Assembly (NCBI GenBank): GCA_003635305.1
Contig: PYJE01000200.1
Location: forward strand, 27,171 to 89,769
Direction: 5' to 3'
DNA length: 62,599 nt
DNA from: Candidatus Poribacteria bacterium
GTDB taxonomy: Bacteria > Poribacteria > WGA-4E > WGA-3G
In this document: one piece after another, positions 1 to 62,599 of the stretch
Numbering within the stretch: the first letter of the stretch is position 1
How the letters are laid out: every line of letters starts with the position of its first letter
Position numbers and translations under genes: made by a program
Notes under the pieces: generated by a model
Told to the model about the DNA's origin: nothing
Seen by the model: the letters and a program-made list of their open reading frames with translations, nothing else
The model's database searches: none

Positions 1-994
1 CATCAACGCCGGCAATCGGCAGCGATGCCACATAGTCCGGCATCAGTTCAAAATCGTTGTAAACAAAAACGAGTAGGTTCACTAGCAATTCCGCCGTGAC
101 GAGGTTGTAACGAGAGAGCCCTGAGCCGTCCACAACCCGAAACCCCGAGCCCATCTCCTCCAAAAATTCGCCGATGACTTGCCTCCCTTTTTGCCAAGTC
201 CCCGGTTCACCTTTCACTTCCGCACCGAGGGTTTTGAAAATCAATTCGGCGATGACGTTATCACTCGGCTTGTTCATCAACCTGAGGATATCCATCAGCG
301 GCGGCGACAGATGCGTGGCAATAACGACAGCACCCGATGGCACAGTGCCGTGCGATACCTCTCCGTTGACAACGATGCCTTCTTGCTGCAGCCTCGTCTT
401 CAGCACAGTGCCGCAGGCGAGGGCTCTATCCTCAACGGTGCTGCCTCGGAGGGATAACGCGCTGAGTCGCAACGGTTTATCGTCCCACATCCAGCCGGGC
501 CCTTCCCGCACAGCGTCAAGATACGTTTCATCAACGACGATACCACCGCAGACCGATTGAACACCAGCATCGCGTAACGCGATAACCATTTTCTCCAAAT
601 CGCCTTCTTGGAGAACCGGGCTTGCCTTGCCTTTGAGGTAGACATTCCCTGCCACGCGCTCATTAACGATGGTATCGGCATAAAGCGTCGTTTCAAACCG
701 AAAGGCACTCCCCAATTTCGTCAAAGCCGCTGCCGCCGTGATGAGTTTCATCGTGGAAGCAGGATGGTGAAACTTGTGGGCGTTTTTGGTATAAAGCACT
801 TCTCCTGTCTTAACAGCGACAACCTTGATACCGAGATGCGCCGACGTGAGGAGTGCATCTTGTAAAACGCTGTCGATCTCTGCTTGTAGGTTTGCGTGCG
901 GATGGATTGTTACGTTCGGTGTTGTGGTGGATATCCCACAACCTACGAGTAGCAACGCGACACAGCAGAGAAACATCATCGTGAAGGTTTTCAT
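1..994 (-). CDS. dacB: D-alanyl-D-alanine carboxypeptidase/endopeptidase, PBP4-like (peptidase S13); C-terminus lies beyond the window edge
   Basis: Not in the ORF track because it runs off the window. My translation from ATG (994) gives MKTFTMMFLCCVALLLVGCGIS, a lipoprotein-type signal. It then shows HHPASTMKLITAAAAL (SxxK), NKPSDNVIAE (SxN) and VDGSGLSRYN, the PBP4 signature blocks. Confidence 0.8.
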   Translation of the reverse strand, partial: MKTFTMMFLCCVALLLVGCGISTTTPNVTIHPHANLQAEIDSVLQDALLTSAHLGIKVVAVKTGEVLYTKNAHKFHHPASTMKLITAAAALTKLGSAFRFETTLYADTIVNERVAGNVYLKGKASPVLQEGDLEKMVIALRDAGVQSVCGGIVVDETYLDAVREGPGWMWDDKPLRLSALSLRGSTVEDRALACGTVLKTRLQQEGIVVNGEVSHGTVPSGAVVIATHLSPPLMDILRLMNKPSDNVIAELIFKTLGAEVKGEPGTWQKGRQVIGEFLEEMGSGFRVVDGSGLSRYNLVTAELLVNLLVFVYNDFELMPDYVASLPIAGVD

Positions 995-1037
995 GGGGTT
1001 AATGATAACAGATTTTGTTGAATTAAGAAAGGGAAAT

Positions 1038-1075
1038 CTGAAGCAGGATTTCCAAGATTAGAGGATTTGCAGGAT
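1038..1075. repeat. Left copy of a 38-bp inverted repeat built from ~9-nt AGGATT/AAGATT iterations
   Basis: ctgaagcaggatttccaagattagaggatttgcaggat matches the reverse complement of 4787-4824 at 36 of 38 positions (hand alignment). Confidence 0.8.
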
Positions 1076-1112
1076 TAGGAGATCTCTCGGCGCAGTTAAG
1101 GTTGTCTCTCCG

Positions 1113-1597
1113 GTAGGAGAGCCCTCCCGCGTCTCGGCCCCCCGTATGCGCGGTTTCAAACCGCGCATACCAGAGGGTTACCATAGGGCGCGGTTTGAAA
1201 CCGCGCCTACCAGAGGGTGCCCGTAGGGCGAGGGCCTGTCCCTCGCCACGCATAGATCTCCTTTTTCATGCCACGCATAGATCTCCTTTTTCATGTGCAC
1301 CGGCCCCACTCTGTAAGTCAAGATCGCCTGATCTTGACCCCTCTCCATTTTTTATCTTTGACATTTTTTGCACAATTTGCTAACATAACGCCATGACTTA
1401 AATCACCGACAACGCTTATGGAAATCCTATCAGTGGTGCTCGTCTGAAGACCTATTTGCGATCAGGCGATCGCAAACTACAGAATGTCCGTTTTTAATGA
1501 CAACCGCGGCAATTAGAGACGGGCCCATTCTCTGTAGGTGGTGCTCGCCTGATCTTGACCTGTTTGCGATCGGGCGATCTCAAACTACAGAATAAGA
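1113..1597. repeat. Composite repeat module, copy 1 (several REP hairpins plus a promoter-like box), direct repeat of 4271-4721
   Basis: Long collinear identity with 4271-4721. It runs gtaggag..ccgcgc..ggcgcggtttgaaaccgcgcctaccagagggtgcccgtagggcgagggcctgtccctcgccacgcat..tttgacattttttgcacaatttgctaacataacgcc..gcgatcaggcgatcgcaaactacag. The two track ORFs 1195-1383 and 4353-4658 share the MKPRLPEGARRARACPSPRIDLLFH prefix. Confidence 0.85.
1358..1386 (+). promoter_or_regulatory. Sigma70-like promoter candidate (TTGACA-17 nt-TAACAT) facing the WD40 gene; an identical copy lies at 4491-4519
   Basis: Hexamers and 17-nt spacer read directly. It lies ~285 nt upstream of the 1671 start. Confidence 0.4.
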
Positions 1598-1670
1598 TCG
1601 CCTAATCGCCTCGCAACGCCTGATTGAATCACAATGCCACCCGCTTTTGTAGGCGAGCAAAGGAGCATTT

Positions 1671-4274
1671 TTGATGATGAAATATGAAAACACGCCGACG
1701 TTAGCAGCGGTGCTTTTAACCCTACTGCTAACCGCCACGCTAGCACTGACACCTGCTACCGCCCAGGATTACCAGCGGTGGGAATTACCCGAAGGTGCAA
1801 CCCTCCGCCTCGGCAAAGGCGGCATCAGCGGCGATATTACGTATTCTCCCGATGGTACCCTGCTCGCCGTTGCGACTTCCATCGGGATTTGGCTCTACGA
1901 TACAGCAACTTACAACGAAGTGGCACTGCTCACCAGACACACCGACCGTGTTTGGAGCGTTGCGTTCAGTCCGGATGGCACCACCCTTGCCTCGGGGAGT
2001 TCGGAAAACACCGTCAACACCGTCCGGTTGTGGGATATCGCCACCGGCAAAACCCGCCAAACCCTCCAAGGATACACCGGCAATGTCGAGAGCCTTGCGT
2101 TCAGTCCGGATGGACAAACACTCGCCAGTGGTGCTGGTTACGACTACCTCGTCCAATTGTGGAATGTCGCCGCCGGGGAACCCCGCCACTTCCTCCCCGG
2201 ACACACCGACTATGTTTCTAGCGTTGCGTTCAGCCCGGATGGACAAACGCTCGCCTCGGGGAGTCACGACCGCACCGTCCGGTTGTGGGATATCGCCACC
2301 GGCAAAACCCGCCAAATCCTCCGACACACCGGCAATGTCGAGAGCGTTGCGTTCAGTCCGGATGGACAAACACTCGCCAGTAGGAGTTGGAACGACCCCA
2401 TCGTCCGGTTGTGGGATATCGCCACCGGTGAAATCCGCCAAACCCTCCCCGGACACACCGACTATGTTTCTAGCGTTGCGTTCAGTCCGGATGGACAAAC
2501 ACTCGCCAGTGGCAGTTGGGATGAGACTATCCACCTGTGGGATACAAACACCGGCGACACGCTAACCACCCTCACCGGGCATACGGCCCCTGTCTATAGC
2601 GTCGTCTTCAGTCCGGATGGAAAAACACTCGCCAGTGGGAGTAGGGACGGTACCATCCGCCTGTGGGATGTCGCCACGGGCGACACACGCCACACCCGCA
2701 CCGGGCATACGAACTGGGTCGAGAGCGTTGCGTTCAGTCCGGATGGAAAAACACTCGCCAGTGGCAGTGGGGACGACACCGTCCGGCTGTGGAACGGCAC
2801 CACCGGTGAAATCCGCCACACTCTCACCGGACACACCAATTCGGTCACTAGCGTTGCGTTCAGTCCGGATGGAAAAACACTCGCCAGTGGCGGTGCTTAC
2901 GACCGCCTCGTCCGGCTGTGGGACGGCACCACCGGTGAACCTCGTCAAACCCTCCACGGACACACCGTCGGTGTTTGGAGCGTTGCGTTCAGTCCGGATG
3001 GACAAACACTCGCCAGTAGCAGTGAAGATGGCACCATCTGGCTGTGGAACATCACCACCGGCGCAATCCGCGACATCCTCCACGGACACACTTGGCACTG
3101 CGAGAGCGTTGCGTTCAGTCCGGATGGCACCACCCTTGCCTCGGGGAGTAGTTGGGACAAAACCGTCCGGTTGTGGGATATCGCCACCGGCGAGATACGC
3201 CGCACCCTCATCGGGCATGCCTACAGTGTCGTCTTCAGTCCCGATGGCAAAATACTCGCCATTGGGAGTTCGGACGGTACCATCCGCCTGTTGGATATGG
3301 CCTCGGGCGACACACGCTACACCCGCACCGGGCATACGGCCAGTGTCAATAGCGTCGTCTTCAGTCCGGATGGCACCACCCTCGCCAGTGGGAATGATGA
3401 CGCAACCATCCGCCTGTGGGATGTGGCTACCGGCAAGATGCTATACACCCTCACCGGGCATACGTCCGTTGTCTTAAGCGTCGTCTTCAGTCCGGATGGC
3501 ACCACCCTCGCCAGTGGGAGTGATGATGGCACGGTGCTCCTCTGGAACCTCGCGCCGCCTGCCGCCACACTCGAACCTGTCGCCAAAGATATCAACGGCG
3601 ATGGCGTTGTCAACATTCAGGACTTAACGCTCGTCGCCGCGCAGTTCGGGGAAACAGGCGAAGACATCCCTGCCGATGTCAACGGGGATGGCGTGGTTGA
3701 CATTCAGGATTTGGTGTTGGTGGCAGCGGCGTTTGGGGAGGCAGCCGCCGCGCCGATGTTCGCGCAGGCAGAGAACCTTGAGTTCGGAAGGGGCATCGAG
3801 ACCTGGAGGTCTCTCCTACAAGGAGAAAGCGTCGAGACCGGGGGCCTACAAGCGGCAGACGTGCAACAGTGGCTCACGCAGGCGCGGCAGATGCACCTCA
3901 CCACGCCCGCGTATCGGCGCGGCATTGCCGTGCTTGAGCAGTTCCTCGCCGCACTCAGTAGGAGGGACATCCCTGTCCCGAAAGAGACTGCATTGCTTGC
4001 CAACTACCCGAATCCGTTTAACCCGGAAACGTGGATACCGTACGAATTGGCGGCCGCCGCCGAGGTGACGCTGACTATCCACGCTGCAGATGGGAGACTC
4101 GTCCGCACTTTAGCATTAGGTCAACTACCCGCCGGCACCTACCAGAGCCGCTCTCGCGCCGCCTATTGGGATGGCCGGAATGCGCAGGGAGAACCGGTTG
4201 CAAGCGGTGTCTATTTCTATACGCTGCAAGCCGGAGATTTCTCGGCGACGCGGAAGATGGTGATTCGGAAGTAG
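1671..4274 (+). CDS. Secreted 14-blade WD40-repeat protein with two dockerin-like Ca-binding repeats and a T9SS/FlgD-Ig-like C-terminal domain
   Basis: An N-terminal signal (AAVLLTLLLTATLALTPATAQ) is followed by 14 (F/Y)SPDG..LAS..D.T(V/I)RLWD units. Then come DINGDGVVNIQDLTLVAAQFG and DVNGDGVVDIQDLVLVAAAFG. The C-terminus reads NYPNPFNPETWIPY...GVYFYTLQAGDFSATRKMVIRK. Confidence 0.9.
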   Translation: MMMKYENTPTLAAVLLTLLLTATLALTPATAQDYQRWELPEGATLRLGKGGISGDITYSPDGTLLAVATSIGIWLYDTATYNEVALLTRHTDRVWSVAFSPDGTTLASGSSENTVNTVRLWDIATGKTRQTLQGYTGNVESLAFSPDGQTLASGAGYDYLVQLWNVAAGEPRHFLPGHTDYVSSVAFSPDGQTLASGSHDRTVRLWDIATGKTRQILRHTGNVESVAFSPDGQTLASRSWNDPIVRLWDIATGEIRQTLPGHTDYVSSVAFSPDGQTLASGSWDETIHLWDTNTGDTLTTLTGHTAPVYSVVFSPDGKTLASGSRDGTIRLWDVATGDTRHTRTGHTNWVESVAFSPDGKTLASGSGDDTVRLWNGTTGEIRHTLTGHTNSVTSVAFSPDGKTLASGGAYDRLVRLWDGTTGEPRQTLHGHTVGVWSVAFSPDGQTLASSSEDGTIWLWNITTGAIRDILHGHTWHCESVAFSPDGTTLASGSSWDKTVRLWDIATGEIRRTLIGHAYSVVFSPDGKILAIGSSDGTIRLLDMASGDTRYTRTGHTASVNSVVFSPDGTTLASGNDDATIRLWDVATGKMLYTLTGHTSVVLSVVFSPDGTTLASGSDDGTVLLWNLAPPAATLEPVAKDINGDGVVNIQDLTLVAAQFGETGEDIPADVNGDGVVDIQDLVLVAAAFGEAAAAPMFAQAENLEFGRGIETWRSLLQGESVETGGLQAADVQQWLTQARQMHLTTPAYRRGIAVLEQFLAALSRRDIPVPKETALLANYPNPFNPETWIPYELAAAAEVTLTIHAADGRLVRTLALGQLPAGTYQSRSRAAYWDGRNAQGEPVASGVYFYTLQAGDFSATRKMVIRK

Positions 4275-4721
4275 GAGGGACCTCCTGGTCTCGATGCCCC
4301 GGTAGGCGCGGTTACAAACCGCGCCTACCAGAGGGTTACCATAGGGCGCGGTTTGAAACCGCGCCTACCAGAGGGTGCCCGTAGGGCGAGGGCCTGTCCC
4401 TCGCCACGCATCGATCTCCTTTTTCATGTGCACCGGCCCCACTCTGTAAGTCAAGATCGCCTGATCTTGACCCCTCTCCATTTTTTATCTTTGACATTTT
4501 TTGCACAATTTGCTAACATAACGCCATGGCTTAAATCACCGCCAACGCCTCTGGAAATCCTACTTGATCTGTTTGCGATCAGGCGATCGCAAACTACAGA
4601 GTGTCGATTTTTCATGTGCCCCGGCCCCACTCTGCAGGTCAAGATCGCCCGATCTTGACCTGTTTGCGAACAACTGGCACGTGTGCCAGATTTTCAGGCG
4701 AGCGCAAACTACAGAATAAGA
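4271..4721. repeat. Composite repeat module, copy 2 (direct repeat of 1113-1597)
   Basis: Same order of REP hairpins and the same TTGACA-17-TAACAT box (4491-4519). It begins at the TAG stop of the WD40 gene (the GTAGGAG of the REP). Confidence 0.85.
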
Positions 4722-4786
4722 GACAGGCCCCGCGCTACGTGATTCGGTATAGAAAGAAGAAACTTCACCTCAACAAGAGCCCTCGC

Positions 4787-4824
4787 ATCCTGAAAATCCT
4801 ATAATCTTGGAAATCCTGCTTCAG
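4787..4824. repeat. Right copy of the 38-bp inverted repeat
   Basis: The reverse complement ctgaagcaggatttccaagattataggattttcaggat matches 1038-1075 at 36/38. Its outer end contains the TGA stop of the 4821-5969 gene. Confidence 0.8.
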
Positions 4825-5969
4825 ACAGGAACCTCTGTCCAACCCACACTTCCCCGAATTGCATCAATCGCGATTTGATAACGCCACCCATCGTGAAGCG
4901 TCAAATACGGTTCGTGCGGACGATTTTCAATGTCGGCTAGGAAGTCGCGAACAAGCGCGGTCCACTTGTTTTGGATGTCATCGCCGATGCGCGGAAGGGC
5001 ATCTGAAAACGCCTGCGGAATAGGTAATTCCTCTACTGTATCACCGCGATATCGGGTAACCGGCGATAAGATGTGTCCGCCTCGTCCGACGAGCGTGCCT
5101 TCTGTCCCGTAGAAATACCAGCCGCCGCTGGGAGATTTTGTCGGCACACCTGGCTTCGGCCGCATCGTCACGAGGACAGGATTTTCCGTTCCTCCCAATT
5201 TGAAGAGTGCCGAATATCCCACCTCTGCGTCGCACTCGCGCCACTCCAATTTGGCAGCCTCCTCCATCGTAATCTCTTTGCTGCGCCAGACCCGGAAGTC
5301 GCGTATCTCTGGCACGACAGGTGCTTTTCTCGGCGCGAATCTCGCCTCGCCAACGGCGGAGACTACTTGCTGTCCCGTCATCTTTTCAAGCATGCCGAGT
5401 TGGTGCGTGAGCCCATTGTTAAGCGCGCCGCCGCCGTGCGCAAGGGAGTTCATCCAATTCCACGGCCTCACCCTGTTCGTCGGAGTTCCCGGAAGTCGAC
5501 GGGTGTATCCGATGTCAACCTCTTTGAGTTCGCCGATGCTCCGTTGCTGCGTAATCAGGTGTCGGACATACGCAACACTCGGTTCATACAGATGCGTCGC
5601 GGCGAAGGCGTGTTTGACCCCGGCCTCTTTGACGAGCGTGTAGAGTCTTCCCGCTTCCGCGGCGGTGAGTGCCAACGGCTTTTCGCAGATAATATGGCAG
5701 CCGAGTTGCGCCGCTAATTCGATCGGTTCGCTGCGCAAAATCGCAGGAGTCGTGATAGCGACGATGTCCGGGCGGTGTTTAAGCAGGCTCTCGCGCCAAT
5801 CAATGGAGGCTTCGGGGATACCTAACCGGTTGGCGTGTTTTTGCACGATATCAAGTTTGCGTGCACATAAGGCGAGGACTTTGACACCGTAATGTTGAAA
5901 AGCATTGGTGTGTCCTTCGGCAGACCAGCCTGCGCCGACGATGACTGCCGTTAAGTGGTTTGAGCGCAT
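4821..5969 (-). CDS. Gfo/Idh/MocA family oxidoreductase
   Basis: N-terminal Rossmann motif AVIVGAGWSAEGHTNAF, then the EKP motif (IICEKPLALT) typical of the family. 382 aa. Confidence 0.8.
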   Translation of the reverse strand: MRSNHLTAVIVGAGWSAEGHTNAFQHYGVKVLALCARKLDIVQKHANRLGIPEASIDWRESLLKHRPDIVAITTPAILRSEPIELAAQLGCHIICEKPLALTAAEAGRLYTLVKEAGVKHAFAATHLYEPSVAYVRHLITQQRSIGELKEVDIGYTRRLPGTPTNRVRPWNWMNSLAHGGGALNNGLTHQLGMLEKMTGQQVVSAVGEARFAPRKAPVVPEIRDFRVWRSKEITMEEAAKLEWRECDAEVGYSALFKLGGTENPVLVTMRPKPGVPTKSPSGGWYFYGTEGTLVGRGGHILSPVTRYRGDTVEELPIPQAFSDALPRIGDDIQNKWTALVRDFLADIENRPHEPYLTLHDGWRYQIAIDAIRGSVGWTEVPV

Positions 5970-6064
5970 TCCTTTGAAAATCCTTTCGTCAGATTGTCAG
6001 AGTAGATGTTGCAACACATGGGCGAAAACTAGGGCATCCGCCATTACGTTCTAGGGGACAGGCG

Positions 6065-7231
6065 TTAACTCCGGCTGGCTAGCTTATTCGCGAAAATGCT
6101 GATGAGGCCGCCGAGCATGAGATAGCCTAAGATAACCTCAACCGTCACAAGGAAGCGCGCGGGGCCGTTCTCCGCGACGACATCGCCGAATCCGAGGGTG
6201 GTAAAGGTGACGACGCTGAAGTAAAAAGCACTGCCAAACGTGAGCCGGGAACCAGCGGCATCTCCTGCGTTTTGAATGATATTGGGGGCAAAATCGCCCA
6301 ACTCAAAATTCTCTAACACCGGTGGAAAAATCGAATAAGCCCCAGCGAACACCACGGCGAGGAAGAGGGACCAGAACGCCCAAAGCCCTAAGCTGCGTCC
6401 ATAATCGGAACTCCATCGCCAGAGTTGTGCGCCGAGAGGGCTCCGCTGTTTGAAAACACGGATGAACTGCTGGTCTGCCACATATCGCTTGAAGAATGGG
6501 TTGGAGACTTCGTCGACATGATGGCTATCTAAATAGAATTCGGTTGGCGGACGCGCGTCGCGTTTCCACTTGTTCTGAAACCATTGTTGCAGCGTATCGG
6601 ACATGAAGCGAATGTCGCGATAAGAGGCGACAAAGGCAAAGCGCGCGGAAGTAAAGTCCGCTGTCGTTCCGAACGTTGCTTGTTCAAAGGTTACCGTATC
6701 ACTGAAGCGCGTGTAACTGAAGTCCAACGCCTGTTGGAAGACAGTCTGCCCAAAATGTCCCACGCCGTGGAAGCGAGTTTTCCCAAAAATCGCGCCGTCT
6801 TGGAATTCAACCTCGTTGAAATCGGCCATGTCGTGAAAATTCGCCTGCCAAAAGTTTACCTCGTCTTGGAAAACGGCACTCCGAAAACTGACCCGGGCGC
6901 GGAACTCCGCTTGCCCGAAATCGCAGTGCCCTTGGAACGTAGAACCCCGAAAATCGACAGGCTCTTGGAACACAGTTTCGCTGAAGACGAGCTCTTTTCG
7001 GAACGCGGTCTTGGGGAATTTGACGAGATTTTCAAAGGTGCAGTGAATACACACGATGTCTTTATCCAGAATGAGCGCGCCGTTCTCGTCCTTTTCAAGC
7101 GAGAGGGAAGCGATGTCAACAACGCCTTCAACGGTGCAACTCGTCAAAAAGACGCTCTCATATTCATCCCCTTCTAATGCCTCAAGCAAGGTGGCTGCAT
7201 CAATTTTATCTTCAAGGTTCTGGTACAGCAT
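6065..7231 (-). CDS. Pentapeptide-repeat protein fused to a two-TM potassium-channel pore domain
   Basis: The N-terminal half is A(D/N)LxF-type pentapeptide repeats (FRGSTFQGHCDFGQAEFRARVSFRSAVFQDEVNFWQANFHD...). The C-terminal part has TM helices and the selectivity-filter signature TTLGFGD. Confidence 0.8.
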   Translation of the reverse strand: MLYQNLEDKIDAATLLEALEGDEYESVFLTSCTVEGVVDIASLSLEKDENGALILDKDIVCIHCTFENLVKFPKTAFRKELVFSETVFQEPVDFRGSTFQGHCDFGQAEFRARVSFRSAVFQDEVNFWQANFHDMADFNEVEFQDGAIFGKTRFHGVGHFGQTVFQQALDFSYTRFSDTVTFEQATFGTTADFTSARFAFVASYRDIRFMSDTLQQWFQNKWKRDARPPTEFYLDSHHVDEVSNPFFKRYVADQQFIRVFKQRSPLGAQLWRWSSDYGRSLGLWAFWSLFLAVVFAGAYSIFPPVLENFELGDFAPNIIQNAGDAAGSRLTFGSAFYFSVVTFTTLGFGDVVAENGPARFLVTVEVILGYLMLGGLISIFANKLASRS

Positions 7232-7278
7232 TGAATCTCCTTATCGGATGCGGGACCTCCTTATCCCGCTTATTTGGG

Positions 7279-7555
7279 TAGAGAGGGACATCCCTGTTCT
7301 GGTAAATACCTTGTTGCGCGGTTTCAAACCGCGCCTACGGCTTGCAGAGAGGGACATCCCTGTTCTGGTAAATACGCTCCCAAGACAGGGAGAGTTCTCC
7401 TACACACATGTCGAGACTGGAAGCTAAGCGTCTGTAGTTTACGATCGCCAGATCGCAAAGCTCTCCTACGCACGTATCGAGTCTGTAGTTTGCGATCGCC
7501 AGATCGCAAAGCTCTCCTACGCGCGTGTCGAGACCAGGAGGCCTCTCCTACCCAA
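7279..7555. repeat. Cluster of REP-like palindromic elements (three families)
   Basis: gagagggacatccctgttctggtaaatac occurs twice, flanking gcgcggtttcaaaccgcgcctac. ctgtagttt(a/g)cgatcgccagatcgcaaagctctcctacgc occurs twice. Confidence 0.85.
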
Positions 7556-7598
7556 CGGAACGGAAGAGGGCCCGCGGCGTTGCGGGCCCCACCGACGT

Positions 7599-9089
7599 TT
7601 ATGCTAACACTTCGGTGACAATCCGCGCTTTATCCTCAACGCCTGTCAACCGATGATCGAGCCCCTGGAACTTGAACGTTAACCGTTCGTGGTCGATGCC
7701 AAGTTGATGCAGAATCGTCGCGTTCAAATCTCGGATATGAACGGGATCCCGGACGATATTGTAACTGAAATCGTCGGTCTCACCGTGAACGACTCCGCCT
7801 TTGATGCCGCCGCCTGCCATCCAATGCGTGAAGCATTTCGGATGATGGTCCCGCCCATAGTTATCTCGGCTAAGTTTGCCTTGACAGTAAACCGTGCGTC
7901 CGAATTCGCCGCCCCAAGCGACTAACGTTTCATCCAACATGCCGCGCTGCTTCAGGTCTTGGACAAGCGCGGTTGACGGCTGATCGATGTCGCGGGCCTG
8001 ATTCCGAATATTCTTGGGCAGGTCGCCGTGCTGGTCCCACCCGCGATGGAAAATTTGGACTAAGCGCACATCCCGCTCCATCATCCGGCGCGCAAGGATA
8101 CAGCAGTGTGCAAACGTGCCCGGTTTATGCACATCAGGACCATACATCTCCAAGATGTTTGACGGCTCATCTTTAAGGTCGATGAGCTCCGGAACAGAGG
8201 ACTGCATCCGGAATGCCATCTCATACTGCGAAATGCGCGCATGCGTCTCCGGATCACCCACTTCCTCATAGAGTTTCTGATTCAAGTCTACCAGGGCATC
8301 CAGCATCCGCTTCCGTGCGTTTTCACTCACCCCTTTCGGGTTCGAGAGAAATAGCACCGGATCGCCGTGACTGCGAAGTAGCACGCCCTGGTGTTCAGAA
8401 GGCAGGAATCCAGAGCCCCACAAGCGGTTATAGAGAGCCTGCGCGCCCTTTGGCCCAGACCACGTCGCGTTCATCACAATGAAAGCGGGCAGGTTCCTGT
8501 TTTCACTGCCGAGTCCATAGCTAAGCCATGCGCCGAGACTCGGTTTCCCCGGACTCTCATCACCTGTGCAAATGTAAGTGATGGCCGGATCGTGATTAAT
8601 CGCCTCCGTATGCACCGTCTTGATAAACGCCAGATCCTTCACCATCGTGGCGGTGTGCGGCAGCAACTCGCTGAGCCAGACCCCATCGCCGCCGTTATCA
8701 TACTGCTTGAATTCAAAGATAGATGGCGCGATAGGGAACTTATCTTGCCCCGATGTCATCGTTGTCAGGCGTTGCCCCATGCGGATGGACTCCGGCAGAT
8801 CGGTGTCAAACCATTCGCCCATCTTCGGTTTGTAGTCAAACAGGTCGAGTTGTGATGGCGCGCCGGACATGAAGAGGTAAATCGCGCGCTTCGCCTTCGG
8901 TGCGAAGTGCGGCAGTTCAGGCAAGCCGCCGAATCGCGGCGCGGCGGCCTGGCTCTCCAGCGCATTCACGACGGTGTTCGGCAATAGTGTAGCGAGTGCC
9001 GCGCCGCCGAGCCCTGTCGCGCACTTGCCAAAAAATTGGCGGCGCGTCTCAAGTTTTAGATATTCTTTAATCGCATCCATGGGTTTCAC
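7599..9089 (-). CDS. DUF1501 (sulfatase-like) protein with a twin-arginine signal
   Basis: [23 protein letters not shown] Tat motif. 496 aa. Sits in the characteristic pairing immediately downstream of a DUF1549/DUF1553 gene. Confidence 0.8.
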
Positions 9090-9113
9090 TCCAATAATAC
9101 CAAATCAAGCTCA

Positions 9114-9173
9114 GTAGGAGAGCCCTCCCGCGTCTCGATGCGTTAGGTATCGGGACAGGGATGTCCCTCCTAC
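9114..9173. repeat. Two REP hairpins between the DUF1553 and DUF1501 genes
   Basis: gtaggagagccctcccgcgtctcgatgc and cgggacagggatgtccctcctac. The second supplies the TAG stop of the 9170-12730 gene. Confidence 0.8.
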
Positions 9174-12100
9174 TTGTTCACCACTTCGTCTAGATTCAGA
9201 ATCAGGTTCGCAATCAGTGTCCATGCGGCGACTTCAACTGCGTCTAAAGTCTCATCGGATGCCGATTCCCCGACTTGGACGAGTTCCGTTGCCGCCTCTG
9301 GATTAGCTGCAAGTTCTTCCGTTTGCGCTTCCAACGTCGCGAGGAGCAGTGCCGCTTCATCTGACTTTGGCAGCCTAGCTGTGGCTATCTCAAAGGCATA
9401 AGCGATGCGCGCCTGTGATGTCGTTCCGCCTTCGTTGAGGATGCGTTCGGCAAAGGCACGCGCAGCCTCAAAATACTGCGGGTCATTCATCAACATTAAC
9501 GCCTGCATCGGCGTATTAGTTCGTTCGCGTCTGACTGTGCAGGATTCGCGCGAAGGCGCGTCCAAGATGTTCATCTGTGGCGGCGGCGAGGTGCGCTTCC
9601 AGAACGTATAGAGACTCCGGCGATGCACTTTATCAGGGCCCGTATCTTGGACAAACTTGTCGGTATTAGAGCCCGTAAACCCAACGGCGGCCCAAAGCCC
9701 ATCGGGTTGTGGTGGTTTGACACTCGGCCCGCCGATATAGGTATACAACAAACCACTAACAGCGAGGGCGTTATCGCGCAAGGTCTCCGCATCAAGGCGG
9801 AACCGCGGGCCACGGGAAAGAAGGCGGTTATCCGCATCCAATTCCAATTTTCTCGCCGTTATCTGCGCGCTCTGCCGATAAGTCGCGGAAGTCAGCATCA
9901 ACTTCAGCATCTGCTGGACATCCCACCCGGAGGCGATGAATTCGGTGGCGAGCCAATCCAGTAGTTCCGGATGCACCGGCGGTATGCCTTGCGTGCCAAA
10001 GTCCTCGGCGGTTTTCACGATGCCCGTGCCGAACAGGTTCTGCCAGAACCGGTTAATCGTCACTCGCGCCGTGAGCGGATGCTCCGGTGAAAGCAGCCAT
10101 TTGGCGAGGGATAGACGATTCGGCGCAGCATCGGCCGCCATCGGCGGCAGTGCTGCAGGCGTTTGCGGATACACCTGTTCGCCGCGGCGTTCATACTCAC
10201 CACGCTCCAAAACATAAGCACCGCGCGGCTCTGTCCGCTCTTGCATGACAAGCGTCGTCGTCAGAGAAGCGTCCAGCGTATTCCGTTTTTGTCGCACCTC
10301 GGCCAACTCAGCAAAGAGTGCCTTCAAGTCGGCATCCTGCGTGACGTTCCCTCGGTAATAGTCGCGAATCTGTGCTTGCGGTGCTTCTTCACGTTCGCCG
10401 CGGGAAGTCGCCGCGATGTCCACAATGTCCGCCGGCACCAGCGGCACATCGGTTTCAATGCGGAAGTAGAAACCGGAAGGACCGGAATAGTTGACAACCT
10501 TGAGGAGTAAGGCGTTGTTACCGGGGTTAAGCTGCACCTGAAGTTGCTCCTGCTCTGCCGCTGCATCGCGCTGGACGTTTTTGGCGAAAATCTCCGTGTC
10601 GTTCATCCAGACTTTCAGCGCATCGCCGCTGCCGATATGCAAAAGTGCCTTCTGCCGCGTGGCAGAATTGATGTTCCGATGGAGATAGGTAGCACTGTTT
10701 TCGCCCACGATGTCGTTATGCACCTGCGCATCAATCCAATGCGTTTGCTGTGCCCACTTCAAGGTTTTGCCGCCGAAGGTGAACTCATCGCCTGTTTTGA
10801 CAGGTTTTGTCTCCGGTTCGTAAACTTGATAAAAGGCGAGATTGCCATGCGCAGCGGTGAAAGGGCCGACAGAATGCCAATTCCCTAATGTCATTTTGGA
10901 GCCTACTGGGTAAATCGTCGGCGCGTCTGTAACTGCAAGCCGGAACCGGCCGAACTGTTTGTGCCTCAAGTCATACTCATGCTTAAGGCGAATCTTCAAT
11001 GCGCCGCCTTCACTCCCGAAGGGTGTTGCGACGAGGAAGATTGCCTGCCGATTCTCCTGTCGTCTGTCCAGGGCCCATCCCGTTTCCGGTTTATCGTCAA
11101 TTGCATTTGCGACGACAAAGTCCCCGCCGGCCTGCTCGTGGTCTGCCCAGGAACGCACTATCGGAATCGGTGTCCACACTTCTGCGTCAGCCGCCGTGGC
11201 GATTTCCAATGAGAAATCGGTGAGGACGACGTTGCTATTATTGCTTCTGCCAACACCACCTTTCGGCAGAGATTTGTGCTTAATGCCTTCCAACCGAACG
11301 GCACTCCATTGGTTTCCGGCAGGCAGTTCCGCAACGATTTCATAAGTCTCCTGTTCCGGGTTCGTGCCGCTGGCGAGGATAGAATTATCCTCAAGCAGTT
11401 CCAACGTCGCGCCGCCTTTTGAGTGCATCTCGGTAGGTTTCAGGAGCGTCCAGCGCGGCATCCTGTTTTCCCAAGCGATTTGCGTTGCATCGACTCCGGG
11501 GATAGGTGCCTTCGTCTGGGCATCCAATTCACCGATTTGCGCGTCAAACGCGGCGAGTTCTGCTTCCTGTTCCGGTGTCGGCAATTTCACGACAGGCGGC
11601 GAATCCTTGCGGTTGCCATCCATCGCTTTTTCGGTGATGTTGTTGAAATACGCGTAGAGTTGATAAAACTCCTTCTGCGTAATCGCGTCATACTTGTGGT
11701 CATGGCATTGTGCGCATCCGACAGTTAACCCCATCCAGACGGTGCCAGTCGTATTCGCCCTGTCTACGGCGTATCGGACATAGTATTCCTCGTCAATGGA
11801 ACCCCCTTCGCTCGTCGTCACGTGGCATCGGTTGAAGCCGGTGGCGATGCGCTGTTCAAGCGTCGGTTCAGGCAGCAAATCCCCGGCGAGTTGCTCAATC
11901 GTAAACCGATCGAACGGCATATTGGCGTTGAAGGCATCGATTACCCAGTCTCGATAGGGCCACATTTCGCGGTAGTTATCCAGATGCAGTCCGTGCGTAT
12001 CGCCATAGCGCGCCGCATCGAGCCAGAACCGTGCGACATGTTCGCCGTATTCAGGCTTCGCCATGAAGGCATCGATGAGTTTCTCATAAGCGTCGGGAGA

Positions 12101-12730
12101 ATCGTCTGCGAGGAACTGATGCACCTCTTCGCGCGTCGGCGGTAAACCGGTTAGATCGAAGCTGAGCCGTCGGATGAGCGTCCGCTTGTCAGCTTCTTGC
12201 GCGGGCGTTAATCCCTCTGCTTCCAGTCGCGCGAGGATAAACGCGTCGACAGGGTTACGCACCCAGTCGCCGTTTTTAACAGTTGGCGGCGTTGGACGCG
12301 TCGGTGTGGTGAATGCCCAGTGTTCCTCCCACGTCGCGCCATCGCGTATCCACTGCGCGAGCATCTCCACCTGCGTCGGCGTGAGCGTCTTATTGAAATC
12401 CGCCGGCGGCATGCGATAATTGTCATCGTCAGCGGTGATACGCCGATAGAGCTCACTCTCATCTGGGTTCCCGGGGACGATTATCGGATACCCACTCGGT
12501 TCAGAAAACGCGCCTGCTTTCGTATCCAGCCGCAGTTCCGCTTGCCGAGCCTTTTCGTCGGGCCCGTGACAAGCATAGCAGTTATCAGCGAGAATTGGAC
12601 GAATATCGAGGTTGTAATTCAGTTCCGTTTGCGCCGCTCGTCTGCCGGGTTCAGCGGATGCCATCGGTAAGATAGCGAGGCAGCATACCAACGCGAGTAG
12701 TAGTGGAACGGTGTTTTTAGCAATGTTCAC
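9170..12730 (-). CDS. PSD1-type protein: planctomycete cytochrome-c domain + DUF1549 + DUF1553
   Basis: CYACHGPDEKARQAELRLD heme-binding block, PVDAFILARLEAEGLTPA...LSFDLTGLPPT (DUF1549), and CAQCHDHKYDAITQKEFY (DUF1553). GTG start with an AGGAG RBS. Confidence 0.85.
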   Translation of the reverse strand: MNIAKNTVPLLLALVCCLAILPMASAEPGRRAAQTELNYNLDIRPILADNCYACHGPDEKARQAELRLDTKAGAFSEPSGYPIIVPGNPDESELYRRITADDDNYRMPPADFNKTLTPTQVEMLAQWIRDGATWEEHWAFTTPTRPTPPTVKNGDWVRNPVDAFILARLEAEGLTPAQEADKRTLIRRLSFDLTGLPPTREEVHQFLADDSPDAYEKLIDAFMAKPEYGEHVARFWLDAARYGDTHGLHLDNYREMWPYRDWVIDAFNANMPFDRFTIEQLAGDLLPEPTLEQRIATGFNRCHVTTSEGGSIDEEYYVRYAVDRANTTGTVWMGLTVGCAQCHDHKYDAITQKEFYQLYAYFNNITEKAMDGNRKDSPPVVKLPTPEQEAELAAFDAQIGELDAQTKAPIPGVDATQIAWENRMPRWTLLKPTEMHSKGGATLELLEDNSILASGTNPEQETYEIVAELPAGNQWSAVRLEGIKHKSLPKGGVGRSNNSNVVLTDFSLEIATAADAEVWTPIPIVRSWADHEQAGGDFVVANAIDDKPETGWALDRRQENRQAIFLVATPFGSEGGALKIRLKHEYDLRHKQFGRFRLAVTDAPTIYPVGSKMTLGNWHSVGPFTAAHGNLAFYQVYEPETKPVKTGDEFTFGGKTLKWAQQTHWIDAQVHNDIVGENSATYLHRNINSATRQKALLHIGSGDALKVWMNDTEIFAKNVQRDAAAEQEQLQVQLNPGNNALLLKVVNYSGPSGFYFRIETDVPLVPADIVDIAATSRGEREEAPQAQIRDYYRGNVTQDADLKALFAELAEVRQKRNTLDASLTTTLVMQERTEPRGAYVLERGEYERRGEQVYPQTPAALPPMAADAAPNRLSLAKWLLSPEHPLTARVTINRFWQNLFGTGIVKTAEDFGTQGIPPVHPELLDWLATEFIASGWDVQQMLKLMLTSATYRQSAQITARKLELDADNRLLSRGPRFRLDAETLRDNALAVSGLLYTYIGGPSVKPPQPDGLWAAVGFTGSNTDKFVQDTGPDKVHRRSLYTFWKRTSPPPQMNILDAPSRESCTVRRERTNTPMQALMLMNDPQYFEAARAFAERILNEGGTTSQARIAYAFEIATARLPKSDEAALLLATLEAQTEELAANPEAATELVQVGESASDETLDAVEVAAWTLIANLILNLDEVVNK

Positions 12731-12782
12731 GATAGCTATCTCCTATTTTCTCAATGAGCCAAACGTTTACGCGTAATTTTAC

Positions 12783-12812
12783 ATTTTACAAAAATGCTGA
12801 TTTTTTGTCAAA
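12783..12812 (-). promoter_or_regulatory. Sigma70-like promoter candidate (TTGACA-18 nt-TAAAAT) for the 9170-12730/7599-9089 operon
   Basis: Hexamers read on the minus strand, ~55 nt upstream of the GTG start. Confidence 0.4.
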
Positions 12813-12827
12813 CATTTTTTGTTGACA

Positions 12828-13595
12828 TTACTGTCCGTCGATTTTCTCAAAAACGATTTTCTCAAAAATGACAACGTGCTGCCACGGTAAATCGTCGTGT
12901 GTCTCCACCCAGACTAACGGATGCGGCGTTGCCTCCTTGATTACCTGCAGTTCACTCATCTTGTGCAGCGGCTTAATAGGCACGGTATCATCCTCGGCGC
13001 GGTATTCCACGAAAACGACGCGGCCTCCCGGTTTCAGCGCGCGACAGAGGTTTTCCATCATCTCATACGGATGCGAGAATTCATGATAGACATCTACCAT
13101 AATCGCCAAATCTACCGAATTCTCCGGTAGCCTCGGGTCTGTGATAGTGCCTAACACGCCTTTGACGTTCGTAATGCCAGCCGCTGTCATCTGTTCGGCG
13201 AGCAAATCCAGCATCTCCTGCTGAATATCAACCCCGTAGACGATACCTTCGTCCCCAATTTTCGGTGCGATGCGCCGGGCGATATACCCTGTGCCGACAC
13301 CGATATCGGCGACGACATCGCCCGGTTTAAGGTTCAGCAATTCAACGAGGCGGTTCGGCATCTCTTCGCGTTCGCGTTCCGGGCGTTCAAGCCATCCTGC
13401 GCCGAGGTGCCCCATCACTTGCGAGATTTCGCGTCCCATGTAGAATTTACCGATGCCGTCTCGGCTTGGGGCGCGCTGTTCATACCGCGTGCTTGCAGGA
13501 CGTTCAGAAGGCGCAGTCGCCGCAGAACTCAATAAAATAACCACGCCAGCAATGCCGGCGAGAAGATAAGGTTTCCTGAACATCGATTTCACCAC
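12828..13595 (-). CDS. Class I SAM-dependent methyltransferase with an N-terminal signal/anchor
   Basis: VVADIGVGTGYIARRIA (motif I) and AIMVDVYHEF. 255 aa. Overlaps the upstream gene by 7 nt, suggesting an operon. Confidence 0.75.
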   Translation of the reverse strand: MVKSMFRKPYLLAGIAGVVILLSSAATAPSERPASTRYEQRAPSRDGIGKFYMGREISQVMGHLGAGWLERPEREREEMPNRLVELLNLKPGDVVADIGVGTGYIARRIAPKIGDEGIVYGVDIQQEMLDLLAEQMTAAGITNVKGVLGTITDPRLPENSVDLAIMVDVYHEFSHPYEMMENLCRALKPGGRVVFVEYRAEDDTVPIKPLHKMSELQVIKEATPHPLVWVETHDDLPWQHVVIFEKIVFEKIDGQ

Positions 13596-14632
13596 CTTCC
13601 CAAGTAGAGCTCCCTATTTTCCATCGGGAGATGCACCCGCGCGCCGTTTTGACGTTGCGAGTCCACGATAGCAAACACCATCTCGGTGCTTTGATGCGCG
13701 AGATGGATGTTCCCCAGCGTCTCGGTATCTGTCTCAATTGCTTCAACGATGTCCTCGATGCAGCCGACGGTGCCGCTTTTCCGTTCAAAAGGCGGGAATT
13801 CGGCATCCAAAATTTCACTGAATTGTCCCTGCCGTTTGCGGAGTTGGAAACCGAGTCCGTTGTTGAGCGAACGCACGGTGCCTTCACTGCAATTCACCTC
13901 AAATTCATAAGCAGTGCCGGGGATGCTGATGCCGCGGATACCGTTCTGAAATTGGACAAATCCCATCACAATGCCCGGGTCTGCCTCGGTGCGGTTGTCG
14001 TCAAAATCGGCATCGTCAACGGCGACGTTTCCCTGCACGTAGTCAATCGGCGAATCGCTTGCCAGAAAAAGTAGCATATCGGCGGCGTGCGTATAACCCC
14101 AGAGTGCGGCTCCACCGGAATAGGCGATAACCGCGCGCCGTTCACCGAGTTGCCCACTCTCAAGAATCTCGCGCATCTTGAGATAGCCCGGCGTGAAGCG
14201 GCGTTGCGTGCCGAGGTTGAACTTGACGTTATGCTTCTCGCACACCGCCACCATCGCATCCGCCTCCGCCATCGAAGCACAGAGTGGCTTGTCGCAATAA
14301 ATGCCTTTCACGCCGTTTTCGGCGGCGAAGTGCGTAATCTCGGCGTGGTTTCCCGGGCGCGTGGCAATGCTGACAATATCCGGTTTCTCGCGTGCGAGCA
14401 TCTCGCGATAGTCCAGATAACGTTTGGGGATATCCCATTTATCACAGACATATCGCGCGTTTTCCTCCACTATATCAGCGGCGGCGACGATAGTTGTCCG
14501 CTCGCACGCGGTATAGCCCGCGGCGTGCGAGTAAGGCAAAGCACCGTGCGGCGTGGCGCGCACCTCTTCGTCAATAGTGCCGCCCATTCGGCCGCAGCCG
14601 ACAATGCAGACGCGGTATTTAGGGGTAGCCAT
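13589..14632 (-). CDS. Gfo/Idh/MocA family oxidoreductase
   Basis: YRVCIVGCGRMGG Rossmann motif and IYCDKPLCAS (EKP-type motif). 347 aa. Confidence 0.8.
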   Translation of the reverse strand: MATPKYRVCIVGCGRMGGTIDEEVRATPHGALPYSHAAGYTACERTTIVAAADIVEENARYVCDKWDIPKRYLDYREMLAREKPDIVSIATRPGNHAEITHFAAENGVKGIYCDKPLCASMAEADAMVAVCEKHNVKFNLGTQRRFTPGYLKMREILESGQLGERRAVIAYSGGAALWGYTHAADMLLFLASDSPIDYVQGNVAVDDADFDDNRTEADPGIVMGFVQFQNGIRGISIPGTAYEFEVNCSEGTVRSLNNGLGFQLRKRQGQFSEILDAEFPPFERKSGTVGCIEDIVEAIETDTETLGNIHLAHQSTEMVFAIVDSQRQNGARVHLPMENRELYLGRW

Positions 14633-14660
14633 CGGCTTTCCTCCCTGCGAAATGCGCCAG

Positions 14661-14918
14661 GCCGTCAGCGCGCTTACAAAGCGCGCCTACCGGCTCGTTC
14701 CGTCAGCGCGCTTGAAAAGCGCGCCTACCGGCGCGTTTGGATTCAAAGCGCGCCTACCGGTTTGTTCCGTCAGCGCGCTTGCAAAGCGCGCCTACCGGTT
14801 CGTTCTGTAAGCGCGCCTACCGGTTTGTTCCGTCAGCGCGCCTACCGGCTCGTTCCGTCAGCGCGCTTGAAAAGCGCGCCTACCGGTTCGTTCTGTAAGC
14901 GCGCCTACCGGCGCGTTT
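14661..14918. repeat. Dense array of ~8 GC-rich REP elements (GCGCGCTTnnAAGCGCGCCTACCGG family)
   Basis: GCGCGCCTACCGG recurs 8 times in ~260 bp. The intervening segments are related, not unique. Confidence 0.85.
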
Positions 14919-14923
14919 GGACA

Positions 14924-15766
14924 TCAGGCCTGTGTCAATGTCACGACATCTTGTTTCACAATTTCCTTCGTGTGTTGATACGCCGCGGTTTGCACCAATT
15001 CCTGAACTTCCGGTGATAACCGCTCGATAATCGCCTCCGGCAGACTCGGTTTGCCATCATATTGCGGACGATACCGCAAGATGAGGAAACGTCTATCCCT
15101 GTCCCTCGCTCTCCACAGCAAGACACCGTGTGTTAAGAGCTCGGAGATGACGACAAAATCGCCAGCCTTCGGCGTGATGTTGGTGAAGACATCATCAGGC
15201 TCCGGATCGATGTTATCGGGCCCGGGTGTGAGGAGTGCCTCCGGGCGTTCAAATTGACTCTTATGCGAACCCGGAATGACGATGAGCCCCCCATCGCCGG
15301 GGTGGACATCGGTAAGATAGAAGAAGGCGACGAAATCGTTGCAGTAAATGCGGCCGTCCTTAGTCTCATAACGCGTCATCCAGTGTCGCCCCTCGCGGGC
15401 GCAGTGCAGCCCGGCCGGATTCGTCCCCATCGGCTGTCTATCCGGATTGTGCTGTTCCAGCGTGAGTGTGCCGGTGACAAACCTCGGTTTGTCAAAGGTG
15501 AATTCCTTGACGAGGGGCCAGATAGCGGGATGCACCGTCATCGCCTCCAGTGCCCTGTCGAAAGCGAAGCCGTGTTCGTATCTACCCCCTTTGCCGGGTT
15601 CCAAGTCGCGCGGACGCGTCGTGAACCCCGCCGGCCTCTCGTCAATCGGTGTATGGATGTATCTGTCAACAGCCTCCTGTGCTTCCTTCAACGCGTCGCC
15701 GGTGACAGCGTTTTCGATGTGCAGGTAGCCTGTAACGTCAAACAGATAGCGTTGTTCAGGTGTCAT
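14924..15766 (-). CDS. Phytanoyl-CoA dioxygenase (PhyH) family Fe(II)/2OG oxygenase
   Basis: MTPEQRYLFDVTGYLHIENAV start. HxD-type site context (LHCAREGRHW... HPGDGGLIVIPGSH). 280 aa. Confidence 0.7.
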   Translation of the reverse strand: MTPEQRYLFDVTGYLHIENAVTGDALKEAQEAVDRYIHTPIDERPAGFTTRPRDLEPGKGGRYEHGFAFDRALEAMTVHPAIWPLVKEFTFDKPRFVTGTLTLEQHNPDRQPMGTNPAGLHCAREGRHWMTRYETKDGRIYCNDFVAFFYLTDVHPGDGGLIVIPGSHKSQFERPEALLTPGPDNIDPEPDDVFTNITPKAGDFVVISELLTHGVLLWRARDRDRRFLILRYRPQYDGKPSLPEAIIERLSPEVQELVQTAAYQHTKEIVKQDVVTLTQA

Positions 15767-15853
15767 AATCCGGTCTCCTCGCTTTTCCTTGTTTATTGCT
15801 AGAGAAAATTATATCATATTTTCATCAGTTTTGAAAGAAAAATAAATAGGATA

Positions 15854-15946
15854 CCCGGTAGGCGCGGTTGGAAACCGCGCCTACCAATGGGCGATGTGCA
15901 GGTGTGTGCAAACCCCGGTAGGCGCGGTTTAAAACCGCGCCTACCA
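15854..15946. repeat. Two REP hairpins (GGTAGGCGCGGTTnnAAACCGCGCCTACC family)
   Basis: cccggtaggcgcggttggaaaccgcgcctacc and ccccggtaggcgcggtttaaaaccgcgcctacc. Confidence 0.9.
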
Positions 15947-15980
15947 GTGGAGAATTAACAAATCTTGGAGAAACGCTATC

Positions 15981-17150
15981 GTGTCATATCTATCTGACGA
16001 TTGGTTAAAAACAGAATACGCAGCCCTTAAACAGGCAGGTTTATCGCGGCACCTTCGCACCGTGATGAGCGCGCCGACTGGCAGAATTATCCTTGATGGA
16101 CGCGAAGTCATCAACCTTGCTTCCAACAACTATCTCGGTTTAAGCACGCACCCAAAAGTGCTTGATGCCGCGGTGGAGGCGACGCGCGCTTTTGGCACAG
16201 GCGCGAGCGGCTCTCGCCTTATTTCCGGTAACAGTGAACTTTACGCAACGCTGGAAGCCGCCCTCGCAAAGGCGAAAGGCACGGAGGCGGCTCTCGTCTT
16301 TAGTTCAGGTTACGCCGCCAATACCGGTGTCATCCCAGTGCTTGCCGGCGAACGCGCGCTGATTTTGAGCGACGCACTCAACCACGCCAGTATCATAGAC
16401 GGATGCCGGCTCAGCCGTGCGACGAAGAAGGTTTATCGGCACTGCGATGTCGCACATCTGAAAGCGTTGTTGGCGGAATCCGCAGGGTTTCAGCGACGGT
16501 TGATTATCACCGATGGCGTTTTCAGCATGGATGGCGATATCGCGCCGCTGCCCGATATTTGCGAAGTCGCGGCGCAACACGACGCGATGGTATTGGTAGA
16601 CGACGCGCACGGGTTCGGCGTTTTAGGCGAAAATGGCGGCGGCACCGTCGCGCACTTTGGATTACAACACCAAGGGATTATCCAGATGGGCACGCTCAGC
16701 AAGGCAATCGGGGGACTGGGCGGCTATATCGCAGGAAGCCGTGCCTTAATTGAATTGCTCATTAACCGTGCGCGCGGCTTCATCTTCACGACAGGGCTCC
16801 CTCCCGCGACATTAGCCGCTGCAACGGCTGCGCTCAATATCATGCGTTCCTCGCCAGAGTTGCGACAGCATCTGCTTTCACACGCGAAACGCCTCAAAAC
16901 GGCGTTGGTGGAATTAGGGTTTGATTTACTGCCGAGTGAAACGCAAATCTTGCCTGTGGTGCTTGGCAGTCCTCAGCGCGCGGTGCAAGTTGCAGAGACG
17001 TTGCTTTCGGCAGGCGTATTCGCTCCGGCGATTCGGCCGCCGGCTGTTCCATCGGGAACAAGTCGCTTGCGCGTTACGGTGATGGCATCGCACACCGATG
17101 AGGATATTGAGCAGGCGATTGATGCGTTTGCGCTTTGCGCGCAAATTTGA
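15981..17150 (+). CDS. bioF: 8-amino-7-oxononanoate synthase (alpha-oxoamine synthase family; KBL not excluded)
   Basis: INLASNNYLGLS, GSRLISGN, DDAHGFGVLG and GTLSKA (PLP lysine). 389 aa, GTG start. Confidence 0.7.
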   Translation: MSYLSDDWLKTEYAALKQAGLSRHLRTVMSAPTGRIILDGREVINLASNNYLGLSTHPKVLDAAVEATRAFGTGASGSRLISGNSELYATLEAALAKAKGTEAALVFSSGYAANTGVIPVLAGERALILSDALNHASIIDGCRLSRATKKVYRHCDVAHLKALLAESAGFQRRLIITDGVFSMDGDIAPLPDICEVAAQHDAMVLVDDAHGFGVLGENGGGTVAHFGLQHQGIIQMGTLSKAIGGLGGYIAGSRALIELLINRARGFIFTTGLPPATLAAATAALNIMRSSPELRQHLLSHAKRLKTALVELGFDLLPSETQILPVVLGSPQRAVQVAETLLSAGVFAPAIRPPAVPSGTSRLRVTVMASHTDEDIEQAIDAFALCAQI

Positions 17151-17159
17151 AATTTTCAT

Positions 17160-17189
17160 TTGACAACATTGCGCAATTAATGCTATTAT
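17160..17189 (+). promoter_or_regulatory. Promoter candidate TTGACA-18 nt-TATTAT upstream of the first TIR-like gene
   Basis: Read directly. The spacer shares gc..attaatgcta with the box at 17885-17914. Confidence 0.4.
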
Positions 17190-17300
17190 AGTTTTGAGGA
17201 AGGGCAGAAGTTCTGCTTCATGGAGATGAGGCTAAATGATGCCAGTCCCATAATTTTTTAGTAAGGAGTCTGCCTCTTTTCAGCAATTTGAGGCACTATC

Positions 17301-17756
17301 ATGAATGAAAAAGTGTTCATCGTCCATGGACAGGATGAAGCGGCAAAACTTGCTGTTGCTAGGTTCGTGGATAAAGTTGGCCCAAACTTGGAACCAGTCG
17401 TTCTTGACGAACAACCAAGTGAAGGCCGAACGATCATTCACAAGTTTAAAGAGCATGCCGCCGAGGCCTGCTTTGCGGTGGTTTTGCTGACACCCGACGA
17501 TGTTGGCGGACCGAAAGATAAACCAGACGAACGTAACCTGAGAGCTCGCCAAAACGTTGTCTTGGAACTCGGTTATTTCTTGTCGGAACTCGAACCTGAA
17601 CGAGTCTGTGTTCTCTATAAAGAAGGCGTTGAACTCCCCTCGGATATATATGGCTTAGTCTATGTCCCGATGGATAGGTTTGATGGTTGGCAACTGAAAC
17701 TAGCGAGGGAAATGAAGGCGGCGGGCCTCTCCATCGATCTCAACAGACTTTTTTAA
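17301..17756 (+). CDS. Stand-alone TIR-like nucleotide-binding domain protein (CAP12/PycTIR type, COG4271-like)
   Basis: VFIVHGQDEAAK...FAVVLLTPDDVG...RARQNVVLELGYF...RVCVLYKEGVELPSDIYG matches my recollection of the PF10137 block order. 151 aa, domain only. Confidence 0.75.
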   Translation: MNEKVFIVHGQDEAAKLAVARFVDKVGPNLEPVVLDEQPSEGRTIIHKFKEHAAEACFAVVLLTPDDVGGPKDKPDERNLRARQNVVLELGYFLSELEPERVCVLYKEGVELPSDIYGLVYVPMDRFDGWQLKLAREMKAAGLSIDLNRLF

Positions 17757-17860
17757 CTGGGGAGCGTCACAGTTCTGTTTGCGATCTGGCGATCACAAAC
17801 TACAGAGACTGGGGAGCGTCACAGTTCTGTTTGCGATCTGGCGAGCGCAAACTACAGAGG
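17757..17860. repeat. 2 x 52-bp tandem repeat, each unit carrying a CTGTTTGCGATC..GATC.CAAACTACAG REP hairpin
   Basis: ctggggagcgtcacagttctgtttgcgatctggcga(tca/gcg)caaactacagag occurs twice, starting right after the TAA stop. Confidence 0.9.
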
Positions 17861-17884
17861 TGGAAGACTTTTCTAACTTTTGAT

Positions 17885-17914
17885 TTGACACCGTTTGCGG
17901 ATTAATGCTAGAAT
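17885..17914 (+). promoter_or_regulatory. Promoter candidate TTGACA-18 nt-TAGAAT upstream of the second TIR-like gene
   Basis: Read directly. Homologous to the box at 17160-17189. Confidence 0.4.
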
Positions 17915-17984
17915 TGGTTCAGTGTTGTCTTTATTTTTCACTGGCGACCGCCGCGCTACATCAGCGTGGAAATGGAGAGAGAGT

Positions 17985-18542
17985 ATGAATGCGAAGAATC
18001 ACGATGTGGGAGCCGCTCTCACAACACCGCCCCCGCTGCTGGGCAGCAGCAAAGCCGCATCTCTGAAAAAACATCGACGCGGCTTCGGCAACGATGTGTT
18101 CATCATCCATGGGAATGACGAGACAGCGAAAACTACCGTCGCGCGGTTCGTGGATAAATTGGGCTTAAAGCCTACTATTTTTCACGAAGAACTTCACAAC
18201 GGACAGCCAGCCCCAGGGAAGTTCAAGCGACTCGCGAACGATGCGGATTTCGCTATCGTCTTGCTTACGGATGACGATGTCGGCGCAGAAAAAGATAAAC
18301 CCGCACAGGATTTGATGCCTAGAGCGCGCGAAGACGTTATCTTTGAACTCGGATATTTCTGGGGAGAACTCGGACATGAACGAGTCTGTGTCCTCTATAA
18401 GGAAGGCATTGAACTGCCATCGGGCATTCAAGAACTTGGCGTTCCGCTGGAGAACACCGAAGCCTGGCAGACGAGATTAACCCGAGAAATGGAACAGGCA
18501 GGCCTCCCTGTCAACTCGGATAAAGCCCGCGATAACCGATAA
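17985..18542 (+). CDS. TIR-like domain protein (CAP12/PycTIR type), paralogue of 17301-17756 with a ~40-aa basic N-terminal extension
   Basis: VFIIHGNDETAK...FAIVLLTDDDVG...RAREDVIFELGYF...RVCVLYKEGIELPSG. The start is moved from the track's 17895 to the ATG at 17985, which has a GGAGAGAGAG RBS and lies downstream of the promoter box. Confidence 0.7.
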   Translation: MNAKNHDVGAALTTPPPLLGSSKAASLKKHRRGFGNDVFIIHGNDETAKTTVARFVDKLGLKPTIFHEELHNGQPAPGKFKRLANDADFAIVLLTDDDVGAEKDKPAQDLMPRAREDVIFELGYFWGELGHERVCVLYKEGIELPSGIQELGVPLENTEAWQTRLTREMEQAGLPVNSDKARDNR

Positions 18543-18554
18543 AGGAGAATGGAA

Positions 18555-18764
18555 ATGTCACATTATACCGCGCAAATCCAATACACCGGCGAATGGTGGA
18601 TTGGATGGATGCATGAGATTTCTGGCGTAAATTGCCAAGAACGGACGCGGGAAGAACTGTTGGAAAGCCTGCAATCCGCGCTTCGCGACATTTTGGAATA
18701 CGACGCGCAGCAAGCAAAACGCAGCGGGGAAGACGCGTTTGAGGTAGTTGACATCGCCGTATGA
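18555..18764 (+). CDS. HicB-family antitoxin-like small protein (UPF0150 fold)
   Basis: YTAQIQYTGEWWIGWMHEISGVNCQERTREELLESLQSALRDILEY fits the short HicB pattern. The AAGGAG RBS overlaps the stop of the TIR-like gene. An alternative ATG is at 18549. Confidence 0.55.
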   Translation: MSHYTAQIQYTGEWWIGWMHEISGVNCQERTREELLESLQSALRDILEYDAQQAKRSGEDAFEVVDIAV

Positions 18765-18823
18765 AATCCAACTCGTCCGCCGCTATCACCGACTCATAGC
18801 AAGGACAAAACTAGGAAAACCGC

Positions 18824-20914
18824 ATGCCTACTCTCGATTTCAGAGGCAAACAATTTATCTATTCGCATCACCTTACCGTGCCTTTTCGCACGCTGGAGGT
18901 AGATGCGGCTAAGTCGTTCAAAAGTCCACCCTTGGATGAGCACGTGCGAGGGACAGGCCCTCGCGCTACGGGCGACACCGGAGGAAACCATCTTTCCTTG
19001 GATGAGCACGTGCGAGGGACAGGCCCTCGCGCTACGGACGACACCGGAGGAAACCCTCCTTCCTTGGATGAGGACGTGCGAGGGACAGGCCCTCGCGCTA
19101 CGGACGGCCCCGGCGGAAACCATCTTTCCTTGGATGAGCACGTGCGAGGGACAGGCCCTCGCGCTACGGACGGCCCCGTCGGAAACCACCCTTCCTTGGA
19201 TGAGAATCTCATCATTCATGGCGATAATTTGCACGCGCTGAAGGCACTCCTCCCGAAATATGCAGGGAAAATTAAGTGCGTTTACATCGATCCGCCCTAT
19301 AACACCGGCAACGAAGGCTGGGTTTACAATGATAATGTCAACAGCCCGATGATGCAAGGGTGGTTGTCGAAAAACTCGCCGATTGACGTTGAAGATATGG
19401 AACGGCACGACAAGTGGCTGTGCATGATGTGGCCGCGGTTGCACCTCTTACGGGAGCTGCTCGCCGAAGATGGCGTGATTTTTATCTCCATTGACGATAA
19501 CGAGGTGCATCTCCTCCGCGCTATCATGGATGAGATTTTCGACGCGCAACGGATTTTCCCCGATGGAAACTTCGTCGGACAATTTGTCTGGGCGGCCGGA
19601 CGGAAAAATAACGCGCGGCTCTTCTCCAACTCGCACGATTATATCTTGTGCTACCTCAAAAATCACGAGTTCCTGAATCAATCGGGAACTACGTGGCGCG
19701 TTCGGAAACAGGGACTGGACGACATCTATAAAAAACACGCCGCACTCCAACGGAAACACGGACAAGATTTTGCGACAATTGAGGGGGAATTGGCGGCATG
19801 GTTTAAAGGGCTCCCCGATGGCCATTCGGCGAAACGGCACAGCGACTACTGTTATGTGGATGGCCGAGGCCCTTACAGTTCCTCAAATACATCCGCCCCA
19901 GGTGGCAATGGGGACAGGTATCCGGTTATCCATCCGACAACGGATAAGCCGTGCGCCATTCCCGCAGGCGGTTGGCGTTATACCCGACAAGAAATGGAGG
20001 CACTTATTGCGGATAACCGCGTCCACTTTGGGACTGATGAAACCTCTGTCCCCAGACGCAAACTTTATCTGAAGGAGACTGAATACGAAGTTCCCTACAG
20101 CGTCTTCTACAAAGATGGCCAAGGGGCAACGAAGCGATTGCGTAGACTTCTTGGGCAGCCTTTCCCGTTTCCGAAAGACGAGGAAGTGCTCAAACCGCTT
20201 TTTGAGGCAGTAACAGGACCGGACGACATTATCCTTGATTCCTTTGCTGGTTCTGGCACCACGGCGCACGCTGTCCTCGCGCTCAACAGAGAAGATGGCG
20301 GCAACCGTAAGTTCATCCTTGTTGAATGTGAAGACTACGCCGACACCATCACTGCTGAACGCGTCCGGCGCGTGATGAACGGCGTGGATTCTGCCAGAGA
20401 TGCAACTCTTCGGCAAGGCTTGGGGGGTTCGTTTACCTATTGCACTCTCGGCGGGACTATTGACGAGGAAGGGATGCTTACCGGTGAAACTTTACCGACT
20501 TATGAGAATTTGGCGAGTTATATTGCGTATGTGGCGACTGGGAGTTCGGTTGCGATGGGGCGAGCGCAACCTACAGGCAGAGATGCGATGGGGCGAGCGC
20601 AACCTACAGACTGCAAACCGGAACGGCATCGAGACTGGGAGAGCTCGCCTACCGGGCAAGAGGACTACTTTTTCGGTGAGACTGAGACCCTTCGTTTCTA
20701 TCTCATCTATGAACCAGACCTTGCCTTTTTGGAGAGCGATGCGGCGGCGTTAGATGGAAATCGGGCGGCGCGGATTGCGGAACAGTGTAAGGCATCGGGG
20801 AAGAAGGCGTATGTCTGGGGTGCGCATAAGTTTATGAGTCAGAAGGAGTTGACTCCGATGGGGATTACGTTTTGTCAGTTGCCGTATAATATTTATCCTA
20901 TTATGGATGGGTAA
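18824..20914 (+). CDS. mod: Type III restriction-modification methyltransferase (Mod; beta-class N6A/N4C MTase) carrying in-frame repeat insertions
   Basis: NLIIHGDNLHALKALLPKYAGKIKCVYIDPPYNTGNEGW (motif IV DPPY) lies N-terminal to ILDSFAGSGTTAHAV (motif I FxGxG). mod-then-res gene order. Confidence 0.85.
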   Translation: MPTLDFRGKQFIYSHHLTVPFRTLEVDAAKSFKSPPLDEHVRGTGPRATGDTGGNHLSLDEHVRGTGPRATDDTGGNPPSLDEDVRGTGPRATDGPGGNHLSLDEHVRGTGPRATDGPVGNHPSLDENLIIHGDNLHALKALLPKYAGKIKCVYIDPPYNTGNEGWVYNDNVNSPMMQGWLSKNSPIDVEDMERHDKWLCMMWPRLHLLRELLAEDGVIFISIDDNEVHLLRAIMDEIFDAQRIFPDGNFVGQFVWAAGRKNNARLFSNSHDYILCYLKNHEFLNQSGTTWRVRKQGLDDIYKKHAALQRKHGQDFATIEGELAAWFKGLPDGHSAKRHSDYCYVDGRGPYSSSNTSAPGGNGDRYPVIHPTTDKPCAIPAGGWRYTRQEMEALIADNRVHFGTDETSVPRRKLYLKETEYEVPYSVFYKDGQGATKRLRRLLGQPFPFPKDEEVLKPLFEAVTGPDDIILDSFAGSGTTAHAVLALNREDGGNRKFILVECEDYADTITAERVRRVMNGVDSARDATLRQGLGGSFTYCTLGGTIDEEGMLTGETLPTYENLASYIAYVATGSSVAMGRAQPTGRDAMGRAQPTDCKPERHRDWESSPTGQEDYFFGETETLRFYLIYEPDLAFLESDAAALDGNRAARIAEQCKASGKKAYVWGAHKFMSQKELTPMGITFCQLPYNIYPIMDG
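18930..19193. repeat. 4 x 66-bp tandem repeat with a GCGAGGGACAGGCCCTCGC REP hairpin, in frame inside mod
   Basis: Units start at 18930, 18996, 19062 and 19128. Each encodes LDEHVRGTGPRAT(G/D)..GGN..S, just before the conserved NLIIHGDNL block. Confidence 0.9.
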
Positions 20915-20962
20915 GGGATTTGGAACGTAGGGTGGGGGCCTGTCCCCCGCCGTGTTAGAGCT

Positions 20963-21195
20963 GCGAGGGACAGGCCCTCGCGCTACGATGAAGGGGCGTT
21001 TAGATGAGGCGGCGTTTAAGCGAGGACTAACGATGGCACGCAACGTTGCGAGGGACAGGCCCTCGCGCTACGATGAAGGGGCGTTTAGATGAGGCGGCGT
21101 TTAAGCGAGGATAACGATGGACCCAACGTTGCGAGGGACAGGCCCTCGCGCTACGATGAAGGGGCGTTTAGATGAAGAGGCGTTTAAGGAAGAAT
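20963..21195. repeat. ~2.8 x 85-bp tandem repeat (REP hairpin plus flank) filling the mod-res spacer
   Basis: gcgagggacaggccctcgcgctacgatgaaggggcgtttagatgaggcggcgtttaagcgagga..aacgtt starts at 20963, 21048 and 21131. The last copy runs into the res RBS. Confidence 0.9.
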
Positions 21196-21199
21196 AACT

Positions 21200-24037
21200 A
21201 TGGAACTTAAAGACTATCAACAGCAAGCATTAGATACCTTGGAACGCTATTTAGTTGCACTGAGGGAGGCGCGCCAGAAGGCAGAGGAACTCGCGGCGGC
21301 ATTAGCATCGCCGGAACTCCCTTCTGTCTTGCAAGAACAAGCGGCGGCCCTGGCAGCGGATGCTGAAGACTACCCGCGGAAAGCGTGGGAAAATCTCCGA
21401 GAAAAGGGAATGTTGCCGGGTATCGCCGCTCAGGTGCCCGAGTATATTCCTCGCGAAACCGCTTCTGGTGCACCTATCCCGCACGTCTGTCTCAAAGTGC
21501 CGACAGGTGGTGGGAAGACGTTGCTTGGGGTGGAAGCGGTGCGTCGTCTTAAACTCGGCAGAGGGTTTCTCTTATGGCTTGTGCCGACGAAAGCGATTTA
21601 TACGCAGACGTGGGATGCGTTTCGGAACCGCGAGCATCCGTATCGGCAGAGCTTGGATCGGGCATCAGGTGGCCGCGTCAAACTGCTCCAAAAAGACGAC
21701 AGGTTCACGAAGCGAGACGTTGAGGACTATCTCTGTGTTATGCTCCTCATGCTGCCTGCCACGAACCGCAATCGGAACAAGGAATTTCTCAAAATGTTCC
21801 GCGATAGCAGCGGCTATGCATCCTTTTTTCCGGTCGAAGACGACATTCGGGAACACCAGGCGTTATCGGAAAAATACCCAGACCTTGAGGTAGTAGGCGA
21901 GCTCGGAGGGGGCGCGGTTACAAACCGCGCCTACGAGGGAGAAGAGCTCGGAGGGGGCGCGGTTGCAAACCGCGCCTACGGGGGAGAAGAGCTTGGAGGG
22001 GGCGCGGTTGCAAACCGCGCCTACGGGGGAGAAGAGCGAGGAGTGGACGCGGTTGCAAACCGCGCCTACGAGGGAGGAGGGGGAGGAGAGTTCGGAGAGC
22101 CCTCCGGTTCCCGAACTGAACCGCATCAACTTCGCGGCATCCTCGCTGTTAATCGCGCGGATAGGTTGATTAAGCAGAGCCTTTTCAACGTGCTGAAATT
22201 GCTACGTCCGACGGTAATCTTGGACGAGGCGCACAAAGCATACGGGAGTCGAAATGCAGAGAACAATCAGCAGTTCGTGGCGGCTGTAAACCGTCTGAAT
22301 CCGCGCTTTGTGTTGGAGCTCTCTGCCACGCCGCAGCTGGGTATCAGCAACATCCTCGTGAACGTTTCCGGTGTCGCTCTCAAGGAAGAGGAGATGGTAA
22401 AACTCCCCATCCACCTGCGGAATTTTCCGGATTCGGATTGGCGGTATACCCTTGCGCAGACGAAGGCGGAACGTGATAGCCTTGAGGAAGCGGCAAGGCA
22501 GTTTCAGACTACCGATGCCCGTTATATCCGTCCCATCGCGGTGATTCGGGTAGATAGGACGGGCAAAAACCAGCGCGATGGCGTTCGGGTGCATGCCGAA
22601 GATGCCCGCGAGGAACTGATGAACGCCCTCGGTGTGCCAGCATCGCAAATCAAGGTGAAATCGTCGGAGCAAGACGAACTCGCTGGTATTGAACTGCTCA
22701 GTCCGTTTTGCCCGGTTCGCTACATTATCACGAAAGATGCGCTGAAGGAGGGATGGGATTGTCCGTTCGCTTATCTGTTGGCACTTTTGGATAACACCAC
22801 GGCGAAGACAGCGATGACGCAGCTCATTGGCAGAGTGATGCGGCAGCCGCATGCCCGCGCCACAAACGTCGCGCAATTGGATAGCTGCTATATCTACTGC
22901 TTCAACCAAAAAGTCGGCGATGCCGTTGGCAATGTCAAGAAGGGGTTAGAGGCGGAAGGGTTAACCGGGCTTTCCGATTACGTTGAGAGTTCGGCGACGG
23001 TGCGTGTTCAGAAAACCGTTCAACGCAGGCAGGAATACCGTGAAGTGGACATCTTTTTACCGCGCGTGTTGCATAAGGAGGGACGCGGCTGGCGAACCCT
23101 CAATTATGAGCGCGACATCTTGAGCGCGCTTGACTGGTATCAGATTGGTGCGGTGGAGCCGGTGGATTTGGAATCGCAGGGGCTCTTTCAGGAGATTCGT
23201 GCCACTATCCATCTGCAGGACGAGGCGGTGATTGAAAAGGCGCGGCAAGACGGTGCCGATGCTGGTTTGGAGCTCGCCTTTTTCGTGCGGCGTTTAGCGG
23301 ATGTCGTGCCGAATCCGTGGCAATCTGCGCGCATTGTCAAAGCAACGTTTAAACTCTACCGCGAACAAGGGATTTCTGAAGAGACCTTGGTTCAGAATAG
23401 GCTCTATCTCTCGGAGGTGTTGAAACACCGCCTGCGCGAACGCATTGAGCAGTTGTCTGAAAACATCTTCCGTGAGAAGTTGGCGACTCACAAAATTCAG
23501 TTTCGCCTGGAGACAGATGTGGCGTTAAACTACGAGTTAGAAAAAACGCTTGAGGTTAACCTGTCGCAGGGTGCCAGACCATTGACGCGGCCGCATGGAG
23601 ATGCGTTGCAACTGAACCTATTTGAGCCGGTTTTCGAGGCGGAATTCAACAATTTAGAGAAAGATTTCGCGCTCTATCTGGACGAAAAATCGGCGATTCA
23701 GTGGTGGCATCGTATCGCGGCGAAGCAGGGATATTTCTTGCAGGGGTGGCGGCGCGAGCGGGTTTATCCCGATTTCATCGCCTGTCTCCAGCGGCGAAAC
23801 CATCATCCGCGACGATTGCTCATCTTTGAGACGAAGGGACAGCAGCTTGAGGGCAACAGCGATACGACTTACAAGCAGCGGTTGATTGCGACTTTAGAGG
23901 AGGCGTATCGGAATTCAAGTTCGTATGGTATGATGAACGCTGCCGGCCCGAATGATTCGGCGATGTCGTTTCGGATGCTGTTTGAAAATAGTTGGCGGGT
24001 GGAGGTTAATGAGGTGATTGGGGCTCGCTGCAGGTAG
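21200..24037 (+). CDS. res: Type III restriction enzyme Res subunit (SF2 DEAH helicase + C-terminal PD-(D/E)xK nuclease) carrying an in-frame repeat insertion
   Basis: LKVPTGGGKT (Walker A), VILDEAHKA (DEAH), QLIGRVMRQ (motif VI), and C-terminal YPDFIA...LLIFETKGQ nuclease motif. 945 aa. Confidence 0.85.
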   Translation: MELKDYQQQALDTLERYLVALREARQKAEELAAALASPELPSVLQEQAAALAADAEDYPRKAWENLREKGMLPGIAAQVPEYIPRETASGAPIPHVCLKVPTGGGKTLLGVEAVRRLKLGRGFLLWLVPTKAIYTQTWDAFRNREHPYRQSLDRASGGRVKLLQKDDRFTKRDVEDYLCVMLLMLPATNRNRNKEFLKMFRDSSGYASFFPVEDDIREHQALSEKYPDLEVVGELGGGAVTNRAYEGEELGGGAVANRAYGGEELGGGAVANRAYGGEERGVDAVANRAYEGGGGGEFGEPSGSRTEPHQLRGILAVNRADRLIKQSLFNVLKLLRPTVILDEAHKAYGSRNAENNQQFVAAVNRLNPRFVLELSATPQLGISNILVNVSGVALKEEEMVKLPIHLRNFPDSDWRYTLAQTKAERDSLEEAARQFQTTDARYIRPIAVIRVDRTGKNQRDGVRVHAEDAREELMNALGVPASQIKVKSSEQDELAGIELLSPFCPVRYIITKDALKEGWDCPFAYLLALLDNTTAKTAMTQLIGRVMRQPHARATNVAQLDSCYIYCFNQKVGDAVGNVKKGLEAEGLTGLSDYVESSATVRVQKTVQRRQEYREVDIFLPRVLHKEGRGWRTLNYERDILSALDWYQIGAVEPVDLESQGLFQEIRATIHLQDEAVIEKARQDGADAGLELAFFVRRLADVVPNPWQSARIVKATFKLYREQGISEETLVQNRLYLSEVLKHRLRERIEQLSENIFREKLATHKIQFRLETDVALNYELEKTLEVNLSQGARPLTRPHGDALQLNLFEPVFEAEFNNLEKDFALYLDEKSAIQWWHRIAAKQGYFLQGWRRERVYPDFIACLQRRNHHPRRLLIFETKGQQLEGNSDTTYKQRLIATLEEAYRNSSSYGMMNAAGPNDSAMSFRMLFENSWRVEVNEVIGARCR
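21899..22078. repeat. 4 x 45-bp tandem repeat with a GGCGCGGTTnCAAACCGCGCC REP hairpin, in frame inside res
   Basis: Units start at 21899, 21944, 21989 and 22034. Each encodes ELGGGAV(T/A)NRAY(E/G)GE, between helicase motifs I and II. Confidence 0.9.
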
Positions 24038-24152
24038 CAATAACCTAGACAAATGCCGATAAATCTGCTATCACCTATATCAACTGCTTTTTTAATGTGA
24101 CGTTTCTATAAAAGGGGTATAATATAGGTACATGCAAAACAGATGAGTTAAG

Positions 24153-24293
24153 ATGGGTGAGGCCGCAGAATTACTCGGCACCACCCGTGAAACGCTGCGT
24201 CGCTGGGAAGAGACTGGCGAATGGCTACCCGCGCGGCAGACGAAAGGCGGGACGCGCTACTATGCCACAGGCGACTTGATGGGCCTGAAATGA
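24153..24293 (+). CDS. MerR/excisionase-type HTH peptide (46 aa), probably the N-terminal remnant of an IS607 serine-recombinase TnpA
   Basis: Below the track's length cutoff. My translation is MGEAAELLGTTRETLRRWEETGEWLPARQTKGGTRYYATGDLMGLK. This is the HTH pattern that precedes the resolvase domain in IS607 TnpA, and no catalytic domain follows. Confidence 0.55.
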   Translation: MGEAAELLGTTRETLRRWEETGEWLPARQTKGGTRYYATGDLMGLK

Positions 24294-24352
24294 AGCCCTC
24301 ACAGAGGCACACAAAGCCTCTCAACCGAAGCAGATAGAGTTGGAGTTGGACG

Positions 24353-25564
24353 ATGGCACTGCTAGCCCACAAGACAGCATTGCAACCGAATAAGGCGCAG
24401 AAGAAGGTGCTGAACCAGCACTGCGACTTCGCGCGCAACGCCTATAATGCCGCCCTGTCCGATTTTAAAGCAGGTTTGGATAACGGCGAATTCCGTTCGG
24501 TTTACGATTTGAAGAAGCTCTTCAACGCACGCAAGCGTGAGGCGTTTCCCGAAATCGATGGAAACCTGTCCATGAACGCAGGCAAGAATGCTATCCACAA
24601 TTTCCACGATGCTGTCAAACGCTGGCAGTCAGGACAGAACAACTTCCCGAAGCGGAAGAAGCATAACAGCCGTTCATCATTCCAAATTGATAACGGCGTT
24701 GGCAGTGTCAAGGTATCGGAGGATGGAAACCAGCACGTCATCCTCCCGAAAATCGGTAAGGTTCGCCTCGCTGAGAAACCACGCTGGACAGGTAAAGTCA
24801 GGCGTGCTGTCATTTCACGGACAGCTCACAGGTGGCAGATTAGCATGCTATTTGAGGTGGACGAACCCGAACCCCCCGATACATCACGTCTTCCCGCTGA
24901 AGGATGTGATGTCGGTATCAGCCAATTGGCAACCCTCAGCGATGGCACGACTTTTGAAAATCCACGCGCACTCCGTGTGCAAGAACGTAAACTGAAACGC
25001 CTGAACCGCAGTCTCTCCCGCAAAACATACCGCAGTGGCGGTTGGTGGAAAGCGAAGGAACTGCTAGCACGGTTGCATTTGCGAATTCGGCATATTCGGA
25101 TGGATGCACATCATCAGGCGACGCACAGGATATTGCAAGGCATTTCCGCGCTAGGCATAGAAAGCCTATCCGTCAAAGGACTGATGAAGAATCGCAAATT
25201 GAGCAAGGCATTAGCCGATGCCAGTCTCGGCGGTTTCCTCGTGAAACTGAAATATAAGGCGGTTCGGCGTGGCATTCGCATTGTGGAGGCAGACAGATTC
25301 TGGCCCTCTACCAAGCGGTGTAGCTCCTGTGGATATGTGAAAAAGAAAGTGTCATTATCCGAACGTGACTACCATTGCGGTGTCTGTGGTTTTCAAGCCG
25401 ACAGAGACGTGAATGCCGCGATAAACCTTAAGCAACTCGCTTCCAGCACGGATGAGCGTCTAAACGCCGTTGGAGCGTCTATAACACCTACCGCGGTAGG
25501 CTGGACGCGTGGAAGGCGGAAAGTCAAACCGAACCAAACGCTAATTGATTTCGCTACTGCGTAA
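24353..25564 (+). CDS. tnpB: TnpB (OrfB) RNA-guided endonuclease, RuvC + zinc ribbon, apparently intact
   Basis: GCDVGISQLATLSDG (RuvC-I D), LGIESLSVKGLMKN (RuvC-II E), CSSCGY...CGVCGF (Zn ribbon) and ADRDVNAAINL (RuvC-III D). 403 aa. Confidence 0.9.
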   Translation: MALLAHKTALQPNKAQKKVLNQHCDFARNAYNAALSDFKAGLDNGEFRSVYDLKKLFNARKREAFPEIDGNLSMNAGKNAIHNFHDAVKRWQSGQNNFPKRKKHNSRSSFQIDNGVGSVKVSEDGNQHVILPKIGKVRLAEKPRWTGKVRRAVISRTAHRWQISMLFEVDEPEPPDTSRLPAEGCDVGISQLATLSDGTTFENPRALRVQERKLKRLNRSLSRKTYRSGGWWKAKELLARLHLRIRHIRMDAHHQATHRILQGISALGIESLSVKGLMKNRKLSKALADASLGGFLVKLKYKAVRRGIRIVEADRFWPSTKRCSSCGYVKKKVSLSERDYHCGVCGFQADRDVNAAINLKQLASSTDERLNAVGASITPTAVGWTRGRRKVKPNQTLIDFATA

Positions 25565-25641
25565 CCTGACGGTACGCAGATTATAGCACATTTGATTAGA
25601 TGTGTCTAGGTTTACTAGTGCGGAGGGGTATGCTGCGGGAG

Positions 25642-25738
25642 AGTAGCACCGCCGCCGTATGTATGCCAAAACGTGGTTGCGCGCTTACAAAGCGCGCCTA
25701 CCGGCTAAGTAGCACCGCCGCCGTATGTATGCCAAAAC
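25642..25738. repeat. REP hairpin flanked by a 31-bp direct duplication of the dcyD-like 3' end
   Basis: agtagcaccgccgccgtatgtatgccaaaac occurs at 25642-25672 and again at 25708-25738. gttgcgcgcttacaaagcgcgcctaccgg lies between the two copies. Confidence 0.9.
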
Positions 25739-26691
25739 AGCACCGGCTCCTCTTCACAATCCTGCGCCTTGACATAGTGTATCAACCCCGCCAACGTCTT
25801 GCCAGTATAGGTATTCTCAAGAGCGATGCCTTCTTGTTCCATCATCATTTCTACTGCGCGCATGCTTGCTTCTGTCGGAATAGCGTAACCTTTGCCGAAA
25901 TCGTGATGCCAGAGCTCAACCGGACGCGGGTTCATCAAGCCGCCATCTGTTGCGCCGACGAGACGCAAGGTCTGCCGCTCCATGCGGGCAACCGTCCACG
26001 CATTAGCGATTATCCAATCGGAGACGCGAATCCCAACGACTTGACTCCGCAACCCCGCAAGCCGCACGCCTGCTATCAAGCCTGCCATCGTGCCGCAAGT
26101 GCCGACAGGAACGAAGATAAATCGCGGTTCTGGCAAAATGTCCTCCTCAATCTGCGATTTGAGTTCCATAACCGCTGTCACGTATCCCACGGAGCCGAGG
26201 GGCGACGAACCTCCTGCGGCGATGAAATAGCGTTCCGGTCCGGTGCCCAACGCGTGCCTCGCTTTCTCATACGCATAACGCGCAAACAGAGTGTGCATAC
26301 GCCGCACCTCGTGAATCTCCGCCGCATTTTCACAAATCGTTTGGTAGTTCAACTCGGAATACTCGGTGCGCGGCTGTCGGAAAAGGAGACACGCCACGCG
26401 GAAGCCTGCCGCTTTTCCGTGAACCACCGTCGCGCGAACGTGGTTGGAACCGGTGGGCCCGATGGTGAAGAGCGTTTGGTAATTTTTCTCCCGCGCATCC
26501 GCAAAAAGATATTCCAATTTTCGCACTTTGTTGCCGCCGCCTAGCGGCCCGCTTAAATCATCGCGTTTTATCCAGAGTGAGTCAATGCCGATGGCGCGCC
26601 CTAAGCGCGGGAGACGATGCACCGGCGTTGGAAAGTTGCCGAGAGAGAGGCGTTTTTTTGTTGTTCGCATGGCGTTTTTTGTTGTTCGCAT
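25705..26691 (-). CDS. PLP-dependent D-cysteine desulfhydrase / ACC deaminase family protein
   Basis: FPTPVHRLPRLG...LWIKRDDLSGPLGGGNKVRKLEYL...GSNHVRAT. The N-terminal MRTTKNAMRTTKK is repeat-encoded, so the true start is uncertain. Confidence 0.8.
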   Translation of the reverse strand: MRTTKNAMRTTKKRLSLGNFPTPVHRLPRLGRAIGIDSLWIKRDDLSGPLGGGNKVRKLEYLFADAREKNYQTLFTIGPTGSNHVRATVVHGKAAGFRVACLLFRQPRTEYSELNYQTICENAAEIHEVRRMHTLFARYAYEKARHALGTGPERYFIAAGGSSPLGSVGYVTAVMELKSQIEEDILPEPRFIFVPVGTCGTMAGLIAGVRLAGLRSQVVGIRVSDWIIANAWTVARMERQTLRLVGATDGGLMNPRPVELWHHDFGKGYAIPTEASMRAVEMMMEQEGIALENTYTGKTLAGLIHYVKAQDCEEEPVLFWHTYGGGAT

Positions 26692-26880
26692 GGCGTTCGG
26701 ATAGGGTTTTGGATTCGATGATGTTTTCTACGTCATCCGTCATTGACGTTGTCAATGACTCCGTTCACTCATGCCGCTTTTTTGTTGTTCGCATGGCGTT
26801 CGGATAGGGTTTTGGGTTCGATGATGTTTTTGACGTAATCCGTCATTGACGTTGTCAATGACTACGTTCACTCATGTTGC
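26659..26880. repeat. 2 x 103-bp tandem leader module (minus orientation) plus a 21-bp partial unit, between the GMC stop and the dcyD-like start
   Basis: gttgttcgcatggcgttcggatagggttttgg.ttcgatgatgtttt..acgt.atccgtcattgacgttgtcaatgact.cgttcactcatg occurs at 26681 and 26784. It contains the dyad GTCATTGAC-aac-GTCAATGAC. Confidence 0.9.
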
Positions 26881-28434
26881 AATTGTCCTTACAATTTGAT
26901 GCGCGACGTAGTCTGCCAAAGCGGCGATAGTTAACGTCGGCGGCACGCCAATCGAAGCAGGAAACAGACTCGCATCGGCGACGAAGAGGTTCCGGACAGC
27001 GCGCGCTTCCCCGGAAAAAGTGACGACAGAAGTCGCCGCATCTTCGCCCATGCGGAGGGTGCCTTGCGGATGACTCGATGCCAGCATCACATCGTTCGGC
27101 ACAACCCCGCGCTGACAGATAATTTCCAAGTCTGCCTCCGTTTTGATGCGAACGTGTTGTGTGTAAGGCATCAAAATTTCTCTTGCACCCGCGGCGAATA
27201 GCAGGCGCGCGGCGTTGATTGCCCCTTCAATCAAAACCGCTTTATCCTCGCGGTTTAAGCGATACGCAATGCGCGGCGTGCCATCGCGATTGAGAGACAC
27301 GCGGCCTGATGTCTTGTCATGCAAGAGGACGAGGAGCGCGGCGATGTGCCGGTAGCGTTCCATCAATTCGCGATGGCTTTTCCCAAATCCCGGTAGACTC
27401 GCCGCGACTATCATCTGTGAGCCAAATGCCGGCATGAGAAGGTATCCGCTGTCGGTGTGAGGTGGGTTACAAACCCTGTCTGCGGTGGAGATATGCGCGC
27501 TTTGTAAGCGCGCATCTTCCACATCCAAAAACTCATCAATATAATAACTTTGCGGAATGCCGAGGTGTCCATCAATAATTTCATCAAAAATGCCGCCGAC
27601 AAACACCGCGGGATGCAGATGCAGATTACGTCCGACATGTCGGTTTAGTTCTGGCAGACGGCTTTTTAACCAGAGTTGCGGCGAATTAATCGCCCCGGCG
27701 GCTAAGACGACTGCCTTGCTGCGGATAGTTAGTTCGCCTGAGGGCAAACGCGCCGAAACGCCGACTGCTTTCCCATTTTCAACCAGCACTGCCTCGGCGA
27801 GGCAGTTGCTGTAAAGTCGCGCGCCGGCCGCAAGTGCCAACGGGATATAGGTGACAGCCATGCTTTGTTTGCCTGCAGCGCGCTTGGAAACCGCGCCTAC
27901 CGGTTCCGTGGGCGTAGAGTTTGGGCATCCAAAGAGACACCTCGCGCCGCACGCAGCGCACGCGCCGCGATTATGCCGTTGGACAGTCCCGCGCCACCCC
28001 ATCGCCTCGCAACCGCGGCGGATCACGGCATTAAGGCGGTTCACTTCAGACTCCTCAATTTGTTTAACGTTAAGCGTTTCTTCCACGCGCGCTAGAGCAG
28101 AAGAAAGTTCTGGGATACCCCATCTGTCCAATAACGGTTGCGGCGGCCGCACCGCGTAACAGAAATTATGCACCGTTGAACCGCCGACACCTCTGCCTTG
28201 CGAGATAAGAATGGCACCGTCGCGCGTCCGACGCAAGCCGCTATCCCAAAAAAGGCGGCGCAACATGTCGGGTTCATATTCGGTGAAGGTGCTCGGTTCG
28301 TGATGCTCGCCTGCCTCTAAAATGATGACAGAAATCCCAGCTTCGGCGAGCTCTTTGGCGACAACCGCGCCGCCCGCTCCGGAACCGATAACGCATACGT
28401 CGGTGGTTTCTCGCGCGTGCCTACTTTTGTTCAC
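26872..28434 (-). CDS. GMC-family FAD-dependent oxidoreductase
   Basis: DVCVIGSGAGGAVVAKELAEAGISVIILEAG FAD fold, and a C-terminal GMC block (HPQGTLRMG). The track ORF extends to 28578 but would overlap the TPR gene by 158 nt. The GTG at 28434 leaves a 14-nt overlap. Confidence 0.8.
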   Translation of the reverse strand: MNKSRHARETTDVCVIGSGAGGAVVAKELAEAGISVIILEAGEHHEPSTFTEYEPDMLRRLFWDSGLRRTRDGAILISQGRGVGGSTVHNFCYAVRPPQPLLDRWGIPELSSALARVEETLNVKQIEESEVNRLNAVIRRGCEAMGWRGTVQRHNRGACAACGARCLFGCPNSTPTEPVGAVSKRAAGKQSMAVTYIPLALAAGARLYSNCLAEAVLVENGKAVGVSARLPSGELTIRSKAVVLAAGAINSPQLWLKSRLPELNRHVGRNLHLHPAVFVGGIFDEIIDGHLGIPQSYYIDEFLDVEDARLQSAHISTADRVCNPPHTDSGYLLMPAFGSQMIVAASLPGFGKSHRELMERYRHIAALLVLLHDKTSGRVSLNRDGTPRIAYRLNREDKAVLIEGAINAARLLFAAGAREILMPYTQHVRIKTEADLEIICQRGVVPNDVMLASSHPQGTLRMGEDAATSVVTFSGEARAVRNLFVADASLFPASIGVPPTLTIAALADYVAHQIVRTIAT

Positions 28435-29584
28435 GATGTGTCTCGTTTCGTGAGCGATAGCGTTGGTAAGCCTTCGCCGCCTTCTCCTGCTCGCCGATTT
28501 GGCGATAAGCGTTCGCCAGATTTCGGTAAACTTGTGGATTATTCGGAGCCAAACGCGCCGCAGTTTCAAACTGCACAATCGCCGGCCGAGGTTTCTCCAA
28601 CATCATATAGACAACGCCGAGGCTATTCCGATACACCGCGCTTTCGGGGCGCGTTTCAACGAGATGCCCGAATACCTCACGCGCTTCAGTGTAAGTCTCC
28701 GTTTGCAGATAACTATAGCCGAGCAGTTCATACCCTTTCTCGTCGCGCGGCGCGATAGCGACACACGCCTTGAGTTCCGCGATAGCGGCATCCCACGCTT
28801 CTCTTTTGATAAGGAGCTCGGCGAGTTGATAGCGGCGTTCTAACCCCTGGGGACTATCCTGAATTGCCCGCCGAAGGCTGGCGAGTTGCTCCTCCTCTTG
28901 CGTCAGTATCTCAAAAGTGCGCAGGGCCTTCCTCCCTTTTGCAATCTCACCGGTGCGGAGATAACAGTTTCCGAGGTTAAAGTGTGCCTTCGCGTGCCGT
29001 TTTTCGCGTTGAATCACTGCTTCAAAGTGTGGCATCGCTTGCGCAAAGTCACCTTTCTGGAAATAGGCGAGCCCGAGCAGATACCGCGCCTCTGTGTCCG
29101 ATGCTTGCTTCAATTGCTGGATAGCGTCCTCAATGCGGTTTTGACGGAGGTAGGCGGTGCCGAGCAGTCTTCGCGCCCGTGGCAAATCTGGCTGCACCTG
29201 CAAGGCGCGTTCCAGCGGTGATATTGCCGCTTTCGCTTGTCCTAGTCCGCTCAGGTATGCTTCACCGAGGCGGCAGTGTGCATCGGCGAAATCTGCATCG
29301 AACCGAATAGCCGTTTGGAACGCTTGAACAGCCTTTCTCCACTGCGATTGTTGTCCGTAGCACAGCCCGAGTTGGTAGTGTGCTGCCGCGAACGATGGCT
29401 CAAGTGCTATCGCGCGCTGAAATTCGGCAAAAGCCTGCGCTGAGGAGAGTGCTTGCATCCCGGCCTGATAGGCGCGCTGCGCCTCGCTCACGTCGGCGCA
29501 GTAGACGGAACCTTCCAGTCCTGATATGGATAAGAAGACTATGAAGATAAAGCGGATAAAAGTAGTTTTCATTTTGGTGTGCAA
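28421..29584 (-). CDS. Secreted tetratricopeptide (TPR) repeat protein
   Basis: Signal peptide, then repeated A..Y..A...P....A...LG..Y 34-mers throughout. 387 aa. Confidence 0.8.
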   Translation of the reverse strand: MHTKMKTTFIRFIFIVFLSISGLEGSVYCADVSEAQRAYQAGMQALSSAQAFAEFQRAIALEPSFAAAHYQLGLCYGQQSQWRKAVQAFQTAIRFDADFADAHCRLGEAYLSGLGQAKAAISPLERALQVQPDLPRARRLLGTAYLRQNRIEDAIQQLKQASDTEARYLLGLAYFQKGDFAQAMPHFEAVIQREKRHAKAHFNLGNCYLRTGEIAKGRKALRTFEILTQEEEQLASLRRAIQDSPQGLERRYQLAELLIKREAWDAAIAELKACVAIAPRDEKGYELLGYSYLQTETYTEAREVFGHLVETRPESAVYRNSLGVVYMMLEKPRPAIVQFETAARLAPNNPQVYRNLANAYRQIGEQEKAAKAYQRYRSRNETHREQK

Positions 29585-29930
29585 TTTGCATTAGACATTA
29601 TTCTGCATTTATGATAACATATTTCTGTGCGCGTGTCAACCCTTGGGTTACTTGTATTAAGACTATTCAGTTTTCCATTTGGCACTGGCATCTCCTGCGC
29701 GGTGCTGAGCGGAACTGTCACTTTCAACAGGTCAAGGTCTGGGGATTTTGACCGGCGAAGGGGCGCGGAAATGTGAAAATTGAATCGCTCTGCACTTGTA
29801 TTTTCAAGAAAGTTTGACACCGTATTGTTTTTTGTGGTATTATTGCGGTACCGTATCGTATATAATCGGATCTCGAATCAATTCGTTCCAGTTCAACCTA
29901 ACCGTATAAAACAAAGAGGATTTAGACCTA

Positions 29931-30194
29931 ATGAAGAAAACTCCTGTATACAACCTCAAGCCTAGGAAGGAGTATTTCCGCACACCTATCCTGGAGACTC
30001 TGAAGGAGCGTGGTGGCAGAGCTCGGAGACATGACGTTTTAAACGCTCCGTTGGTTCAGGCTGCCGCAGCAAAAATGAGGGAAGATTATCGGCAGAACAT
30101 TTGGAAAGAGTACTGCGACAATATGCGCGCTAAATTGGTGGGGGAAGGCTCCTTGCGCGATAAGTCCCCTCGTGGCGTGTGGGAACTTTCATAA
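29931..30194 (+). CDS. Small winged-helix protein resembling the Mrr N-terminal DNA-binding domain
   Basis: PILETLKERGGRARRHDVLN...NMRAKLVGEGSLRDKSPRGVWELS resembles the Mrr_N pattern, which ends ..SRGVWSLT. There is no nuclease domain. Confidence 0.4.
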   Translation: MKKTPVYNLKPRKEYFRTPILETLKERGGRARRHDVLNAPLVQAAAAKMREDYRQNIWKEYCDNMRAKLVGEGSLRDKSPRGVWELS

Positions 30195-30422
30195 AAGCAG
30201 TGAACGTTTAAGGCGGCTAGTTTCACAAGGTTGAGGCTGCCTTTATCGCCGAAACGCCACCAATAGGCGAAAACCGTCGTACCGATTACGACTGAGCGCG
30301 TTGTCTAGTTTCGGAGGCGTTAAATTCGCTCTGCTAAATCGCGCGAGCAAAGGAAACTTCGGCTCGCGCGAACACGCTATAATCTTGTAAATCATGATTC
30401 AGACAGACGAAGGAGAGTCCCT

Positions 30423-31271
30423 ATGGAATTTGTTCAGTTGACAGCCGCGCAACGCCAAGAATTCAACGAAAACGGCTACCTCATCGTGCGCGAGGCGATT
30501 GATGACGAAATGATTCGCTGCCTCACCGAAACCGGCGACCGGCTCATGGAATCGTTTGAATACCACGGCTACTACGCGCATCGACGGGACGGATTGGTGC
30601 AAGAACCTGCCTTCGCGGCTCTCGCCACGCAGTCAAAAGCGGTGCCGCTCATTCTGCAACTGCTCGGCACAAATCTCCATATTACGAACACCGCGCTCAT
30701 CTATAAACATCCGCAACCCCCGGAGAAGCCTGAAAACCGCAACTGGCACCGGGATGTCGGCGTGCATTTAGATGTCGGGCACGAAGGATGTCCGCGCGTC
30801 GGATTGAAGGTAGGCTATTGCCTCACCGATTTCAGCGTGCCGAATTCCGGCGCGACATGGTTTGTGCGGGAAAGCCATACTTTCAGTGAACCATTGCGCA
30901 TCCCGGCAGGCGAGACAGATCCGCCTGTGTATGACGAGCCGCTCCTCCATGCAGGAGACGCATTCCTCTTTGAAAGCCGTATCTATCACGCCGCCGGGTT
31001 GAACTTCACCACGAACGTGTCCAAAGTTGTCATCTACGGCTACCACTATCGCTGGGTGAAACCCGACTATTACCTGCGGTATTACAACGACACGCTGCAA
31101 CCTGACGCGTCCATAGTCTCTCATCTGGATGACCTGGGTAGGCAGTTTCTCGGCGCAGCTGAAGATACGCAGGGCCGCCGGGACCTGAACGGTGTTCACT
31201 GGGCTGGCACGGAATGGGCGGCAGCGCATCAGTTGCAGTTAGAACAGGCTCCGCAAGTTGTCTTCCAATAG
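30423..31271 (+). CDS. Phytanoyl-CoA dioxygenase (PhyH) family oxygenase
   Basis: LTAAQRQEFNENGYLIVREAI, WHRDVG (HxD), and IYHAAGLN (distal His). 282 aa. Confidence 0.7.
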   Translation: MEFVQLTAAQRQEFNENGYLIVREAIDDEMIRCLTETGDRLMESFEYHGYYAHRRDGLVQEPAFAALATQSKAVPLILQLLGTNLHITNTALIYKHPQPPEKPENRNWHRDVGVHLDVGHEGCPRVGLKVGYCLTDFSVPNSGATWFVRESHTFSEPLRIPAGETDPPVYDEPLLHAGDAFLFESRIYHAAGLNFTTNVSKVVIYGYHYRWVKPDYYLRYYNDTLQPDASIVSHLDDLGRQFLGAAEDTQGRRDLNGVHWAGTEWAAAHQLQLEQAPQVVFQ

Positions 31272-31415
31272 GAACAGCACAATGCCGGTAGGCGCGGTTG
31301 CAAACCGCGCACTCTTACGAACAGCACAATTCTGGTAGGCACGGTTTGCAACCGCGCACTCTTATGGAGCAGCGCAATGCCGGTAGGCGCGGTTTCCAAC
31401 CGCGCACATCATAAC
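31272..31415. repeat. 3 x ~48-bp tandem units, each with a GGTAGGCGCGGTT..AACCGCGC REP hairpin
   Basis: gaacagcacaatgccggtaggcgcggttgcaaaccgcgcactcttac and two variants. Confidence 0.9.
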
Positions 31416-31474
31416 ACCTGTCGCGCTTGGAGAGCTCGCCTACCAGCATCCGATGCGTTCACAAAGGAGAAATT

Positions 31475-32503
31475 ATGAAAGAGAGCAGAGTCGGTATTAT
31501 CGGTTGTGGTGGCATTGCGGGCGGCAAACACCTCCCCGGCCATCAAAGCGTCAAAGGCGTTTCGATCATCGCCGCCTGTGACATTGACGAAGCGCGCGCG
31601 AAGGCGTTCGCCAAAAAGCATGAAATTCCGCACGTCTTCAGCGATTACGAAAAACTGGTGGAGATGGAAGAACTCGATGCGGTGAGCGTCTGCACGCCGA
31701 ACAATTTCCACGCCGGTCCGACTATCGCCGCGCTTAACGCGGAAAAACACGTGCTTTGCGAAAAGCCTATCGCGGGGAATGCAGTTGATGGACAAGCGAT
31801 GGTAGATGCGCAAAAAGCAAGCGGTAAAGTCCTCCAGATCGGGTTGCAATCCCGCTTCCGCGCCGCATCCCGCACGCTACGCAAACTCTACGATGAAGGC
31901 TTCTTCGGCGACATCTACTACGCTCGCGCCATGGCGATGCGGCGACGCGGTGTCCCGGCATCTCCATCGTTCTTAAGCAAAGCGATTGCCGGCGGCGGAC
32001 CGCTTATTGACATCGGCGTGCATATCCTTGATGTGCTACTTTGGATGATAGGCTGCCCAAAACCGGTTGAGGCGTTCGGGATGACAGCGAAGAAATTCGG
32101 GCATCGCGCCGATGTTATCAACCCGTGGGGCAAATGGGACCCGGAGCAATTTGAAGTGGAAGACTTCGCGATGGGAACTATCCGCTTTGAAGGCGGGCTC
32201 ACCGTCACGTTAGAGACAGCGTGGGCATCGCATATCGCGAACATCGGCGGCACCTTCTTCATGGGAGAGCTGGCGGGCGCGACTTACGAACCCCTCCAAA
32301 TCTACCTTGACAAGAAGGACGAGATGGTGAACTACACCCCTGAACTCCTCAAAGGATTGCCGGGTGAATTTGAATCGTTCCACACTGCAATCCGCGAAGG
32401 ATTGTCGTCACCGGTGCCAGCCGAAGAGGTGCTGAATGTCGCGAAAATCTTCGACGCGCTCTATGAATCGGCGAGAATCGGCCGCTCCGTGCCGATTCCG
32501 TAA
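31475..32503 (+). CDS. Gfo/Idh/MocA family oxidoreductase
   Basis: MKESRVGIIGCGGIAGGKHL after an AAAGGAG RBS, and VLCEKPIAGN. The track's start at 31427 lies inside the REP array. Confidence 0.8.
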   Translation: MKESRVGIIGCGGIAGGKHLPGHQSVKGVSIIAACDIDEARAKAFAKKHEIPHVFSDYEKLVEMEELDAVSVCTPNNFHAGPTIAALNAEKHVLCEKPIAGNAVDGQAMVDAQKASGKVLQIGLQSRFRAASRTLRKLYDEGFFGDIYYARAMAMRRRGVPASPSFLSKAIAGGGPLIDIGVHILDVLLWMIGCPKPVEAFGMTAKKFGHRADVINPWGKWDPEQFEVEDFAMGTIRFEGGLTVTLETAWASHIANIGGTFFMGELAGATYEPLQIYLDKKDEMVNYTPELLKGLPGEFESFHTAIREGLSSPVPAEEVLNVAKIFDALYESARIGRSVPIP

Positions 32504-32995
32504 GATATTCCGCGCGGCCGTTAATCCGTGCGCGCTTACAACGCGCGCCTACGGTGGGGCCGATGCCGTAAGATATTCCGCGCGGCCGTTAATCCGTGCG
32601 CGCTTACAACGCGCGCCTACGGTGATGCCGATGCCGTAAGATATCCCGCGCGGCTGTTAATTCGTGCGCGCTTACAACGCGCGCCTACGGTGATGCCGAT
32701 GCCGTAAGATATCCCGCGCGGCCGTTAATCCGTGCGCGCTTACAAAACGCGCCTACGGTGATGCCGATTACGTAAGATATCCCGCGCGGCCGTTAATCCG
32801 TGCGCGCTTACAACGCGCGCCTACGGTGATGCCGATGCCGTAAGATATCCCGCGCGGCCGTTAATCCGTGCGCGCTTACAACGCGCGCCTACGGTGATGC
32901 CGATGCCGTAAGATATCCCGCGCGGCCGTTAATCCGTGCGCGCTTACAACGCGCGCCTACGGTGGGGCCGATGCCGTAAGATATCCCGCGCGGCC
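32498..32995. repeat. 7.3 x 68-bp tandem repeat (minisatellite) with an embedded REP hairpin; not CRISPR
   Basis: Units start at 32498, 32566, 32634, 32702, 32770, 32838, 32906 and 32974. The unit is ccgtaagatat.ccgcgcggccgttaatccgtgcgcgcttacaacgcgcgcctacggtg..gccgatg. The first unit includes the stop codon of the preceding gene. Confidence 0.95.
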
Positions 32996-33074
32996 CGTAG
33001 CGCGAGGGCCCGTTCCCTCGCGTTCCCTAAACTGAATAGCACGGCGAGGGCCTGTCCCTCGCCCTACCTTCTTT

Positions 33075-33476
33075 TTAATCGGTGTTTTTCTGATAACTCG
33101 CGCGCACAACCGTTTTAATCCCACCCCGCACATTAAAATCGCCGATGACTTCCACCTCCCTCGGTTGGCATGCAGCGACGACATCTTCAAGCACCTTATT
33201 AACGACATGCTCATGAAAGATACCGACATCCCGATAGAAAAGCAGATACTCCTTCAACGATTTGAGCTCAACGCACTCCTTGTCTGGCACGTAGGTAACG
33301 CGCAGCGTCGCGAAATCGGGCAAACCTGTCTTCGGACAGACTGCGGTAAACTCTAGGTGCGTTATCTCAATCGTGTAATCGCGATGCGGATATTGGTTTT
33401 CCCAAGTCTCGAGCGGCGGCGTTTTCAGTTGACGAATATGGGTTTGCAAGTTGGCGTAGTTGGAATTTTGGGGCAT
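33075..33476 (-). CDS. queF: NADPH-dependent 7-cyano-7-deazaguanine (preQ0) reductase
   Basis: EFTAVCPKTGLPDFATLRVTYVP and ELKSLKEYLLFYRDVGIFHE signatures. 133 aa (type I QueF size). Confidence 0.9.
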   Translation of the reverse strand: MPQNSNYANLQTHIRQLKTPPLETWENQYPHRDYTIEITHLEFTAVCPKTGLPDFATLRVTYVPDKECVELKSLKEYLLFYRDVGIFHEHVVNKVLEDVVAACQPREVEVIGDFNVRGGIKTVVRASYQKNTD

Positions 33477-33696
33477 TGATGCTCCTTTTACGTTCCGTTT
33501 TTTTCATAATACCCTAGGTTCGGTTTAAAATGCAAATTTTGATAACTCTCAACCTGTTAACACATTTGAAATGTGCAGAACTTAATCAAATCAGGCTCAA
33601 TTATTTTTCTACTATCCTTTCTAGCCTGAGGTGACTCTATATAACAAAACAGACGCGAAACGCGTCCATAGCGCGTGAATGAATTAAGGAAAACAA

Positions 33697-35289
33697 ATGG
33701 AAAAACAGACTTCACTCCACAAACGCAGACGTTCCGCAAAAACTAACTGCGCACGAATCTGGTGCGCCATCCTGGGGCTTGGTATTTTTCTATCGGGATG
33801 CATGGGGACAGCGGGAGACCGGATTCATCTGTCCGTTGCCGCGGCGGAATTCACTTTTCAACGGGAGGAGATTATCACCGGCACCGCGAAACAGCAGACT
33901 GTTTTAACCGGGTTCCTGCTCGGTGGCCACGTCGCGGAAATTGTCGTGGTGAACGGCGACCGGGGTGTGCGCATCTATGCCTTTGACGAAGGCACCTGGG
34001 GGCAGAAACTTGAGGCAACGCTGCGGCCCGATGTGTTGTTCGTTGACGTGGCGAACATCGACGGGCGCGACCGGCTGATTACCTACGAACCCGGGCGGCT
34101 GAATTGGTTTGAACCCGAATCGGCGACAGAATACGCGCTGGCGGAAGTCACGTCTATCGAACCGCCGCCCGGAGGCCCACTCCCGCATGTCGACATCACT
34201 CATGACGTGAACGGGGACGGACTGGATGATCTAGTAGTGCCAGCCCTTGATGGATTCTGGATATTCGTTCAGATGAAGGACAGCGCGTTCGCTGAACCTA
34301 TGAAACTCGGCACCTCCACCGAAGAGGATAGCCTCTATGCAGTTGATGGGTATCGGCATCAACCGTGGACGCAGAGCCGCATTCACGAGATGGACTACAA
34401 TCGAGATGGACGCATTGACCTGGGATTCTGGAACGAAACCCATTTTGAGGTGCACCTCCAGAACGCGCAGGGATTGTTTAACCCGGAAGCCGAGACGTTC
34501 ACTACCGAGGTGGCGTTTGACTCCGATTTGCTATCCTCGCTTGCCGCGCCGCATGAGACTCGCCAACGACAGAAGGACCACGGCTTGACCGGAAAAATGA
34601 CGGGAAGCGTGCTGCACGCATTCACCGACATGAACGGTGACAACATCGCCGACCTCGGGGTATTCTCATTGCACGGCGACTTATGGAACATGCATGCCAC
34701 CTACGCGGTGCATTTCGGGAACCCGACACCCGATGGCGGCACCGTGTTCTCGCCTGAGGCAAGCACTGAACTCCTATCGGACGGCATTCAGTTTGGCATG
34801 GAGCAGCACGATTTTGACTTTGATGGACAGAGCGACATGATGTTCACAATCCTCAAACCGCGCGTCTTCAAGGCAATCGGCATGATTATTGACTCACTGG
34901 TAACCGGTGAGGTATCAATGGAACTCACGTTTTACCGCATGGAAAACAGCAGTTACTCGGACAAACCCACTACCTCGCGTTCTATCCGAGTCGAAACCAC
35001 CGGCAAGTCAGGAGAGAGATCGCGCTATCCATCTGTGCTCATCGGGGATGTCAACGGCGATAAACGCGCTGATTTGTTGGTGCAACACGGCGAAAAAGAG
35101 TTGCGCGTCTTTCTGGGGATGCCGGGGCCGGCGTTGTTTGCAAAGCGGCCTCAGAAGGTAAAGGTTGAGATGCCGCATGAAGAATACACATGGCTGGTAG
35201 CTCTCAACAAGGATGGCAAGCAGGACGTTCTCATGCATCATCCATCCGCTACCGAGCCGCATCGGGTAACCTTACTCATCGCCCGATGA
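33697..35289 (+). CDS. FG-GAP/VCBS-repeat lipoprotein
   Basis: Lipobox LSGC. Repeated Ca-binding DxNxDGxxD loops: DVNGDGLDDLVV, DYNRDGRIDLGF, DMNGDNIADLGV, DFDGQSDMMF and DVNGDKRADLLV. Confidence 0.75.
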   Translation: MEKQTSLHKRRRSAKTNCARIWCAILGLGIFLSGCMGTAGDRIHLSVAAAEFTFQREEIITGTAKQQTVLTGFLLGGHVAEIVVVNGDRGVRIYAFDEGTWGQKLEATLRPDVLFVDVANIDGRDRLITYEPGRLNWFEPESATEYALAEVTSIEPPPGGPLPHVDITHDVNGDGLDDLVVPALDGFWIFVQMKDSAFAEPMKLGTSTEEDSLYAVDGYRHQPWTQSRIHEMDYNRDGRIDLGFWNETHFEVHLQNAQGLFNPEAETFTTEVAFDSDLLSSLAAPHETRQRQKDHGLTGKMTGSVLHAFTDMNGDNIADLGVFSLHGDLWNMHATYAVHFGNPTPDGGTVFSPEASTELLSDGIQFGMEQHDFDFDGQSDMMFTILKPRVFKAIGMIIDSLVTGEVSMELTFYRMENSSYSDKPTTSRSIRVETTGKSGERSRYPSVLIGDVNGDKRADLLVQHGEKELRVFLGMPGPALFAKRPQKVKVEMPHEEYTWLVALNKDGKQDVLMHHPSATEPHRVTLLIAR

Positions 35290-35450
35290 ACAAAACGGAA
35301 CCTCTGTCAAATGGAGAGGGGTTCTAAAAAAGGACAGGCCTTACGCAAATGATGGAACTCGCCACCGGTAGACGCGGTTTCAAGTAGACGCGGTTTCAAA
35401 CCGCGCCTACAAGACTTGTGTTCTGCGTAAGCCTTAAAGGAGAAAAAACC

Positions 35451-35963
35451 ATGACACGCTTAATTTTTTGCCTTATATGCATCTTTTTGGGGTTAATCCT
35501 CAGTTTCTCGGTGCAGGCACAAGAGACAGAACTCGTCAAAGATTACGCAATCGGCTTTCACGGAGCTACGCCCGCGTTTGGCGGAATTAGTTTTCGCTAT
35601 TGTGGACTCGCACCCGTCTATCTACAGACTGTCGGGCGTTTTATCCTCTTGGACCAGGAGAGTGACCATATGTTGGGCGCGGGTGTCTCATACGCCATCT
35701 TTGAGAAGCAAACACGGTTGAACATCGCTAGACTTTACTTCGCCTTGCAAGGCGGTTGGCGATATAAGACCGAAGGCACTCTCCAGACAACGACACTCGG
35801 TGCCGGGCTGGCGTTTGGCGGCGAACTAGTGTTTTCACTCGGTGGCATCCCACTCGGTTTGAACTTGGAAATCGGGCAGGGGTTCGGCAGGGAAAACACA
35901 AGCACTGAATCGAATCCGATGGCCGGCGTTTACGTCGGCGCGGGGATACATGCCTATTTTTAG
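35451..35963 (+). CDS. Small outer-membrane beta-barrel-like protein (hypothetical)
   Basis: AAAGGAG RBS, signal MTRLIFCLICIFLGLILSFSVQAQ, alternating Gly/aromatic beta-strand pattern, and a terminal ..GIHAYF. Confidence 0.55.
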   Translation: MTRLIFCLICIFLGLILSFSVQAQETELVKDYAIGFHGATPAFGGISFRYCGLAPVYLQTVGRFILLDQESDHMLGAGVSYAIFEKQTRLNIARLYFALQGGWRYKTEGTLQTTTLGAGLAFGGELVFSLGGIPLGLNLEIGQGFGRENTSTESNPMAGVYVGAGIHAYF

Positions 35964-36096
35964 GGTGCTTTTGCTATGTAGGCGTGATGGCGCGGTTTCA
36001 AACCGCGTCTACTAGGCATCTTGTATCAATAGGCGCGATGGCGCGGTTTCAAACCGCGCCTACCGGTGGAGGGCGTTGCCGGTGTTGCGTGCTGCA

Positions 36097-36667
36097 GCAG
36101 GATTTTCAAGATTTGCAAGATTCACAGGATTTTTTTGTCGCCGAGCGTGCAGGATCAGGCGATCCTGCTCTATAAAGAGTGGCGGTGCATGGCAGTAGGA
36201 GAGACCTCCCGCGTCTCGATGCGCTTTCGGTGAGTCCGACGGTGGCGTGGGACAGGCCCTCGCCCTACGTTAGCAAGGGAGATGCTGCGGCCCCGTAGCG
36301 CGGGGGCCTGTCCCCCGCGCTCGCCGCGGCCGCGCGAGACAGGCCCCTGTAGTTCGCGATCGCCTGATCGCGAACGGGTCAGGATCGGGCGATCCTTACC
36401 TACAGAATGGGGCGGTGTGGCGGCAGTAGGAGAGACCTCCTGGTCTCGATGCTTTCTGTGATACCGACGGTGGCGAGGGACAGGCCCTCGCCCTACGGTA
36501 AGGAAGGAGCATCGCCCGACCTACCGTCGCGCGGTGTCTATAGACATTAAGGTCCTACGGACCTTTTCGCCATGCTACTGCCGAACGTCTATAGACATTA
36601 AGGTCCTTACGGACCTGAAGACGAATTTCCCTAATCCTGCTAATCTTGCAAATCTTGAAAATCTTGC
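36097..36667. repeat. REP cluster bounded by 35-bp inverted repeats of the AGGATT/AAGATT 9-mer family
   Basis: 36097-36131 gcaggattttcaagatttgcaagattcacaggatt matches the reverse complement of 36633-36667 at 32/35. At least 8 REP hairpins from 5 families lie between them. Confidence 0.8.
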
Positions 36668-36674
36668 TTTTAAT

Positions 36675-36703
36675 TTGACAAAAATAAAAAAATAATGTAT
36701 AAT
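36675..36703 (+). promoter_or_regulatory. Consensus sigma70 promoter TTGACA-17 nt-TATAAT
   Basis: Both hexamers are perfect and the spacer is AT-rich. It lies upstream of the TonB-dependent receptor gene. Confidence 0.55.
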
Positions 36704-36944
36704 TAAAATAGTGGTTTAAGTTTTCCACGATATTTACCGAAAAAAAGGAGATAACTCAATGACTTATCTATTTTTCTTCACAATAGCGGGCATTGCATCC
36801 CGCTTGAAAACGTCCGTCACCGGGCTGTTGCAGGGTTCCCTGCAAGAGTTTCGCGCGCTCGCGCGGTTAGGTGACGTATCCTACCCTGAAGACCCCCGTG
36901 CTTTACGGCCGTTAAGGACTGAAGATACCCCAGGAGAAGTCCTT

Positions 36945-39374
36945 ATGAGACACTTTTTCTCGCTACTGCTGGTGTTCACATTGCCAGTGGCCGCCTTTGC
37001 CCAATCCGAATCCGCCGAGACTGGGACAATCCAAGGCACCGTCGCTGAACAAATGACCGGCGCGCCGTTAGCCGATGCCGATGTGCAGCTGCTTGAAACT
37101 AACGAATACCAAACCTCCGCCGAAGATGGAACGTTTTGGTTCACCGATGTCGCACCCGGCACCTACACGCTATCTGTCTCGCATGCTACTTATGGCACCG
37201 CGCAGGAAAGCAAAATTGAGGTGCGTGCAGGTGATACAACGCTGGTGAAGATTTCCCTCGGTGATGTCTTTGAGCTTGAGAAGGTTATCATCGAAGGCGA
37301 GCGCGTGCCACCTACCGTGAGTCGGCAGGAAATTCGGGGCAGTGAATTGCTCCGTCTTCCCGGTACCGGCGGCGATGCACTCAAAGGCCTCATGACACTA
37401 CCGAGCATCGGTATTCCAAACGATTTCGTTGGCTCGCTCTATATCCGTGGGAGCACGCCGGGGGACAATCTCATCTATTTCGATCGGACACCGATGGGTT
37501 ATCCGTTCCATTACGGCGGCATTGTTTCAACCATCAGTTCGGAAATTATTGACGACATCCACATCTATGCAGGTGGATACGGCGCAGAATTCGGGTTGGA
37601 CGCGCAAACGGTGATTGACATCCGCTCGCGGGATAAATTGGAAGATGAGACGTTGAGCGGCACTTTCAACCTGAATATTCTCTATTCGGAGGGGCTACTG
37701 GAGGGGCAAATCGGCAAGAAGGGATATGCTTATCTCTCTGGCCGGCGGAGTTACCTCGATCTTGTAGTCGGTCCGTTCATAGAGGGAAATAACGTGTTGC
37801 CCTACTTTTCAGATTACCAATTCAAGTATGCCCACGACTTGGCGGAGAAGCATCAACTGACGTTCAACGCCTTTGGTGCAACCGATCATTTTGAATTTGA
37901 CATCGTCGCCGCGGACGCAGACTCTGAAGCCACGCTTTCAAACCCTGAAGGCGTTGAAGGCTCGCCTTCTTCTGCCTATTTCAAAAACGGGTTTGAGGCA
38001 CAAGGGATACATCTCCGTTCACATTTCACGGAAAAACTCACCTCACACCTCTCTCTCACGCGTTCCCACAATTTTCTCAACGTCGACTTCGATTTGGTGA
38101 CAAACGAAAGTTTTGCACAGGGCCCAGATGGTGAGTGGGAAGTGGCATCCACTGAGTATTCGCACTATGACATTCAGGTGAACGTTCCGGTTTACACGCT
38201 GCGCGAAGACGTGTCCTACAAAATCACACCGACGCTTCAGTTTGAACCAGGGTTTCTTTTTGCTGTCAGCCCCGCAACCAGCTTTTCTTACACCAATCTG
38301 CCAGTCACCGAGGAAACGGAAGTGACAGAAGGGGAAGACCTGGGTGAATTGCTTGAAGAGGCTCGGGCGGATGGAGACGAGGCAATTATCTTCAGGAACG
38401 ACTCCGATGGCAGCGAGGAGATTTTTTTACAGGAGACGTGGACTGAGGAAACTCGCGAAGAATTCAACAAACAGTTCCGCCGTGCCGAAGGTTACCTCCA
38501 AACGCGATATGAACCGTTTCCGTTTCTATCGGCGGCACTAGGCGTTCGGTTAGATTACCTCAACGTGACAGACGAAATCTCGGTGCAGCCGCGGGCCAGT
38601 CTTGCCTTCAAGATGCCGAGCGGTGCAGCCCTGCGCCTCGCTTACGGACGGTATGAACAGAGCCCGAAACCGAATGAAATGCTTGCCGAAGACGGAAATC
38701 CGGCGTTAACCTCAAGCGTCACCAGCCACTACATCGTGGAATTGGAGCAGGAGCTCACGTCTCAAACCGAACTTAAGTTGGCGGGCTATTACAAAACGCA
38801 GGCAAATTTGGTAACGCCGGATGAAGCAGAAGGGTATCTCAATCAGGGTGTGGGCTATGTCGGTGGCGCGGAGATGTTCCTGCGGCACCGTATCACTGAT
38901 AAATTTTTCGGTTGGATTTCGTATGCTTGGACGCACGCGGAACGCCGCACCCATCCTGATGCTGAGTATGCCCCCTACCTCTTTGATAACACGAGCGTTG
39001 TCAGTGTCGTCGCGAATTACAATTTCTCGCCGACATTTGAGATAGGGGCGAAGTGGCAGTATTCCAGCGGCACGTCCAGCGTCCCGGTCGCCGAGATTTT
39101 CTTAGTTCAAGACCCGGTTACGCGCGGGATGCGCAAACTACCCTTTGAAACTGAAGACGACGACTTAATTGCGCTGCCAGCCTATCACCGGTTGGATGTG
39201 CGGATAAGCAAAAAATGGGATTTTGACGGTTGGAAGATAGGCGGGTTTCTGGAAATTTTGAACGCCTATAATCGGCGAAATGTCATGCAATTTACGAATC
39301 CTGAGGATGGCAGCGTGGAAGAGATAGAGCAATTTCCCATCATACCGTATCTCGGGCTGACGGTGGAATTTTAA
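36945..39374 (+). CDS. TonB-dependent receptor-like outer-membrane protein with an N-terminal carboxypeptidase-regulatory-like domain
   Basis: Signal MRHFFSLLLVFTLPVAAFAQ after an AGGAGA RBS. GTIQGTV..TGAPLADADVQL...GTFWFTDVAPGTYTLSVSH (CarbopepD_reg), GDALKGLMTLPSIG plug, and terminal YLGLTVEF. The track ORF starts at 36759, 62 codons upstream; that start is also possible. Confidence 0.75.
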   Translation: MRHFFSLLLVFTLPVAAFAQSESAETGTIQGTVAEQMTGAPLADADVQLLETNEYQTSAEDGTFWFTDVAPGTYTLSVSHATYGTAQESKIEVRAGDTTLVKISLGDVFELEKVIIEGERVPPTVSRQEIRGSELLRLPGTGGDALKGLMTLPSIGIPNDFVGSLYIRGSTPGDNLIYFDRTPMGYPFHYGGIVSTISSEIIDDIHIYAGGYGAEFGLDAQTVIDIRSRDKLEDETLSGTFNLNILYSEGLLEGQIGKKGYAYLSGRRSYLDLVVGPFIEGNNVLPYFSDYQFKYAHDLAEKHQLTFNAFGATDHFEFDIVAADADSEATLSNPEGVEGSPSSAYFKNGFEAQGIHLRSHFTEKLTSHLSLTRSHNFLNVDFDLVTNESFAQGPDGEWEVASTEYSHYDIQVNVPVYTLREDVSYKITPTLQFEPGFLFAVSPATSFSYTNLPVTEETEVTEGEDLGELLEEARADGDEAIIFRNDSDGSEEIFLQETWTEETREEFNKQFRRAEGYLQTRYEPFPFLSAALGVRLDYLNVTDEISVQPRASLAFKMPSGAALRLAYGRYEQSPKPNEMLAEDGNPALTSSVTSHYIVELEQELTSQTELKLAGYYKTQANLVTPDEAEGYLNQGVGYVGGAEMFLRHRITDKFFGWISYAWTHAERRTHPDAEYAPYLFDNTSVVSVVANYNFSPTFEIGAKWQYSSGTSSVPVAEIFLVQDPVTRGMRKLPFETEDDDLIALPAYHRLDVRISKKWDFDGWKIGGFLEILNAYNRRNVMQFTNPEDGSVEEIEQFPIIPYLGLTVEF

Positions 39375-39402
39375 GTTCTTCGCCGCGCCTTGTAGGCCCA
39401 TT

Positions 39403-39498
39403 CGTTTGCCTCTGGCACACATCCAGACGAGGGCTGTTCGCGATCAGGCGATCGCGAACTACAGGGGCCGTTTGCCTCTGGCACACATCCAGACGAGG
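39403..39498. repeat. REP hairpin flanked by a 30-bp direct duplication
   Basis: cgtttgcctctggcacacatccagacgagg occurs at 39403-39432 and again at 39469-39498. They flank ctgttcgcgatcaggcgatcgcgaactacagg. Confidence 0.9.
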
Positions 39499-39551
39499 AG
39501 GGCCCTCCTACACTGCTCTTACAACTCCTTAAGGAGCTGAATGTCTATAAA

Positions 39552-39744
39552 GTAGAAATCGACAACGTCGATTTCGGGTTACGCAGAGAGATGTCAAACT
39601 GACGTTAAACCTACGCCGAACGCCTCGCGAACAACAAAAAAGATGCTGAAATGTAGAAAACGACAACGTCGTTTTCGGCTTTACGAGGAGATACATTCTC
39701 GAACCAAACAACGTCCGCCGAACGCCTCGCGAACAACAAAAAAG
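39552..39744 (+). repeat. 2 x 100-bp tandem leader module (hairpin + CCGAACGCCTCGCGAACAACAAAAAAG box)
   Basis: Copies start at 39552 and 39652. The hairpins are aaatcgac-aac-gtcgattt and gaaaacgac-aac-gtcgttttc. Same family as 26659-26880, 57291-57384 and 58248-58353. Confidence 0.85.
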
Positions 39745-39762
39745 CAAAATCTCGCATTTTTG

Positions 39763-39791
39763 TTGCAATTTCCGCAGTTTTGTGGTATAAT
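39763..39791 (+). promoter_or_regulatory. Promoter candidate TTGCAA-17 nt-(TGg)TATAAT, extended -10
   Basis: Read directly, ~30 nt upstream of the 39823 start. Confidence 0.5.
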
Positions 39792-39822
39792 ACATACATA
39801 TCTCTTTTGACACCTTGTCCTG

Positions 39823-42180
39823 GTGCTGTTTATGGTTTTACATTTTGCTCGCAAACGCTATCTTTGGGTTGCATGTGTATGTGGGACGCTATTTGCCTGC
39901 ACCGCGGTAGCCGCATCGCCGAAGGCACGCACCCACCTACCAGCGAGTTCTGTCGCCGTAAGTGACGATGCCTTGGCGACGTTTTTCAATCCTGCAGGAT
40001 TAGGCGCAGGCCGCGCGTTGAATCTCTATTACCTGCGGACGTACCAAAGTGAGTCGCAACCCGGCGATGACGCTTTTTTCATCGCCGCACCGGGCGCGGG
40101 GTTCAGCATGGAGTTCGCAACGACTGCGGACGACATTGACTTCACACGGTATAGTCTCTCCACCGGACGACATTTAGGGAGCGCGCTTTACTGGGGCACG
40201 AGTTACAGTTGGATAAATTCCGACGACAAAGGCTACGACACATTCCGTTCGCTTTCGTTGGGATTAATGTATCGTCGCCGCTATTTTTCAATTGGCGCGA
40301 TAACTCGGAATCTGAACCGTCCGAAGTTGTTAGGCGAAAAGTTGGGGCGCGCTTATGACATAGGTGTCGCGCTGCGTCCTGGCACTTGGCGGGCGACGTT
40401 CTCCCTTGATATGCAAAAAATGCAGGGCATCGGAGGCGTTGACTTTCAATACGCGTTGGAGTTGCGGCCTATCCGAGAAGTGATGCTCCGCGGCATGCTA
40501 AACAGTGACAGGAGTTTTGATATCCGTTTCGGCATCAACATCGGGAATTGGGGCGTGGGGACAGACAACCGTTTTGATGCGGACAGCGCGCAAACCGGTG
40601 TCGGGTATTTCCAATTCTCTAGCGCGCCGAAAACAAGAGCCATTCCGCGTCGACGCAAGGTTCTCGATTTGTCCATGGGCTCGCTGGAACGAACGCTGCG
40701 CATCGCGAAGCGGGACAAAGATGTCGCGGGCGTGCTGATTCGCATCAACGGCAGCGGCTACGGCATGGGACAGCTGCAAGAGATGCGCGATGCTGTCATT
40801 GAATTCAAGGAATCTGGCCGCGTCGTTATCAGTTATCTCTCTAGTTGTTCCACCGGAGATTACATCGTCGCCTCCGCGTGCGATGCGATTTTGATGCACC
40901 CTTCGGCGGAGGTGCGGCTCATCGGGCTGCGCGCCGAACGTTCGTTTTACAAAGGCGCGTTGGATATGCTCGGCATCAGGGCAGATATTGAACAGATTGG
41001 GAAGTATAAATCAGCGGCGGAAACGTTCACGCGGCGCGATATGTCCGAAGCACATCGCGAAGTCCAAAACGTGATTCTCGATGAACTCTATGAGCAGTTA
41101 GTAACGGCGATAGTTAAAAACCGTGGCTGGACCCCGGAAACCGTCAAAAACCTTATAGATGGCGGGCCCTATACCGCGCGAGGGGCACGCAATGCCAAAT
41201 TGGTTGACAGACTCGTCTATGAAGACGAATTGCCGAATGTTGTGGCTACCCTCACGGACTCCGCTACGGAATTAGTCACACTCGGCGAGTATGCGAATAG
41301 CGGGCTTTACGTTCACGAGTGGCGGGTGCAGCGGCCGAAGATTGCGATTATTGAGGCAGAAGGGTTGATGATGACGGGAGATAGTTTCACCGATGTGCTG
41401 ATGGGCACACAGGTGATGGGTTCGGATACAATCGCCCGCGCCATTCGCACCGTGCGAGAAGACGAAGCGATAAAGGCAGTCGTATTGCGGATAGATAGCG
41501 GCGGTGGGCTCGTCGTCGCCGCAGATATTTTGTGGCGTGAACTTGTGCTGCTCGCAGAAGCCAAACCGCTTGTCGTCTCAATGGCAGATGTAGCGGCATC
41601 GGGCGGCTACTACATTGCCGCGCCAGCCGATGTCATCGTCGCCGAACCCGGTACCATCACCGGTTCTATCGGCGTTATCGGCGGCAAGTATAGTCTCAAG
41701 GGATTTTACGAAACATTCGGCATCCGGAAGGAGATTCTGAAACGCGGCAAGCACGCCGATTTTTACACCGATTACGGCGACTATCCCCCAGCAGAACAAG
41801 AAATCGTCCGCAGACAAATTGCAGAGATTTACGACGATTTTATCACAAAAGTCGCTATCGGACGGCCCGGGTTGACGAAGGAAGAGGTAGATAGCCTCGG
41901 ACGCGGGCGCATCTGGACAGGCGAACAGGCGAAGGAGAACGGACTTGTTGATGAACTCGGCGGGTTAAGCCGCGCCCTTGAAATCGCACAAGAAAAGGCA
42001 GGATTGGAGAAACAGGTTGTGGAAATCGTCCGGCTCCCAAAACAGACATGGGTGTCGCAGCTCGTCAACAACTATCGTTTGCTTTCAACGCCTCACACTT
42101 TTGTGGACAGCGGTGTGCTAAAAATCGTGAGGCATAGGCTTTTTCTATTGATGCCGTATCAGATGCCACTGAGCGATTAG
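39823..42180 (+). CDS. sppA: Signal peptide peptidase SppA (67K type, two S49 domains) with an extra ~270-aa N-terminal beta-barrel-like domain
   Basis: VAGVLIRINGSGYGMGQLQEMR (domain 1), and VVLRIDSGGGLVVAADIL...MADVAASGGYYIAAPADVIVAEPGTITGSIGV (domain 2 with catalytic Ser). The N-terminal part contains SDDALATFFNPAGLGAG. Confidence 0.8.
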   Translation: MLFMVLHFARKRYLWVACVCGTLFACTAVAASPKARTHLPASSVAVSDDALATFFNPAGLGAGRALNLYYLRTYQSESQPGDDAFFIAAPGAGFSMEFATTADDIDFTRYSLSTGRHLGSALYWGTSYSWINSDDKGYDTFRSLSLGLMYRRRYFSIGAITRNLNRPKLLGEKLGRAYDIGVALRPGTWRATFSLDMQKMQGIGGVDFQYALELRPIREVMLRGMLNSDRSFDIRFGINIGNWGVGTDNRFDADSAQTGVGYFQFSSAPKTRAIPRRRKVLDLSMGSLERTLRIAKRDKDVAGVLIRINGSGYGMGQLQEMRDAVIEFKESGRVVISYLSSCSTGDYIVASACDAILMHPSAEVRLIGLRAERSFYKGALDMLGIRADIEQIGKYKSAAETFTRRDMSEAHREVQNVILDELYEQLVTAIVKNRGWTPETVKNLIDGGPYTARGARNAKLVDRLVYEDELPNVVATLTDSATELVTLGEYANSGLYVHEWRVQRPKIAIIEAEGLMMTGDSFTDVLMGTQVMGSDTIARAIRTVREDEAIKAVVLRIDSGGGLVVAADILWRELVLLAEAKPLVVSMADVAASGGYYIAAPADVIVAEPGTITGSIGVIGGKYSLKGFYETFGIRKEILKRGKHADFYTDYGDYPPAEQEIVRRQIAEIYDDFITKVAIGRPGLTKEEVDSLGRGRIWTGEQAKENGLVDELGGLSRALEIAQEKAGLEKQVVEIVRLPKQTWVSQLVNNYRLLSTPHTFVDSGVLKIVRHRLFLLMPYQMPLSD

Positions 42181-42192
42181 GGAGTCAGCGCG

Positions 42193-42837
42193 ATGGACTA
42201 TGCAACACAACGACAGGAAATGGTGCAACACCAACTTGAGAATCGCGGTATCCGCAACCCACAGGTGCTTGCCGTGATGCGCAAGGTGAAACGCCACCTC
42301 TTCGTCACACCGGAAAATGTCAACGCTGCGTATCAGGATAGTCCCCTCCGGATTGCGTATGGACAGACAATCTCGCAGCCCTACATCGTGGCATTGATGA
42401 CAGAACTGCTCGCGTTAACGCCGACATCAAAGGTGCTTGAGATTGGCACGGGGTGCGGTTACCAAACCGCCGTTTTAGCGGAATTGGCGGCAGAAGTCTA
42501 TTCGGTTGAGATTCTGCCTGAACTGGCCGACAGCGCGAAGGTGAGGTTAACAGAAACCCTCAACTATCAGAATATCCGATTCAAACTCGGTGATGGGCAT
42601 TACGGCTGGCAAGAGCACGCGCCTTATGACGCTATCCTCGTTGCAGCCGCACCGAAAGAGATTCCGCAACGGCTGGTTCACCAATTGGGCGAAGGCGGCA
42701 GGCTGGCTATTCCTGTCGGCGATATAGTGCAACACCTGCTTTTGATTCAGAAGACAGCGGGAGAAACAGAGACACAGACGGTTACCGGTGTCAATTTTGT
42801 GCCAATGACAGGGGTTTCCGGTAGGCGCGCTTTGTGA
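42193..42837 (+). CDS. pcm: Protein-L-isoaspartate O-methyltransferase
   Basis: ISQPYIVALMTELL and VLEIGTGCGYQTAVLAEL. 214 aa. The last 7 codons and the stop are encoded by a REP element. Confidence 0.9.
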   Translation: MDYATQRQEMVQHQLENRGIRNPQVLAVMRKVKRHLFVTPENVNAAYQDSPLRIAYGQTISQPYIVALMTELLALTPTSKVLEIGTGCGYQTAVLAELAAEVYSVEILPELADSAKVRLTETLNYQNIRFKLGDGHYGWQEHAPYDAILVAAAPKEIPQRLVHQLGEGGRLAIPVGDIVQHLLLIQKTAGETETQTVTGVNFVPMTGVSGRRAL

Positions 42838-42930
42838 GTGTGCATCCAACGCCTCTGCGATTGCAAACCGCGCCTACTCATGACTGGGTTTCCGGTAGGC
42901 GCGCTTTGTAAGCGCGCACTCAACGCCTAC
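42812..42930. repeat. Two 42-bp REP units (period 74) plus a half REP; the first overlaps the pcm 3' end
   Basis: gggtttccggtaggcgcgctttgt(g/a)ag.g.gca..caacgcc occurs at 42812 and 42886. Confidence 0.85.
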
Positions 42931-42983
42931 CGGCGAGAAGAAAAGGAGCACCGACGGAGGCTCACGCCTCCACAATAACACCT

Positions 42984-43961
42984 ATGATGCAGATACACAC
43001 ATTCTCTAACCTAACGAAACTCGGCATGCTTGTGCTGTTTATCGCACTTATTCTCTTTGCAATTCCCACCTTTGCTGCGTTTAACGACATTGGCGTGGGG
43101 GCGCGTCCGTTGGGACTCGGCGGTGCCTTCGTCGCACTCGCTGACGATAGCAACGCCGCAAACTACAACGCCGCCGGATTGGGCTACATTGATGCAATCC
43201 ACGCCGGCGTAACGCGCGAGCAGCGGTTCAACGGGCTCATCACCTATAACGCGTTGAGCAGCATTGTTCCAGTTGGCATTCTCGGTTCCATCGGCGCGCA
43301 TATCGGCATATTAGCTGAGGATTCGGATATCTATCAGGAGCAGACGTTGGTATTCTCTTACGGCAAGGCGTTCCTCAAGCAATTCGCCATCGGCGTTAAC
43401 CTGAAACGGTTCAGCACTGCTTTTGATGAAACCAACGAATTTGTCGCGGGGAACGACTATTTCACGCAAACTTCCGCCTCGGCGATTTCGGTGGACATGG
43501 GGATAATTGCCAAGCCTGTCGCCGGGCTGAGCATCGGCGTTGCCGCGGAAAATCTCGCGCCAGCGGACATGAGTATCTCCGACGCGTTCACCGATTCGGT
43601 GCCTCGCAATATTCGGGCGGGGGTGGCGTATCGGCTTGCATCTATCGCAGAAATGAGCGCGCAAGGCGCAACGGTGAGTAATATCCTGAAATTCAGTTTG
43701 GCGACGCTGGAGGTGGCACTGCGCGAGGGAGAAACGCACGTCCGCGCCGGTGCCGAGGTCTGGTTCAATAAACATATCGCCGCGCGGGGAGGATATGGAA
43801 TAAAGAGCGGCGTGGATTCCGCCTCCACCATCGCCCTCGGCGCAAGTCTGAAAATCCCGGTTAGTGCTACCGATTTACAATTGGACTACGGATTCCAACT
43901 GCTTACCGGCGTTTTCCGCGATAATACAACGCAGCGGGTGTCGGTGAATTGGGTTTTCTAA
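42984..43961 (+). CDS. PorV/PorQ-like outer-membrane beta-barrel protein
   Basis: Signal peptide, then GVGARPLGLGGAFVALADDSNAANYNAAGLG (my recollection of the PorV/PorQ family N-terminal motif), and a terminal VSVNWVF. Confidence 0.45.
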   Translation: MMQIHTFSNLTKLGMLVLFIALILFAIPTFAAFNDIGVGARPLGLGGAFVALADDSNAANYNAAGLGYIDAIHAGVTREQRFNGLITYNALSSIVPVGILGSIGAHIGILAEDSDIYQEQTLVFSYGKAFLKQFAIGVNLKRFSTAFDETNEFVAGNDYFTQTSASAISVDMGIIAKPVAGLSIGVAAENLAPADMSISDAFTDSVPRNIRAGVAYRLASIAEMSAQGATVSNILKFSLATLEVALREGETHVRAGAEVWFNKHIAARGGYGIKSGVDSASTIALGASLKIPVSATDLQLDYGFQLLTGVFRDNTTQRVSVNWVF

Positions 43962-43974
43962 AGGTTGGACAAAT

Positions 43975-45432
43975 ATGAGGAACAAAAAACGGACTGAGAA
44001 GACAACCCGCCTATCTAAAAGGAACATGAACAACGCATTGCGACATACAAAAATAGTGATTATCAGTCTGCTCATCGCCATGAACAGTTATGGCGCGGTT
44101 ACGTCTGTCGGCGAGATTAACGTTGAAGGGGAGGCGCAAGGCGTTGTCCCCGCGAGCTCCACCGTGCCGCTCATCGTTACGCTCAGCGTAGATCGTTCGT
44201 TAGCGGAGCCAGGCGAGGAGATTAAGACAATTGAAATTGAGTTGCCGCCCGGCTTCTTAACCCGCTCAGCCGATTTTAGAGGCATCACGCGCGATGGCAG
44301 CAGGCTTGCGGCGCGAGCTGTCGTCTCCGCTACTCAGTTGCGCATTGAACTCGCCGATGTCATCATCGATCTTCAGAATTCTGTCTACGACATTCGTTTT
44401 GACTGCCGCACCCCGAATATCGTGATGCTGGCGGCAACGTTCCGCGCGCGCCTCCGCAATCTGCAAGACGGCCCCATCGGCGAATTTATCCGCGCTGGAC
44501 AAGCAGATGGGAGACTCAACAACGACGACTTCACCTTGCAAGTGATTCCGAATGTGCCACCCGCGCCTGTCACTGGATTTACTGCTGAGGCAGACGCGAC
44601 AGGCGAAAACGATGTCACACTCCGCTGGCAAAAATCGGCAGACCCGGATGTTAACGGCTATCTTATCTATCGGGATGGAAATCGGGAACCGCCTATCAAC
44701 GTCGAAAACGCTTCTTCAACCACCTATCGCGATGTGAACGTTTTGCCGGGGAGTCACACCTACGAGATAGCCTCTTACAAGACGTTGCAACTCCGTTCGG
44801 AACGTTCGGCTATGCAGACGGTGAACGTCTCGGAGGATACCGCGGCCCCGGTACCCCCGGCGACATTTGACATCGTTGCGCTGAGCGAGGGAATTGAGCT
44901 CACGTGGACACCGAGCGTCAGCCGGGACGTTGAGCGGTACCAACTCTCCTTCGGTTCATCCCCTACTTCGCTGAGTCCGCTGGAAGATAGAAATGTAGAG
45001 GCATCTGAAAGCACCTATAAATTTTTAGATGCGCGTCCGTTAGAGGTAGGCAGTTTCGTTTACGCGATTGTCGCAATTGACGAAGCTAAGAACGCCTCTG
45101 AACCGAGACAGGAAATCCTGCGGATATTAGATGAACCGTATCCGAACCCGTTTACGCCGCTCTCGCCGAATGCAGATTTCAACCGCGTGATATTTCCGGC
45201 GCGCGCGCTTGAAGGGGCGGTAGCAAGCGGCGCACTACAAGGTGAATTCAGGGTGCTTATTTTTAACATTGAAGGCATGCTCGTGAAAACTCTAACCGCG
45301 CCTCTCGGCGAGACGGAACTTATCTGGGATGGCACCGACGAAACGGGCGAAATCGTCGAAAGCGGCGTGTATGTCTATCAACTTCAGATAGGCGAAAGTT
45401 TCAAGACTGGCACCATAATTGTTGCGAAATAA
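43975..45432 (+). CDS. Secreted protein with Fn3-like domains and a T9SS/FlgD-Ig-like C-terminal domain
   Basis: PAPVTGFTAEADATGENDVTLRWQKSADPDVNGYLIYRDG (Fn3-like). C-terminal PYPNPFTP...LIWDGTDETGEIVESGVYVYQLQIGESFKTGTIIVAK. The likely real start is the MNNALRHTKIVIISLLIAM signal at 44027. Confidence 0.65.
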   Translation: MRNKKRTEKTTRLSKRNMNNALRHTKIVIISLLIAMNSYGAVTSVGEINVEGEAQGVVPASSTVPLIVTLSVDRSLAEPGEEIKTIEIELPPGFLTRSADFRGITRDGSRLAARAVVSATQLRIELADVIIDLQNSVYDIRFDCRTPNIVMLAATFRARLRNLQDGPIGEFIRAGQADGRLNNDDFTLQVIPNVPPAPVTGFTAEADATGENDVTLRWQKSADPDVNGYLIYRDGNREPPINVENASSTTYRDVNVLPGSHTYEIASYKTLQLRSERSAMQTVNVSEDTAAPVPPATFDIVALSEGIELTWTPSVSRDVERYQLSFGSSPTSLSPLEDRNVEASESTYKFLDARPLEVGSFVYAIVAIDEAKNASEPRQEILRILDEPYPNPFTPLSPNADFNRVIFPARALEGAVASGALQGEFRVLIFNIEGMLVKTLTAPLGETELIWDGTDETGEIVESGVYVYQLQIGESFKTGTIIVAK

Positions 45433-45636
45433 ATTCTTTGTCGTTCGCAATGCGTTCGATGTGCATCGCCTCTCATGTCAAGTCTCTCTGCATTCTTGAT
45501 ACAATTATCCTGAAAAATGTTGACTTAATTTTCCATTTATGCGATACTTGTCAACACGGCTAAAAACCTCTCGCCCTTCATCGGGCTCAGGACGTGGGAA
45601 ACCACTTTAAACCACAACATAGGAGACACCATAACG

Positions 45637-46644
45637 ATGAACAAATTCAGGACATGTCTACTTGCGGTAACCCTTATGTTCTTGGCAATCGCCTGCTTGT
45701 CTGCCGCAGCCGGCTGGAACGTCTTACAAGAACGCGATCCGGAAGTTCGGGACTATATGTCTATCACCTTTACCAGCCCGCAGACCGGCTGGGTAGTCGG
45801 TGCCGCCTCGTTTGAAGATTTTGAAAACCCCGGCTTCGTCGGGTATACCGTGGATGGCGGCAAAACGTGGCAGAAATCCGACATTAAAATCAGCGCGGAC
45901 CTCGCCGAAGTCTACTTCTTAGATGAGAAACACGGCTGGGCCGTCGGCGCGAAAGGCTCAATAGCAGCCACCAAAAACGGCGCAGACTGGGAACTCCAGA
46001 CTAGCAAGGTTGCTAACGGGCTGAAAGGCATCTACTTCGTCAACAAAGATGTCGGGTATGCTGTCGGGGAAAGCGACACCATCCTATCCTCTAAAAACGG
46101 CGGCCGCTCATGGAAAGTGCTGCAAGGCGGACAGGTGGGTGCTGTCGGCGATGACGACGCGAATATGTATAACGCGCTGCAGTTCCTTGACGAAAACACC
46201 GGCTGGGCAGCCGGGGTGCGCGTTAGTCCAAGCACGCAGAGCCAGAGTGCCCTCATCCAAAAAACTACCGATGGGGCGGAAACCTGGGTGATGCAAGAGA
46301 CAGAGAGAGAGGATATCCTTGAGGATATTTTCTTCCTGAACGCCTCACTCGGCTGGGCCGTCGGCGAAAACGGCACCATCCTCCACACCAGCAACGGTGG
46401 GGAGAAGTGGGAAGTGCAAACCAGCGGCACCGAAGAGACGCTCAGAAGCGTTGGATTCGCAGATGAGATGAACGGCTGGGCCGTCGGCGGCGACTTCGGT
46501 GTCGGAGCCATTTTGCACACCACGGATGGCGGCAAAACGTGGGAAGCGGAAGAGTCCAAGGAAAAGCTGGTCAAAGTTTTTGTGCTAGATGGACAAAACG
46601 TGTGGGTTGCAAGCTCCACCGGTGCCATCTTACAGACAGATTAA
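45637..46644 (+). CDS. BNR/Asp-box beta-propeller protein, Ycf48-like
   Basis: Signal peptide and repeated S/T-x-D-x-G-x-T/S-W boxes: TVDGGKTWQK, SKNGGRSWKV, TTDGAETWVM, TSNGGEKWEV and TTDGGKTWEA. Confidence 0.7.
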   Translation: MNKFRTCLLAVTLMFLAIACLSAAAGWNVLQERDPEVRDYMSITFTSPQTGWVVGAASFEDFENPGFVGYTVDGGKTWQKSDIKISADLAEVYFLDEKHGWAVGAKGSIAATKNGADWELQTSKVANGLKGIYFVNKDVGYAVGESDTILSSKNGGRSWKVLQGGQVGAVGDDDANMYNALQFLDENTGWAAGVRVSPSTQSQSALIQKTTDGAETWVMQETEREDILEDIFFLNASLGWAVGENGTILHTSNGGEKWEVQTSGTEETLRSVGFADEMNGWAVGGDFGVGAILHTTDGGKTWEAEESKEKLVKVFVLDGQNVWVASSTGAILQTD

Positions 46645-46748
46645 CGCGATTTCATCCGCGGTAGGCGCGCGTTCAACGCGCGCCATCACGCCGAAACTCG
46701 CCGCCAATTATTATCATATCAGCACAAACGCATCGTGCAACAGAGGAG

Positions 46749-47957
46749 ATGCAATTGCACCACAAAACCAATCCGAACGCATTGCGACATACAAACGTAT
46801 TCGCCGAGCGGATGAGCCGCTTGGGAACAGAATCTGCTTTTGAGGTGCTCGCGAAAGCCAAGGGGTTAGAAGCACAAGGCAGAGACATCATCCATCTCGA
46901 AATCGGACAACCGGATTTCCCAACACCGATGAATATCTGTGAAGCGGCGTTCAAAGCCATGAAGGATGGGCAGACCGGCTACGGGCCCTCCGCAGGCCTG
47001 CCTGAATTTCGCGAGGTAGTCGCGCAGCACATCACTGAAACACGCGGCGTGTCCATCCACCCCGATGAAGTCACCGTCACACCCGGCGCGAAGCCTATTA
47101 TCTTCTTCACCATTTTGGCCCTCATTGACGAAGACGATGAGGTTATCTACCCCGAACCCGGCTTCCCTGTTTACGAATCTGTCATTGACTTCATCGGCGG
47201 AAAGCCGGTGCCGCTGCTGCTGCGCGAAGAAGTCGATTTCCGCTTCCGTATCGAAGAACTCGAGGCCGCCATCACCGCGCGCACAAAGCTGCTAATTCTC
47301 AACTCGCCACAGAATCCCACCGGGGGCACGCTCACGGCGGCAGACCTCGGGGCCATCGCCGAACTCGCGCAGAAACATAATTTTTATGTGCTTACCGACG
47401 AGGTCTACTCACGCATCCTCTACGAAGGCACGCATCAGAGCATTCTTAGCCTCCCCGGTATGAAGGAGCGGACTATCCTCATCGAAGGACACTCGAAAAC
47501 CTACGCGATGACAGGCTGGCGTTTAGGTTACGGCATCGCGCCGCAAGCAATTGCAGACAAGATTACGCAGTTGACGATTAACTCGAATTCCTGCACCGCT
47601 ACCTTTACACAAATCGCTGGCATTGAGGCACTGATAGGACAGCAAGACTCGGTTACAGAGATGGTAACCGAGTTTCAGAGACGGCGGGACGGCATCGTGG
47701 ACGGATTGAACGCGCTGGAGGGAGTCAGTTGTATCAAGCCGCTCGGTGCGTTCTATGTGTTCCCGAACGTAACGCAGCTGCCCATGGCGTGCGAACCCCT
47801 CGCCGATTATCTGATGGACGAAGCGGGTGTCGCGCTGCTGCCCGGCACCGCCTTCGGCAAATATGGCGATGGATATCTCCGGCTCTCCTATGCGAATTCG
47901 TTGGAGAACATCCAAGAGGCACTCGGCCGAATCGAAAAGGCGATTGCCAAACTGTAG
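46749..47957 (+). CDS. Class I/II pyridoxal-phosphate aminotransferase (AspC-like)
   Basis: IIHLEIGQPDFPTP, NSPQNPTGG and HSKTYAMTGWRLGY (PLP lysine). The exact start is uncertain because the first ~17 codons overlap a repeat box. Confidence 0.85.
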   Translation: MQLHHKTNPNALRHTNVFAERMSRLGTESAFEVLAKAKGLEAQGRDIIHLEIGQPDFPTPMNICEAAFKAMKDGQTGYGPSAGLPEFREVVAQHITETRGVSIHPDEVTVTPGAKPIIFFTILALIDEDDEVIYPEPGFPVYESVIDFIGGKPVPLLLREEVDFRFRIEELEAAITARTKLLILNSPQNPTGGTLTAADLGAIAELAQKHNFYVLTDEVYSRILYEGTHQSILSLPGMKERTILIEGHSKTYAMTGWRLGYGIAPQAIADKITQLTINSNSCTATFTQIAGIEALIGQQDSVTEMVTEFQRRRDGIVDGLNALEGVSCIKPLGAFYVFPNVTQLPMACEPLADYLMDEAGVALLPGTAFGKYGDGYLRLSYANSLENIQEALGRIEKAIAKL

Positions 47958-48010
47958 CGGCGCGCAATTTTGAACGTAGGGCGAGGGCCTGTCCCTCGCC
48001 GTGTAACCAT

Positions 48011-48949
48011 ATGCGAACAACGAAAAAAACGGCAAAGAGAGTGATAGCACGCATTCCGGCCAGCACGACAAACCTCGGCCCCGGATTCGATGTGCTGGGG
48101 CTCGCTTTGAGACTCTACAGCACGGTGACGCTGGAAGTGACAGAGACATCCGGCAATGAAGTCGTCGTCACTGGGGTAGACGCGGATAAGATTCCGAGCA
48201 CCACCGAGCACGTCGCGTTTCAAGCGGCTGAACTGGTTCTCAAGCGGGATGGAGGGAAAGTCCCACCGGGCCTGAAGTTATCCATAGACAACGGTATCCC
48301 TGCGATTCGTGGGTTAGGCGGCAGCGGCACAGCCATCCTCGGTGGCCTGATGACTGCGAATGAACTCTGCGACTCGCCGCTTTCCAAGGAGGAACTGCTG
48401 AACCTTGCCGCGAAACTAGAAGGGCATCCCGATAACGTCGCCGCTTCTTACCTTGGCGGGCTGGTTGTCTGCGCGCAGGAAAAGGGACATGTCCATACTG
48501 TTCAGTTGCGGTGTCCAGATGAACTTTCCGTGGTGCTAGCAATTCCCAATTTCACGCTTTCAACGCAACAGGCGCGCAGCGTGCTGCCTCAGCAGGTAGA
48601 ACTCGCGGACGCAATTTACAATACCAGCCGCAGTTCGCTGTTAGTCGCCGCCATCGCCACCGGGAAATTGAGCCTAATAGCGGTTGCGATGAAGGACCGG
48701 CTGCATCAACCCTACCGTGCTGCGCTCATTCCGGGGTTTGATGATGTCGGGGAAGCGGCGGTGAACGCCGGTGCCTTCAGCGTCGCACTGAGTGGCGCGG
48801 GACCGACCTTGGCGGCCTATTGTTACCGACACCTCGCGAAGCAGATTGCGGAAGCGATGCAAGCCGCTTTCCACGTCCATCAAATTCAGAGTGAGACCAG
48901 GATGCTAGAGCCCGATATCCGAGGAGCCCAAATCGTATCTTCCGAATGA
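48011..48949 (+). CDS. thrB: Homoserine kinase
   Basis: RIPASTTNLGPGFDVLGLAL and GLGGSGTAILGG (GHMP motif). 312 aa from the ATG at 48011. The track ORF from 47729 would overlap the aminotransferase gene. Confidence 0.9.
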   Translation: MRTTKKTAKRVIARIPASTTNLGPGFDVLGLALRLYSTVTLEVTETSGNEVVVTGVDADKIPSTTEHVAFQAAELVLKRDGGKVPPGLKLSIDNGIPAIRGLGGSGTAILGGLMTANELCDSPLSKEELLNLAAKLEGHPDNVAASYLGGLVVCAQEKGHVHTVQLRCPDELSVVLAIPNFTLSTQQARSVLPQQVELADAIYNTSRSSLLVAAIATGKLSLIAVAMKDRLHQPYRAALIPGFDDVGEAAVNAGAFSVALSGAGPTLAAYCYRHLAKQIAEAMQAAFHVHQIQSETRMLEPDIRGAQIVSSE

Positions 48950-49029
48950 TAATTGCACAGGACTTACGCGCGTTTCATCATTCTGCGTCCGGCCTATTGT
49001 AGCATGCAACACCCTGCGAACCACGAAAA

Positions 49030-51864
49030 ATGTTCCATACGAACGGTATTTCATCGATATTGAATCAATTTAACAGCGATTTGGAAAACGGATTGAGTGC
49101 CGATGCCTTGCAGAAGGCGCGCGCGCAATACGGCAAAAACGAAATTGGCGCGACGCAAAAAACAGGACAGTTCGCCGCCTTTTTGAAGTCATTGCTGAAC
49201 TGGCGAGTGTGCGTGTTGGCTGTAGCGACTGCTGTCCTTATTGCTCCCTTCATCATACCAGATATTTTCGCGGTTTCCGACGTGCCGCACACAACCACCG
49301 CGGGGGGTGTCATCGGTGCGATGCTCGTCTTGCATATCGGATGGGCATGCTTCACCGAATACCGCATCCGTCGCCGCGAAGCACAGGTTCAGGAGTATCT
49401 CGGGCTTAGCATTCAGGTTATCCGGGGCGGCAAGCTCGAAAAATGCGCGCCGGAGGACATCGTGCCGGGCGACTTAATCTCTGTGAGCAAAGGCGACTAC
49501 ATCCCCGCGGATGCCAGAATCGTTGAGGCGTATGGGCTCGTAGTAGACGAATCTGCGCTATTCGGGACGAAAGGCACCGTGCAAAAAACGAGCGATACGC
49601 TTGCGGATAAACCGGCAGAGGGCGAAGGGGATGCTGCAACTCCCATCCCTCCCCAAGAACAGAAAAACATGGTGTTCGCTAGCACCTACGTAGAGGCGGG
49701 CCGCGGGCAGGCGGTTGTCGTGCAAACGGGACAGCAGACTGAATTCTGGAAGCAACGTCCGAACGCGCAGCAGACTCCCGATGTCACAACATACGCGGAA
49801 GGCGAACTGAAATTCCTGCACAACCTCATCAAGATAGCCGGGGTATGTGTCGCGGCGATAGTTGTCGCAATCGCGTGGTGGGCTGATTCTCAAGAACCGG
49901 GCACAGACTGGTTCTCACTTAGCTCGCTCGGTGTCCTTTTCCTCCTCGCCGCCGCACCGCAAGATGCCGTTTCGCTGTTGCGCATGAATTTCTCGCAACA
50001 CGCCAGAAAATTGCTGAAGAAAGGGGTGGCACTGCGGCATTCGCGTCTCCTTGAAAAACTGAGCCGCATCACCACTTTTTGCGCGAGTGAGGAAGGGCTT
50101 TCGACAACACGCGCCCTCGCGCTCTCCTATATGTTCGTTGATGAACAACTCGTTGAGGGAACAAAGTGGCAAGCGTGGCTGCGCTCCGTCCAAAATCTAT
50201 CGGCTGAAGAGAAGCGACAAGCGGTTGACGCAATGCCATCTACGCCGCTGAAGAAAAATCAGATTCCGCCGAATGCGCCGGGGTTGGTACTGACGGCGGC
50301 ACTCGGCACTTCCGGCGAACGGCATCAACTCGGTAAAAGGAACAACGAAGACACGTCACCCCGGGGGGTGCTCCAAAAGCAGCTCCGACAACTCGGGTAT
50401 GAACTAGACGAACTCAAAGCAAATCTCCCACTCGTTAAGGAATATCCGTGGACTCCCAACTTTGGGTATCAAATGGGCGTTTTTGAGGCAGGTGATGAAA
50501 ACTATCTCAATATCATCTTTGGGAACGCCCGGAAGGTGCTGGATGCGTGTGATTTCACACTCACGCAAGGTGAGATGATATACCTGCAGGACGAACGGTA
50601 TCATCAGTACGGGGAAGCACTTGATTACCTCAGGGGCATGTCTTCGCAAGGCACGCTGGGCAATGTCTACGGTGTCGCGTCGCAGTCTTCGGATGTCATG
50701 CGCACACCGCAGGATATGGAGGAGGGTTCAACCTTTTTAGGTTTCATCGCTTTCTCTGTCAGCGATGACGAAGAGACAAGAGCCGTTGTGAAATCTAGCC
50801 TTGACACCGGACTGAAAATTATCCTCATCACTCAACGGGATGCGCAACAGACAGGCGTGCTCGGGAAGGCACTCGGCCTCATTCACACGGCGAAAGCCAT
50901 CGCCTCCCGAAAGGCACTGAACGCACTTTCGCGTGAGGAATTGGACGAGCAGGTGCGAAAGGCTTTGGCATATTCCCAACCGAGCCGAGAGCAACGCCGT
51001 GAGATTGTTTTCAGTTTGAAACGCCACGGCCATACCGTCGGGTTTCTGGGGCAAACCGGCATCGATTCGCGTGCAATGACAGCCGCGGATATCGCATTTG
51101 CGAACAAGCGCGATGCCTCAGACATAGCACAAACACAGAGCGACGGGCTCATTCTGAAAAGCGGCTTCCGGGCCGTGCGGGATGCACTGCTGCACGCCCG
51201 CGAGGCTTATCAGAACCTGGCGGGTTACATCAGATGGGGACTCTCGTGCACGCTGGCACTCCTGCTCACCCTCGTTTTTGGCACAATTCTGCACTACGTG
51301 TATCAACTCCCGATGCCGCTAACATTAACCCACATCGCATGGGTGCAATTTCTCGGAAGCCTGCTTCCCACCCTCGGTGCCGGGTGCGAACAGATATTCG
51401 CCGACGAGAAGCACCACCGTCCTGCTATGTTCTCTGTCTCGCGATTTCTGCCGAAAACCGCCTGGTTAGACATCGTCTGCCGCGGCGTGACTATCAGTTT
51501 AATGTCGCTCATTCCGTTTTTCTTTATGCTGTGGCGTTCAGACATGAACGACTCGGCAGTGATAGCCGTTGCACAAACGATGGTGGCCACCACGCTGATT
51601 TTCACCCAATTGGCGACATGCTGGCAGGCACTGCGGTATCCCTGGGAATCGCTTTTTCAACGGATGTTTGCCAACACGCGGCTGCTCATTATCTTCTTCG
51701 GGGTTATCGGGCTCCACGTCGCCGCGCTCTATGTCGCACCTGTCAATGAACTTCTAGGGTTGACACCTCTGAAATGGGAGTGGCAATGGACGTTGCTGTT
51801 TAGTTTCACCTTGTTTTTATTGCCGCTTAATTTGGCGATTAATCCACGTCCGCATCGGGAATAG
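49030..51864 (+). CDS. P-type ATPase homologue with degenerate catalytic motifs (probably not an ATP-driven pump)
   Basis: Cation_ATPase_N-like start (GLSADALQKARAQYGKNEI) and P-type topology. However, DKTGT is replaced by SEEGL (FCASEEGLST), TGES by FGTK (DESALFGTKG), and GDGVND by GQTGID. Confidence 0.75.
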   Translation: MFHTNGISSILNQFNSDLENGLSADALQKARAQYGKNEIGATQKTGQFAAFLKSLLNWRVCVLAVATAVLIAPFIIPDIFAVSDVPHTTTAGGVIGAMLVLHIGWACFTEYRIRRREAQVQEYLGLSIQVIRGGKLEKCAPEDIVPGDLISVSKGDYIPADARIVEAYGLVVDESALFGTKGTVQKTSDTLADKPAEGEGDAATPIPPQEQKNMVFASTYVEAGRGQAVVVQTGQQTEFWKQRPNAQQTPDVTTYAEGELKFLHNLIKIAGVCVAAIVVAIAWWADSQEPGTDWFSLSSLGVLFLLAAAPQDAVSLLRMNFSQHARKLLKKGVALRHSRLLEKLSRITTFCASEEGLSTTRALALSYMFVDEQLVEGTKWQAWLRSVQNLSAEEKRQAVDAMPSTPLKKNQIPPNAPGLVLTAALGTSGERHQLGKRNNEDTSPRGVLQKQLRQLGYELDELKANLPLVKEYPWTPNFGYQMGVFEAGDENYLNIIFGNARKVLDACDFTLTQGEMIYLQDERYHQYGEALDYLRGMSSQGTLGNVYGVASQSSDVMRTPQDMEEGSTFLGFIAFSVSDDEETRAVVKSSLDTGLKIILITQRDAQQTGVLGKALGLIHTAKAIASRKALNALSREELDEQVRKALAYSQPSREQRREIVFSLKRHGHTVGFLGQTGIDSRAMTAADIAFANKRDASDIAQTQSDGLILKSGFRAVRDALLHAREAYQNLAGYIRWGLSCTLALLLTLVFGTILHYVYQLPMPLTLTHIAWVQFLGSLLPTLGAGCEQIFADEKHHRPAMFSVSRFLPKTAWLDIVCRGVTISLMSLIPFFFMLWRSDMNDSAVIAVAQTMVATTLIFTQLATCWQALRYPWESLFQRMFANTRLLIIFFGVIGLHVAALYVAPVNELLGLTPLKWEWQWTLLFSFTLFLLPLNLAINPRPHRE

Positions 51865-51876
51865 TCATGCTATCCA

Positions 51877-52040
51877 TCGGTAGGCACGCGTTGCAATCGT
51901 GCTCCAAAGCCAGGTTTTCGCTTGCAGCCGATGCTGTAACCGGGGTACGCGTGTTTTGCAAGCACGCTCCAAACCAAATCATCGCTTTCGACGATGCGCG
52001 TTGCCGTGGGTAGGCGCGCTTTGCAAGCGCGCTCCAAACG
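51877..52040. repeat. Three REP variants (GGTAGGC.CGC.TTGCAA.CG.GCTCCAAA)
   Basis: ggtaggcacgcgttgcaatcgtgctccaaagcc, ggtacgcgtgttttgcaagcacgctccaaacc and ggtaggcgcgctttgcaagcgcgctccaaacgcc. Confidence 0.85.
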
Positions 52041-52056
52041 CCGCGTGCTTCTCCTA

Positions 52057-54030
52057 TTAAACCCAAAAACCGTAGGTGGGAATGCCCGCGATGATGCCGA
52101 TAATCGTCCATAGGCTACCAACGGTGAACTCACCCAAAATTAGGCCTAGAAAGAAGGGCGCGATTTTCCGATGCCGCACTACGCCGCCGTATTGGAGGAT
52201 GAGCAGCTTAATCAACCAGCTCATGAAAAGGCAGCTCCACGTCACGTTCATACCCCAACTCGTTGAAATAGCGAACCCGGCGGGATGAAAGGGCCACCAC
52301 ACAAACCGCATCCGAAATAGCATCAAGACTGTCGTGAGTAGGAAACCGAGCCCCATAAACCCACTTTCGGCAATCAGCGTCTCCTCCGGTGCTTGCAGCC
52401 ATCCCGTGAGCCGGCGATACGGTTCTATCCCGAAGGCACTGAGCGAGGGCCAATACGCTCGTACCTCCATGCCTAACCGATACCCTCTGTCAATGAGAGC
52501 CCAAAATCCTGCCAGCGAACCGAGCACCGCGGCGAGCGTCAAAGCGAAGATAATCCGCGGCATCGTCATGTGAGTGCGTTCCATAATCTTGAAACCTTCC
52601 AATTGATGCGGCATCGGATGGCTTCGATAAGCGCGATTGATAAACCAGAACATGGAGAACATGACGAGGTTGTCTCTACCCAACCGGCGCGTGCCTACTG
52701 TTCGTGTCAAAATTTCATCAGGTCCGGAATAGTGAAGATCATGCACTGGGGTGCCTAACTCGGCGCGCATGCGCGTAATGGCGATGGAAATCATATAGTA
52801 GATGACGAAAAAGACGAACATCACCCAGATTTCCGCGCCGCCATAGTAGCAGAAAAGGACGAGAAACGCCATTACCCCGATGAGACAAAGCACTGCTGCG
52901 CGATAGGACATCGGGCTGTCTGAATCATCGCGCGCGGTATCGGTATGCAAGCCGATAACTGTTTTGCCGACATGCAAAAGATGCCGGCGGCTTGCCCAGA
53001 TAGCCAAAACGCACAAAGCGAGGTAGCCGCCGGACGCTTGTTCGTTCATATACGGAAAACGCGGCAGACTCCGCATCCCGATGGCGGCACCGACGACGCG
53101 CATCACCCGCCAATACCAGAAGAAAAACCAGCACGAAAACGACAAATCCAGCGGAATAAAGAAGCCGAGCCCTATCGCGAACGGATAAAGCGAAAACGGA
53201 ATTCTTCCCATCGCATTCCACGGGCTTTCTGTGAACACCTGAAAACTTCGCACCCGCGTCCGCAACTCCGGTAAAATCGGGTACAGGAAATTCACACCGT
53301 TCCACAGCGCGAGCGCGCCTGCGATGCCGAAACCGAGCCACATCAACTTGTTCCGGAAGAAGCGGTTCTGCTGCGGTTCTAGGAGCGAACCGGCTGCGTG
53401 TCCTGATTGCGCCATCTGCAGCGGCAATTGGATGATGGGGTAACTCAACTTTTCATGTTCAATCCACTGCTTTCGGACGATGATATTAATGCATAGCATC
53501 CCGAAAATCAAGACGGTAATGAACACTGTCCACCAGAGCACCGGTTTTGCCCATCCGAGAAGCGTCTCGGCGGTGTAGAGCGGCAATTCTCCCTCATAGT
53601 AGCCTTGCAGCAACTGGCTGTCGCTCACGGTGAGCCAATTTGGAAGAAATGGGGTGAACAGCTGCTGCCACTCGTTTTCAGCGGTTGCAAAGCGGAAGGC
53701 GTGTCCGAGCATCGGCACCAGAATTTCAAGCATGTCGTGCCCCGTAATTCCGGATGCAATTGACAGCATCAAATAAACGATGACGAGTTCGCTTTGCGCA
53801 AGTGCCAGCGTTGGGACGAAACGCTTAAATAGTTCGTTCACGCCGATAACGACGAAGAGACTAAAAATAACGTTAAAAAAGAGGGAAATCGTTACGGGAT
53901 GTCCTGAGTAGCGGATTACCTCCATCTCGATTACCCAGTAGCAGTTGATGGGAATCAGCAGCATGGCGATACTGACAGATTTGAAGGTAACCCCGTGCGC
54001 GGGGATTTGCGATGTGCTTTGAGATTTCAT
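52057..54030 (-). CDS. Large polytopic membrane protein of unknown function
   Basis: At least 14 hydrophobic segments and no motif I recognise. The start is moved to MKSQSTSQ (54030), because a TTGACA-17-TACACT box (54074-54102, minus) lies inside the track's 41-codon extension. Confidence 0.6.
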   Translation of the reverse strand: MKSQSTSQIPAHGVTFKSVSIAMLLIPINCYWVIEMEVIRYSGHPVTISLFFNVIFSLFVVIGVNELFKRFVPTLALAQSELVIVYLMLSIASGITGHDMLEILVPMLGHAFRFATAENEWQQLFTPFLPNWLTVSDSQLLQGYYEGELPLYTAETLLGWAKPVLWWTVFITVLIFGMLCINIIVRKQWIEHEKLSYPIIQLPLQMAQSGHAAGSLLEPQQNRFFRNKLMWLGFGIAGALALWNGVNFLYPILPELRTRVRSFQVFTESPWNAMGRIPFSLYPFAIGLGFFIPLDLSFSCWFFFWYWRVMRVVGAAIGMRSLPRFPYMNEQASGGYLALCVLAIWASRRHLLHVGKTVIGLHTDTARDDSDSPMSYRAAVLCLIGVMAFLVLFCYYGGAEIWVMFVFFVIYYMISIAITRMRAELGTPVHDLHYSGPDEILTRTVGTRRLGRDNLVMFSMFWFINRAYRSHPMPHQLEGFKIMERTHMTMPRIIFALTLAAVLGSLAGFWALIDRGYRLGMEVRAYWPSLSAFGIEPYRRLTGWLQAPEETLIAESGFMGLGFLLTTVLMLFRMRFVWWPFHPAGFAISTSWGMNVTWSCLFMSWLIKLLILQYGGVVRHRKIAPFFLGLILGEFTVGSLWTIIGIIAGIPTYGFWV

Positions 54031-54217
54031 ATTGTTTTGGCGTGCAGCATCTGTCTCTCGTTGATTTTCGTAAAGTGTAGCATAGATGCTTAAAGTTGTC
54101 AATAGCTGAATGCATTTGACGAATAAAAAATAAATTTGCTTTTTTTCCCGCATTTAGGGTATACTATTAATATGCAAGGAAAAATAGTTTTTTCTTCAAT
54201 CCGAAAAGGAGGCAAAG

Positions 54218-54991
54218 ATGAAATCCGTATTTATCATGTTAATCCTGTTCGTGTGTGCGGCATCGTTCGCCTATGCGCAAAACGAACCGGATGAGTCGCT
54301 CATCCTCTACTTCTCTTTTGATGAACTTGATGGCGACAACACCATCGATCATTCGCGATATGAGAATCACGGAGAGATAGCCGGTGCACCGAAACACGTT
54401 GACGGTAAATTCGGCAAGGCATTGCAACTCAACGGTGAAAGCGACTGGGTGGAAGTCCCCCACGAAGACATCCTCACCGTCGATGAAAGCGTCACCGTGA
54501 TGGCGTGGATTAATACCGAACGCCACCAAGGCCCCGGCGGCCAGCGGTGGCAGGGCATCGTTGCCAAGAGTAACGGCCCCCGTTCCTACAGTTTCTATAC
54601 CGAATTTCCGAGCGAATGCTTGCATCTCAGCGTCGGCGGAGCCGGTAGCGTTTGCAACGGGAAAGTTAAACTCGACGAGTGGCAACATGTCGTCGCGCAA
54701 GTTGATGATGGCACACATCGCTATTGGATAAATGGTGAAAACGTCGGTGAATTCCCGGGGAAACCACCTCCCCCTGGAAAAGCCGATACCGACAGTGTCC
54801 TCGTCGGGAAAACGCATGAAGGACAACGCGAATTCCTCGGGCTCATTGACGAAGTCCGCATCTGGAACCGCGCCCTTGACGAAGACGAAGTAATCGAACA
54901 GATGGAAATAGGGTATTTCGAGATGTTCGCCGTCGACCCGAGAGCAAAATTAGCCACGACTTGGGGGAACCTTAAAGCACCCCAGCGATAA
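54218..54991 (+). CDS. Secreted LamG/concanavalin-A-like lectin domain protein
   Basis: Signal peptide. LILYFSFDE..G....D.S.Y.N.G.I.GAP..V.GKFG.AL.LNGE.DWVEVPH and DEVRIWNRAL are typical of Laminin_G_3. Confidence 0.75.
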   Translation: MKSVFIMLILFVCAASFAYAQNEPDESLILYFSFDELDGDNTIDHSRYENHGEIAGAPKHVDGKFGKALQLNGESDWVEVPHEDILTVDESVTVMAWINTERHQGPGGQRWQGIVAKSNGPRSYSFYTEFPSECLHLSVGGAGSVCNGKVKLDEWQHVVAQVDDGTHRYWINGENVGEFPGKPPPPGKADTDSVLVGKTHEGQREFLGLIDEVRIWNRALDEDEVIEQMEIGYFEMFAVDPRAKLATTWGNLKAPQR

Positions 54992-55085
54992 AACTGTACC
55001 GCGGAGCGCGGTTTCAAACCGCGCTCTGGCCAACAAAGCGCGCGGCATAACCGCCCGCCGCTTGAATATTGCATCTGGAGGAAAA

Positions 55086-55856
55086 ATGAAATTCCTATTT
55101 ATTTTCTTACCACTGTTCATGTTCACAGCCTCCTTCGCTAACGCGGCAGACCAAACTGATGCATCGCTCATCCTCTACTTCTCTTTTGATGAGATTGATA
55201 GGGACATCGTCCCAGATCACTCGCAATACGCGAACGATGGAACGATTGCGGGGGCACCGGAATCTGTCACCGGTAAGTTCGGCAACGCGTTGAAACTGAA
55301 CGGCGAAACCGATTGGGTTGAAGTCCCGCACGCGGACATTCTCTCTGTTGAGGAAACCGTAACCGTCATGGCATGGATTAATGCCGAACGACACATGGGC
55401 CCTAATAGCCAGCGGTGGCAAGGCATCCTCTCAAAGGGCAACGCGCCGCGTTCTTACAGTTTCTACACGGAATCGCCTAGTGAATGTTTGCATCTCAGCG
55501 CAGGCGGCAGCGGCAGTGTTTGCACCGGAAAAATCGCGCTGAATGAGTGGCAGCATGTCGCCGCGCATGTTGAGGACGGTGTCCATCGGTATTGGCTGAA
55601 CGGGGAAAACGTCGGCGATTTTCCCGGAAATAACCCGTTACCGGGGCTTGAGGATACTGCTAGCGTCCTCGTCGGGAAAACACATGAAGGACAACGCGAA
55701 TTCCTCGGGCTCATTGACGAAGTCCGCATCTGGAATCGCGCCCTCAGCGAAGACGAAATTATCCAGGAAATGGAGACAGGACATGTCGGGCTTACCCCTG
55801 TCGATGCTCGTGAAAAATTGGCGACAACTTGGGGCACCTTAAAGTCTCGAAAGTAG
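55086..55856 (+). CDS. Secreted LamG-like domain protein, tandem paralogue of 54218-54991
   Basis: GGAGG RBS and MKFLFIFLPLFMFTASFANA. By eye, collinear and roughly 70 percent identical to the upstream gene. Confidence 0.75.
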   Translation: MKFLFIFLPLFMFTASFANAADQTDASLILYFSFDEIDRDIVPDHSQYANDGTIAGAPESVTGKFGNALKLNGETDWVEVPHADILSVEETVTVMAWINAERHMGPNSQRWQGILSKGNAPRSYSFYTESPSECLHLSAGGSGSVCTGKIALNEWQHVAAHVEDGVHRYWLNGENVGDFPGNNPLPGLEDTASVLVGKTHEGQREFLGLIDEVRIWNRALSEDEIIQEMETGHVGLTPVDAREKLATTWGTLKSRK

Positions 55857-55901
55857 TCACAGCGTAAACCCGCGAACCCTCTTAAGGAGAATTGACACGC
55901 A

Positions 55902-56303
55902 ATGAACGGAAAATTTATCACCGCAGCGGAAGTGGAACGCGTTCAACTCGGATGGGGCACAACAGGCTGGCTCAGCCGCCCACAAACTACCGGCGCGAAA
56001 GATATCGTCGCAATGGAAGTAAGCCTCCTGCCCGGCAATGGCCACGATTTCCATAAGCACCCAGAGCAGGAAGAGGTTATCTACGTTATTGAAGGCAGTG
56101 TTGAACAATGGCTGGAGGACAAGAAGCAGACGCTCAACGCAGGCGACGCTGTCTTCATCCCGGCAGATATCGTCCACGCCTCCTTTAACGTCTCCTCTCA
56201 GCCGGCGAAGTTATTCGTTACCCTCAGTCCCTGCAAAGGCGAAGAGGGGTATCAGTTGATAGATGTCTTTGACGAGGCACCGTGGAATACGCTCCGCGCA
56301 TGA
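55902..56303 (+). CDS. Cupin domain protein
   Basis: GNGHDFHKHPEQEEVIYVIEGSV......AGDAVFIPADIVHASFN (two-His cupin motifs). 133 aa. Confidence 0.75.
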   Translation: MNGKFITAAEVERVQLGWGTTGWLSRPQTTGAKDIVAMEVSLLPGNGHDFHKHPEQEEVIYVIEGSVEQWLEDKKQTLNAGDAVFIPADIVHASFNVSSQPAKLFVTLSPCKGEEGYQLIDVFDEAPWNTLRA

Positions 56304-56329
56304 TTTGACAGGGCATCGCACGATGGGTT

Positions 56330-57232
56330 ATGATAAGGCGCGAGGGTTTAACAATGGGAACTATCGCGGCACGGCGAGGGACAAGCCCGCGCCCGACGAT
56401 GAAACGGGAGTTTTCAACTGTGCCTGAGAGGAAACCACTCCGGCAGCAGATGCGCGAATTCTACCAAACGTCGGAGGCATATAAGGGACTCCTCGCCGCG
56501 CACGATGAGGTATACCTCCGACACTACGTTGAATTGGTAACCCGCTACGCGCCACCCGGTTCCAAAATCCTCGAACTGGGATGTGGGAACGGCATCTCCG
56601 CGCGGCTCATCAATCAGGCAGGATACGACGTTGTTGGCACAGACATTTCTCACCTCTTCTTACAAGAAGCACGGGCATGGGAAAATCCGCAGCTGCAATA
56701 CCAAGTCTGCGATGTGCTGGAACTGCCGTTTGAAACGCAGTCCTTTGACGTTATCTGCTCAAACGAACTCATTGAGCATCTGCCCGACGTTGAAACCGCG
56801 CTCGCCGAGATGATTCGGGTGGCGCGAAAGGGCGGCCACATCATTCTTTCCGGACCGAATCTCTGCTCACCGATGACTCCGTTTCTGGATTGGCTCGGGC
56901 TTATCATGGGCAAACCGGGCAGACCGGTTTGGGGTGAGACGAAGCGGCAGGCGTGGGAACAGTTCGTCAAGAACTGCCGACTCTGTGTGACGAAGCGATT
57001 TGCACGCCGCTCAGCGCAATTCTTATACCGCGCGCCGGACTTGCAGGCGGATGCCATCGGCGGCGACTCTGACAGTGCCTATTATGCATCTCCCATCGAT
57101 CTGGCGCGATTTTTCCGAGCGAACGGGCTCCAAATCCTTAAAAAGTGCGTCGGTTTTGGACGCAAAGGCAGCATCGTCGCAGCGGCGTTTCCCTATCTGA
57201 GCCCCTACATCAGCATGGTTGTTCAGAAATAA
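56330..57232 (+). CDS. Class I SAM-dependent methyltransferase
   Basis: ILELGCGNGISARLI (motif I) and FDVICSNELIEHLPD. The start is uncertain (ATGs at 56330, 56354 and 56399). Codons 11-23 are encoded by a degenerate GCGAGGGACA.GCCCGCGC REP. Confidence 0.75.
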   Translation: MIRREGLTMGTIAARRGTSPRPTMKREFSTVPERKPLRQQMREFYQTSEAYKGLLAAHDEVYLRHYVELVTRYAPPGSKILELGCGNGISARLINQAGYDVVGTDISHLFLQEARAWENPQLQYQVCDVLELPFETQSFDVICSNELIEHLPDVETALAEMIRVARKGGHIILSGPNLCSPMTPFLDWLGLIMGKPGRPVWGETKRQAWEQFVKNCRLCVTKRFARRSAQFLYRAPDLQADAIGGDSDSAYYASPIDLARFFRANGLQILKKCVGFGRKGSIVAAAFPYLSPYISMVVQK

Positions 57233-57290
57233 CCCTACATGCAAGTCTTGACAACGGTTCGGCTGCACCTATTTAGGGAATAGCATCAAA

Positions 57291-57384
57291 AACCGAGTCA
57301 TCGACAACGCCGATGACAGCATTACGCAGAGGGACGTTCTCGCATCAGAACGCTTATTGAACACCTCGCGAAATACGAAAAATG
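57291..57384 (+). repeat. Degenerate leader module (hairpin gtcatcgac-aac-gccgatgac + cctcgcgaaatacgaaaa box) ending at the ATG of the next gene
   Basis: Collinear with the 39552-39744 and 58248-58353 modules. Confidence 0.6.
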
Positions 57385-58248
57385 AACATTTGTCCTGGTG
57401 ATTTTGTCCTAGAGATAGGGAGCGGCCACAATCCGAAGCCCCGCGCAAATGTCTTGTGCGATAAATTCATCGAAGATGATGAACAGCGCGGCGGCGGCAT
57501 CATCGCAGACCGGCCCCTCGTCGAGGCAGATGGGCAGTATCTCCCCTTCGCTGACAGCGCGTTTGACTACGTCATCTGTTCGCACGTGCTGGAGCACGTG
57601 GAAAAGCCTGCTTTGCTCCTCGCCGAGTTAATGCGAGTTGCTAAACGCGGCTACATTGAAACGCCATCGGAAATCGCCGAACGCATTTATGGATGGCCCT
57701 ATCACCACTGGGTTGTCAACAAAATTGACGGCCGGCTCGTTTTACAAGAAAAAGTGTGTGAGGCGAAGAACGCGGCGGACAGCCCCCCGCACTACGGTGG
57801 TTTTGGACAACTGTTCCACACATTAGCAGCCGAGGACAAGCAGTGGAAGCGGTTTCATCTGACGCATCATCACCTCTTCCTCGTCCAATATGAATGGGAA
57901 GGCGAGATTGACTATGAACTCCTGCCACCGGGAAAATCGCCGCTGGATTTGGAATCACCGAAAACACTCGCGGCGTTGCGCAACGCCTATCCGAAAAATC
58001 AGTGGCTGCCGATTATCAAAAACGCAATTCCAAACGGCATCATTTCGCGTCTGAAAACTGCAGTAGGAGCTATCTACCGCTCGCGACGCGGTGCCGAAGG
58101 CATCGAGAACGGGAGGGCTCTCCTACAAGAAATTCTGGTATGTCCGCAGTGCAAAGGCGAAATTAGCTGGGAAGAGGACAACCTCCAATGCGCAACTTGT
58201 GAGCGGAATTATCCGATTATCAACGGAATCCCTCGCCTGACTGTGTGA
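57382..58248 (+). CDS. SAM-dependent methyltransferase fused to a C-terminal Trm112-like zinc ribbon
   Basis: VLEIGSGHNP, FDYVICSHVLEHV, and C-terminal CPQCKGEISWEEDNLQCATCERNYPIINGIPRL. Confidence 0.7.
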   Translation: MNICPGDFVLEIGSGHNPKPRANVLCDKFIEDDEQRGGGIIADRPLVEADGQYLPFADSAFDYVICSHVLEHVEKPALLLAELMRVAKRGYIETPSEIAERIYGWPYHHWVVNKIDGRLVLQEKVCEAKNAADSPPHYGGFGQLFHTLAAEDKQWKRFHLTHHHLFLVQYEWEGEIDYELLPPGKSPLDLESPKTLAALRNAYPKNQWLPIIKNAIPNGIISRLKTAVGAIYRSRRGAEGIENGRALLQEILVCPQCKGEISWEEDNLQCATCERNYPIINGIPRLTV

Positions 58249-58353
58249 AAACAATCAAGAACCGAGTCATTGACAACGTCAATGATGGATTACGTAGACT
58301 GACGTTATGCAACAAAACAACCTTATTGAGCCCCTTGTGAACAACAAAAACGT
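58248..58353 (+). repeat. Leader module (hairpin tcattgac-aac-gtcaatga + gtgaacaacaaaaacg box) overlapping the trxB 5' end
   Basis: aaccgagtcattgacaacgtcaatgatggattacgtagactgacgtt... is collinear with the other copies. Confidence 0.65.
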
Positions 58354-59293
58354 AGAAGAACGAAACATCGTCATCATCGGCGGCGGCACCGCTGGGTTTG
58401 CCGCGGGTGTCTATACCTCCCGCGCGATGTTGGAGCCGTTCTTGATTACCGGTGACGCGCTCGGTGGACAACTCTCGCTCACGTTGGACCTCGAGAACTA
58501 CCCCGGCTTCTTCGGTAACGAAGCCGCTGTCTTCATCCAAGGCATGCAGGCGCAAGCGGAAAAGTTCGGCACCGAAGTCCGGTTTGATACCGTCACCGCT
58601 GTCGACTTCACCCGACAACCGCTTGTCGTTGAAACTTATGAGAATACCTATCACGCTAAATCCGTGATTATCTGCACCGGTGCTTCACCGCGCACACTCA
58701 ACGTTCCCGGTGAAGAGGAATATGGGGGCCGCGGCGTATCCTACTGCGCTACTTGCGATGGGTTCTTTTTCCAAAATCAGCGGCTTATTGTCGTCGGCGG
58801 CGGAGACGCGGCAATTGAAGAGGGCATCTTCTTAACCAAATACGCCTCCGAGGTCTATGTTGTTCATCGCCGGGACCAACTCCGCGCGAGCCAGATTATG
58901 CAGGAACGCGCCTTCAAAAACGACAAAATCAAGTTTATCTGGGATACCGTCGTTGAAGAGATTTGCGGCGATGCCGAAAAAGTCACCGGTGCCAAACTCA
59001 AAAACGTCAAAACGAACGAAACGGAACTTTTTCCCATCGACGGTGTGTTTATCTTCATCGGGCACATCCCTAACACAGAACTCTTCACCGACATCATTAA
59101 GATGGACGAACAGGGTTATATCATCGTTGACAGCCTGCAACGCACCAATATCGATGGCGTTTTCGCGGCGGGAGATGTGCATGACCGGATATTCCGTCAA
59201 GCCATCACCGCTGCGGGGGCAGGCGCGGCGGCGGCTATCGCCGCGGAAAAGTTCGTCGCAGAATTGGATAACCGCGCGTATCCGGGGAACTAA
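58307..59293 (+). CDS. trxB: Thioredoxin-disulfide reductase
   Basis: IVIIGGGTAG, CATCDG redox centre, VVGGGDAAIEE and GVFAAGDV. An alternative GTG start is at 58337, inside the A-rich box. Confidence 0.9.
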   Translation: MQQNNLIEPLVNNKNVEERNIVIIGGGTAGFAAGVYTSRAMLEPFLITGDALGGQLSLTLDLENYPGFFGNEAAVFIQGMQAQAEKFGTEVRFDTVTAVDFTRQPLVVETYENTYHAKSVIICTGASPRTLNVPGEEEYGGRGVSYCATCDGFFFQNQRLIVVGGGDAAIEEGIFLTKYASEVYVVHRRDQLRASQIMQERAFKNDKIKFIWDTVVEEICGDAEKVTGAKLKNVKTNETELFPIDGVFIFIGHIPNTELFTDIIKMDEQGYIIVDSLQRTNIDGVFAAGDVHDRIFRQAITAAGAGAAAAIAAEKFVAELDNRAYPGN

Positions 59294-59296
59294 CTC

Positions 59297-60955
59297 ATGA
59301 GTGACTCGACAGGAACAAGACTGGCCCTCGGTTTGGATTCTAGCACGCAGAGCCTCTCTGCCATTGTCATTGATATAGACACGGCAGAGAAGTGCTTTGA
59401 GCATGCACTAGACTATCGCGCCGATGAACGGCTCAACCGATTCGGCATCGGTGAGGACTACATCCTGCCGCCGCGCGAAGAAGGCGAAGCGGAGCAACCG
59501 CCACTCATGTATCTCGCCTCCCTTGATGCGATGTTTGCAGCGTTACAGACAGCGGACATCCCGTTGGGGAATATCGTCGTTGTCAACACCTCAGGGCAGC
59601 AGCATGGGCATGTCTATCTGAACCATCGCGCCGCCGAGATTTTCTCCGAGTTGACGCAACCAGTAGGAGGGACATCCCTGTCCCGATTTGAAAGCAGTCA
59701 ACGCGATTTGGCAACGGTGCTGGCGAAGTGCTTCGCCTATCCCACCGCGCCTATCTGGATGACTGCCAACACGGTGGAGCAAACCACCCACGTTCGGAAC
59801 GCAGTCGGCGGCAAAACGCGGATGATTGAGCTCTCCGGTTCCGATGCTCCCCTTCGGTTTACGGGAGCCGTTATGCGGCGCGTCGCGCAGCAGTTCCCAC
59901 AATGCTACGAGGAAACGGCGAATATTCAACTGATTAGCAGTTTCATCCCAGCGGTGCTGACTGGCGAGAGCCACGTGCCGATAGACTACGGTAACGCATG
60001 CGGGATGTCTCTCATGAACTACCGCCGCAAAGACTGGGCCGCAGCATTGCTCGCGGCAACGGCAGATGGATTGCCCGGCAGTGTGGCAGAATTCCGCAAG
60101 AAATTGCCACAGCTCGCGCCGCCCGACACGGTTGTCGGAGAGATTGCAGCCTATTTTGTGAACAAATACGGCTTCAATCCAAACTGCAAAGTAGTCGCCG
60201 GTTCAGGCGACAATCCGCAGGCGAAAGTGCCAGTCGCGGGAGAACTCCTCAGCCTCGGCACTAGTTTCGTGAACATGGTGTCCACAGATGGCGATACGCT
60301 TGACGCTGCAGGATTCGCCAACGCGATGTATGATGGTATCGGAAGACCATTTATGTTCGGGTGCCGCACGAATGGCGCGATGGTGTGGGACGCAGTCAGA
60401 AACCGCTATGGATTAGCGAAAGAGGACTACACGCCAGCAGAAGCAGCACTGCGTGAGACTTCACCCGGACGCTTCATGACGTTCTGGCAGCCCAAAACCG
60501 AGTCGTTTCCTGTCTCACCTGCCTGTGAACTGATTCGATGTGGGCGCGCCCTCCCTGTCCCGAATACACTCGCCGGTGACTACGCCGGTGTTGTGGAGAC
60601 AAGCCTCGCCGCCGTTTATGTCTATTCACAAGGATTTGCGAAGAAAACTAAGGCACCCTTGTTTGTCACCGGTGGTGCAACAGAAAGTCCTGAAATCATG
60701 CGGCGCATCGCAGGGATTTGGAACAGAACCGTCGTCCCTGTCGAAAAAGGCGGCGCAGCACTCGGTGCCGCTGTCGCCGGTGTGAAAGCCTATTGCGACG
60801 ATAACGGTGAGGCTTTTGACATTGAGGCGTTCAGTTCGGCGGTGCTGAAACGCGGCGAACCGATTCTACCAAACCCTTCAGATGTCGCTGCATACCACGG
60901 CGAAGGAAGATACCTCCAACAGTTTCGCGAGGAATATGAGCGAATTAACAGATGA
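59297..60955 (+). CDS. FGGY-family carbohydrate kinase (xylulokinase-like)
   Basis: [23 protein letters not shown] and [10 protein letters not shown] motifs. 552 aa. Contains an in-frame REP copy at 59663-59687. Confidence 0.7.
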
Positions 60956-61428
60956 ATAAACTGACACATTTTGACGAAAAAGGCAACGCGCGGATGGTAA
61001 ACGTAGGTGAGAAACCCGAGACGTTGCGCGTCGCCATCGCGCGAGGACAAGTAATTGCCAAACCCGAGACGCTCCAACTCATCGCGGAACAGCGCATCAA
61101 AAAAGGCGATGTCTTGGAGATAGCCCGGCTCGCGGGCATCATGGCGGCAAAACGCACCGGTGAACTCATCCCGTTGTGCCATCCCCTCGCGCTCACTTCT
61201 GTCCGCGTCGCATTAGCAATCGTGGATGAACACATCGAGATTGAGGCGGAAGTCCAAACAGTCGGAAGGACCGGCGTGGAGATGGAGGCACTCACTGCCG
61301 TGTCAGTAGCAGGCTTAACCGTCTACGATATGTGCAAATCGGTAGAGCGGGGGATGCGCCTCTCCGAGATACGGTTAGTCAAAAAGACAGGCGGAAAAAC
61401 TTCTGTCGTTCGCGAGGCTTGCGATTAG
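60952..61428 (+). CDS. moaC: Cyclic pyranopterin monophosphate synthase
   Basis: [50 protein letters not shown] and [27 protein letters not shown] overlap with the upstream gene. Confidence 0.95.
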
Positions 61429-61550
61429 CATCCTTTGCGCAGTCAACCTAGTAAAAATCGCTGAGCAATAAAAGAACAGAAACCTGTAGGAGAGCCCCCC
61501 GCTCTGGATGCTCTATCGGGTGCATTTGCATAAGAACTCGGAGACAAACG

Positions 61551-62599
61551 ATGATAAAATGTTATCGCAACCTATCCATACTCGCGGTGCTCGCCGTTTT
61601 CCTTATCCCCGCGGTGGGGTTTGGCGGCACCGAACACGTCCTCATCATCGGCGGCGTGGGCGGCGAAAAATCCTTCTACGATGCATTCTGGAGTGCAACC
61701 TCCCGATTCCATCAACTGCTCACCGACGAATACGGCTACTCGCCTGAACAAATCACCTTCCTTTTTGAAGACGAGGGGAACATCCCGGGCATCGTCGATG
61801 GAACGGCAAAGCGGGAACCGATTTTAACGGCATTCGCGCAACTCGCGGAGAAGATTCAACCGGCAGACCGGTTTCTGCTCTTTATGATAGGACACGCGGC
61901 TCGTTCTAGCCAGGGGTTAAAATTCAACCTACCGGGGCGCGATATTAGCGAAACCGAATACGCCGACAGCATCAACGGCATCGCCGCGGCGCAGAAAATT
62001 CTCATCTTCGGGTTCCCTTACAGCGCGAGGTTCGTGCAGCGCGTCAGCGCGCCGGGAACTATTGTCCTCACCTCCAGTTCACGGAACGAAGGATACTCGC
62101 TACAAGCGGGATTTGGCGATATTTTCGTCGATGCATTTTCTACCGCCACTGCCGACACAAACAGCGACGGTGCCATCTCGTTGTTAGAAGCGTTTTTATG
62201 GCTGCGGGGACAAACGAAGGCGTGGTATGAGAATGATGGCTCCGTGCAATCGGAACACCCGCATCTGGACGATAACGGCGACAGAAATCCTTCCCGAAAA
62301 AATTTGGAAGACACCGGTGAAGGGAAACTCGCCGAGCAGACGTTCTTAGGCGAACGGCGTTCTGCCTTGCCTGTGCAAGCCGAACCGCCGGAACTCGCCG
62401 ACGCATCGGAAAGAGGACGCGGCTCTGCATTAGATGGGCACACCCACACGCCCGGTGAACCGCACGCCTACGAGCATAGGAATAGCGGCAGGATAAACGA
62501 AACTGCCCCCACTATTCCTTACGACTTCATCAGCGAGGCAGACGAACAGGCAATCCAAACCGCGCTTGAAAACGTGCCAAATGAAAAAGCCAAAATGCC
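61551..62599 (+). CDS. Secreted hypothetical protein, distantly peptidase C13/caspase-like fold; 3' end beyond the window
   Basis: Not in the ORF track because it is open at the window end. My translation is MIKCYRNLSILAVLAVFLIPAVGFGGTEHVLIIGGVGG...RFLLFMIGHAARS...KILIFGFPYSARF...DTNSDGAISLLEAF. The His block and the DxNxDGxISxxEAF tail resemble C13-like proteins. Confidence 0.4.
   Translation, partial: MIKCYRNLSILAVLAVFLIPAVGFGGTEHVLIIGGVGGEKSFYDAFWSATSRFHQLLTDEYGYSPEQITFLFEDEGNIPGIVDGTAKREPILTAFAQLAEKIQPADRFLLFMIGHAARSSQGLKFNLPGRDISETEYADSINGIAAAQKILIFGFPYSARFVQRVSAPGTIVLTSSSRNEGYSLQAGFGDIFVDAFSTATADTNSDGAISLLEAFLWLRGQTKAWYENDGSVQSEHPHLDDNGDRNPSRKNLEDTGEGKLAEQTFLGERRSALPVQAEPPELADASERGRGSALDGHTHTPGEPHAYEHRNSGRINETAPTIPYDFISEADEQAIQTALENVPNEKAKM

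Follow-up and report, generated by a model that had tools for sequence, protein, structure and literature searches.

A WD40/dockerin gene between inverted arms and direct repeats at a probable junction of two synteny blocks in a Poribacteria genome

Palindromic, MITE-like elements of intergenic DNA include the Correia elements of Neisseria and the ERIC elements of enterobacteria, and in the Foldback elements of Drosophila the inverted arms consist of short tandem repeats whose number varies. Amplifiable units flanked by direct repeats, and REP- or IS-mediated tandem duplication by unequal crossing-over, are known from Salmonella and E. coli (duplications) and from Streptomyces (amplifiable units of DNA). 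REP dimers can be inserted within longer palindromes, and intergenic regions can be mosaics of interleaved repeat families (Di Nocera, De Gregorio & Rocco 2013, PMC3733652).

The window (the whole stretch of 62,599 nucleotides analysed here) belongs to G000, a Candidatus Poribacteria metagenome-assembled genome (MAG) of a sponge symbiont. We compared three genomes of its genus (G000, the sister genome G001, and G002) together with further relatives, including G009 of genus g4. Under repeat masking, 14-mers with at least eight occurrences account for 4.4% of the G000 genome and 21% of its intergenic DNA. As with the GTAG REPs and BIME-like mosaic clusters of PMC3733652, the direct repeats at the locus are largely GTAG...CTAC hairpins of 25–40 nt in hundreds to about 2000 copies, which cluster between genes, run across stop codons and in some cases sit in frame within a coding sequence. 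A difference is that the bracketing arms in G000 consist of 9-nt iterations, a design absent from the description in that paper. A search for the RAYT protein (Y1 transposase, PF01797) gave no match in the 87%-complete G000 and weak PF01797 matches in G001 and G002.

A preliminary description of this sequence had proposed that an inverted repeat pair around a WD40 gene marks the ends of a cassette that can carry cargo, and that direct repeats inside the pair would allow deletion of the gene. This interpretation was partly supported. In our reading, the locus is probably the place where two synteny blocks meet in a genome saturated with REPs, with two independent repeat layers, and not a discrete cassette. 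The features are as follows.

2..994, minus strand: dacB-like D-Ala-D-Ala carboxypeptidase (Peptidase_S13) gene (Pfam PF02113, E 4e-74)
1004..1091, plus strand: left arm, comprising the 9-nt iteration block (1037–1075), a 5' extension (1004–1036) and a short 3' tail
1113..1253, plus strand: left direct repeat, part 1, a mosaic of GTAG-type REP hairpins (per-base copy counts; inverted repeats I3–I7)
1246..1295, plus strand: 25-nt tandem duplication, seen in the sequence of the left repeat copy only (25-column alignment gap)
1297..1445, plus strand: left direct repeat, part 2, a hairpin followed by the promoter core (copy counts of 2–4 over the low-copy stretch)
1449..1597, plus strand: left direct repeat, part 3, REP hairpins containing GCGATCGC (50–160 copies each)
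1671..4274, plus strand: gene for a secreted 867-aa WD40 protein with a dockerin and a T9SS C-terminal sorting domain (Pfam, TIGR04183)
3790..3819, plus strand: GTAG REP hairpin in the WD40 gene (I2; 93% complementary to 4271–4300; direct repeat family D14)
4271..4724, plus strand: right direct repeat, a REP mosaic, a hairpin, the promoter core copy and more REP hairpins
4787..4825, minus strand: right arm, its 5' end overlapping the oxidoreductase TGA
4821..5969, minus strand: GFO/IDH/MocA-family oxidoreductase gene (Pfam)
36098..36666: second bracket in the window, with arms at 36098–36130 (plus) and 36634–36666 (minus) around a 500-nt gene-less REP cluster

The dacB-like gene, which is cut by the window start, forms the end of the left synteny block and has orthologs in G001, G002, G009 and G005. 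The oxidoreductase ends the right block (oxidoreductase, pentapeptide/ion channel, DUF1501 and PSCyt genes), whose synteny is kept in G001, G002 and G009. Between the direct repeats, the only long ORF is 1671–4274, in agreement with the earlier statement that the WD40 protein gene is the sole gene there. Its product contains 13 WD40 repeats according to Pfam, Dockerin_1, FlgD_ig and TIGR04183 (32 bits against a cut-off of 23).

The inverted repeat, first given as 36 matches over 38 bp, turned out to be slightly longer, with 1037–1075 and the reverse complement of 4787–4825 agreeing at 37 of 39 positions. In 100 dinucleotide shuffles, no inverted repeat of this quality is expected; this chance estimate uses the wrong null for the arms, because each arm is one of some 400 family blocks (one per 11 kb) and the genome holds 14 adjacent convergent pairs that enclose genes. 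The left arm points its 5' end toward dacB, 42 nt from the dacB ATG, and has a near-copy of 88 nt with 94% identity at C69:12568-12655. The right arm supplies the stop codon of the oxidoreductase, as had been noticed, with the TGA at 4821–4823 on the minus strand lying within it. Within G000 the arms differ from each other at 2 of 39 positions, only the C69 copy is equally close, and the next nearest copies show 4–5 differences; moreover, the left arm resembles the right arm more closely than the orthologs of the right arm do. We tentatively attribute this mutual likeness to both arms being near the consensus of a discrete 39-nt subfamily, which is also found in G002 (11 copies) and G003 (30 copies), and gene conversion after juxtaposition could possibly have added to it.

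The family consists of oriented blocks of 9-nt iterations (CAGGATTTn/CAAGATTTn), of which G000 contains about 210 by strict counting and 399 in the union, with 0–1 in the reversed-genome control. Its usual form is a palindrome of about 100 nt: block pairs spaced 30–60 nt are convergent in 37 cases and divergent in none, and there are 51 compact elements; elements of this form fold as long hairpins (z −3.9 to −5.1) whereas solo arms do not. In intergenic regions (delimited by crude ORF calls) whose outermost blocks are more than 150 nt apart, the orientation is convergent in 20, divergent in 1 and the same in 11, so that arms bracket gene-less REP clusters at 20 convergent to 1 divergent. One such cluster had been reported near 36097–36667 of the window, and we recovered it with the arms listed above and with a TTGACA-17-TATAAT promoter directly after the bracket. 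Of the 89 intergenic regions that hold a single block, 64 have its 5' end turned toward the closer gene (p = 4e-5, with crude ORF calls as genes). A TTGAC[AT]-N16-18-TAnnnT promoter abuts 33 of 391 blocks on the outward side, where about 5 would be expected, and 3 on the inward side.

Around genes the picture is different. Adjacent block pairs that enclose genes are convergent in 14, divergent in 27 and in the same orientation in 43 cases, and those around exactly one gene in 3, 8 and 15 cases, respectively, both sets counted on crude ORF calls; convergent gene-enclosing pairs are thus under-represented genome-wide. The earlier question of whether copies occur as inward-facing pairs has a positive answer for the palindromes of about 100 nt and the brackets of REP clusters; pairs that enclose genes show no preference for this orientation.

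Similar to the Correia and ERIC elements, the family is made of imperfect palindromes of about 90–130 nt in hundreds of copies from a lineage-specific burst, has filled and empty orthologous sites, and adjoins promoters and gene ends; in the design of its arms it resembles the Foldback elements. It differs from them in that no defined target-site duplication was seen (one site hints at a 2-nt duplication, GC, inside a REP stem), that many copies are solo arms, and that a 39-nt solo subfamily is conserved across genera. The family pattern was counted 314 times in G000, 211 times in G002, 6 times in G001 and 0–19 times elsewhere. An intergenic site on contig C208, where a block palindrome is nested within a GTAG REP stem, is occupied in G000, whereas each of five relatives has an empty site there. 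The family is lineage-specific, hairpin-forming and MITE-like, and it is mobile, with insertion polymorphism between related genomes as seen in the C208 site and in the counts of 314, 211 and 6. Neither the PF01797 search in G000 nor the scan of ten proteins from convergent pairs yielded an autonomous partner or transposase for it.

The history of the two arms was traced in relatives. Among about 65 Poribacteria orthologs compared, those of G000, G001 and G002 carry the arm on the oxidoreductase stop codon and none of the roughly 60 others does; the downstream neighbours of this arm differ in every relative. In G001, a shorter orthologous arm occupies the same place upstream of dacB, within the cimA|dacB intergenic region, and is partnered by an arm beside cimA. 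The cimA|dacB adjacency is ancestral, since it is common to G001 and genus g4 (G009); the cimA gene of G000 is found on a different contig, where it has an arm and a promoter of its own. Sequence comparison shows that the oxidoreductase stop codon already carried the right arm in the genus ancestor and that the left arm was upstream of dacB while dacB still adjoined cimA. Each arm belongs to its own flanking gene and is orthologously attached to it in sister genomes. The distance between dacB and the oxidoreductase is 0.3–1.5 Mb in G001, G002, G009 and G005 (0.3–0.8 Mb in sister genomes). An empty site, with dacB beside the oxidoreductase, had been proposed as a check, and none was found: the two genes are never adjacent in these four genomes. 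Relatives with arms at both gene ends do not carry the WD40 gene at those positions.

These orthologous arms largely refute the proposal of a non-autonomous mobile or recombination cassette that has the two arms as its terminal inverted repeats and the WD40 gene as its cargo. The proposal draws on a 37/39 inverted pair that brackets exactly one gene plus its repeats, on arms that are nearly each other's closest relatives within G000, and on a family that is mobile and forms inward-facing pairs. However, both arm positions are filled in sister genomes that lack the WD40 gene there and keep dacB and the oxidoreductase far apart. The absence of a target-site duplication, already remarked on, was confirmed, as the outer flanks (ending in GAAAGGGAAA on the left and starting with CAGGAACCTC on the right) share nothing. 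A second copy of the whole arm-repeat-gene unit was not found in G000; the promoter core of the repeats exists in only three copies, with no arm detected near the third (C4:22433). Convergent gene-enclosing pairs are under-represented and hold mixed, ordinary cargo (a nucleoside hydrolase, TPR proteins, a pseudopilin, a sigma-54 regulator, a HAD hydrolase, a WD40 protein and unknowns), and none of ten proteins scanned from them is a transposase or recombinase. The locus shares with composite transposons and cargo-carrying MITE pairs the inverted terminal sequences around a passenger gene, but it differs in the lack of a target-site duplication, second copy and empty site, of a transposase among the proteins scanned, and in having arms that predate their juxtaposition. 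We consider such a cassette very unlikely.

Could the arms instead be halves of one ancestral palindrome of about 100 nt, split by nested REPs and then by the WD40 gene and its spacers? The 20:1 bracketing of REP clusters speaks for such splitting, nesting is directly seen at C208, and REP dimers inside long palindromes have been described in Anabaena variabilis (PMC3733652). In addition, the dacB–WD40 and WD40–oxidoreductase intervals both lack an arm on the WD40 side. In G001, however, the dacB arm pairs with the cimA arm, an arrangement shared with another genus, and what lies downstream of the oxidoreductase arm changes from one relative to the next. The arms must therefore stem from two separate ancestral brackets, which leaves a common palindrome quite improbable.

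An invertible, phase-variable element, in which a recombinase flips the WD40 gene of the 3.7-kb segment between the inverted arms, would suit a surface-protein gene flanked by inverted repeats. We regard it as extremely improbable, since the gene's own promoter lies inside the segment and inversion would not switch the gene on or off. There is also no recombinase among the four flanking proteins scanned by Pfam, about 400 arm copies occur without any such arrangement, and two independent contigs match the single orientation of the window.

Under the junction reading, the first layer consists of the two 39-nt arms as solo members of the MITE-like family. Arms of the family mark the outer limits of intergenic repeat clusters, each with its 5' end turned to a gene boundary (a stop codon or promoter). 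The cluster interiors would fill with GTAG REPs and be the place of rearrangements, and a later rearrangement through these repeat-filled interiors would have joined the two gene ends in G000. The arms would then face each other because of the general polarity rule of the family.

The second layer is formed by the direct repeats. Reported as collinear at 1113–1597 and 4271–4721, they extend over 1113–1600 and 4271–4724, with 395 of 427 positions identical (92.5%) and 88 gap columns in a global alignment. Identity is 96% between 1139–1270 and 4297–4428 and 97% between 1270–1429 and 4403–4562, and the copies share an identical run of 116 nt. The right copy starts at 4271 and overlaps the WD40 TAG (4272–4274), as had been described. 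Each copy indeed contains REP hairpins and an identical TTGACA-17-TAACAT box (1358–1386 and 4491–4519), which carries TG before the −10 hexamer in both copies. The left box, with a score of 10/12 in the promoter scan, lies 285 nt upstream of the WD40 start, and the right one is an orphan, with no gene after it on the same strand; the third copy of the core in G000 (C4:22433) lies upstream of an unrelated gene, 293 nt from its start. The REP families of part 1 of the left repeat have about 130, 1400–1650 and 1200 genome copies, and the hairpin at 1317–1339 in part 2 has about 50. GTAG-type REPs such as GTAGGCGCGGTTTGAAACCGCGCCTAC and GTAGGGCGAGGGCCTGTCCCTCGCC reach 1200–2000 copies and are mostly extragenic imperfect palindromes. 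The direct repeats accordingly fall under the definition of GTAG-type REP/mosaic clusters, being 20–40-nt GTAG-headed imperfect palindromes in high copy number and mostly extragenic.

Since the copies share 116 identical nucleotides, a misjoined MAG contig could have produced part of the spacer-gene-spacer order. The MAG is fragmented (213 contigs, 87% complete), and two contigs of a JGI primary metagenome assembly break at the identical core, one covering 1297–4511 and the other starting at 4430. These two contigs nevertheless reproduce both repeat copies exactly up to their ends inside the core. The copies differ at flank-specific positions, and each runs unbroken into unique sequence on one side, as far as 4511 from the WD40 3' end and as far back as 4430 from the oxidoreductase. 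With no third near-identical copy in the assembly to give an alternative path, the path of the window is the simplest through the assembly graph, and we judge such an artefact decidedly unlikely.

The WD40 gene family comprises dozens of paralogs, with 66–92 paralogous matches per genome. The closest relatives of the WD40 protein are in G001 (67–76%), and no positional ortholog was found in the compared genomes. At one G001 locus (L034), the spacer upstream of a gene of this subfamily recurs behind the gene as a 467-nt copy (88.7%), after which the next paralog starts; at another (L033), a 3.1-kb unit is tandemly repeated, with an extra spacer copy at the array end. The direct repeats would be two copies of a spacer in which a strong sigma-70-type promoter stands between a REP mosaic and further REPs, a type of spacer that lies between tandem WD40/dockerin paralogs in the genus, and spacer-gene-spacer may be the one-gene state of a (spacer-gene)n-spacer array. 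Since the G001 spacers share with the repeats of the window only REPs and not the promoter core, this model is an analogy of architecture and not of homology.

In common with the amplifiable units, the WD40 gene lies between direct repeats of about 450 bp with 92–97% identity, and the two-gene arrays of the same paralog subfamily in G001 have n+1 repeated spacers; a difference is that the spacers are not homologous between genomes except for REPs. The direct repeats are a true segmental duplication, through which the WD40 gene could plausibly be lost or amplified. Because tandem WD40 paralogs in G001 are separated by comparable repeated spacers, unequal homologous recombination between spacers, which would delete or amplify the gene, is the likely meaning of the repeats. 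Two metagenome pattern scans for copy-number variants or recombinant junctions at the WD40 locus gave no match.

REP mosaics similar to the right repeat are located 3' of the stop codons of other WD40 paralogs (C200:18053-17903 and C24:15935-16042). Within the WD40 gene itself, the REP at 3790–3819 is in frame and falls in the linker that joins the dockerin to the sorting tail, and a second GTAG REP hairpin lies at 3957–3981.

The WD40 locus lies between a dacB-like gene and a gene for a GFO/IDH/MocA-family oxidoreductase, both on the minus strand, and it carries two nested sets of repeats, which we refer to as arms (outer) and direct repeats (inner). Its features are as follows.

1037-1075, plus strand: left arm, near dacB
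1113-1600: left direct repeat, as aligned
1358-1386: TTGACA-17-TAACAT promoter in the left direct repeat
1671-4274: gene for a WD40 protein (13 repeats) that also has a type I dockerin and a T9SS sorting tail
4271-4724: right direct repeat, as aligned, starting at the WD40 TAG stop codon
4491-4519: TTGACA-17-TAACAT promoter in the right direct repeat
4787-4825, minus strand: right arm, which includes the TGA stop codon of the oxidoreductase gene

The geometry reported in the preliminary description was reproduced in all these parts, including the position of the WD40 gene as the lone gene between the direct repeats. The inverted repeat spans 39 nt and is complementary at 37 of 39 positions, and shuffled sequences yielded no comparable match. 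The direct repeats are collinear, with 96% identity between 1139-1270 and 4297-4428 and 97% between 1270-1429 and 4403-4562; global alignment of their full lengths gave 92.5% identity on ungapped columns together with 88 gap columns, one gap being a 25-nt tandem duplication found in the left direct repeat only. As had also been noted, the sequence outside the arms contains no target-site duplication.

Exact-protein look-ups returned two contigs, both from JGI metagenome 3300006527, and no alternative context among them. These contigs correspond to window positions 1297-4511 and 4430 to about 13900; each matches the window at 100% identity and ends within the stretch common to the two direct-repeat copies. 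The presence of both copies, each with its unique flank, is thereby confirmed; how they are connected across the 116-nt identical run (1280-1395 = 4413-4528) is taken from the MAG assembly alone. Directly beside this run the copies differ, with A at 1279 and 1396 on the left and C at 4412 and G at 4529 on the right. In metagenome scans that possibly did not include the window's own genome records, no contig matched an IUPAC pattern across the identical core with both flank variants, or the promoter-core pattern by itself.

The locus is best explained, and we consider this likely, as two unrelated repeat layers that meet at a synteny breakpoint. The preliminary description had instead proposed that the arms may be the ends of a mobile cassette carrying the WD40 gene. 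Each arm turned out to belong to a family of tandem 9-nt iterations (GCAGGATTT, nCAAGATTn) whose copies are dispersed and oriented. In the window's own genome, a 4.35-Mb MAG of 213 contigs, this family comprises 210 blocks under a strict definition and 399 under a broader union, against 0-1 in a reversed-genome control. Its characteristic form is a compact imperfect palindrome consisting of a block, a 30-60-nt loop and an inverted block; adjacent blocks at this spacing were convergent (inward-facing) in 37 cases and divergent in 0. Long hairpins were predicted for three such elements (folding z -3.9 to -5.1), and the two arms of the WD40 locus, folded singly, were unstructured. Among multi-block intergenic regions with outermost blocks more than 150 nt apart, 20 were convergent, 1 divergent and 11 co-oriented, and their interiors were 20-88% repeat-masked; brackets of this type, in which an arm pair surrounds a gene-less REP cluster, occur at 36098-36666 of the window, C69:12601-13290 and C196:29474-29910. 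The suggested inward-facing pairing thus holds for compact palindromes and brackets but not for pairs that enclose genes. By crude genome-wide gene calls, adjacent blocks enclosing at least one gene were convergent in 14 cases, divergent in 27 and co-oriented in 43, and those enclosing exactly one gene in 3, 8 and 15, respectively. The genes within the other convergent pairs encode a nucleoside hydrolase, TPR proteins, a pseudopilin with a sigma-54 regulator, a HAD hydrolase, a WD40 protein and unknowns, with no transposase or recombinase among them. A cassette bounded by the arms is therefore unsupported, since kilobase-scale pairs show no inward preference and each arm is tied to its own neighbour gene.

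This tie was apparent in the sister genomes G001 and G002, of the same genus, where the oxidoreductase orthologs (90-91% amino-acid identity) carry the same block on the stop codon, with the CA[AG]GAT hexamers kept and the 3-nt spacers variable. The stop-codon block was present in 0 of ~60 orthologs from other Poribacteria, so that it was acquired a single time, by the genus ancestor. On the dacB side, G001 has a shorter arm upstream of the gene at the same position, and the 5' extension (GAATTAGGAAAGGGAAATCTGAATCAGG) is shared as well. A cimA-like gene stands upstream of dacB both in G001 and in G009, a member of another genus, so this adjacency is ancestral; in the window's genome cimA is on contig C196, preceded by an arm of its own and a TTGACA-17-TAAAAT promoter. 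Downstream of the oxidoreductase, the three relatives examined (G001, G002 and G009) each have a different gene. The empty site that a cassette would leave, dacB beside the oxidoreductase, was looked for in these three and in the further relative G005, and the two genes proved to be 0.3-1.5 Mb apart. Since each gene has its own arm and the genes are distant in relatives, the locus is a derived junction at which two synteny blocks meet, and each block ends in an arm that it already had. The face-to-face orientation of the two arms follows from the outward facing of this family. Synteny breakpoints coincide with repeat-filled intergenic interiors.

One observation cuts against separate arms, namely that the right arm is nearer to the left arm than to its own orthologs. 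Together with one C69 copy, the two arms make up a close group of three, with 0-3 differences in 39 positions; the copies next in similarity in the genome have 4-5 differences. The group is close to TCTGAAnCAGGATTTnCAnGATTAnAGGATTTnCAGGAT, the consensus sequence of a distinct subfamily of 39 nt; allowing 3 mismatches, G002 has 11 copies of this subfamily and G003, which belongs to a different genus, has 30. Nearness to a common consensus, possibly with gene conversion after juxtaposition, could explain the similarity. The C69 copy (C69:12568-12715) stands after an unrelated gene and repeats the left arm with its 33-nt 5' extension and following REP; it is 94% identical over 88 nt, the similarity carries on past a 14-nt indel, and it opens a bracketed REP cluster closed by an inverted arm at about 13250-13290. 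In G003, solo copies of the subfamily (TCTGAACCAGGATTTTCA[AG]GATTA[TC]AGGATTTTCAGGAT) have AT-rich surroundings, e.g. at C33:15384-15545 and C57:29955, and sequence conservation across genera is unusually strong for a dispersed repeat.

The inner layer is of another kind. Per-base copy counts showed that the direct repeats consist mostly of REP families with 50 to ~2000 copies each, the low-copy parts being only about 1260-1300 and 1345-1445 (the latter corresponding to 4480-4562). The promoter sits in this low-copy core, of which a third, diverged copy precedes an unrelated gene at C4:22433, 293 nt from the start codon compared with 285-287 nt for the WD40 gene; the right promoter copy has no same-strand gene to drive. 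The WD40 family has dozens of paralogs per genome, and the window member lacks a positional ortholog. Most similar to it (67-76% identity) is a G001 subfamily of proteins 842-897 aa long, whose genes form tandem arrays with repeated spacers. At one G001 locus (L034) the spacer upstream of a gene recurs behind it as a 467-nt copy (88.7%), after which the next paralog begins; at another (L033) a 3.1-kb unit occurs twice in tandem, and the far end of the array has one more copy of the spacer. By analogy, the spacer-gene-spacer arrangement of the window appears to be a one-gene version of this architecture. The likeness is one of architecture, not homology, as the G001 spacers and the window direct repeats have REPs alone in common. 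Through unequal recombination between spacers the WD40 gene would be lost or multiplied, and the narrower point of the preliminary description, that the direct repeats could delete this gene, stands. Such spacers would allow the copy number of an expanded WD40/dockerin surface-protein family to change simply by recombination. WD40 proteins with T9SS-type tails are abundant in Poribacteria, and WD40/dockerin surface proteins count among the 'eukaryote-like' proteins thought important in sponge symbiosis (PMC3909097). A foreign origin of the gene was rejected: its GC content of 0.59-0.62 is a modest departure from the genome value of 0.54, and all close paralogs are within the genus.

The REP components of the direct repeats agree with the GTAG-tagged REPs described by Di Nocera et al. 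2013 (PMC3733652), who also report mosaic intergenic regions and the nesting of REP dimers in longer palindromes. A PF01797 search for a RAYT gene gave no match in the window's genome, which is incomplete, and weak Y1-transposase matches in the sister genomes. Within the WD40 gene, in the linker between dockerin and T9SS tail, we noted in-frame GTAG REP hairpins at 3790-3819 and 3957-3981, the first being 93% complementary to a REP at 4271-4300 just past the stop codon. Rfam searches of 900-5000 returned only sub-threshold miRNA-model hairpin look-alikes, on REPs.

The 9-nt iteration family is young and mobile. Three-unit patterns number 314 in the window's genome, 211 in G002, 6 in G001 and 0-19 elsewhere in the order, and a syntenic intergenic site on C208 is filled in the window's genome and empty in five relatives. 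There (C208:6215-6424; L040 1017-1224) the 3' stem of a GTAG REP is interrupted by an inserted block palindrome, and 2 nt (GC) may have been duplicated; the five relatives lack the composite of ~195 nt altogether, and the neighbouring intergenic region has different repeats in each of three genomes. The locus documents an undescribed palindromic repeat family of 9-nt iterations with strong outward facing, and our literature search found no papers on REPs or iteration-type palindromic elements in Poribacteria. The family is comparable to palindromic MITE-like elements such as Correia and ERIC, and its tandem-repeat arms are similar to those of Foldback elements.

Arms are oriented with respect to nearby genes. 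In single-block intergenic regions the 5' end (GAAGCAGG...) points toward the nearer gene in 64 of 89 (p = 4e-5), several arms overlap stop codons, and a TTGAC[AT]-N16-18-TAnnnT promoter reading away from the arm lies at most 32 nt outside 33 of 391 blocks, against ~5 expected and 3 on the inner side. A fixed gene-relative role, as terminator or operator, was rejected: 5' ends face starts and stops in 90 and 81 cases for all blocks, and in 37 and 34 for the TCTGAAGC subfamily. Because starts and stops are faced about equally, the arms are neither in a simple sense.

It is also conceivable, if improbable, that the arms are not just fossils but a foldback-type element whose CA[AG]GAT hexamers at 9-nt spacing form a putative binding array for a dedicated protein and delimit intergenic 'repeat compartments'. 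The 20:1 outward polarity, the retention of hexamers while spacers vary between orthologous arms, and the cross-genus conservation of the 39-nt subfamily are compatible with such an array and do not require it. If it were true, GTAG REPs would pile up, synteny would break and paralogs like the WD40 gene would be gained and lost inside the arms, while promoters and stop codons just beyond them would stay protected. In REP-saturated genomes such as those of Poribacteria, nested repeat geometry around a gene arises from the layout of dispersed repeats, and it should not be called a mobile cassette without comparative evidence.

The bracket at 36098-36666 occupies another synteny breakpoint in both sister genomes and is uninformative on the ancestral state. 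The breakpoint lies at 35964-36097, downstream of a 181-aa ORF (35418-35963); at the equivalent position (L038, L039) G001 has no repeats and a different next gene, and G002 has a REP cluster and a Uma2-like gene. Abutting the arm at 36667-36900 is a five-copy module with a perfect TTGACA-17-TATAAT promoter and a conserved leader ORF (MTYLFFFTIAGIASRLK...), which in the window heads a gene for an 871-aa CarboxypepD_reg/TonB-dependent receptor; the other copies are at C187:13785, C2:28298, C32:3191 and C9:8423. A ~300-nt conserved sequence (CCTGTTGGATAGGCGTTCCACCTGCCGACATTCC...), which looks like a structured RNA or an element end, begins just after strong arm-adjoining promoters in three copies (loci L065-L067). 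It had no Rfam match at the gathering threshold, and Rfam searches with three multi-copy promoter-proximal sequences were negative. A further modular repeat of ~100 nt (GTAGAAATCGACAACGTCGATTTCGG...CGAACAACAAAAAAG), distinct from these, is in many cases fused to an iteration block. The copies of these two repeats are as follows.

C134:~29700-30000: ~300-nt sequence
C15:~9090-9387: ~300-nt sequence
C86:~18960-19263: ~300-nt sequence
Window 39552-39744, 26681-26884, 57291 and 58248, and many block flanks genome-wide: ~100-nt modular repeat

Follow-up and report, generated by a model that had tools for sequence, protein, structure and literature searches.

Short PDC-S35-type TIR genes beside an orphan hicB-like gene: the probable variable head of a type III restriction-modification operon in a Poribacteria-like genome

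TIR domains of the PF10137 subfamily occur in Cap12 (TIR-STING, of CBASS) and in PycTIR (of Pycsar), systems that combine the TIR with a sensor domain and with a CD-NTase or cyclase gene; the glutamate of the NVxxExG motif was reportedly identified as catalytic in SfSTING by Morehouse et al. in 2020. The published use of PF10137 that we found was solely as a TIR search profile. The single-gene PADLOC candidate PDC-S35 has canonical members of about 250 to 300 aa with an N-terminal helical domain. HicB-HicA pairs of the short UPF0150/TTHA1013 type are type II toxin-antitoxin systems in which the antitoxin gene comes first. The anticodon nuclease PrrC is embedded in the type Ic restriction-modification (R-M) locus EcoprrI. 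In the preprint on the PDC candidates of PADLOC, PrrC is described as being embedded, almost without exception, in type I R-M, and the candidates themselves are said to have been derived by "guilt-by-embedding" (bioRxiv 10.1101/2024.01.29.577857). PDC-S35 itself goes unmentioned in the text and readable supplements of that preprint, and we found neither a paper naming it nor a published test of it. The literature search also returned nothing on a pairing of HicB with TIR, on a link between TIR and type III R-M, or on the plasmid protein accessions.

Here we analyze a locus with two TIR genes and a hicB-like gene in a window of 62.6 kb (the whole stretch of DNA under study). Our preferred reading, to which we assign a probability of roughly 0.55, is that the locus forms the variable head of a type III R-M operon in a Poribacteria-like genome, in which short PDC-S35-type TIR variants stand beside an orphan antitoxin.

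The two TIR genes

The operon runs TIR1, TIR2, hicB, mod, res. Its features, in window positions, are as follows.

17160..17189, + strand: promoter-like box P1, 5' of TIR1, TTGACA-18-TATTAT with a TG-extended -10
17301..17756, + strand: TIR1, 151 aa, PF10137 (CAP12/PycTIR-type) TIR domain only (Pfam 9e-36)
17756..17859, no strand assigned: 52-bp x 2 tandem repeat in the TIR1-TIR2 gap, with an imperfect hairpin in each unit
17885..17914, + strand: promoter-like box P2, 5' of TIR2, TTGACA-18-TAGAAT with a TG-extended -10
17985..18542, + strand: TIR2, 185-aa paralogue of TIR1, a low-complexity N-terminal tail of about 35 aa and a PF10137 TIR domain (Pfam 2e-28)
18543..18764, + strand: orphan hicB cassette, RBS AGGAG and a 69-aa ORF with its ATG at 18555
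18761..18823, + strand: hicB-mod junction, where the ATG left over from hicA (ATGA overlap) runs into the mod leader
18824..20914, + strand: type III Mod methyltransferase, 696 aa (PF01555 3e-31; PADLOC MTase_III 1.2e-168)
18930-19204: four in-frame 66-bp REP-like repeats in the Mod N-terminus
21200..24037, + strand: type III Res helicase-nuclease, 945 aa (PADLOC REase_III 9.8e-232; Pfam ResIII PF04851)
21899-22076: in-frame internal repeat of Res, 45 bp x 4

A first-pass annotation, made from the DNA alone, had described two paralogous TIR-like ORFs of 151 and 185 aa that were about 55% identical, and this description was confirmed (BLASTP, 53% identity across 146 aa, E = 2e-49), with the four motifs that it quoted present in both TIR1 and TIR2. 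An alternative TTG start for TIR2 at 17895 falls within box P2, which favors the length of 185 aa; the orthologue in the syntenic locus L001 is called at 187 aa. The assignment to a TIR-like family held in a Pfam profile search, where PF10137 scored 122.9 bits for TIR1 and 99.3 bits for TIR2, far over the cut-off of 24.7. Both proteins also matched the PADLOC profile of PDC-S35 (E = 2.4e-64 for TIR1 and 7.2e-48 for TIR2), in each case over the C-terminal half only (positions 118-262 and 111-262 of 264), whereas canonical full-length members (L047 and P0073) span positions 4-262. Both proteins retain the TIR domain together with its conserved C-terminal helix and the predicted catalytic glutamate, and they lack the N-terminal helical domain, of about 115 aa, of canonical PDC-S35 members. 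The putative catalytic residue is E89 in the NVVLELG of TIR1 and E121 in the DVIFELG of TIR2; E89 is invariant among 30 homologues and aligns with the glutamate of NVVFEFG in 7un8. When the AF2 model of TIR1 (pLDDT 83.9) was searched with Foldseek, the top 10 matches were all TIR-STING structures (9lmq, 9lmr, and 7un8; E = 4e-8 to 3e-6, TMq about 0.65), followed by the TIRs of SPARTA, TLR, and SARM1. The PF10137-type homologues number more than 6,000, and many of them are about 153 aa long and come from Poribacteria-type assemblies.

The annotation had also stated that no CD-NTase, pyrimidine cyclase, SAVED/CARF, or ThsA-like partner is present, and none was detected in the window. PADLOC returned no CD-NTase, cyclase, SAVED, or ThsA at E ≤ 1e-5 among the 55 other ORFs, where its matches were confined to a TnpB/Cas12f-like ORF, mad2, and HEAT-ARM models. 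A PADLOC match to "Csx1," considered as a CARF partner, proved to be the TnpB/Cas12f-like ORF at 24353-25561. TIR1 and TIR2 carry a TIR domain only, a sensor domain of the STING or cNMP-binding kind being absent, and the NCBIfam equivalog models for Cap12 scored 28 to 35 bits against a cut-off of 450. Since neither a cyclase nor a sensor domain is present, TIR1 and TIR2 cannot be cyclic-nucleotide effectors. We also considered whether the TIR family has a small partner throughout. The candidate, a 96-aa ORF overlapping the homologue on E. coli/Klebsiella plasmids, was rejected, as it was found at only 2 of 80 loci; in L195, from an E. coli IncF plasmid, it pairs with a 299-aa protein. Clustering of the flanking small ORFs yielded MNT, at 7 loci, and otherwise just a few pairs. 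A phage origin was rejected as well (just five phage matches, weak or short).

Each TIR gene had been credited with its own homologous promoter box. Boxes P1 and P2 are indeed present, match the consensus at 11 of 12 positions each, can be aligned with each other, and are the sole such boxes in 1.8 kb. In number the boxes do not exceed what shuffling gives (1.6 ± 1.4), and the weight of the promoter argument lies in their positions and mutual similarity, not in their count. The 52-bp tandem repeat, found nowhere else in the window, did not qualify as a structured element, its fold z of -1.4 being nonsignificant.

Linkage to type III restriction-modification operons

The TIR genes head an R-M island, as the annotation had it: type III Mod and Res lie downstream, in a single operon. 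Mod orthologues of 587 and 542 aa are without the 66-bp repeats. Across 80 diverse TIR loci, the commonest immediate neighbor of the TIR gene was N6_N4_Mtase (9 upstream and 4 downstream), and Mod homologues adjoin TIR genes in L001, L002, L005, L006, L008, L009, L010, L012, L018, L099, and L100. Operons of the form Mod-TIR-(X)-Res were found in Halieaceae, Spirochaetia, Caldilineaceae, Nitrospira, and Azophilus; the Halieaceae operon, L047, runs Mod-TIR-MNT-HEPN-Res. A TIR::Mod fusion of 730 aa is represented by two protein clusters. The position of the TIR gene varies, from in front of mod, to the gap separating mod from res, to fusion with Mod; such arrangements come from Poribacteria, Latescibacteria, and a further four to five lineages. 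TIR genes were present at two of five loci anchored on Mod, and cassettes of hicBA or MNT-HEPN often lie in the same operons as TIR and type III R-M. The recurrent partner of the TIR genes is type III R-M. Mod is not adjacent for about 84% of the TIR family, so that embedding in R-M is frequent and not obligatory. Short forms were linked to R-M more often than long ones (5/8 versus 8/72; Fisher P = 0.002, ignoring phylogeny), and because the R-M-linked short forms come mostly from one phylum, these counts are not phylogenetically independent.

TIR1 and TIR2 are short PF10137 proteins, from a widespread family, of the PDC-S35 candidate type. According to the preferred reading, such TIR genes would be cargo embedded within type III R-M operons, in an arrangement that recurs as TIRn-Mod-Res, as Mod-TIR-Res, and as the TIR::Mod fusion. 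Homology to the TIR of Cap12 (TIR-STING) and PycTIR suggests that they are most likely NAD+ hydrolases, which self-association may activate, so that NAD+ would be depleted and the infection aborted. A role in defense or abortive infection had been proposed from the start and is likely correct.

A possible, if unlikely, alternative is that the TIR proteins act as PrrC-like guards, tied to Mod/Res, silent while that complex is intact, and fired when phage anti-restriction attacks it. They would then be integral accessory effectors of one class of type III R-M, the short forms having lost the N-terminal sensor because the R-M enzyme takes that role, and the co-embedded, antitoxin-first cassettes (hicBA and MNT-HEPN) would belong to the same multilayer operon. 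The overlap of the Mod stop with the TIR start in L047, L055, and L080 argues for such a tie, as do the finding, in at least five lineages, of TIR between mod and res, the TIR::Mod fusion, the excess of R-M linkage among short forms, and, in the window, the lack of any promoter-like box between TIR2, hicB, and mod. The fusion is rare, however, and confined to two related clusters, most of the family has no adjacent Mod, and short-form arrays exist without R-M (L016, L096, and L104). Moreover, unrelated cassettes (hicBA, MNT-HEPN, HTH-M78, and AAA_15/21) occupy the same operon positions, which fits generic embedding.

Selection on the island genes and the origin of the hicB-like gene

All of the genes compared were under purifying selection (omega, 0.08 to 0.26), with values of 0.13 to 0.26 for the TIR genes (TIR1 versus its L001 orthologue, 0.13) and 0.08 to 0.15 for the orphan hicB. 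The island genes are more diverged than the flank (dS of 0.95 to 1.5 for TIR and Mod versus 0.40). These omega values argue against decay, in which the short TIRs would be nonfunctional fragments of full-length PDC-S35, hicB would be junk, and the whole would be an eroding defense island. The missing N-terminal domain, the REP-like repeats throughout the island (even within mod and res), the damaged C-termini of the hicB copies in L001 and L002, and TIR fragments of 101 aa (L010) and 79 aa (L099) are consistent with decay. Nevertheless, none of the ORFs is broken, each has a near-consensus promoter and RBS, the predicted catalytic glutamate and 21 invariant residues are retained in the TIR genes, and homologues of roughly 153 aa are found by the hundreds across many assemblies. 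We consider decay very unlikely.

The small gene behind TIR2 had been called HicB-like, probably correctly in our judgment. Its Pfam matches were below threshold (DUF1902, 15.1 bits with a cut-off of 22; UPF0150, 13.9 bits with a cut-off of 27.3), and UPF0150 was weakly matched by 38 of 48 homologues; the search yielded 3,348 homologues, which NCBI and JGI name HicB. The AF2 model (pLDDT 81.6) has a beta-beta-beta-alpha arrangement, and its top Foldseek matches were TTHA0281, the SWOL_0700 antitoxin, B. pseudomallei HicB, and TTHA1013 (probability 0.89 to 0.98, E = 0.3 to 1 for a 71-aa query). The product probably has a short antitoxin fold of the HicB/UPF0150 type, and it has no DNA-binding domain. 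A fused HicB domain in the long PDC-S35 proteins was looked for and rejected, their N-termini being helical and unrelated to HicB.

The tight coupling of the TIR2 stop to the RBS of this gene is as first read: the TAA (18540-18542) abuts AGGAG, and the ORF begins 7 nt on and ends at 18764. Lacking a promoter of its own, the gene is co-transcribed with TIR2. Compared with L001, it is an inserted RBS-plus-ORF cassette of about 215 bp, set precisely at the boundary of the TIR2 stop with the mod leader, window positions 18757-18923 aligning with 9241-9406 of L001, the TIR2-mod spacer there. In this family hicB is followed by hicA with a 4-nt ATGA overlap. Among 76 assessable metagenomic loci, hicA came after hicB in 62, and 14 were orphans, with no TIR gene at any of the loci; HicA also follows in L018 (PF07927, 35.8 bits) and in L084-L091, and in L092 hicA is split by an insertion. 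The reported absence of an intact hicA was borne out, just its ATG surviving; tblastn and jackhmmer found no similarity to HicA within the hicB-mod spacer or anywhere else in the window. The 12-codon ORF that had been seen to overlap the hicB stop via ATGA is present (18761-18799); as a hicA remnant it was rejected, because it is the mod leader common to L001 and takes from hicA the start codon alone. Recombination at the hicB stop/hicA start probably eliminated hicA and brought hicB up against the mod leader. The gene would then be an orphan antitoxin from a hicB-hicA cassette, and such cassettes lodge repeatedly in the same operons: L018 and L189 have an intact hicBA in the interval from mod to res, with two HicB subfamilies represented, and hicBA or hicB lies there without touching a TIR gene in L010 and L018.

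The first-pass annotation had proposed a toxin-antitoxin or Abi module, with a TIR NADase toxin neutralized by the HicB-fold protein and the TIR gene in the place of hicA. The order hicB then hicA puts the HicA slot downstream of hicB, where the window has the mod leader; TIR2 lies upstream, not in the toxin slot. A neighborhood survey found HicB adjacent to TIR at 0 of 80 TIR loci from diverse genomes and a TIR gene at 0 of 80 HicB loci. The pairing was confined to the window and two syntenic relatives, with differing gene orders: in L001 and L002 the same hicB (about 92% nucleotide identity) precedes the TIR genes. Arrays made up of TIR genes alone are maintained with no HicB in L005, L009, L016, L096, and L104, and the hicBA of L189 sits between mod and res at a locus without a TIR gene. 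An antitoxin-type gene (MNT) does follow TIR directly at 7 of 80 loci, but MNT and HicB usually bring their own toxins (HEPN and HicA). The strongest points for the pairing are the tight linkage and co-transcription of the window hicB with TIR2, the purifying selection on the orphan hicB genes, and a second hicB in L001 and L002 (HicB-b, 86 aa with a 17-aa C-terminal extension) that runs into the start of TIR1 (TAATG), is coupled to that gene in translation, and so places a TIR gene exactly in the HicA slot. Neither this coupling nor the intactness of the orphan hicB and its purifying selection is predicted by pure "remnant" status, which counts against our preferred reading; in view of the coupling and the selection, we call the idea of a TIR-HicB pairing weakened. 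TIR and HicB are each found separately inside such restriction operons elsewhere, and they therefore form no conserved toxin-antitoxin pair: HicB is co-transcribed with TIR2 but is not its conserved partner. That HicB is the antitoxin to a TIR toxin is thus unsupported, and we regard this module as highly improbable.

Comparison with known systems

The locus is cautionary for toxin-antitoxin biology, in that a neat pairing by RBS overlap on one contig amounts to cassette insertion and loss of hicA. Relative to HicB-HicA systems, the ORF belongs to a 70-aa HicB family and has a predicted fold consistent with HicB, but it follows a TIR gene within an R-M operon, and where the family has hicA next, hicA here is gone but for its ATG.

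With Cap12 and PycTIR the window proteins share the PF10137 subfamily, TIR-STING as the best structural match, and the conserved glutamate of NVxxExG; they differ in having neither a sensor domain nor a CD-NTase or cyclase gene. If the short TIRs are active, the NADase domain of the Cap12/PycTIR type can work without a cyclic-nucleotide sensor or an N-terminal domain, which raises the question of what switches such an NADase on. Plant TIR-only proteins are reported to be activated by concentration- or substrate-induced condensation (PMC10972746). They likewise have no sensor domain and by analogy suggest expression level or self-association as the switch, although they are eukaryotic, belong to a distant TIR clade, and offer an analogy only.

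TIR1 and TIR2 are of the same family as PDC-S35 and are likewise embedded in a multi-gene defense system, but they comprise the TIR half only and form a tandem pair. Their host system is type III R-M, whereas the text of the preprint has Hma, BREX, DISARM, and type I R-M (bioRxiv 10.1101/2024.01.29.577857), and the type III cases extend "guilt-by-embedding" to type III R-M. The presence of TIR in type III mod-res operons across several phyla, together with the Mod fusion, makes a testable case for coupling between restriction and NAD+ depletion. With PrrC the locus shares an effector of the abortive-infection type nested in a restriction operon, placed in some relatives between the modification and restriction genes. 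PrrC, however, is a HEPN-type nuclease in type I R-M, and the window has TIRs in type III; compared with PrrC, the embedding of TIR is frequent but not obligatory, and the hint of physical coupling is one rare fusion.

Tandem TIR genes leading a type III R-M operon

The window carries a tandem pair of PDC-S35 genes without the N-domain, heading a type III restriction-modification (R-M) operon; PDC-S35 is a single-gene PADLOC phage-defence candidate. The two paralogous TIR-like ORFs of 151 and 185 aa and the homologous promoter box that the first-pass annotation gave each of them were recovered: TIR1 and TIR2 are 53% identical (E value = 2e-49), and their boxes P1 and P2 can be aligned to each other and are the only such boxes in 1.8 kb. 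The R-M island that it placed behind TIR/hicB consists of type III Mod and Res.

Genes and promoter-like boxes of the operon (genes from the ORF listing and raw sequence)
17160-17189, 5' of TIR1: P1, near-consensus sigma-70-like box with extended -10, 11/12 matches
17301-17756, +: TIR1, 151 aa
17885-17914, 5' of TIR2: P2, near-consensus sigma-70-like box with extended -10, 11/12 matches
17985-18542, +: TIR2, 185 aa
18549/18555-18764, +: hicB-like small ORF, 69 aa from the ATG at 18555
18824-20914, +: type III Mod
21200-24037, +: type III Res

A longer TIR2 starting from the TTG at 17895 is unlikely, since that codon lies inside the promoter-like box. The small ORF starts at ATG 18555, with AGGAG 7 nt before it, and its homologues begin likewise (MSHYTAQ). 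Because no sigma-70-like box was found between TIR2, hicB and mod, TIR2-hicB-mod(-res) is probably a single transcript.

Profile searches bore out the TIR-like family call, placing both ORFs in Pfam PF10137 (CAP12-PCTIR_TIR; E value = 9e-36 for TIR1 and 2e-28 for TIR2). Both also matched PDC-S35 (2e-64 and 7e-48), covering only the C-terminal half of the 231- to 278-aa profiles, and scored about 30 bits against the NCBIfam Cap12 equivalogs (cut-off 450). The AF2 model of TIR1 (pLDDT 84) was closest to the TIR of TIR-STING (9lmq, 7un8; E value about 4e-8), followed by the SPARTA, TLR and SARM1 TIRs. All 30 homologues compared keep the motif glutamate (E89 in TIR1, E121 in TIR2), and it lines up with the Glu of NVVFEFG in SfSTING. 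Judged by sequence, TIR1 and TIR2 are a short, N-domain-less variant of the known, so far candidate-only PDC-S35, which no paper retrieved in our literature search names. As first noted, cyclase and sensor partners are missing: PADLOC found no CD-NTase, cyclase, SAVED or ThsA model among the 55 other window ORFs. A 'Csx1' match was in fact a TnpB/Cas12f-like ORF (24353-25561).

Linkage to type III R-M across phyla

When all TIR loci were searched with the window Mod and Res, Mod homologues (42 to 83% identity) turned up flanking TIR in loci L001, L002, L005, L006, L008, L009, L010, L012, L018, L099 and L100 of other assemblies.

Gene order in TIR loci with Mod homologues
Window, L001, L002, L010, L018, L008: TIRn-Mod-Res
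L012: Mod-TIRn, then Res
L009: Mod-TIRn, res not found within the sequence examined

A single 730-aa ORF in L100 (6070-8262, protein P0241) joins an N-terminal extension, a PF10137 TIR (138-258) and a type III-like N6_N4 methyltransferase (N6_N4_Mtase, 359-673); this TIR::Mod fusion occurs in only two related protein clusters (P0241 and the related P0242). N6_N4_Mtase was by far the commonest immediate neighbour across 80 TIR loci (upstream in 9/71, downstream in 4/74). Beyond Poribacteria, the order Mod-TIR-(X)-Res recurs in Halieaceae (L047), Spirochaetia (L055), Azophilus (L074), Caldilineaceae (L052) and Nitrospira (L080), with overlapping Mod and TIR ORFs in L047, L055 and L080, and the TIR of these non-Poribacteria operons is full-length PDC-S35 (L047, profile positions 4-261, E value = 3e-87). 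A survey anchored on Mod found TIR genes upstream in two of five distinct loci (L187, L193). R-M linkage was seen for 5/8 short forms (<=190 aa) versus 8/72 long forms (Fisher P value = 0.002), an enrichment that is no more than suggestive, since one phylum supplies most of these short forms. The findings that merit follow-up are the association of TIR with type III R-M across phyla and the Mod fusion.

The TIR family also turns up very often on IncF plasmids of enterobacteria, with 1156 plasmid records, mainly from Klebsiella and E. coli, among them E. coli IncF plasmid pMTY18780-2 (L195, 4274-5453) and K. pneumoniae pVir-1 (L196). The plasmid protein is a long form of 299 aa annotated 'nucleotide-binding protein', with an overlapping 96-aa ORF upstream that recurs only in L036 and L041; its gene converges on that of a KAP-type P-loop NTPase, and pifC is its neighbour on the E. 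coli plasmid. These homologues offer a tractable way into experiments.

TIR1 and TIR2 would be NAD+ hydrolases switched on through self-association, as in TIR-STING filaments, and NAD+ hydrolysis would add an abortive-infection layer beside restriction. The sensor-less TIRs may be triggered by expression- or concentration-driven assembly, for which plant TIR-only proteins provide an analogy (PMC10972746). A rather unlikely trigger, compatible with assembly, is coupling of TIR to Mod/Res as a PrrC-like guard that fires when restriction is attacked.

Origin of the window hicB

The HicB-like identity first assigned to the small ORF agrees with its 3348 homologues, labelled HicB by NCBI and JGI. 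Its own Pfam match was sub-threshold and UPF0150 was weakly matched by 38/48 homologues; its AF2 model (pLDDT 82, beta-beta-beta-alpha) best matched TTHA0281, TTHA1013 and HicB chains with high probability and with poor E values, as is to be expected of a 71-aa query. A 67%-identical HicB homologue is followed in eight places, with a 4-nt overlap, by a 61-aa HicA (PF07927). Among 80 metagenomic loci of the HicB family, HicA overlapped in 61 and lay nearby in 1, so the family order is hicB -> hicA; 4 ended at a contig edge and 14 held an orphan hicB. The family's hicB-hicA junction (...GTATGA...) is also that of the window, and hicB is shown to stem from a hicBA-type family.

Loci L001 and L002, from two related assemblies, share with the window a bioF-like aminotransferase flank, a PALP flank and the Mod-Res pair.

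Gene order in the syntenic loci
L001: HicB-a (truncated), HicB-b, TIR1, TIR2, Mod, Res
L002: 86-aa TM protein, HicB-a, HicB-b, TIR1, Mod, Res

Window positions 17288-18537 are colinear with TIR1-TIR2 of L001 (68% nucleotide identity), those from 18757 onward with its TIR2-mod spacer, and 18543-18756 match HicB-a of L001 and L002 at ~92%; this alignment marks the window hicB as an RBS-plus-ORF cassette bounded exactly by the TIR2 stop and the mod leader. Its 3' junction, CCGTAT(G/A)A, is the hicB stop plus the hicA start, and only the ATG of hicA remains. The reported lack of an intact hicA thus holds, with no HicA-like sequence within the window; the 12-codon ORF noted at the hicB stop is present, but beyond the ATG it is mod leader. 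On these junctions, the operon gained a hicBA cassette and later lost hicA.

A pairing of TIR toxin with HicB antitoxin, proposed in the first-pass annotation, is very improbable: HicB was directly adjacent in 0/80 diverse TIR loci (Poribacteria, Latescibacteria, Chloroflexota, Proteobacteria, Nitrospira, cyanobacteria and others) and ~1.8 kb away in 2/80, and no TIR gene lay within 2.5 kb of hicB in the 80 metagenomic HicB-family loci, although in L001 and L002 TIR1 does occupy the HicA slot, HicB-b (86 aa) having lost its normal stop and gained 17 codons and a TAATG overlap with the TIR1 start. In the window that slot is not taken by TIR, as hicB follows TIR2, and P1 stands where L001/L002 have HicB-b.

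Omega values (Nei-Gojobori) were 0.08-0.15 for HicB-a, 0.13 for HicB-b and 0.13-0.26 for the TIR genes, and dS was 0.95-1.5 for TIR and Mod versus 0.40 for a flanking gene. By these estimates the island genes are functional, yet older or exchanged alleles, and the orphan hicB genes are more than simple decay. HicB would be an orphan antitoxin, perhaps kept against hicA copies elsewhere or for another role.

The window also holds 12 copies of a REP-like palindrome with a GCGAGGGACAGGCCCTCGC core (sites 18930-19204, 20962-21204, 1222, 4380, 36294, 36471 and 47975). Four form an in-frame 66-bp tandem, the Mod N-terminus being ~88 aa longer, and a further three lie between mod and res as an 83-bp tandem. 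No repeat insertion is present in the syntenic Mod genes (587 and 542 aa), and the REP-like element lies around their hicB copies. A second palindromic family, of GGCGCGGTTGCAAACCGCGCC type, is present within Res as an in-frame 45-bp x 4 array (21899-22076; Res 945 aa versus 883 aa in relatives) and upstream of a PhyH gene as an intergenic array (14662-14911). Directly downstream of res lies a 403-aa TnpB/Cas12f-like ORF (24353-25564, +; PADLOC Cas12f 7.5e-68), absent from L001 and L002, where PALP follows res.

Operon cargo and known systems

Other cargo occupies the same operons. L010 has hicB between mod and res, and L018 an intact hicB-hicA (HicA 35.8 bits). L189 (7700-8150) has Mod-HicB-Res and no TIR gene; its HicB_lk is of a different subfamily (PF15919) and is directly followed by a 73-aa HicA (PF07927, 55.5 bits) missed by the gene caller, so an intact hicBA pair lies between mod and res. 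In L092 and L093, hicA is interrupted by a ~460-nt insertion. In 7/80 loci from several phyla (L047, L055, L074, L044, L062, L072, L082; coordinates about 4440-5150), the next gene after TIR encodes a ~101-aa MNT nucleotidyltransferase and starts no more than a few bases from the TIR stop. A DUF86/HEPN-like ORF usually comes next (Mod-TIR-MNT-HEPN-Res), and in three of the seven loci type III mod and res enclose the entire set. HTH-M78 and AAA_15/21 ATPases hold the same positions elsewhere. Small coiled-coil proteins of 86-157 aa, some with a C-terminal hydrophobic segment and none with a Pfam family, recur in TIR-Mod-Res operons (L002, 7649-7909; L187, 7692-8587; L193, 7318-7791).

L188, from another assembly, has a CBASS-like set of patatin, DncV-like NTase and SEC-C (1682-4544) just upstream of a homologous HTH-M78-Mod-Res operon; these R-M loci therefore sit in broader defence islands.

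The preprint of Payne et al. (bioRxiv 10.1101/2024.01.29.577857) describes 'embedded genes' in Hma, BREX, DISARM and type I R-M, and the PADLOC PDC candidates derive from this pattern; PDC-S35 was not named in the text and supplements searched. The TIR and toxin-antitoxin cargo of type III R-M follows the same embedded-gene pattern, and the window forms differ from PDC-S35 in lacking its N-domain and in standing as a tandem pair.

Follow-up and report, generated by a model that had tools for sequence, protein, structure and literature searches.

A probable REP-seeded coding minisatellite in a type III methyltransferase gene of a sponge-symbiotic Candidatus Poribacteria

Bacterial coding minisatellites or VNTRs (e.g. 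of the MIRU type) consist of head-to-tail units of 40-100 bp, which are multiples of three when coding, and their copy number is polymorphic between strains through slippage or recombination. Rickettsia palindromic elements (RPEs) are longer, single-copy insertions without tandem amplification, and we know of no variation in their copy number between strains. In EcoR124I/EcoR124II, an in-frame 12-bp repeat of the Type I specificity gene is located between the two target-recognition domains, and the repeat number changes the geometry of the enzyme and the length of the recognised spacer. REP-associated tyrosine transposases (RAYTs) are usually single-copy per genome. Intragenic clusters of GTAG/CGTC REPs were described in Opitutus terrae, Thauera and Rickettsia conorii, where they encode 43-82 aa; tandem reiteration together with flanking DNA has a precedent among these clusters, and flexible linkers or loops were proposed as their seats (Di Nocera et al. 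2013, PMC3733652). According to a REBASE survey of type III mod genes, phase variation does not arise from repeat units in multiples of three (Atack et al. 2018, PMC5909438). In EcoP15I Mod, the N-terminal domain aids dimerisation, moves ~122 degrees between the protomers and sets by its orientation which protomer binds Res, and the C-terminal domain contacts Res (PMC4490356).

The locus compared with these systems lies in a stretch of 62,599 nucleotides (hereafter the window) from Candidatus Poribacteria, a sponge symbiont. By homology, the host gene mod (18824..20914, plus strand, 696 aa) is a type III, EcoP15I-like Mod, i.e. a beta-class N6-adenine methyltransferase. The protein was matched by Pfam N6_N4_Mtase (2.9e-31) and PADLOC MTase_III (1.2e-168), and EcoP15I Mod (4zcf_A) was found using phmmer (8.7e-64) and as the top Foldseek match (E 8e-35). 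The motifs DPPY (aa 156-159) and FAGSG (aa 474-478) enclose the recognition domain. Downstream, the co-oriented res gene adjoins (21200..24037, plus strand), which encodes a type III helicase-nuclease subunit of 945 aa (PADLOC REase_III 9.8e-232; Pfam ResIII). A first-pass annotation had named a type III Mod as the host gene, in agreement with these searches.

The first 36 aa of Mod (MPTLDFRGKQFIYSHHLTVPFRTLEVD..., 18824..18931, plus strand) form a conserved N-terminal peptide that precedes the array in its frame; M1, P2, L4, F6, G8, K9, H15, H16, L17, V19 and P20 are at least 90% conserved among 105 homologues. The array is positioned between this peptide and the methyltransferase core. The window Mod may be likened to EcoP15I Mod, in which an N-terminal dimerisation domain precedes the methyltransferase core; given this layout (PMC4490356), both REP sites of Mod, of which the second is described below, would fall between domains. 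The AlphaFold2 pLDDT is 80-92 for aa 11-40 of the N-terminal region and ~27-29 across the insert (aa 42-120) with confident flanks, whereby few sequences cover the insert and the low values are partly due to the thin alignment there. Hence, the structure model that had been recommended as a check returned a predicted disordered linker segment.

Using Tandem Repeats Finder, a 66-bp unit in 4.2 head-to-tail copies was detected at 18930..19204 of this assembly (93% matches, 0% indels, score 459), and the four unit starts of the first-pass annotation, 18930, 18996, 19062 and 19128, were correct. In codon register, the units extend over 18932-18997, 18998-19063, 19064-19129 and 19130-19195 (plus strand), and each is opened by TTG GAT GAG. 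In the translation of ORF 18824..20914, LDEHVRGTGPRATGDTGGNHLS and variants thereof are read four times, immediately N-terminal of LDENLIIHGDNLHALK; the ORF stays open, as expected from the claim of 22-codon units without a frame break before the NLIIHG block. A fifth, native TTGGATGAG (19196-19204, plus strand) runs on into native mod sequence, again as claimed. Each unit is composed of a ~33 bp GTAG-type REP and ~33 bp of native Mod linker DNA. The native half of the last unit (CCCCGTCGGAAACCACCCTTCC + TTGGATGAG; 19172..19204, plus strand) is homologous to the linker in REP-free orthologues and contains a G-tract remnant. The linker reads GGGCGTAGGGTAAACCCTCCTTCCTTGGATGAG in the REP-free locus L087 and G9-TAAACCAGCCCTCGTTGGATGAG in the REP-free locus L001, and unit 2 of the window matches L087 exactly over AAACCCTCCTTCCTTGGATGAG (22/22). 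The view that host flank is part of the unit was thus well founded, with about half of it being native linker.

The four REP cores are located at 18945..18969, 19011..19035, 19077..19101 and 19143..19167 (plus strand), each with the palindrome TGCGAGGGACAGGCCCTCGC followed by GCTAC, which places the GTAG tag on the minus strand. Every REP copy is followed by (G/C)CTAC, and the GTAG tag is also found on four other palindrome families in the window. For the hairpin GCGAGGG-ACAGG-CCCTCGC, a DNA free energy of -9.5 to -10 kcal/mol was calculated (z = -2.7 to -3.2). The 19-mer GCGAGGGACAGGCCCTCGC of the REP core occurs in 12 exact copies in the 62.6-kb window, compared to 0.04 expected from shuffles. 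Of these, mod holds four (18946, 19012, 19078, 19144) and the mod-res spacer three (20963, 21048, 21131); the remaining ones (1228, 4386, 33044, 36473, 47981) are all outside gene-like ORFs, which gives 8/12 non-coding copies; the intergenic examples listed earlier (1226, 20963, 36480, 47978) were right within a few bases. Outside the window, copies were confined to related Poribacteria loci. The core of the repeat is a true GTAG-type REP, which is dispersed mostly intergenically. No Rfam family matches 17000-26000, and a search of the available literature found nothing on REPs in Poribacteria. When JGI metagenome contigs were scanned, the unit (TTGGATGAGNACGTGCGAGGGACAGGCCCTCGCGCTACGG) had no match and the REP core plus CTAC matched a single contig. 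The REPs have a uniform orientation in the mod array (all four) as well as in the res and spacer arrays; a BIME architecture was rejected, since the orientations do not alternate. An intrinsic terminator was likewise rejected for the array, as the hairpin is followed by GCTACGG and no T run. An ORF flanked by inverted REPs (35418..35963) had no Pfam or NCBIfam match.

In five syntenic relatives, the array is present with 1, 2, 3, 3 and 1 (+1 different REP) units, always in frame. The different REP belongs to L084, where it occupies the array position; L084 also has a variant unit of 54 bp, likewise a multiple of three. Unit numbers of 4, 3 and 1 were found among alleles with a 97.0-97.4% identical mod core (window, L080 and L081, the latter two from the same sample, ERZ25070167), and 3 versus 2 units between alleles at 97.7% mod-core identity. 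Orthologues with a core nucleotide identity of ≤84% lack the insert, and so do the 79 loci of the genome collection (GTDB species representatives); in the latter, the distance from the start to NLIIHG is 120-177 nt, compared to 386 nt in the window. By these comparisons the insert is lineage-specific, as the orthologue alignment suggested by the first-pass annotation was meant to confirm; differences in unit number, which it had also proposed to look for, were seen in the separate assemblies (1, 2, 3, 3 and 4 between close relatives). Over the 14 units of the six loci, 1/30 columns is variable in the REP core, versus 13/36 elsewhere (Fisher p = 0.0017), and 10/14 variable sites are at first or second codon positions. 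In coding regions, tandem arrays repeat every 66, 54, 45 or 60 bp, always a multiple of three; the periods of intergenic REP arrays (40, 47, 59, 67, 68, 83, 88, 205 and 226 bp) are mostly not multiples of three.

Further REP arrays are present in and around the operon. A second in-frame REP site in mod (20549..20656, plus strand; aa about 576-611) comprises two decayed copies of GTTGCGAT-GGGC-GAGCGCAAC plus CTAC, which encode (V)AMGRAQPT, and remnants. It is absent from L084 and more distant orthologues, is occupied by other REP families in L080-L083, and has an AlphaFold2 pLDDT <50 for aa 580-611. Tandem Repeats Finder also reported two arrays downstream. The mod-res spacer contains an 83-bp unit in 2.9 copies (20962..21204, plus strand), which consists of the REP of the mod array and flank; the spacer length among relatives ranges from 82 to 584 bp. 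Within res, a 45-bp unit with a different REP family (GCGCGGTTGCAAACCGCGC + CTAC) is repeated 4.0 times in frame (21899..22076, plus strand) and encodes ELGGGAVANRAYGGE four times; relatives have 0, 1, 2, 2, 3 and 5-6 copies. As a metabolic control, a GMC oxidoreductase gene (26872..28578) was inspected, which has lineage-specific in-frame REP inserts in the window and in relatives; in one relative, RGTGPRPT is encoded by the REP family of the mod array. The weight given earlier to the location in a defence gene is reduced accordingly, since the same REP families are found in frame in this oxidoreductase.

The segment is absent from orthologues, the host flanks are conserved and the downstream protein is preserved, as for an intragenic in-frame insertion, and the Mod array adds a case to the intragenic REP clusters already described. 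It shares with the clusters of Di Nocera et al. the short GC-rich GTAG palindromes in frame within genes of known proteins. It differs from them by its regular 66-bp direct repeat, half of which is host coding sequence, by the copy-number differences documented between near-identical alleles, and by its site, which would serve relatives for simple-sequence phase variation. With RPEs, to which the array is likened by analogy only, it has in common a palindromic mobile repeat in frame, whose peptide is tolerated. Compared to coding VNTRs, the unit is seeded by a dispersed REP, has an invariant hairpin and resides in a defence gene. In contrast to EcoR124I/EcoR124II, the repeat lies in a tether that is predicted to be disordered and that is not part of the recognition domain. 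Like phasevarion mod genes (PMC5909438), the locus has a strain-variable repeat tract in the 5' part of a type III mod ORF; however, the unit here is 66 bp long, and such units are explicitly excluded from phase variation in that survey.

In REP-free orthologues from several phyla, exactly the array site is occupied by poly-G (7, 8, 9, 10 or 12), poly-C (8-28) or (CA)n tracts ((CA)13), mostly out of frame. The first-pass annotation overlooked these tracts. Judged from sequence and position, a tract of this kind in the 5' part of mod is the classic phase-variation arrangement. The length of the repeat differs between strains in the mod array as well (1, 2, 3, 3 and 4 units), but its unit is a multiple of three, unlike those of the sister poly-G, poly-C and (CA)n loci. 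Since a unit has 66 bp or 22 codons, the frame is retained whenever one is gained or lost, and Mod would not be switched ON or OFF in this way. All six REP-bearing alleles (window and five relatives) are open in frame through 1-4 units. The proposal that Mod might phase-vary by unit-number changes was therefore not upheld.

The array is probably best regarded as a REP-seeded coding minisatellite, tolerated in a flexible inter-domain tether, and as a passenger instead of a switch. The history would have begun with the landing of a GTAG-type REP, within a single Poribacteria lineage, in the short linker between the N-terminal peptide of Mod and the methyltransferase core; the REP would then have been duplicated head-to-tail together with the adjacent ~33 bp of native linker. 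The copy number would have drifted from 1 to 4, most likely via replication slippage or unequal recombination between units, and selection would eliminate frame-breaking variants only. The 22-residue unit peptide would be essentially unconstrained, while the REP core is kept constant at the DNA level. The array may persist because the 66-bp unit, open in frame, leaves Mod intact at any copy number, and it may be tolerated because of its position in the flexible tether. What we infer from these patterns is the mechanism of slippage, the neutrality of the array and a conserving force on the core. The conservation of the REP core at the DNA level and the occurrence of another REP at this position in L084 suggest some sequence-level force, for which simple slippage would be insufficient. 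Further points may be held against a passenger. The putative phase-variation site of the sister lineages could be functionally sensitive rather than merely permissive, and the operon is densely populated, with two independent arrays in mod and a third in res.

Some of these observations would be accounted for if a RAYT cut at the GTAG of neighbouring REPs of the same orientation and rejoined the ends, so that exactly one REP-plus-spacer unit is gained or lost; the mod, res and intergenic arrays would then be products of the REP machinery and not of slippage. The GTAG tag on all REP families in the window, the frequent same-orientation REP-plus-flank arrays in the genome (periods 25 to 88 bp), the invariant REP core next to diverging flanks and the different REP in L084 are in line with such activity. 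Nevertheless, we consider it rather doubtful, as a scan of 26 window ORFs yielded no Y1 transposase domain (Y1_Tnp), and the array edges lie in the native TTGGATGAG flank and not at GTAG, exactly as predicted for an ordinary tandem duplication. To our knowledge, such a cut-and-rejoin activity has never been demonstrated for RAYTs. A graded length modulator is unlikely. Here the tether linking the N-terminal dimerisation peptide to the core would be tuned through the count of 22-residue units, with altered Mod2 assembly, loading of Res or methylation efficiency, as an in-frame counterpart of the ON/OFF tracts of the sister lineages. The site of the array does coincide exactly with that of the poly-G, poly-C or (CA)n tracts in REP-free orthologues, unit number varies among alleles of at least 97% identity, and in EcoP15I the orientation of the N-terminal domain decides on the Res-binding protomer (PMC4490356). 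On the other hand, the unit peptide outside the REP is unconstrained, the metabolic gene carries the same kind of in-frame REP insert, the unit numbers of Mod and Res do not covary (4/4, 3/2, 1/5-6, 3/2 and 2/3), and the REBASE survey finds no mod-switching role for multiple-of-three units (PMC5909438). Quite improbable is the more elaborate proposal that the mod and res REP arrays constitute a distinct contingency locus, in which hairpins, possibly with a REP transposase, drive frame-preserving unit turnover in the tethers and thereby a graded tuning of assembly and activity, which would have replaced the homopolymer ON/OFF switch in this lineage.

Two further explanations concern the reality of the encoded insert. 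If Mod started at one of the TTG codons of the TTGGATGAG copies, each of which follows GGAGGAAACC, the array including LDEHVRGTGPRAT would not be translated in Mod, the protein would lack the N-terminal peptide and the REPs would form an effectively extragenic leader. In P0007 and P0008, whose upstream tract is out of frame, gene callers place the start at exactly this TTG, and a GGAGG-like motif is found 13 nt upstream of the TTG in each unit. Yet, such a start is very improbable, given that conservation of the N-terminal peptide extends across phyla, with in-frame fusion in most orthologues, that six of six REP-bearing alleles are in frame and stop-free, with a stop in every unit in one of the two other forward frames, and that the 54-bp variant unit of L084 is likewise a multiple of three. 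That the four copies result from mis-assembly of a repeat is hardly credible. An exact-sequence look-up returned no record of the 696-aa protein in the public gene collection, which would fit an artefact; but the units differ among themselves (93% matches), and five independent assemblies contain 1-3 copies of the unit at the identical position, with unit-specific substitutions. The contig names of three of these five assemblies (depth-tagged 'ctg...') suggest long-read assembly.

For the REP-seeded minisatellite, the steps are directly readable because the ancestral linker and the single-copy, 2-, 3- and 4-copy states survive in close relatives, which makes the locus a clean comparative example of a selfish palindromic repeat turned into protein-coding sequence. 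Poribacteria genomes contain several very active GTAG-REP families invading coding regions, as the locus shows. A practical hazard is that such genes are mis-sized by gene callers and short-read assemblers. A search of the available literature found nothing on phase-variable methyltransferases in sponge symbionts; these enzymes are known mainly from host-adapted pathogens and are suggested here to operate in sponge microbiomes, too. The tract-bearing type III mod family is widespread among sponge symbionts of several phyla, with the tracts at one fixed site, and may matter more than the REP array itself.

The product of mod (18824..20914 (+), 696 aa), the type III DNA methyltransferase gene, matched Pfam N6_N4_Mtase, EcoP15I Mod (4zcf_A, 8.7e-64, the match starting at query residue 126) and PADLOC MTase_III (1.2e-168), and the best structural match of its AlphaFold2 model was EcoP15I Mod (E 8e-35). 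The next ORF, res (21200..24037), matched REase_III (PADLOC, 9.8e-232); the two genes form a type III restriction-modification operon. The species-representative genomes that encode relatives were nearly all MAGs of phyla characteristic of sponge microbiomes, with Candidatus Poribacteria the closest.

Within mod, Tandem Repeats Finder reported a single array at 18930-19204 (period 66, 4.2 copies, 93% matches, 0 indels). The ORF translates in the order MPTLDF...KSFKSPP, four variants of LDEHVRGTGPRATxDxGGNxxS, and LDENLIIHGDNLHALK. The first-pass annotation had described four in-frame units starting at 18930, 18996, 19062 and 19128; these starts were borne out by the sequence and the unit alignment, and the array is real and was correctly described. 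The window contains 12 exact copies of the 19-mer GCGAGGGACAGGCCCTCGC, where shuffled sequence would give 0.04; mod has four of them, the mod-res spacer three and other intergenic stretches five. When GC-rich hairpins with a trailing CTAC were sought in the window, at least five families of palindromes turned up. Each of them ends in CTAC, the reverse complement of GTAG, and GTAG is the tag by which GTAG-type REPs are defined (PMC3733652). The REP hairpins are stable as single-stranded DNA (-9.5 to -12.3 kcal/mol). No Rfam family matched the array region.

The origin of the unit was traced in REP-free relatives, whose linker at the array site reads ...GATGGGCGTAGGGTAAACCCTCCTTCCTTGGATGAGAAC in locus L087 and ...GAAGGGGGGGGGTAAACCAGCCCTCGTTGGATGAGAAC in L001. 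The same sequence makes up the 3' portion of the units in the window (CCCCG[G/T][A/C]GGAAACC[A/C][T/C]C[C/T]TTCC followed by TTGGATGAG), and unit 2 is identical to L087 (22/22). Each unit thus consists of about 33 bp of REP with immediate flanks and about 33 bp of host linker, and the array would have arisen by tandem duplication of a REP together with the adjacent linker; that the unit includes host flank had been proposed before. In 14 units from six loci, one of the 30 REP-core columns was variable, versus 13 of the other 36 (Fisher p = 0.0017), and 10 of the 14 variable sites fell on first or second codon positions. The unit peptide is therefore essentially unconstrained, and the REP core is constant at the DNA level; this constancy could be due to gene conversion by copies elsewhere in the genome, to a constraint on the hairpin or to the REP machinery.

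Copy number was compared at the 5' ends of mod in five recovered syntenic loci with close Mod homologues. The window has four 66-bp units, L080 and L082 three each, L083 two, and L081, from the same sample as L080, one; L084 has one plus a 54-bp unit with a different REP (GCGAGAGC-GGGC-GCTCTCGC and GCTAC) at the same position. The frame is kept in every one of these alleles. Since the mod cores of the window, L080 and L081 are 97.0-97.4% identical in nucleotides, and those of L082 and L083 97.7%, unit number changes within roughly species-level divergence. The insert is absent from more distant Mod orthologues, and the start codon is 120-177 nt from the conserved NLIIHG block in 79 species-representative loci versus 386 nt in the window, which agrees with the earlier view of a lineage-specific insertion.

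The array lies within the tether joining the N-terminal peptide to the methyltransferase core. In the AlphaFold2 model, aa 11-40 (pLDDT 80-92) and the core are confident, and pLDDT is about 27-29 across the insert (aa 42-120). It is below 50 in a further segment, aa 580-611, which separates the methyltransferase domain from the C-terminal domain. In the Mod2 dimer of EcoP15I, the N-terminal domain of Mod is intertwined with the partner subunit and swings by ~122 degrees between protomers, and the C-terminal domain touches Res (PMC4490356).

In-frame REPs are confined neither to the array site nor to mod. A second lineage-specific in-frame REP site in mod (~20549-20656) lies near the start of the C-terminal domain; its REP family differs from strain to strain, and L082 carries there a 60-bp duplication that includes native DYFFGETET. 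An in-frame array in res (21899-22076, 45 bp x4.0) uses another family (GCGCGGTTGCAAACCGCGCCTAC) and has 0, 1, 2, 2, 3 and 5-6 copies in relatives. The mod-res spacer, 82 to 584 bp long in relatives, holds an 83-bp x2.9 array (20962-21204) of the mod array's REP plus flank, ending at the res start codon. A control gene, encoding a GMC oxidoreductase (26872..28578 (-)), contains two in-frame REP inserts that are lineage-specific (27485-27522 and 27878-27900); at one of these sites the relative P0122 carries RGTGPRPT, encoded by the REP family of the mod array. The periods of the coding arrays (66, 54, 45 and 60 bp) are all multiples of three and those of intergenic arrays mostly are not, which marks purifying selection on the reading frame and not a special function. 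The window's largest REP array (32490-32995, 68-bp x7.4, GCGCGCTTACAACGCGCGCCTAC plus flank) is apparently intergenic. REPs also lie on both sides of ORF 35418..35963 (181 aa; region 35384-36063), which has no Pfam or NCBIfam match and no transposase signature; such flanking is the typical arrangement of genes for REP-associated tyrosine transposases.

The array is probably a coding minisatellite that was seeded by a REP and is tolerated because the tether is flexible. It belongs to a known kind, since REP clusters inside genes, encoding as many as 82 residues, have already been described, as have REP clusters repeated together with flanking DNA (PMC3733652). What sets it apart is comparative evidence of unusual clarity, and its location is of interest. 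That a transposase and not slippage drives unit turnover, which competes with the amplification step only, is rather unlikely; none of the 26 window ORFs scanned was a REP-associated transposase, a result that is uninformative because the window is only 62.6 kb of the genome. A functional length modulator is slightly less probable again. An untranslated leader, with Mod starting downstream, is very improbable, and an assembly artefact can hardly be credited.

The suggestion that changes in unit number could phase-vary Mod was not upheld, as a 22-codon unit is unable to shift the frame; among the type III mod genes surveyed in REBASE, repeat units of a multiple of three were nearly absent and not phase-variable (PMC5909438). 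The site is remarkable all the same. Simple-sequence tracts were surveyed in REP-free mod orthologues at the linker site, ~75-150 nt past the start codon. Tracts of G7 (L086, in frame), G8 (L011), G9 (L001, twice; L063; L067), G10 (L029), G12 (L085), C8-C11 (L027, L028, L069, L070), C16 (L071), C28 (L040) and (CA)13 (L038) were found, in loci ranging over Poribacteria, Nitrospirales and Dehalococcoidia. As assembled, most of these loci have the core out of frame with the N-terminal peptide, though individual tract lengths may carry homopolymer errors. Out-of-frame tracts at this site are the classic contingency-locus arrangement, and the tract-bearing orthologues, from sponge-symbiont MAGs of several phyla, probably represent type III methyltransferases that phase-vary in the microbiomes of sponges; the literature searched contained no report of this. 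In the window's lineage, all that is left of the tract is an interrupted remnant within each unit.

The mod 5' cassette (N-terminal peptide plus tract) is multi-copy per genome in L001 (4001-5010), L063 (4001-4150) and L069 (4001, 5755, 7536, 8381), and its duplicates in L001 flank an inserted gene pair that by eye is putatively HicA/HicB-like. L087 has its cassette in common with the window's clade, yet its core is only 62% identical. These cassettes suggest that recombination may exchange the mod alleles that follow a shared 5' module. In the target-recognition region (columns ~340-430 of the Mod alignment A2), the window, P0001 and P0002 differ sharply from P0003, P0004 and P0008, alleles that are otherwise close, a pattern consistent with possible recognition-domain swapping.

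Directly 3' of res lies a TnpB-like ORF (24353-25564; OrfB_IS605, Cas12f1-like TNB domain), with a REP just past it (25673-25701); the syntenic L084 lacks this ORF, and res there adjoins a PALP gene. Upstream of mod are two TIR-domain ORFs (17301-17756 and 17895-18542; CAP12/Pycsar-type TIR, PADLOC PDC-S35), with a 52-bp x2 repeat between them (17756-17859); relatives carry a single TIR gene or lack one altogether.
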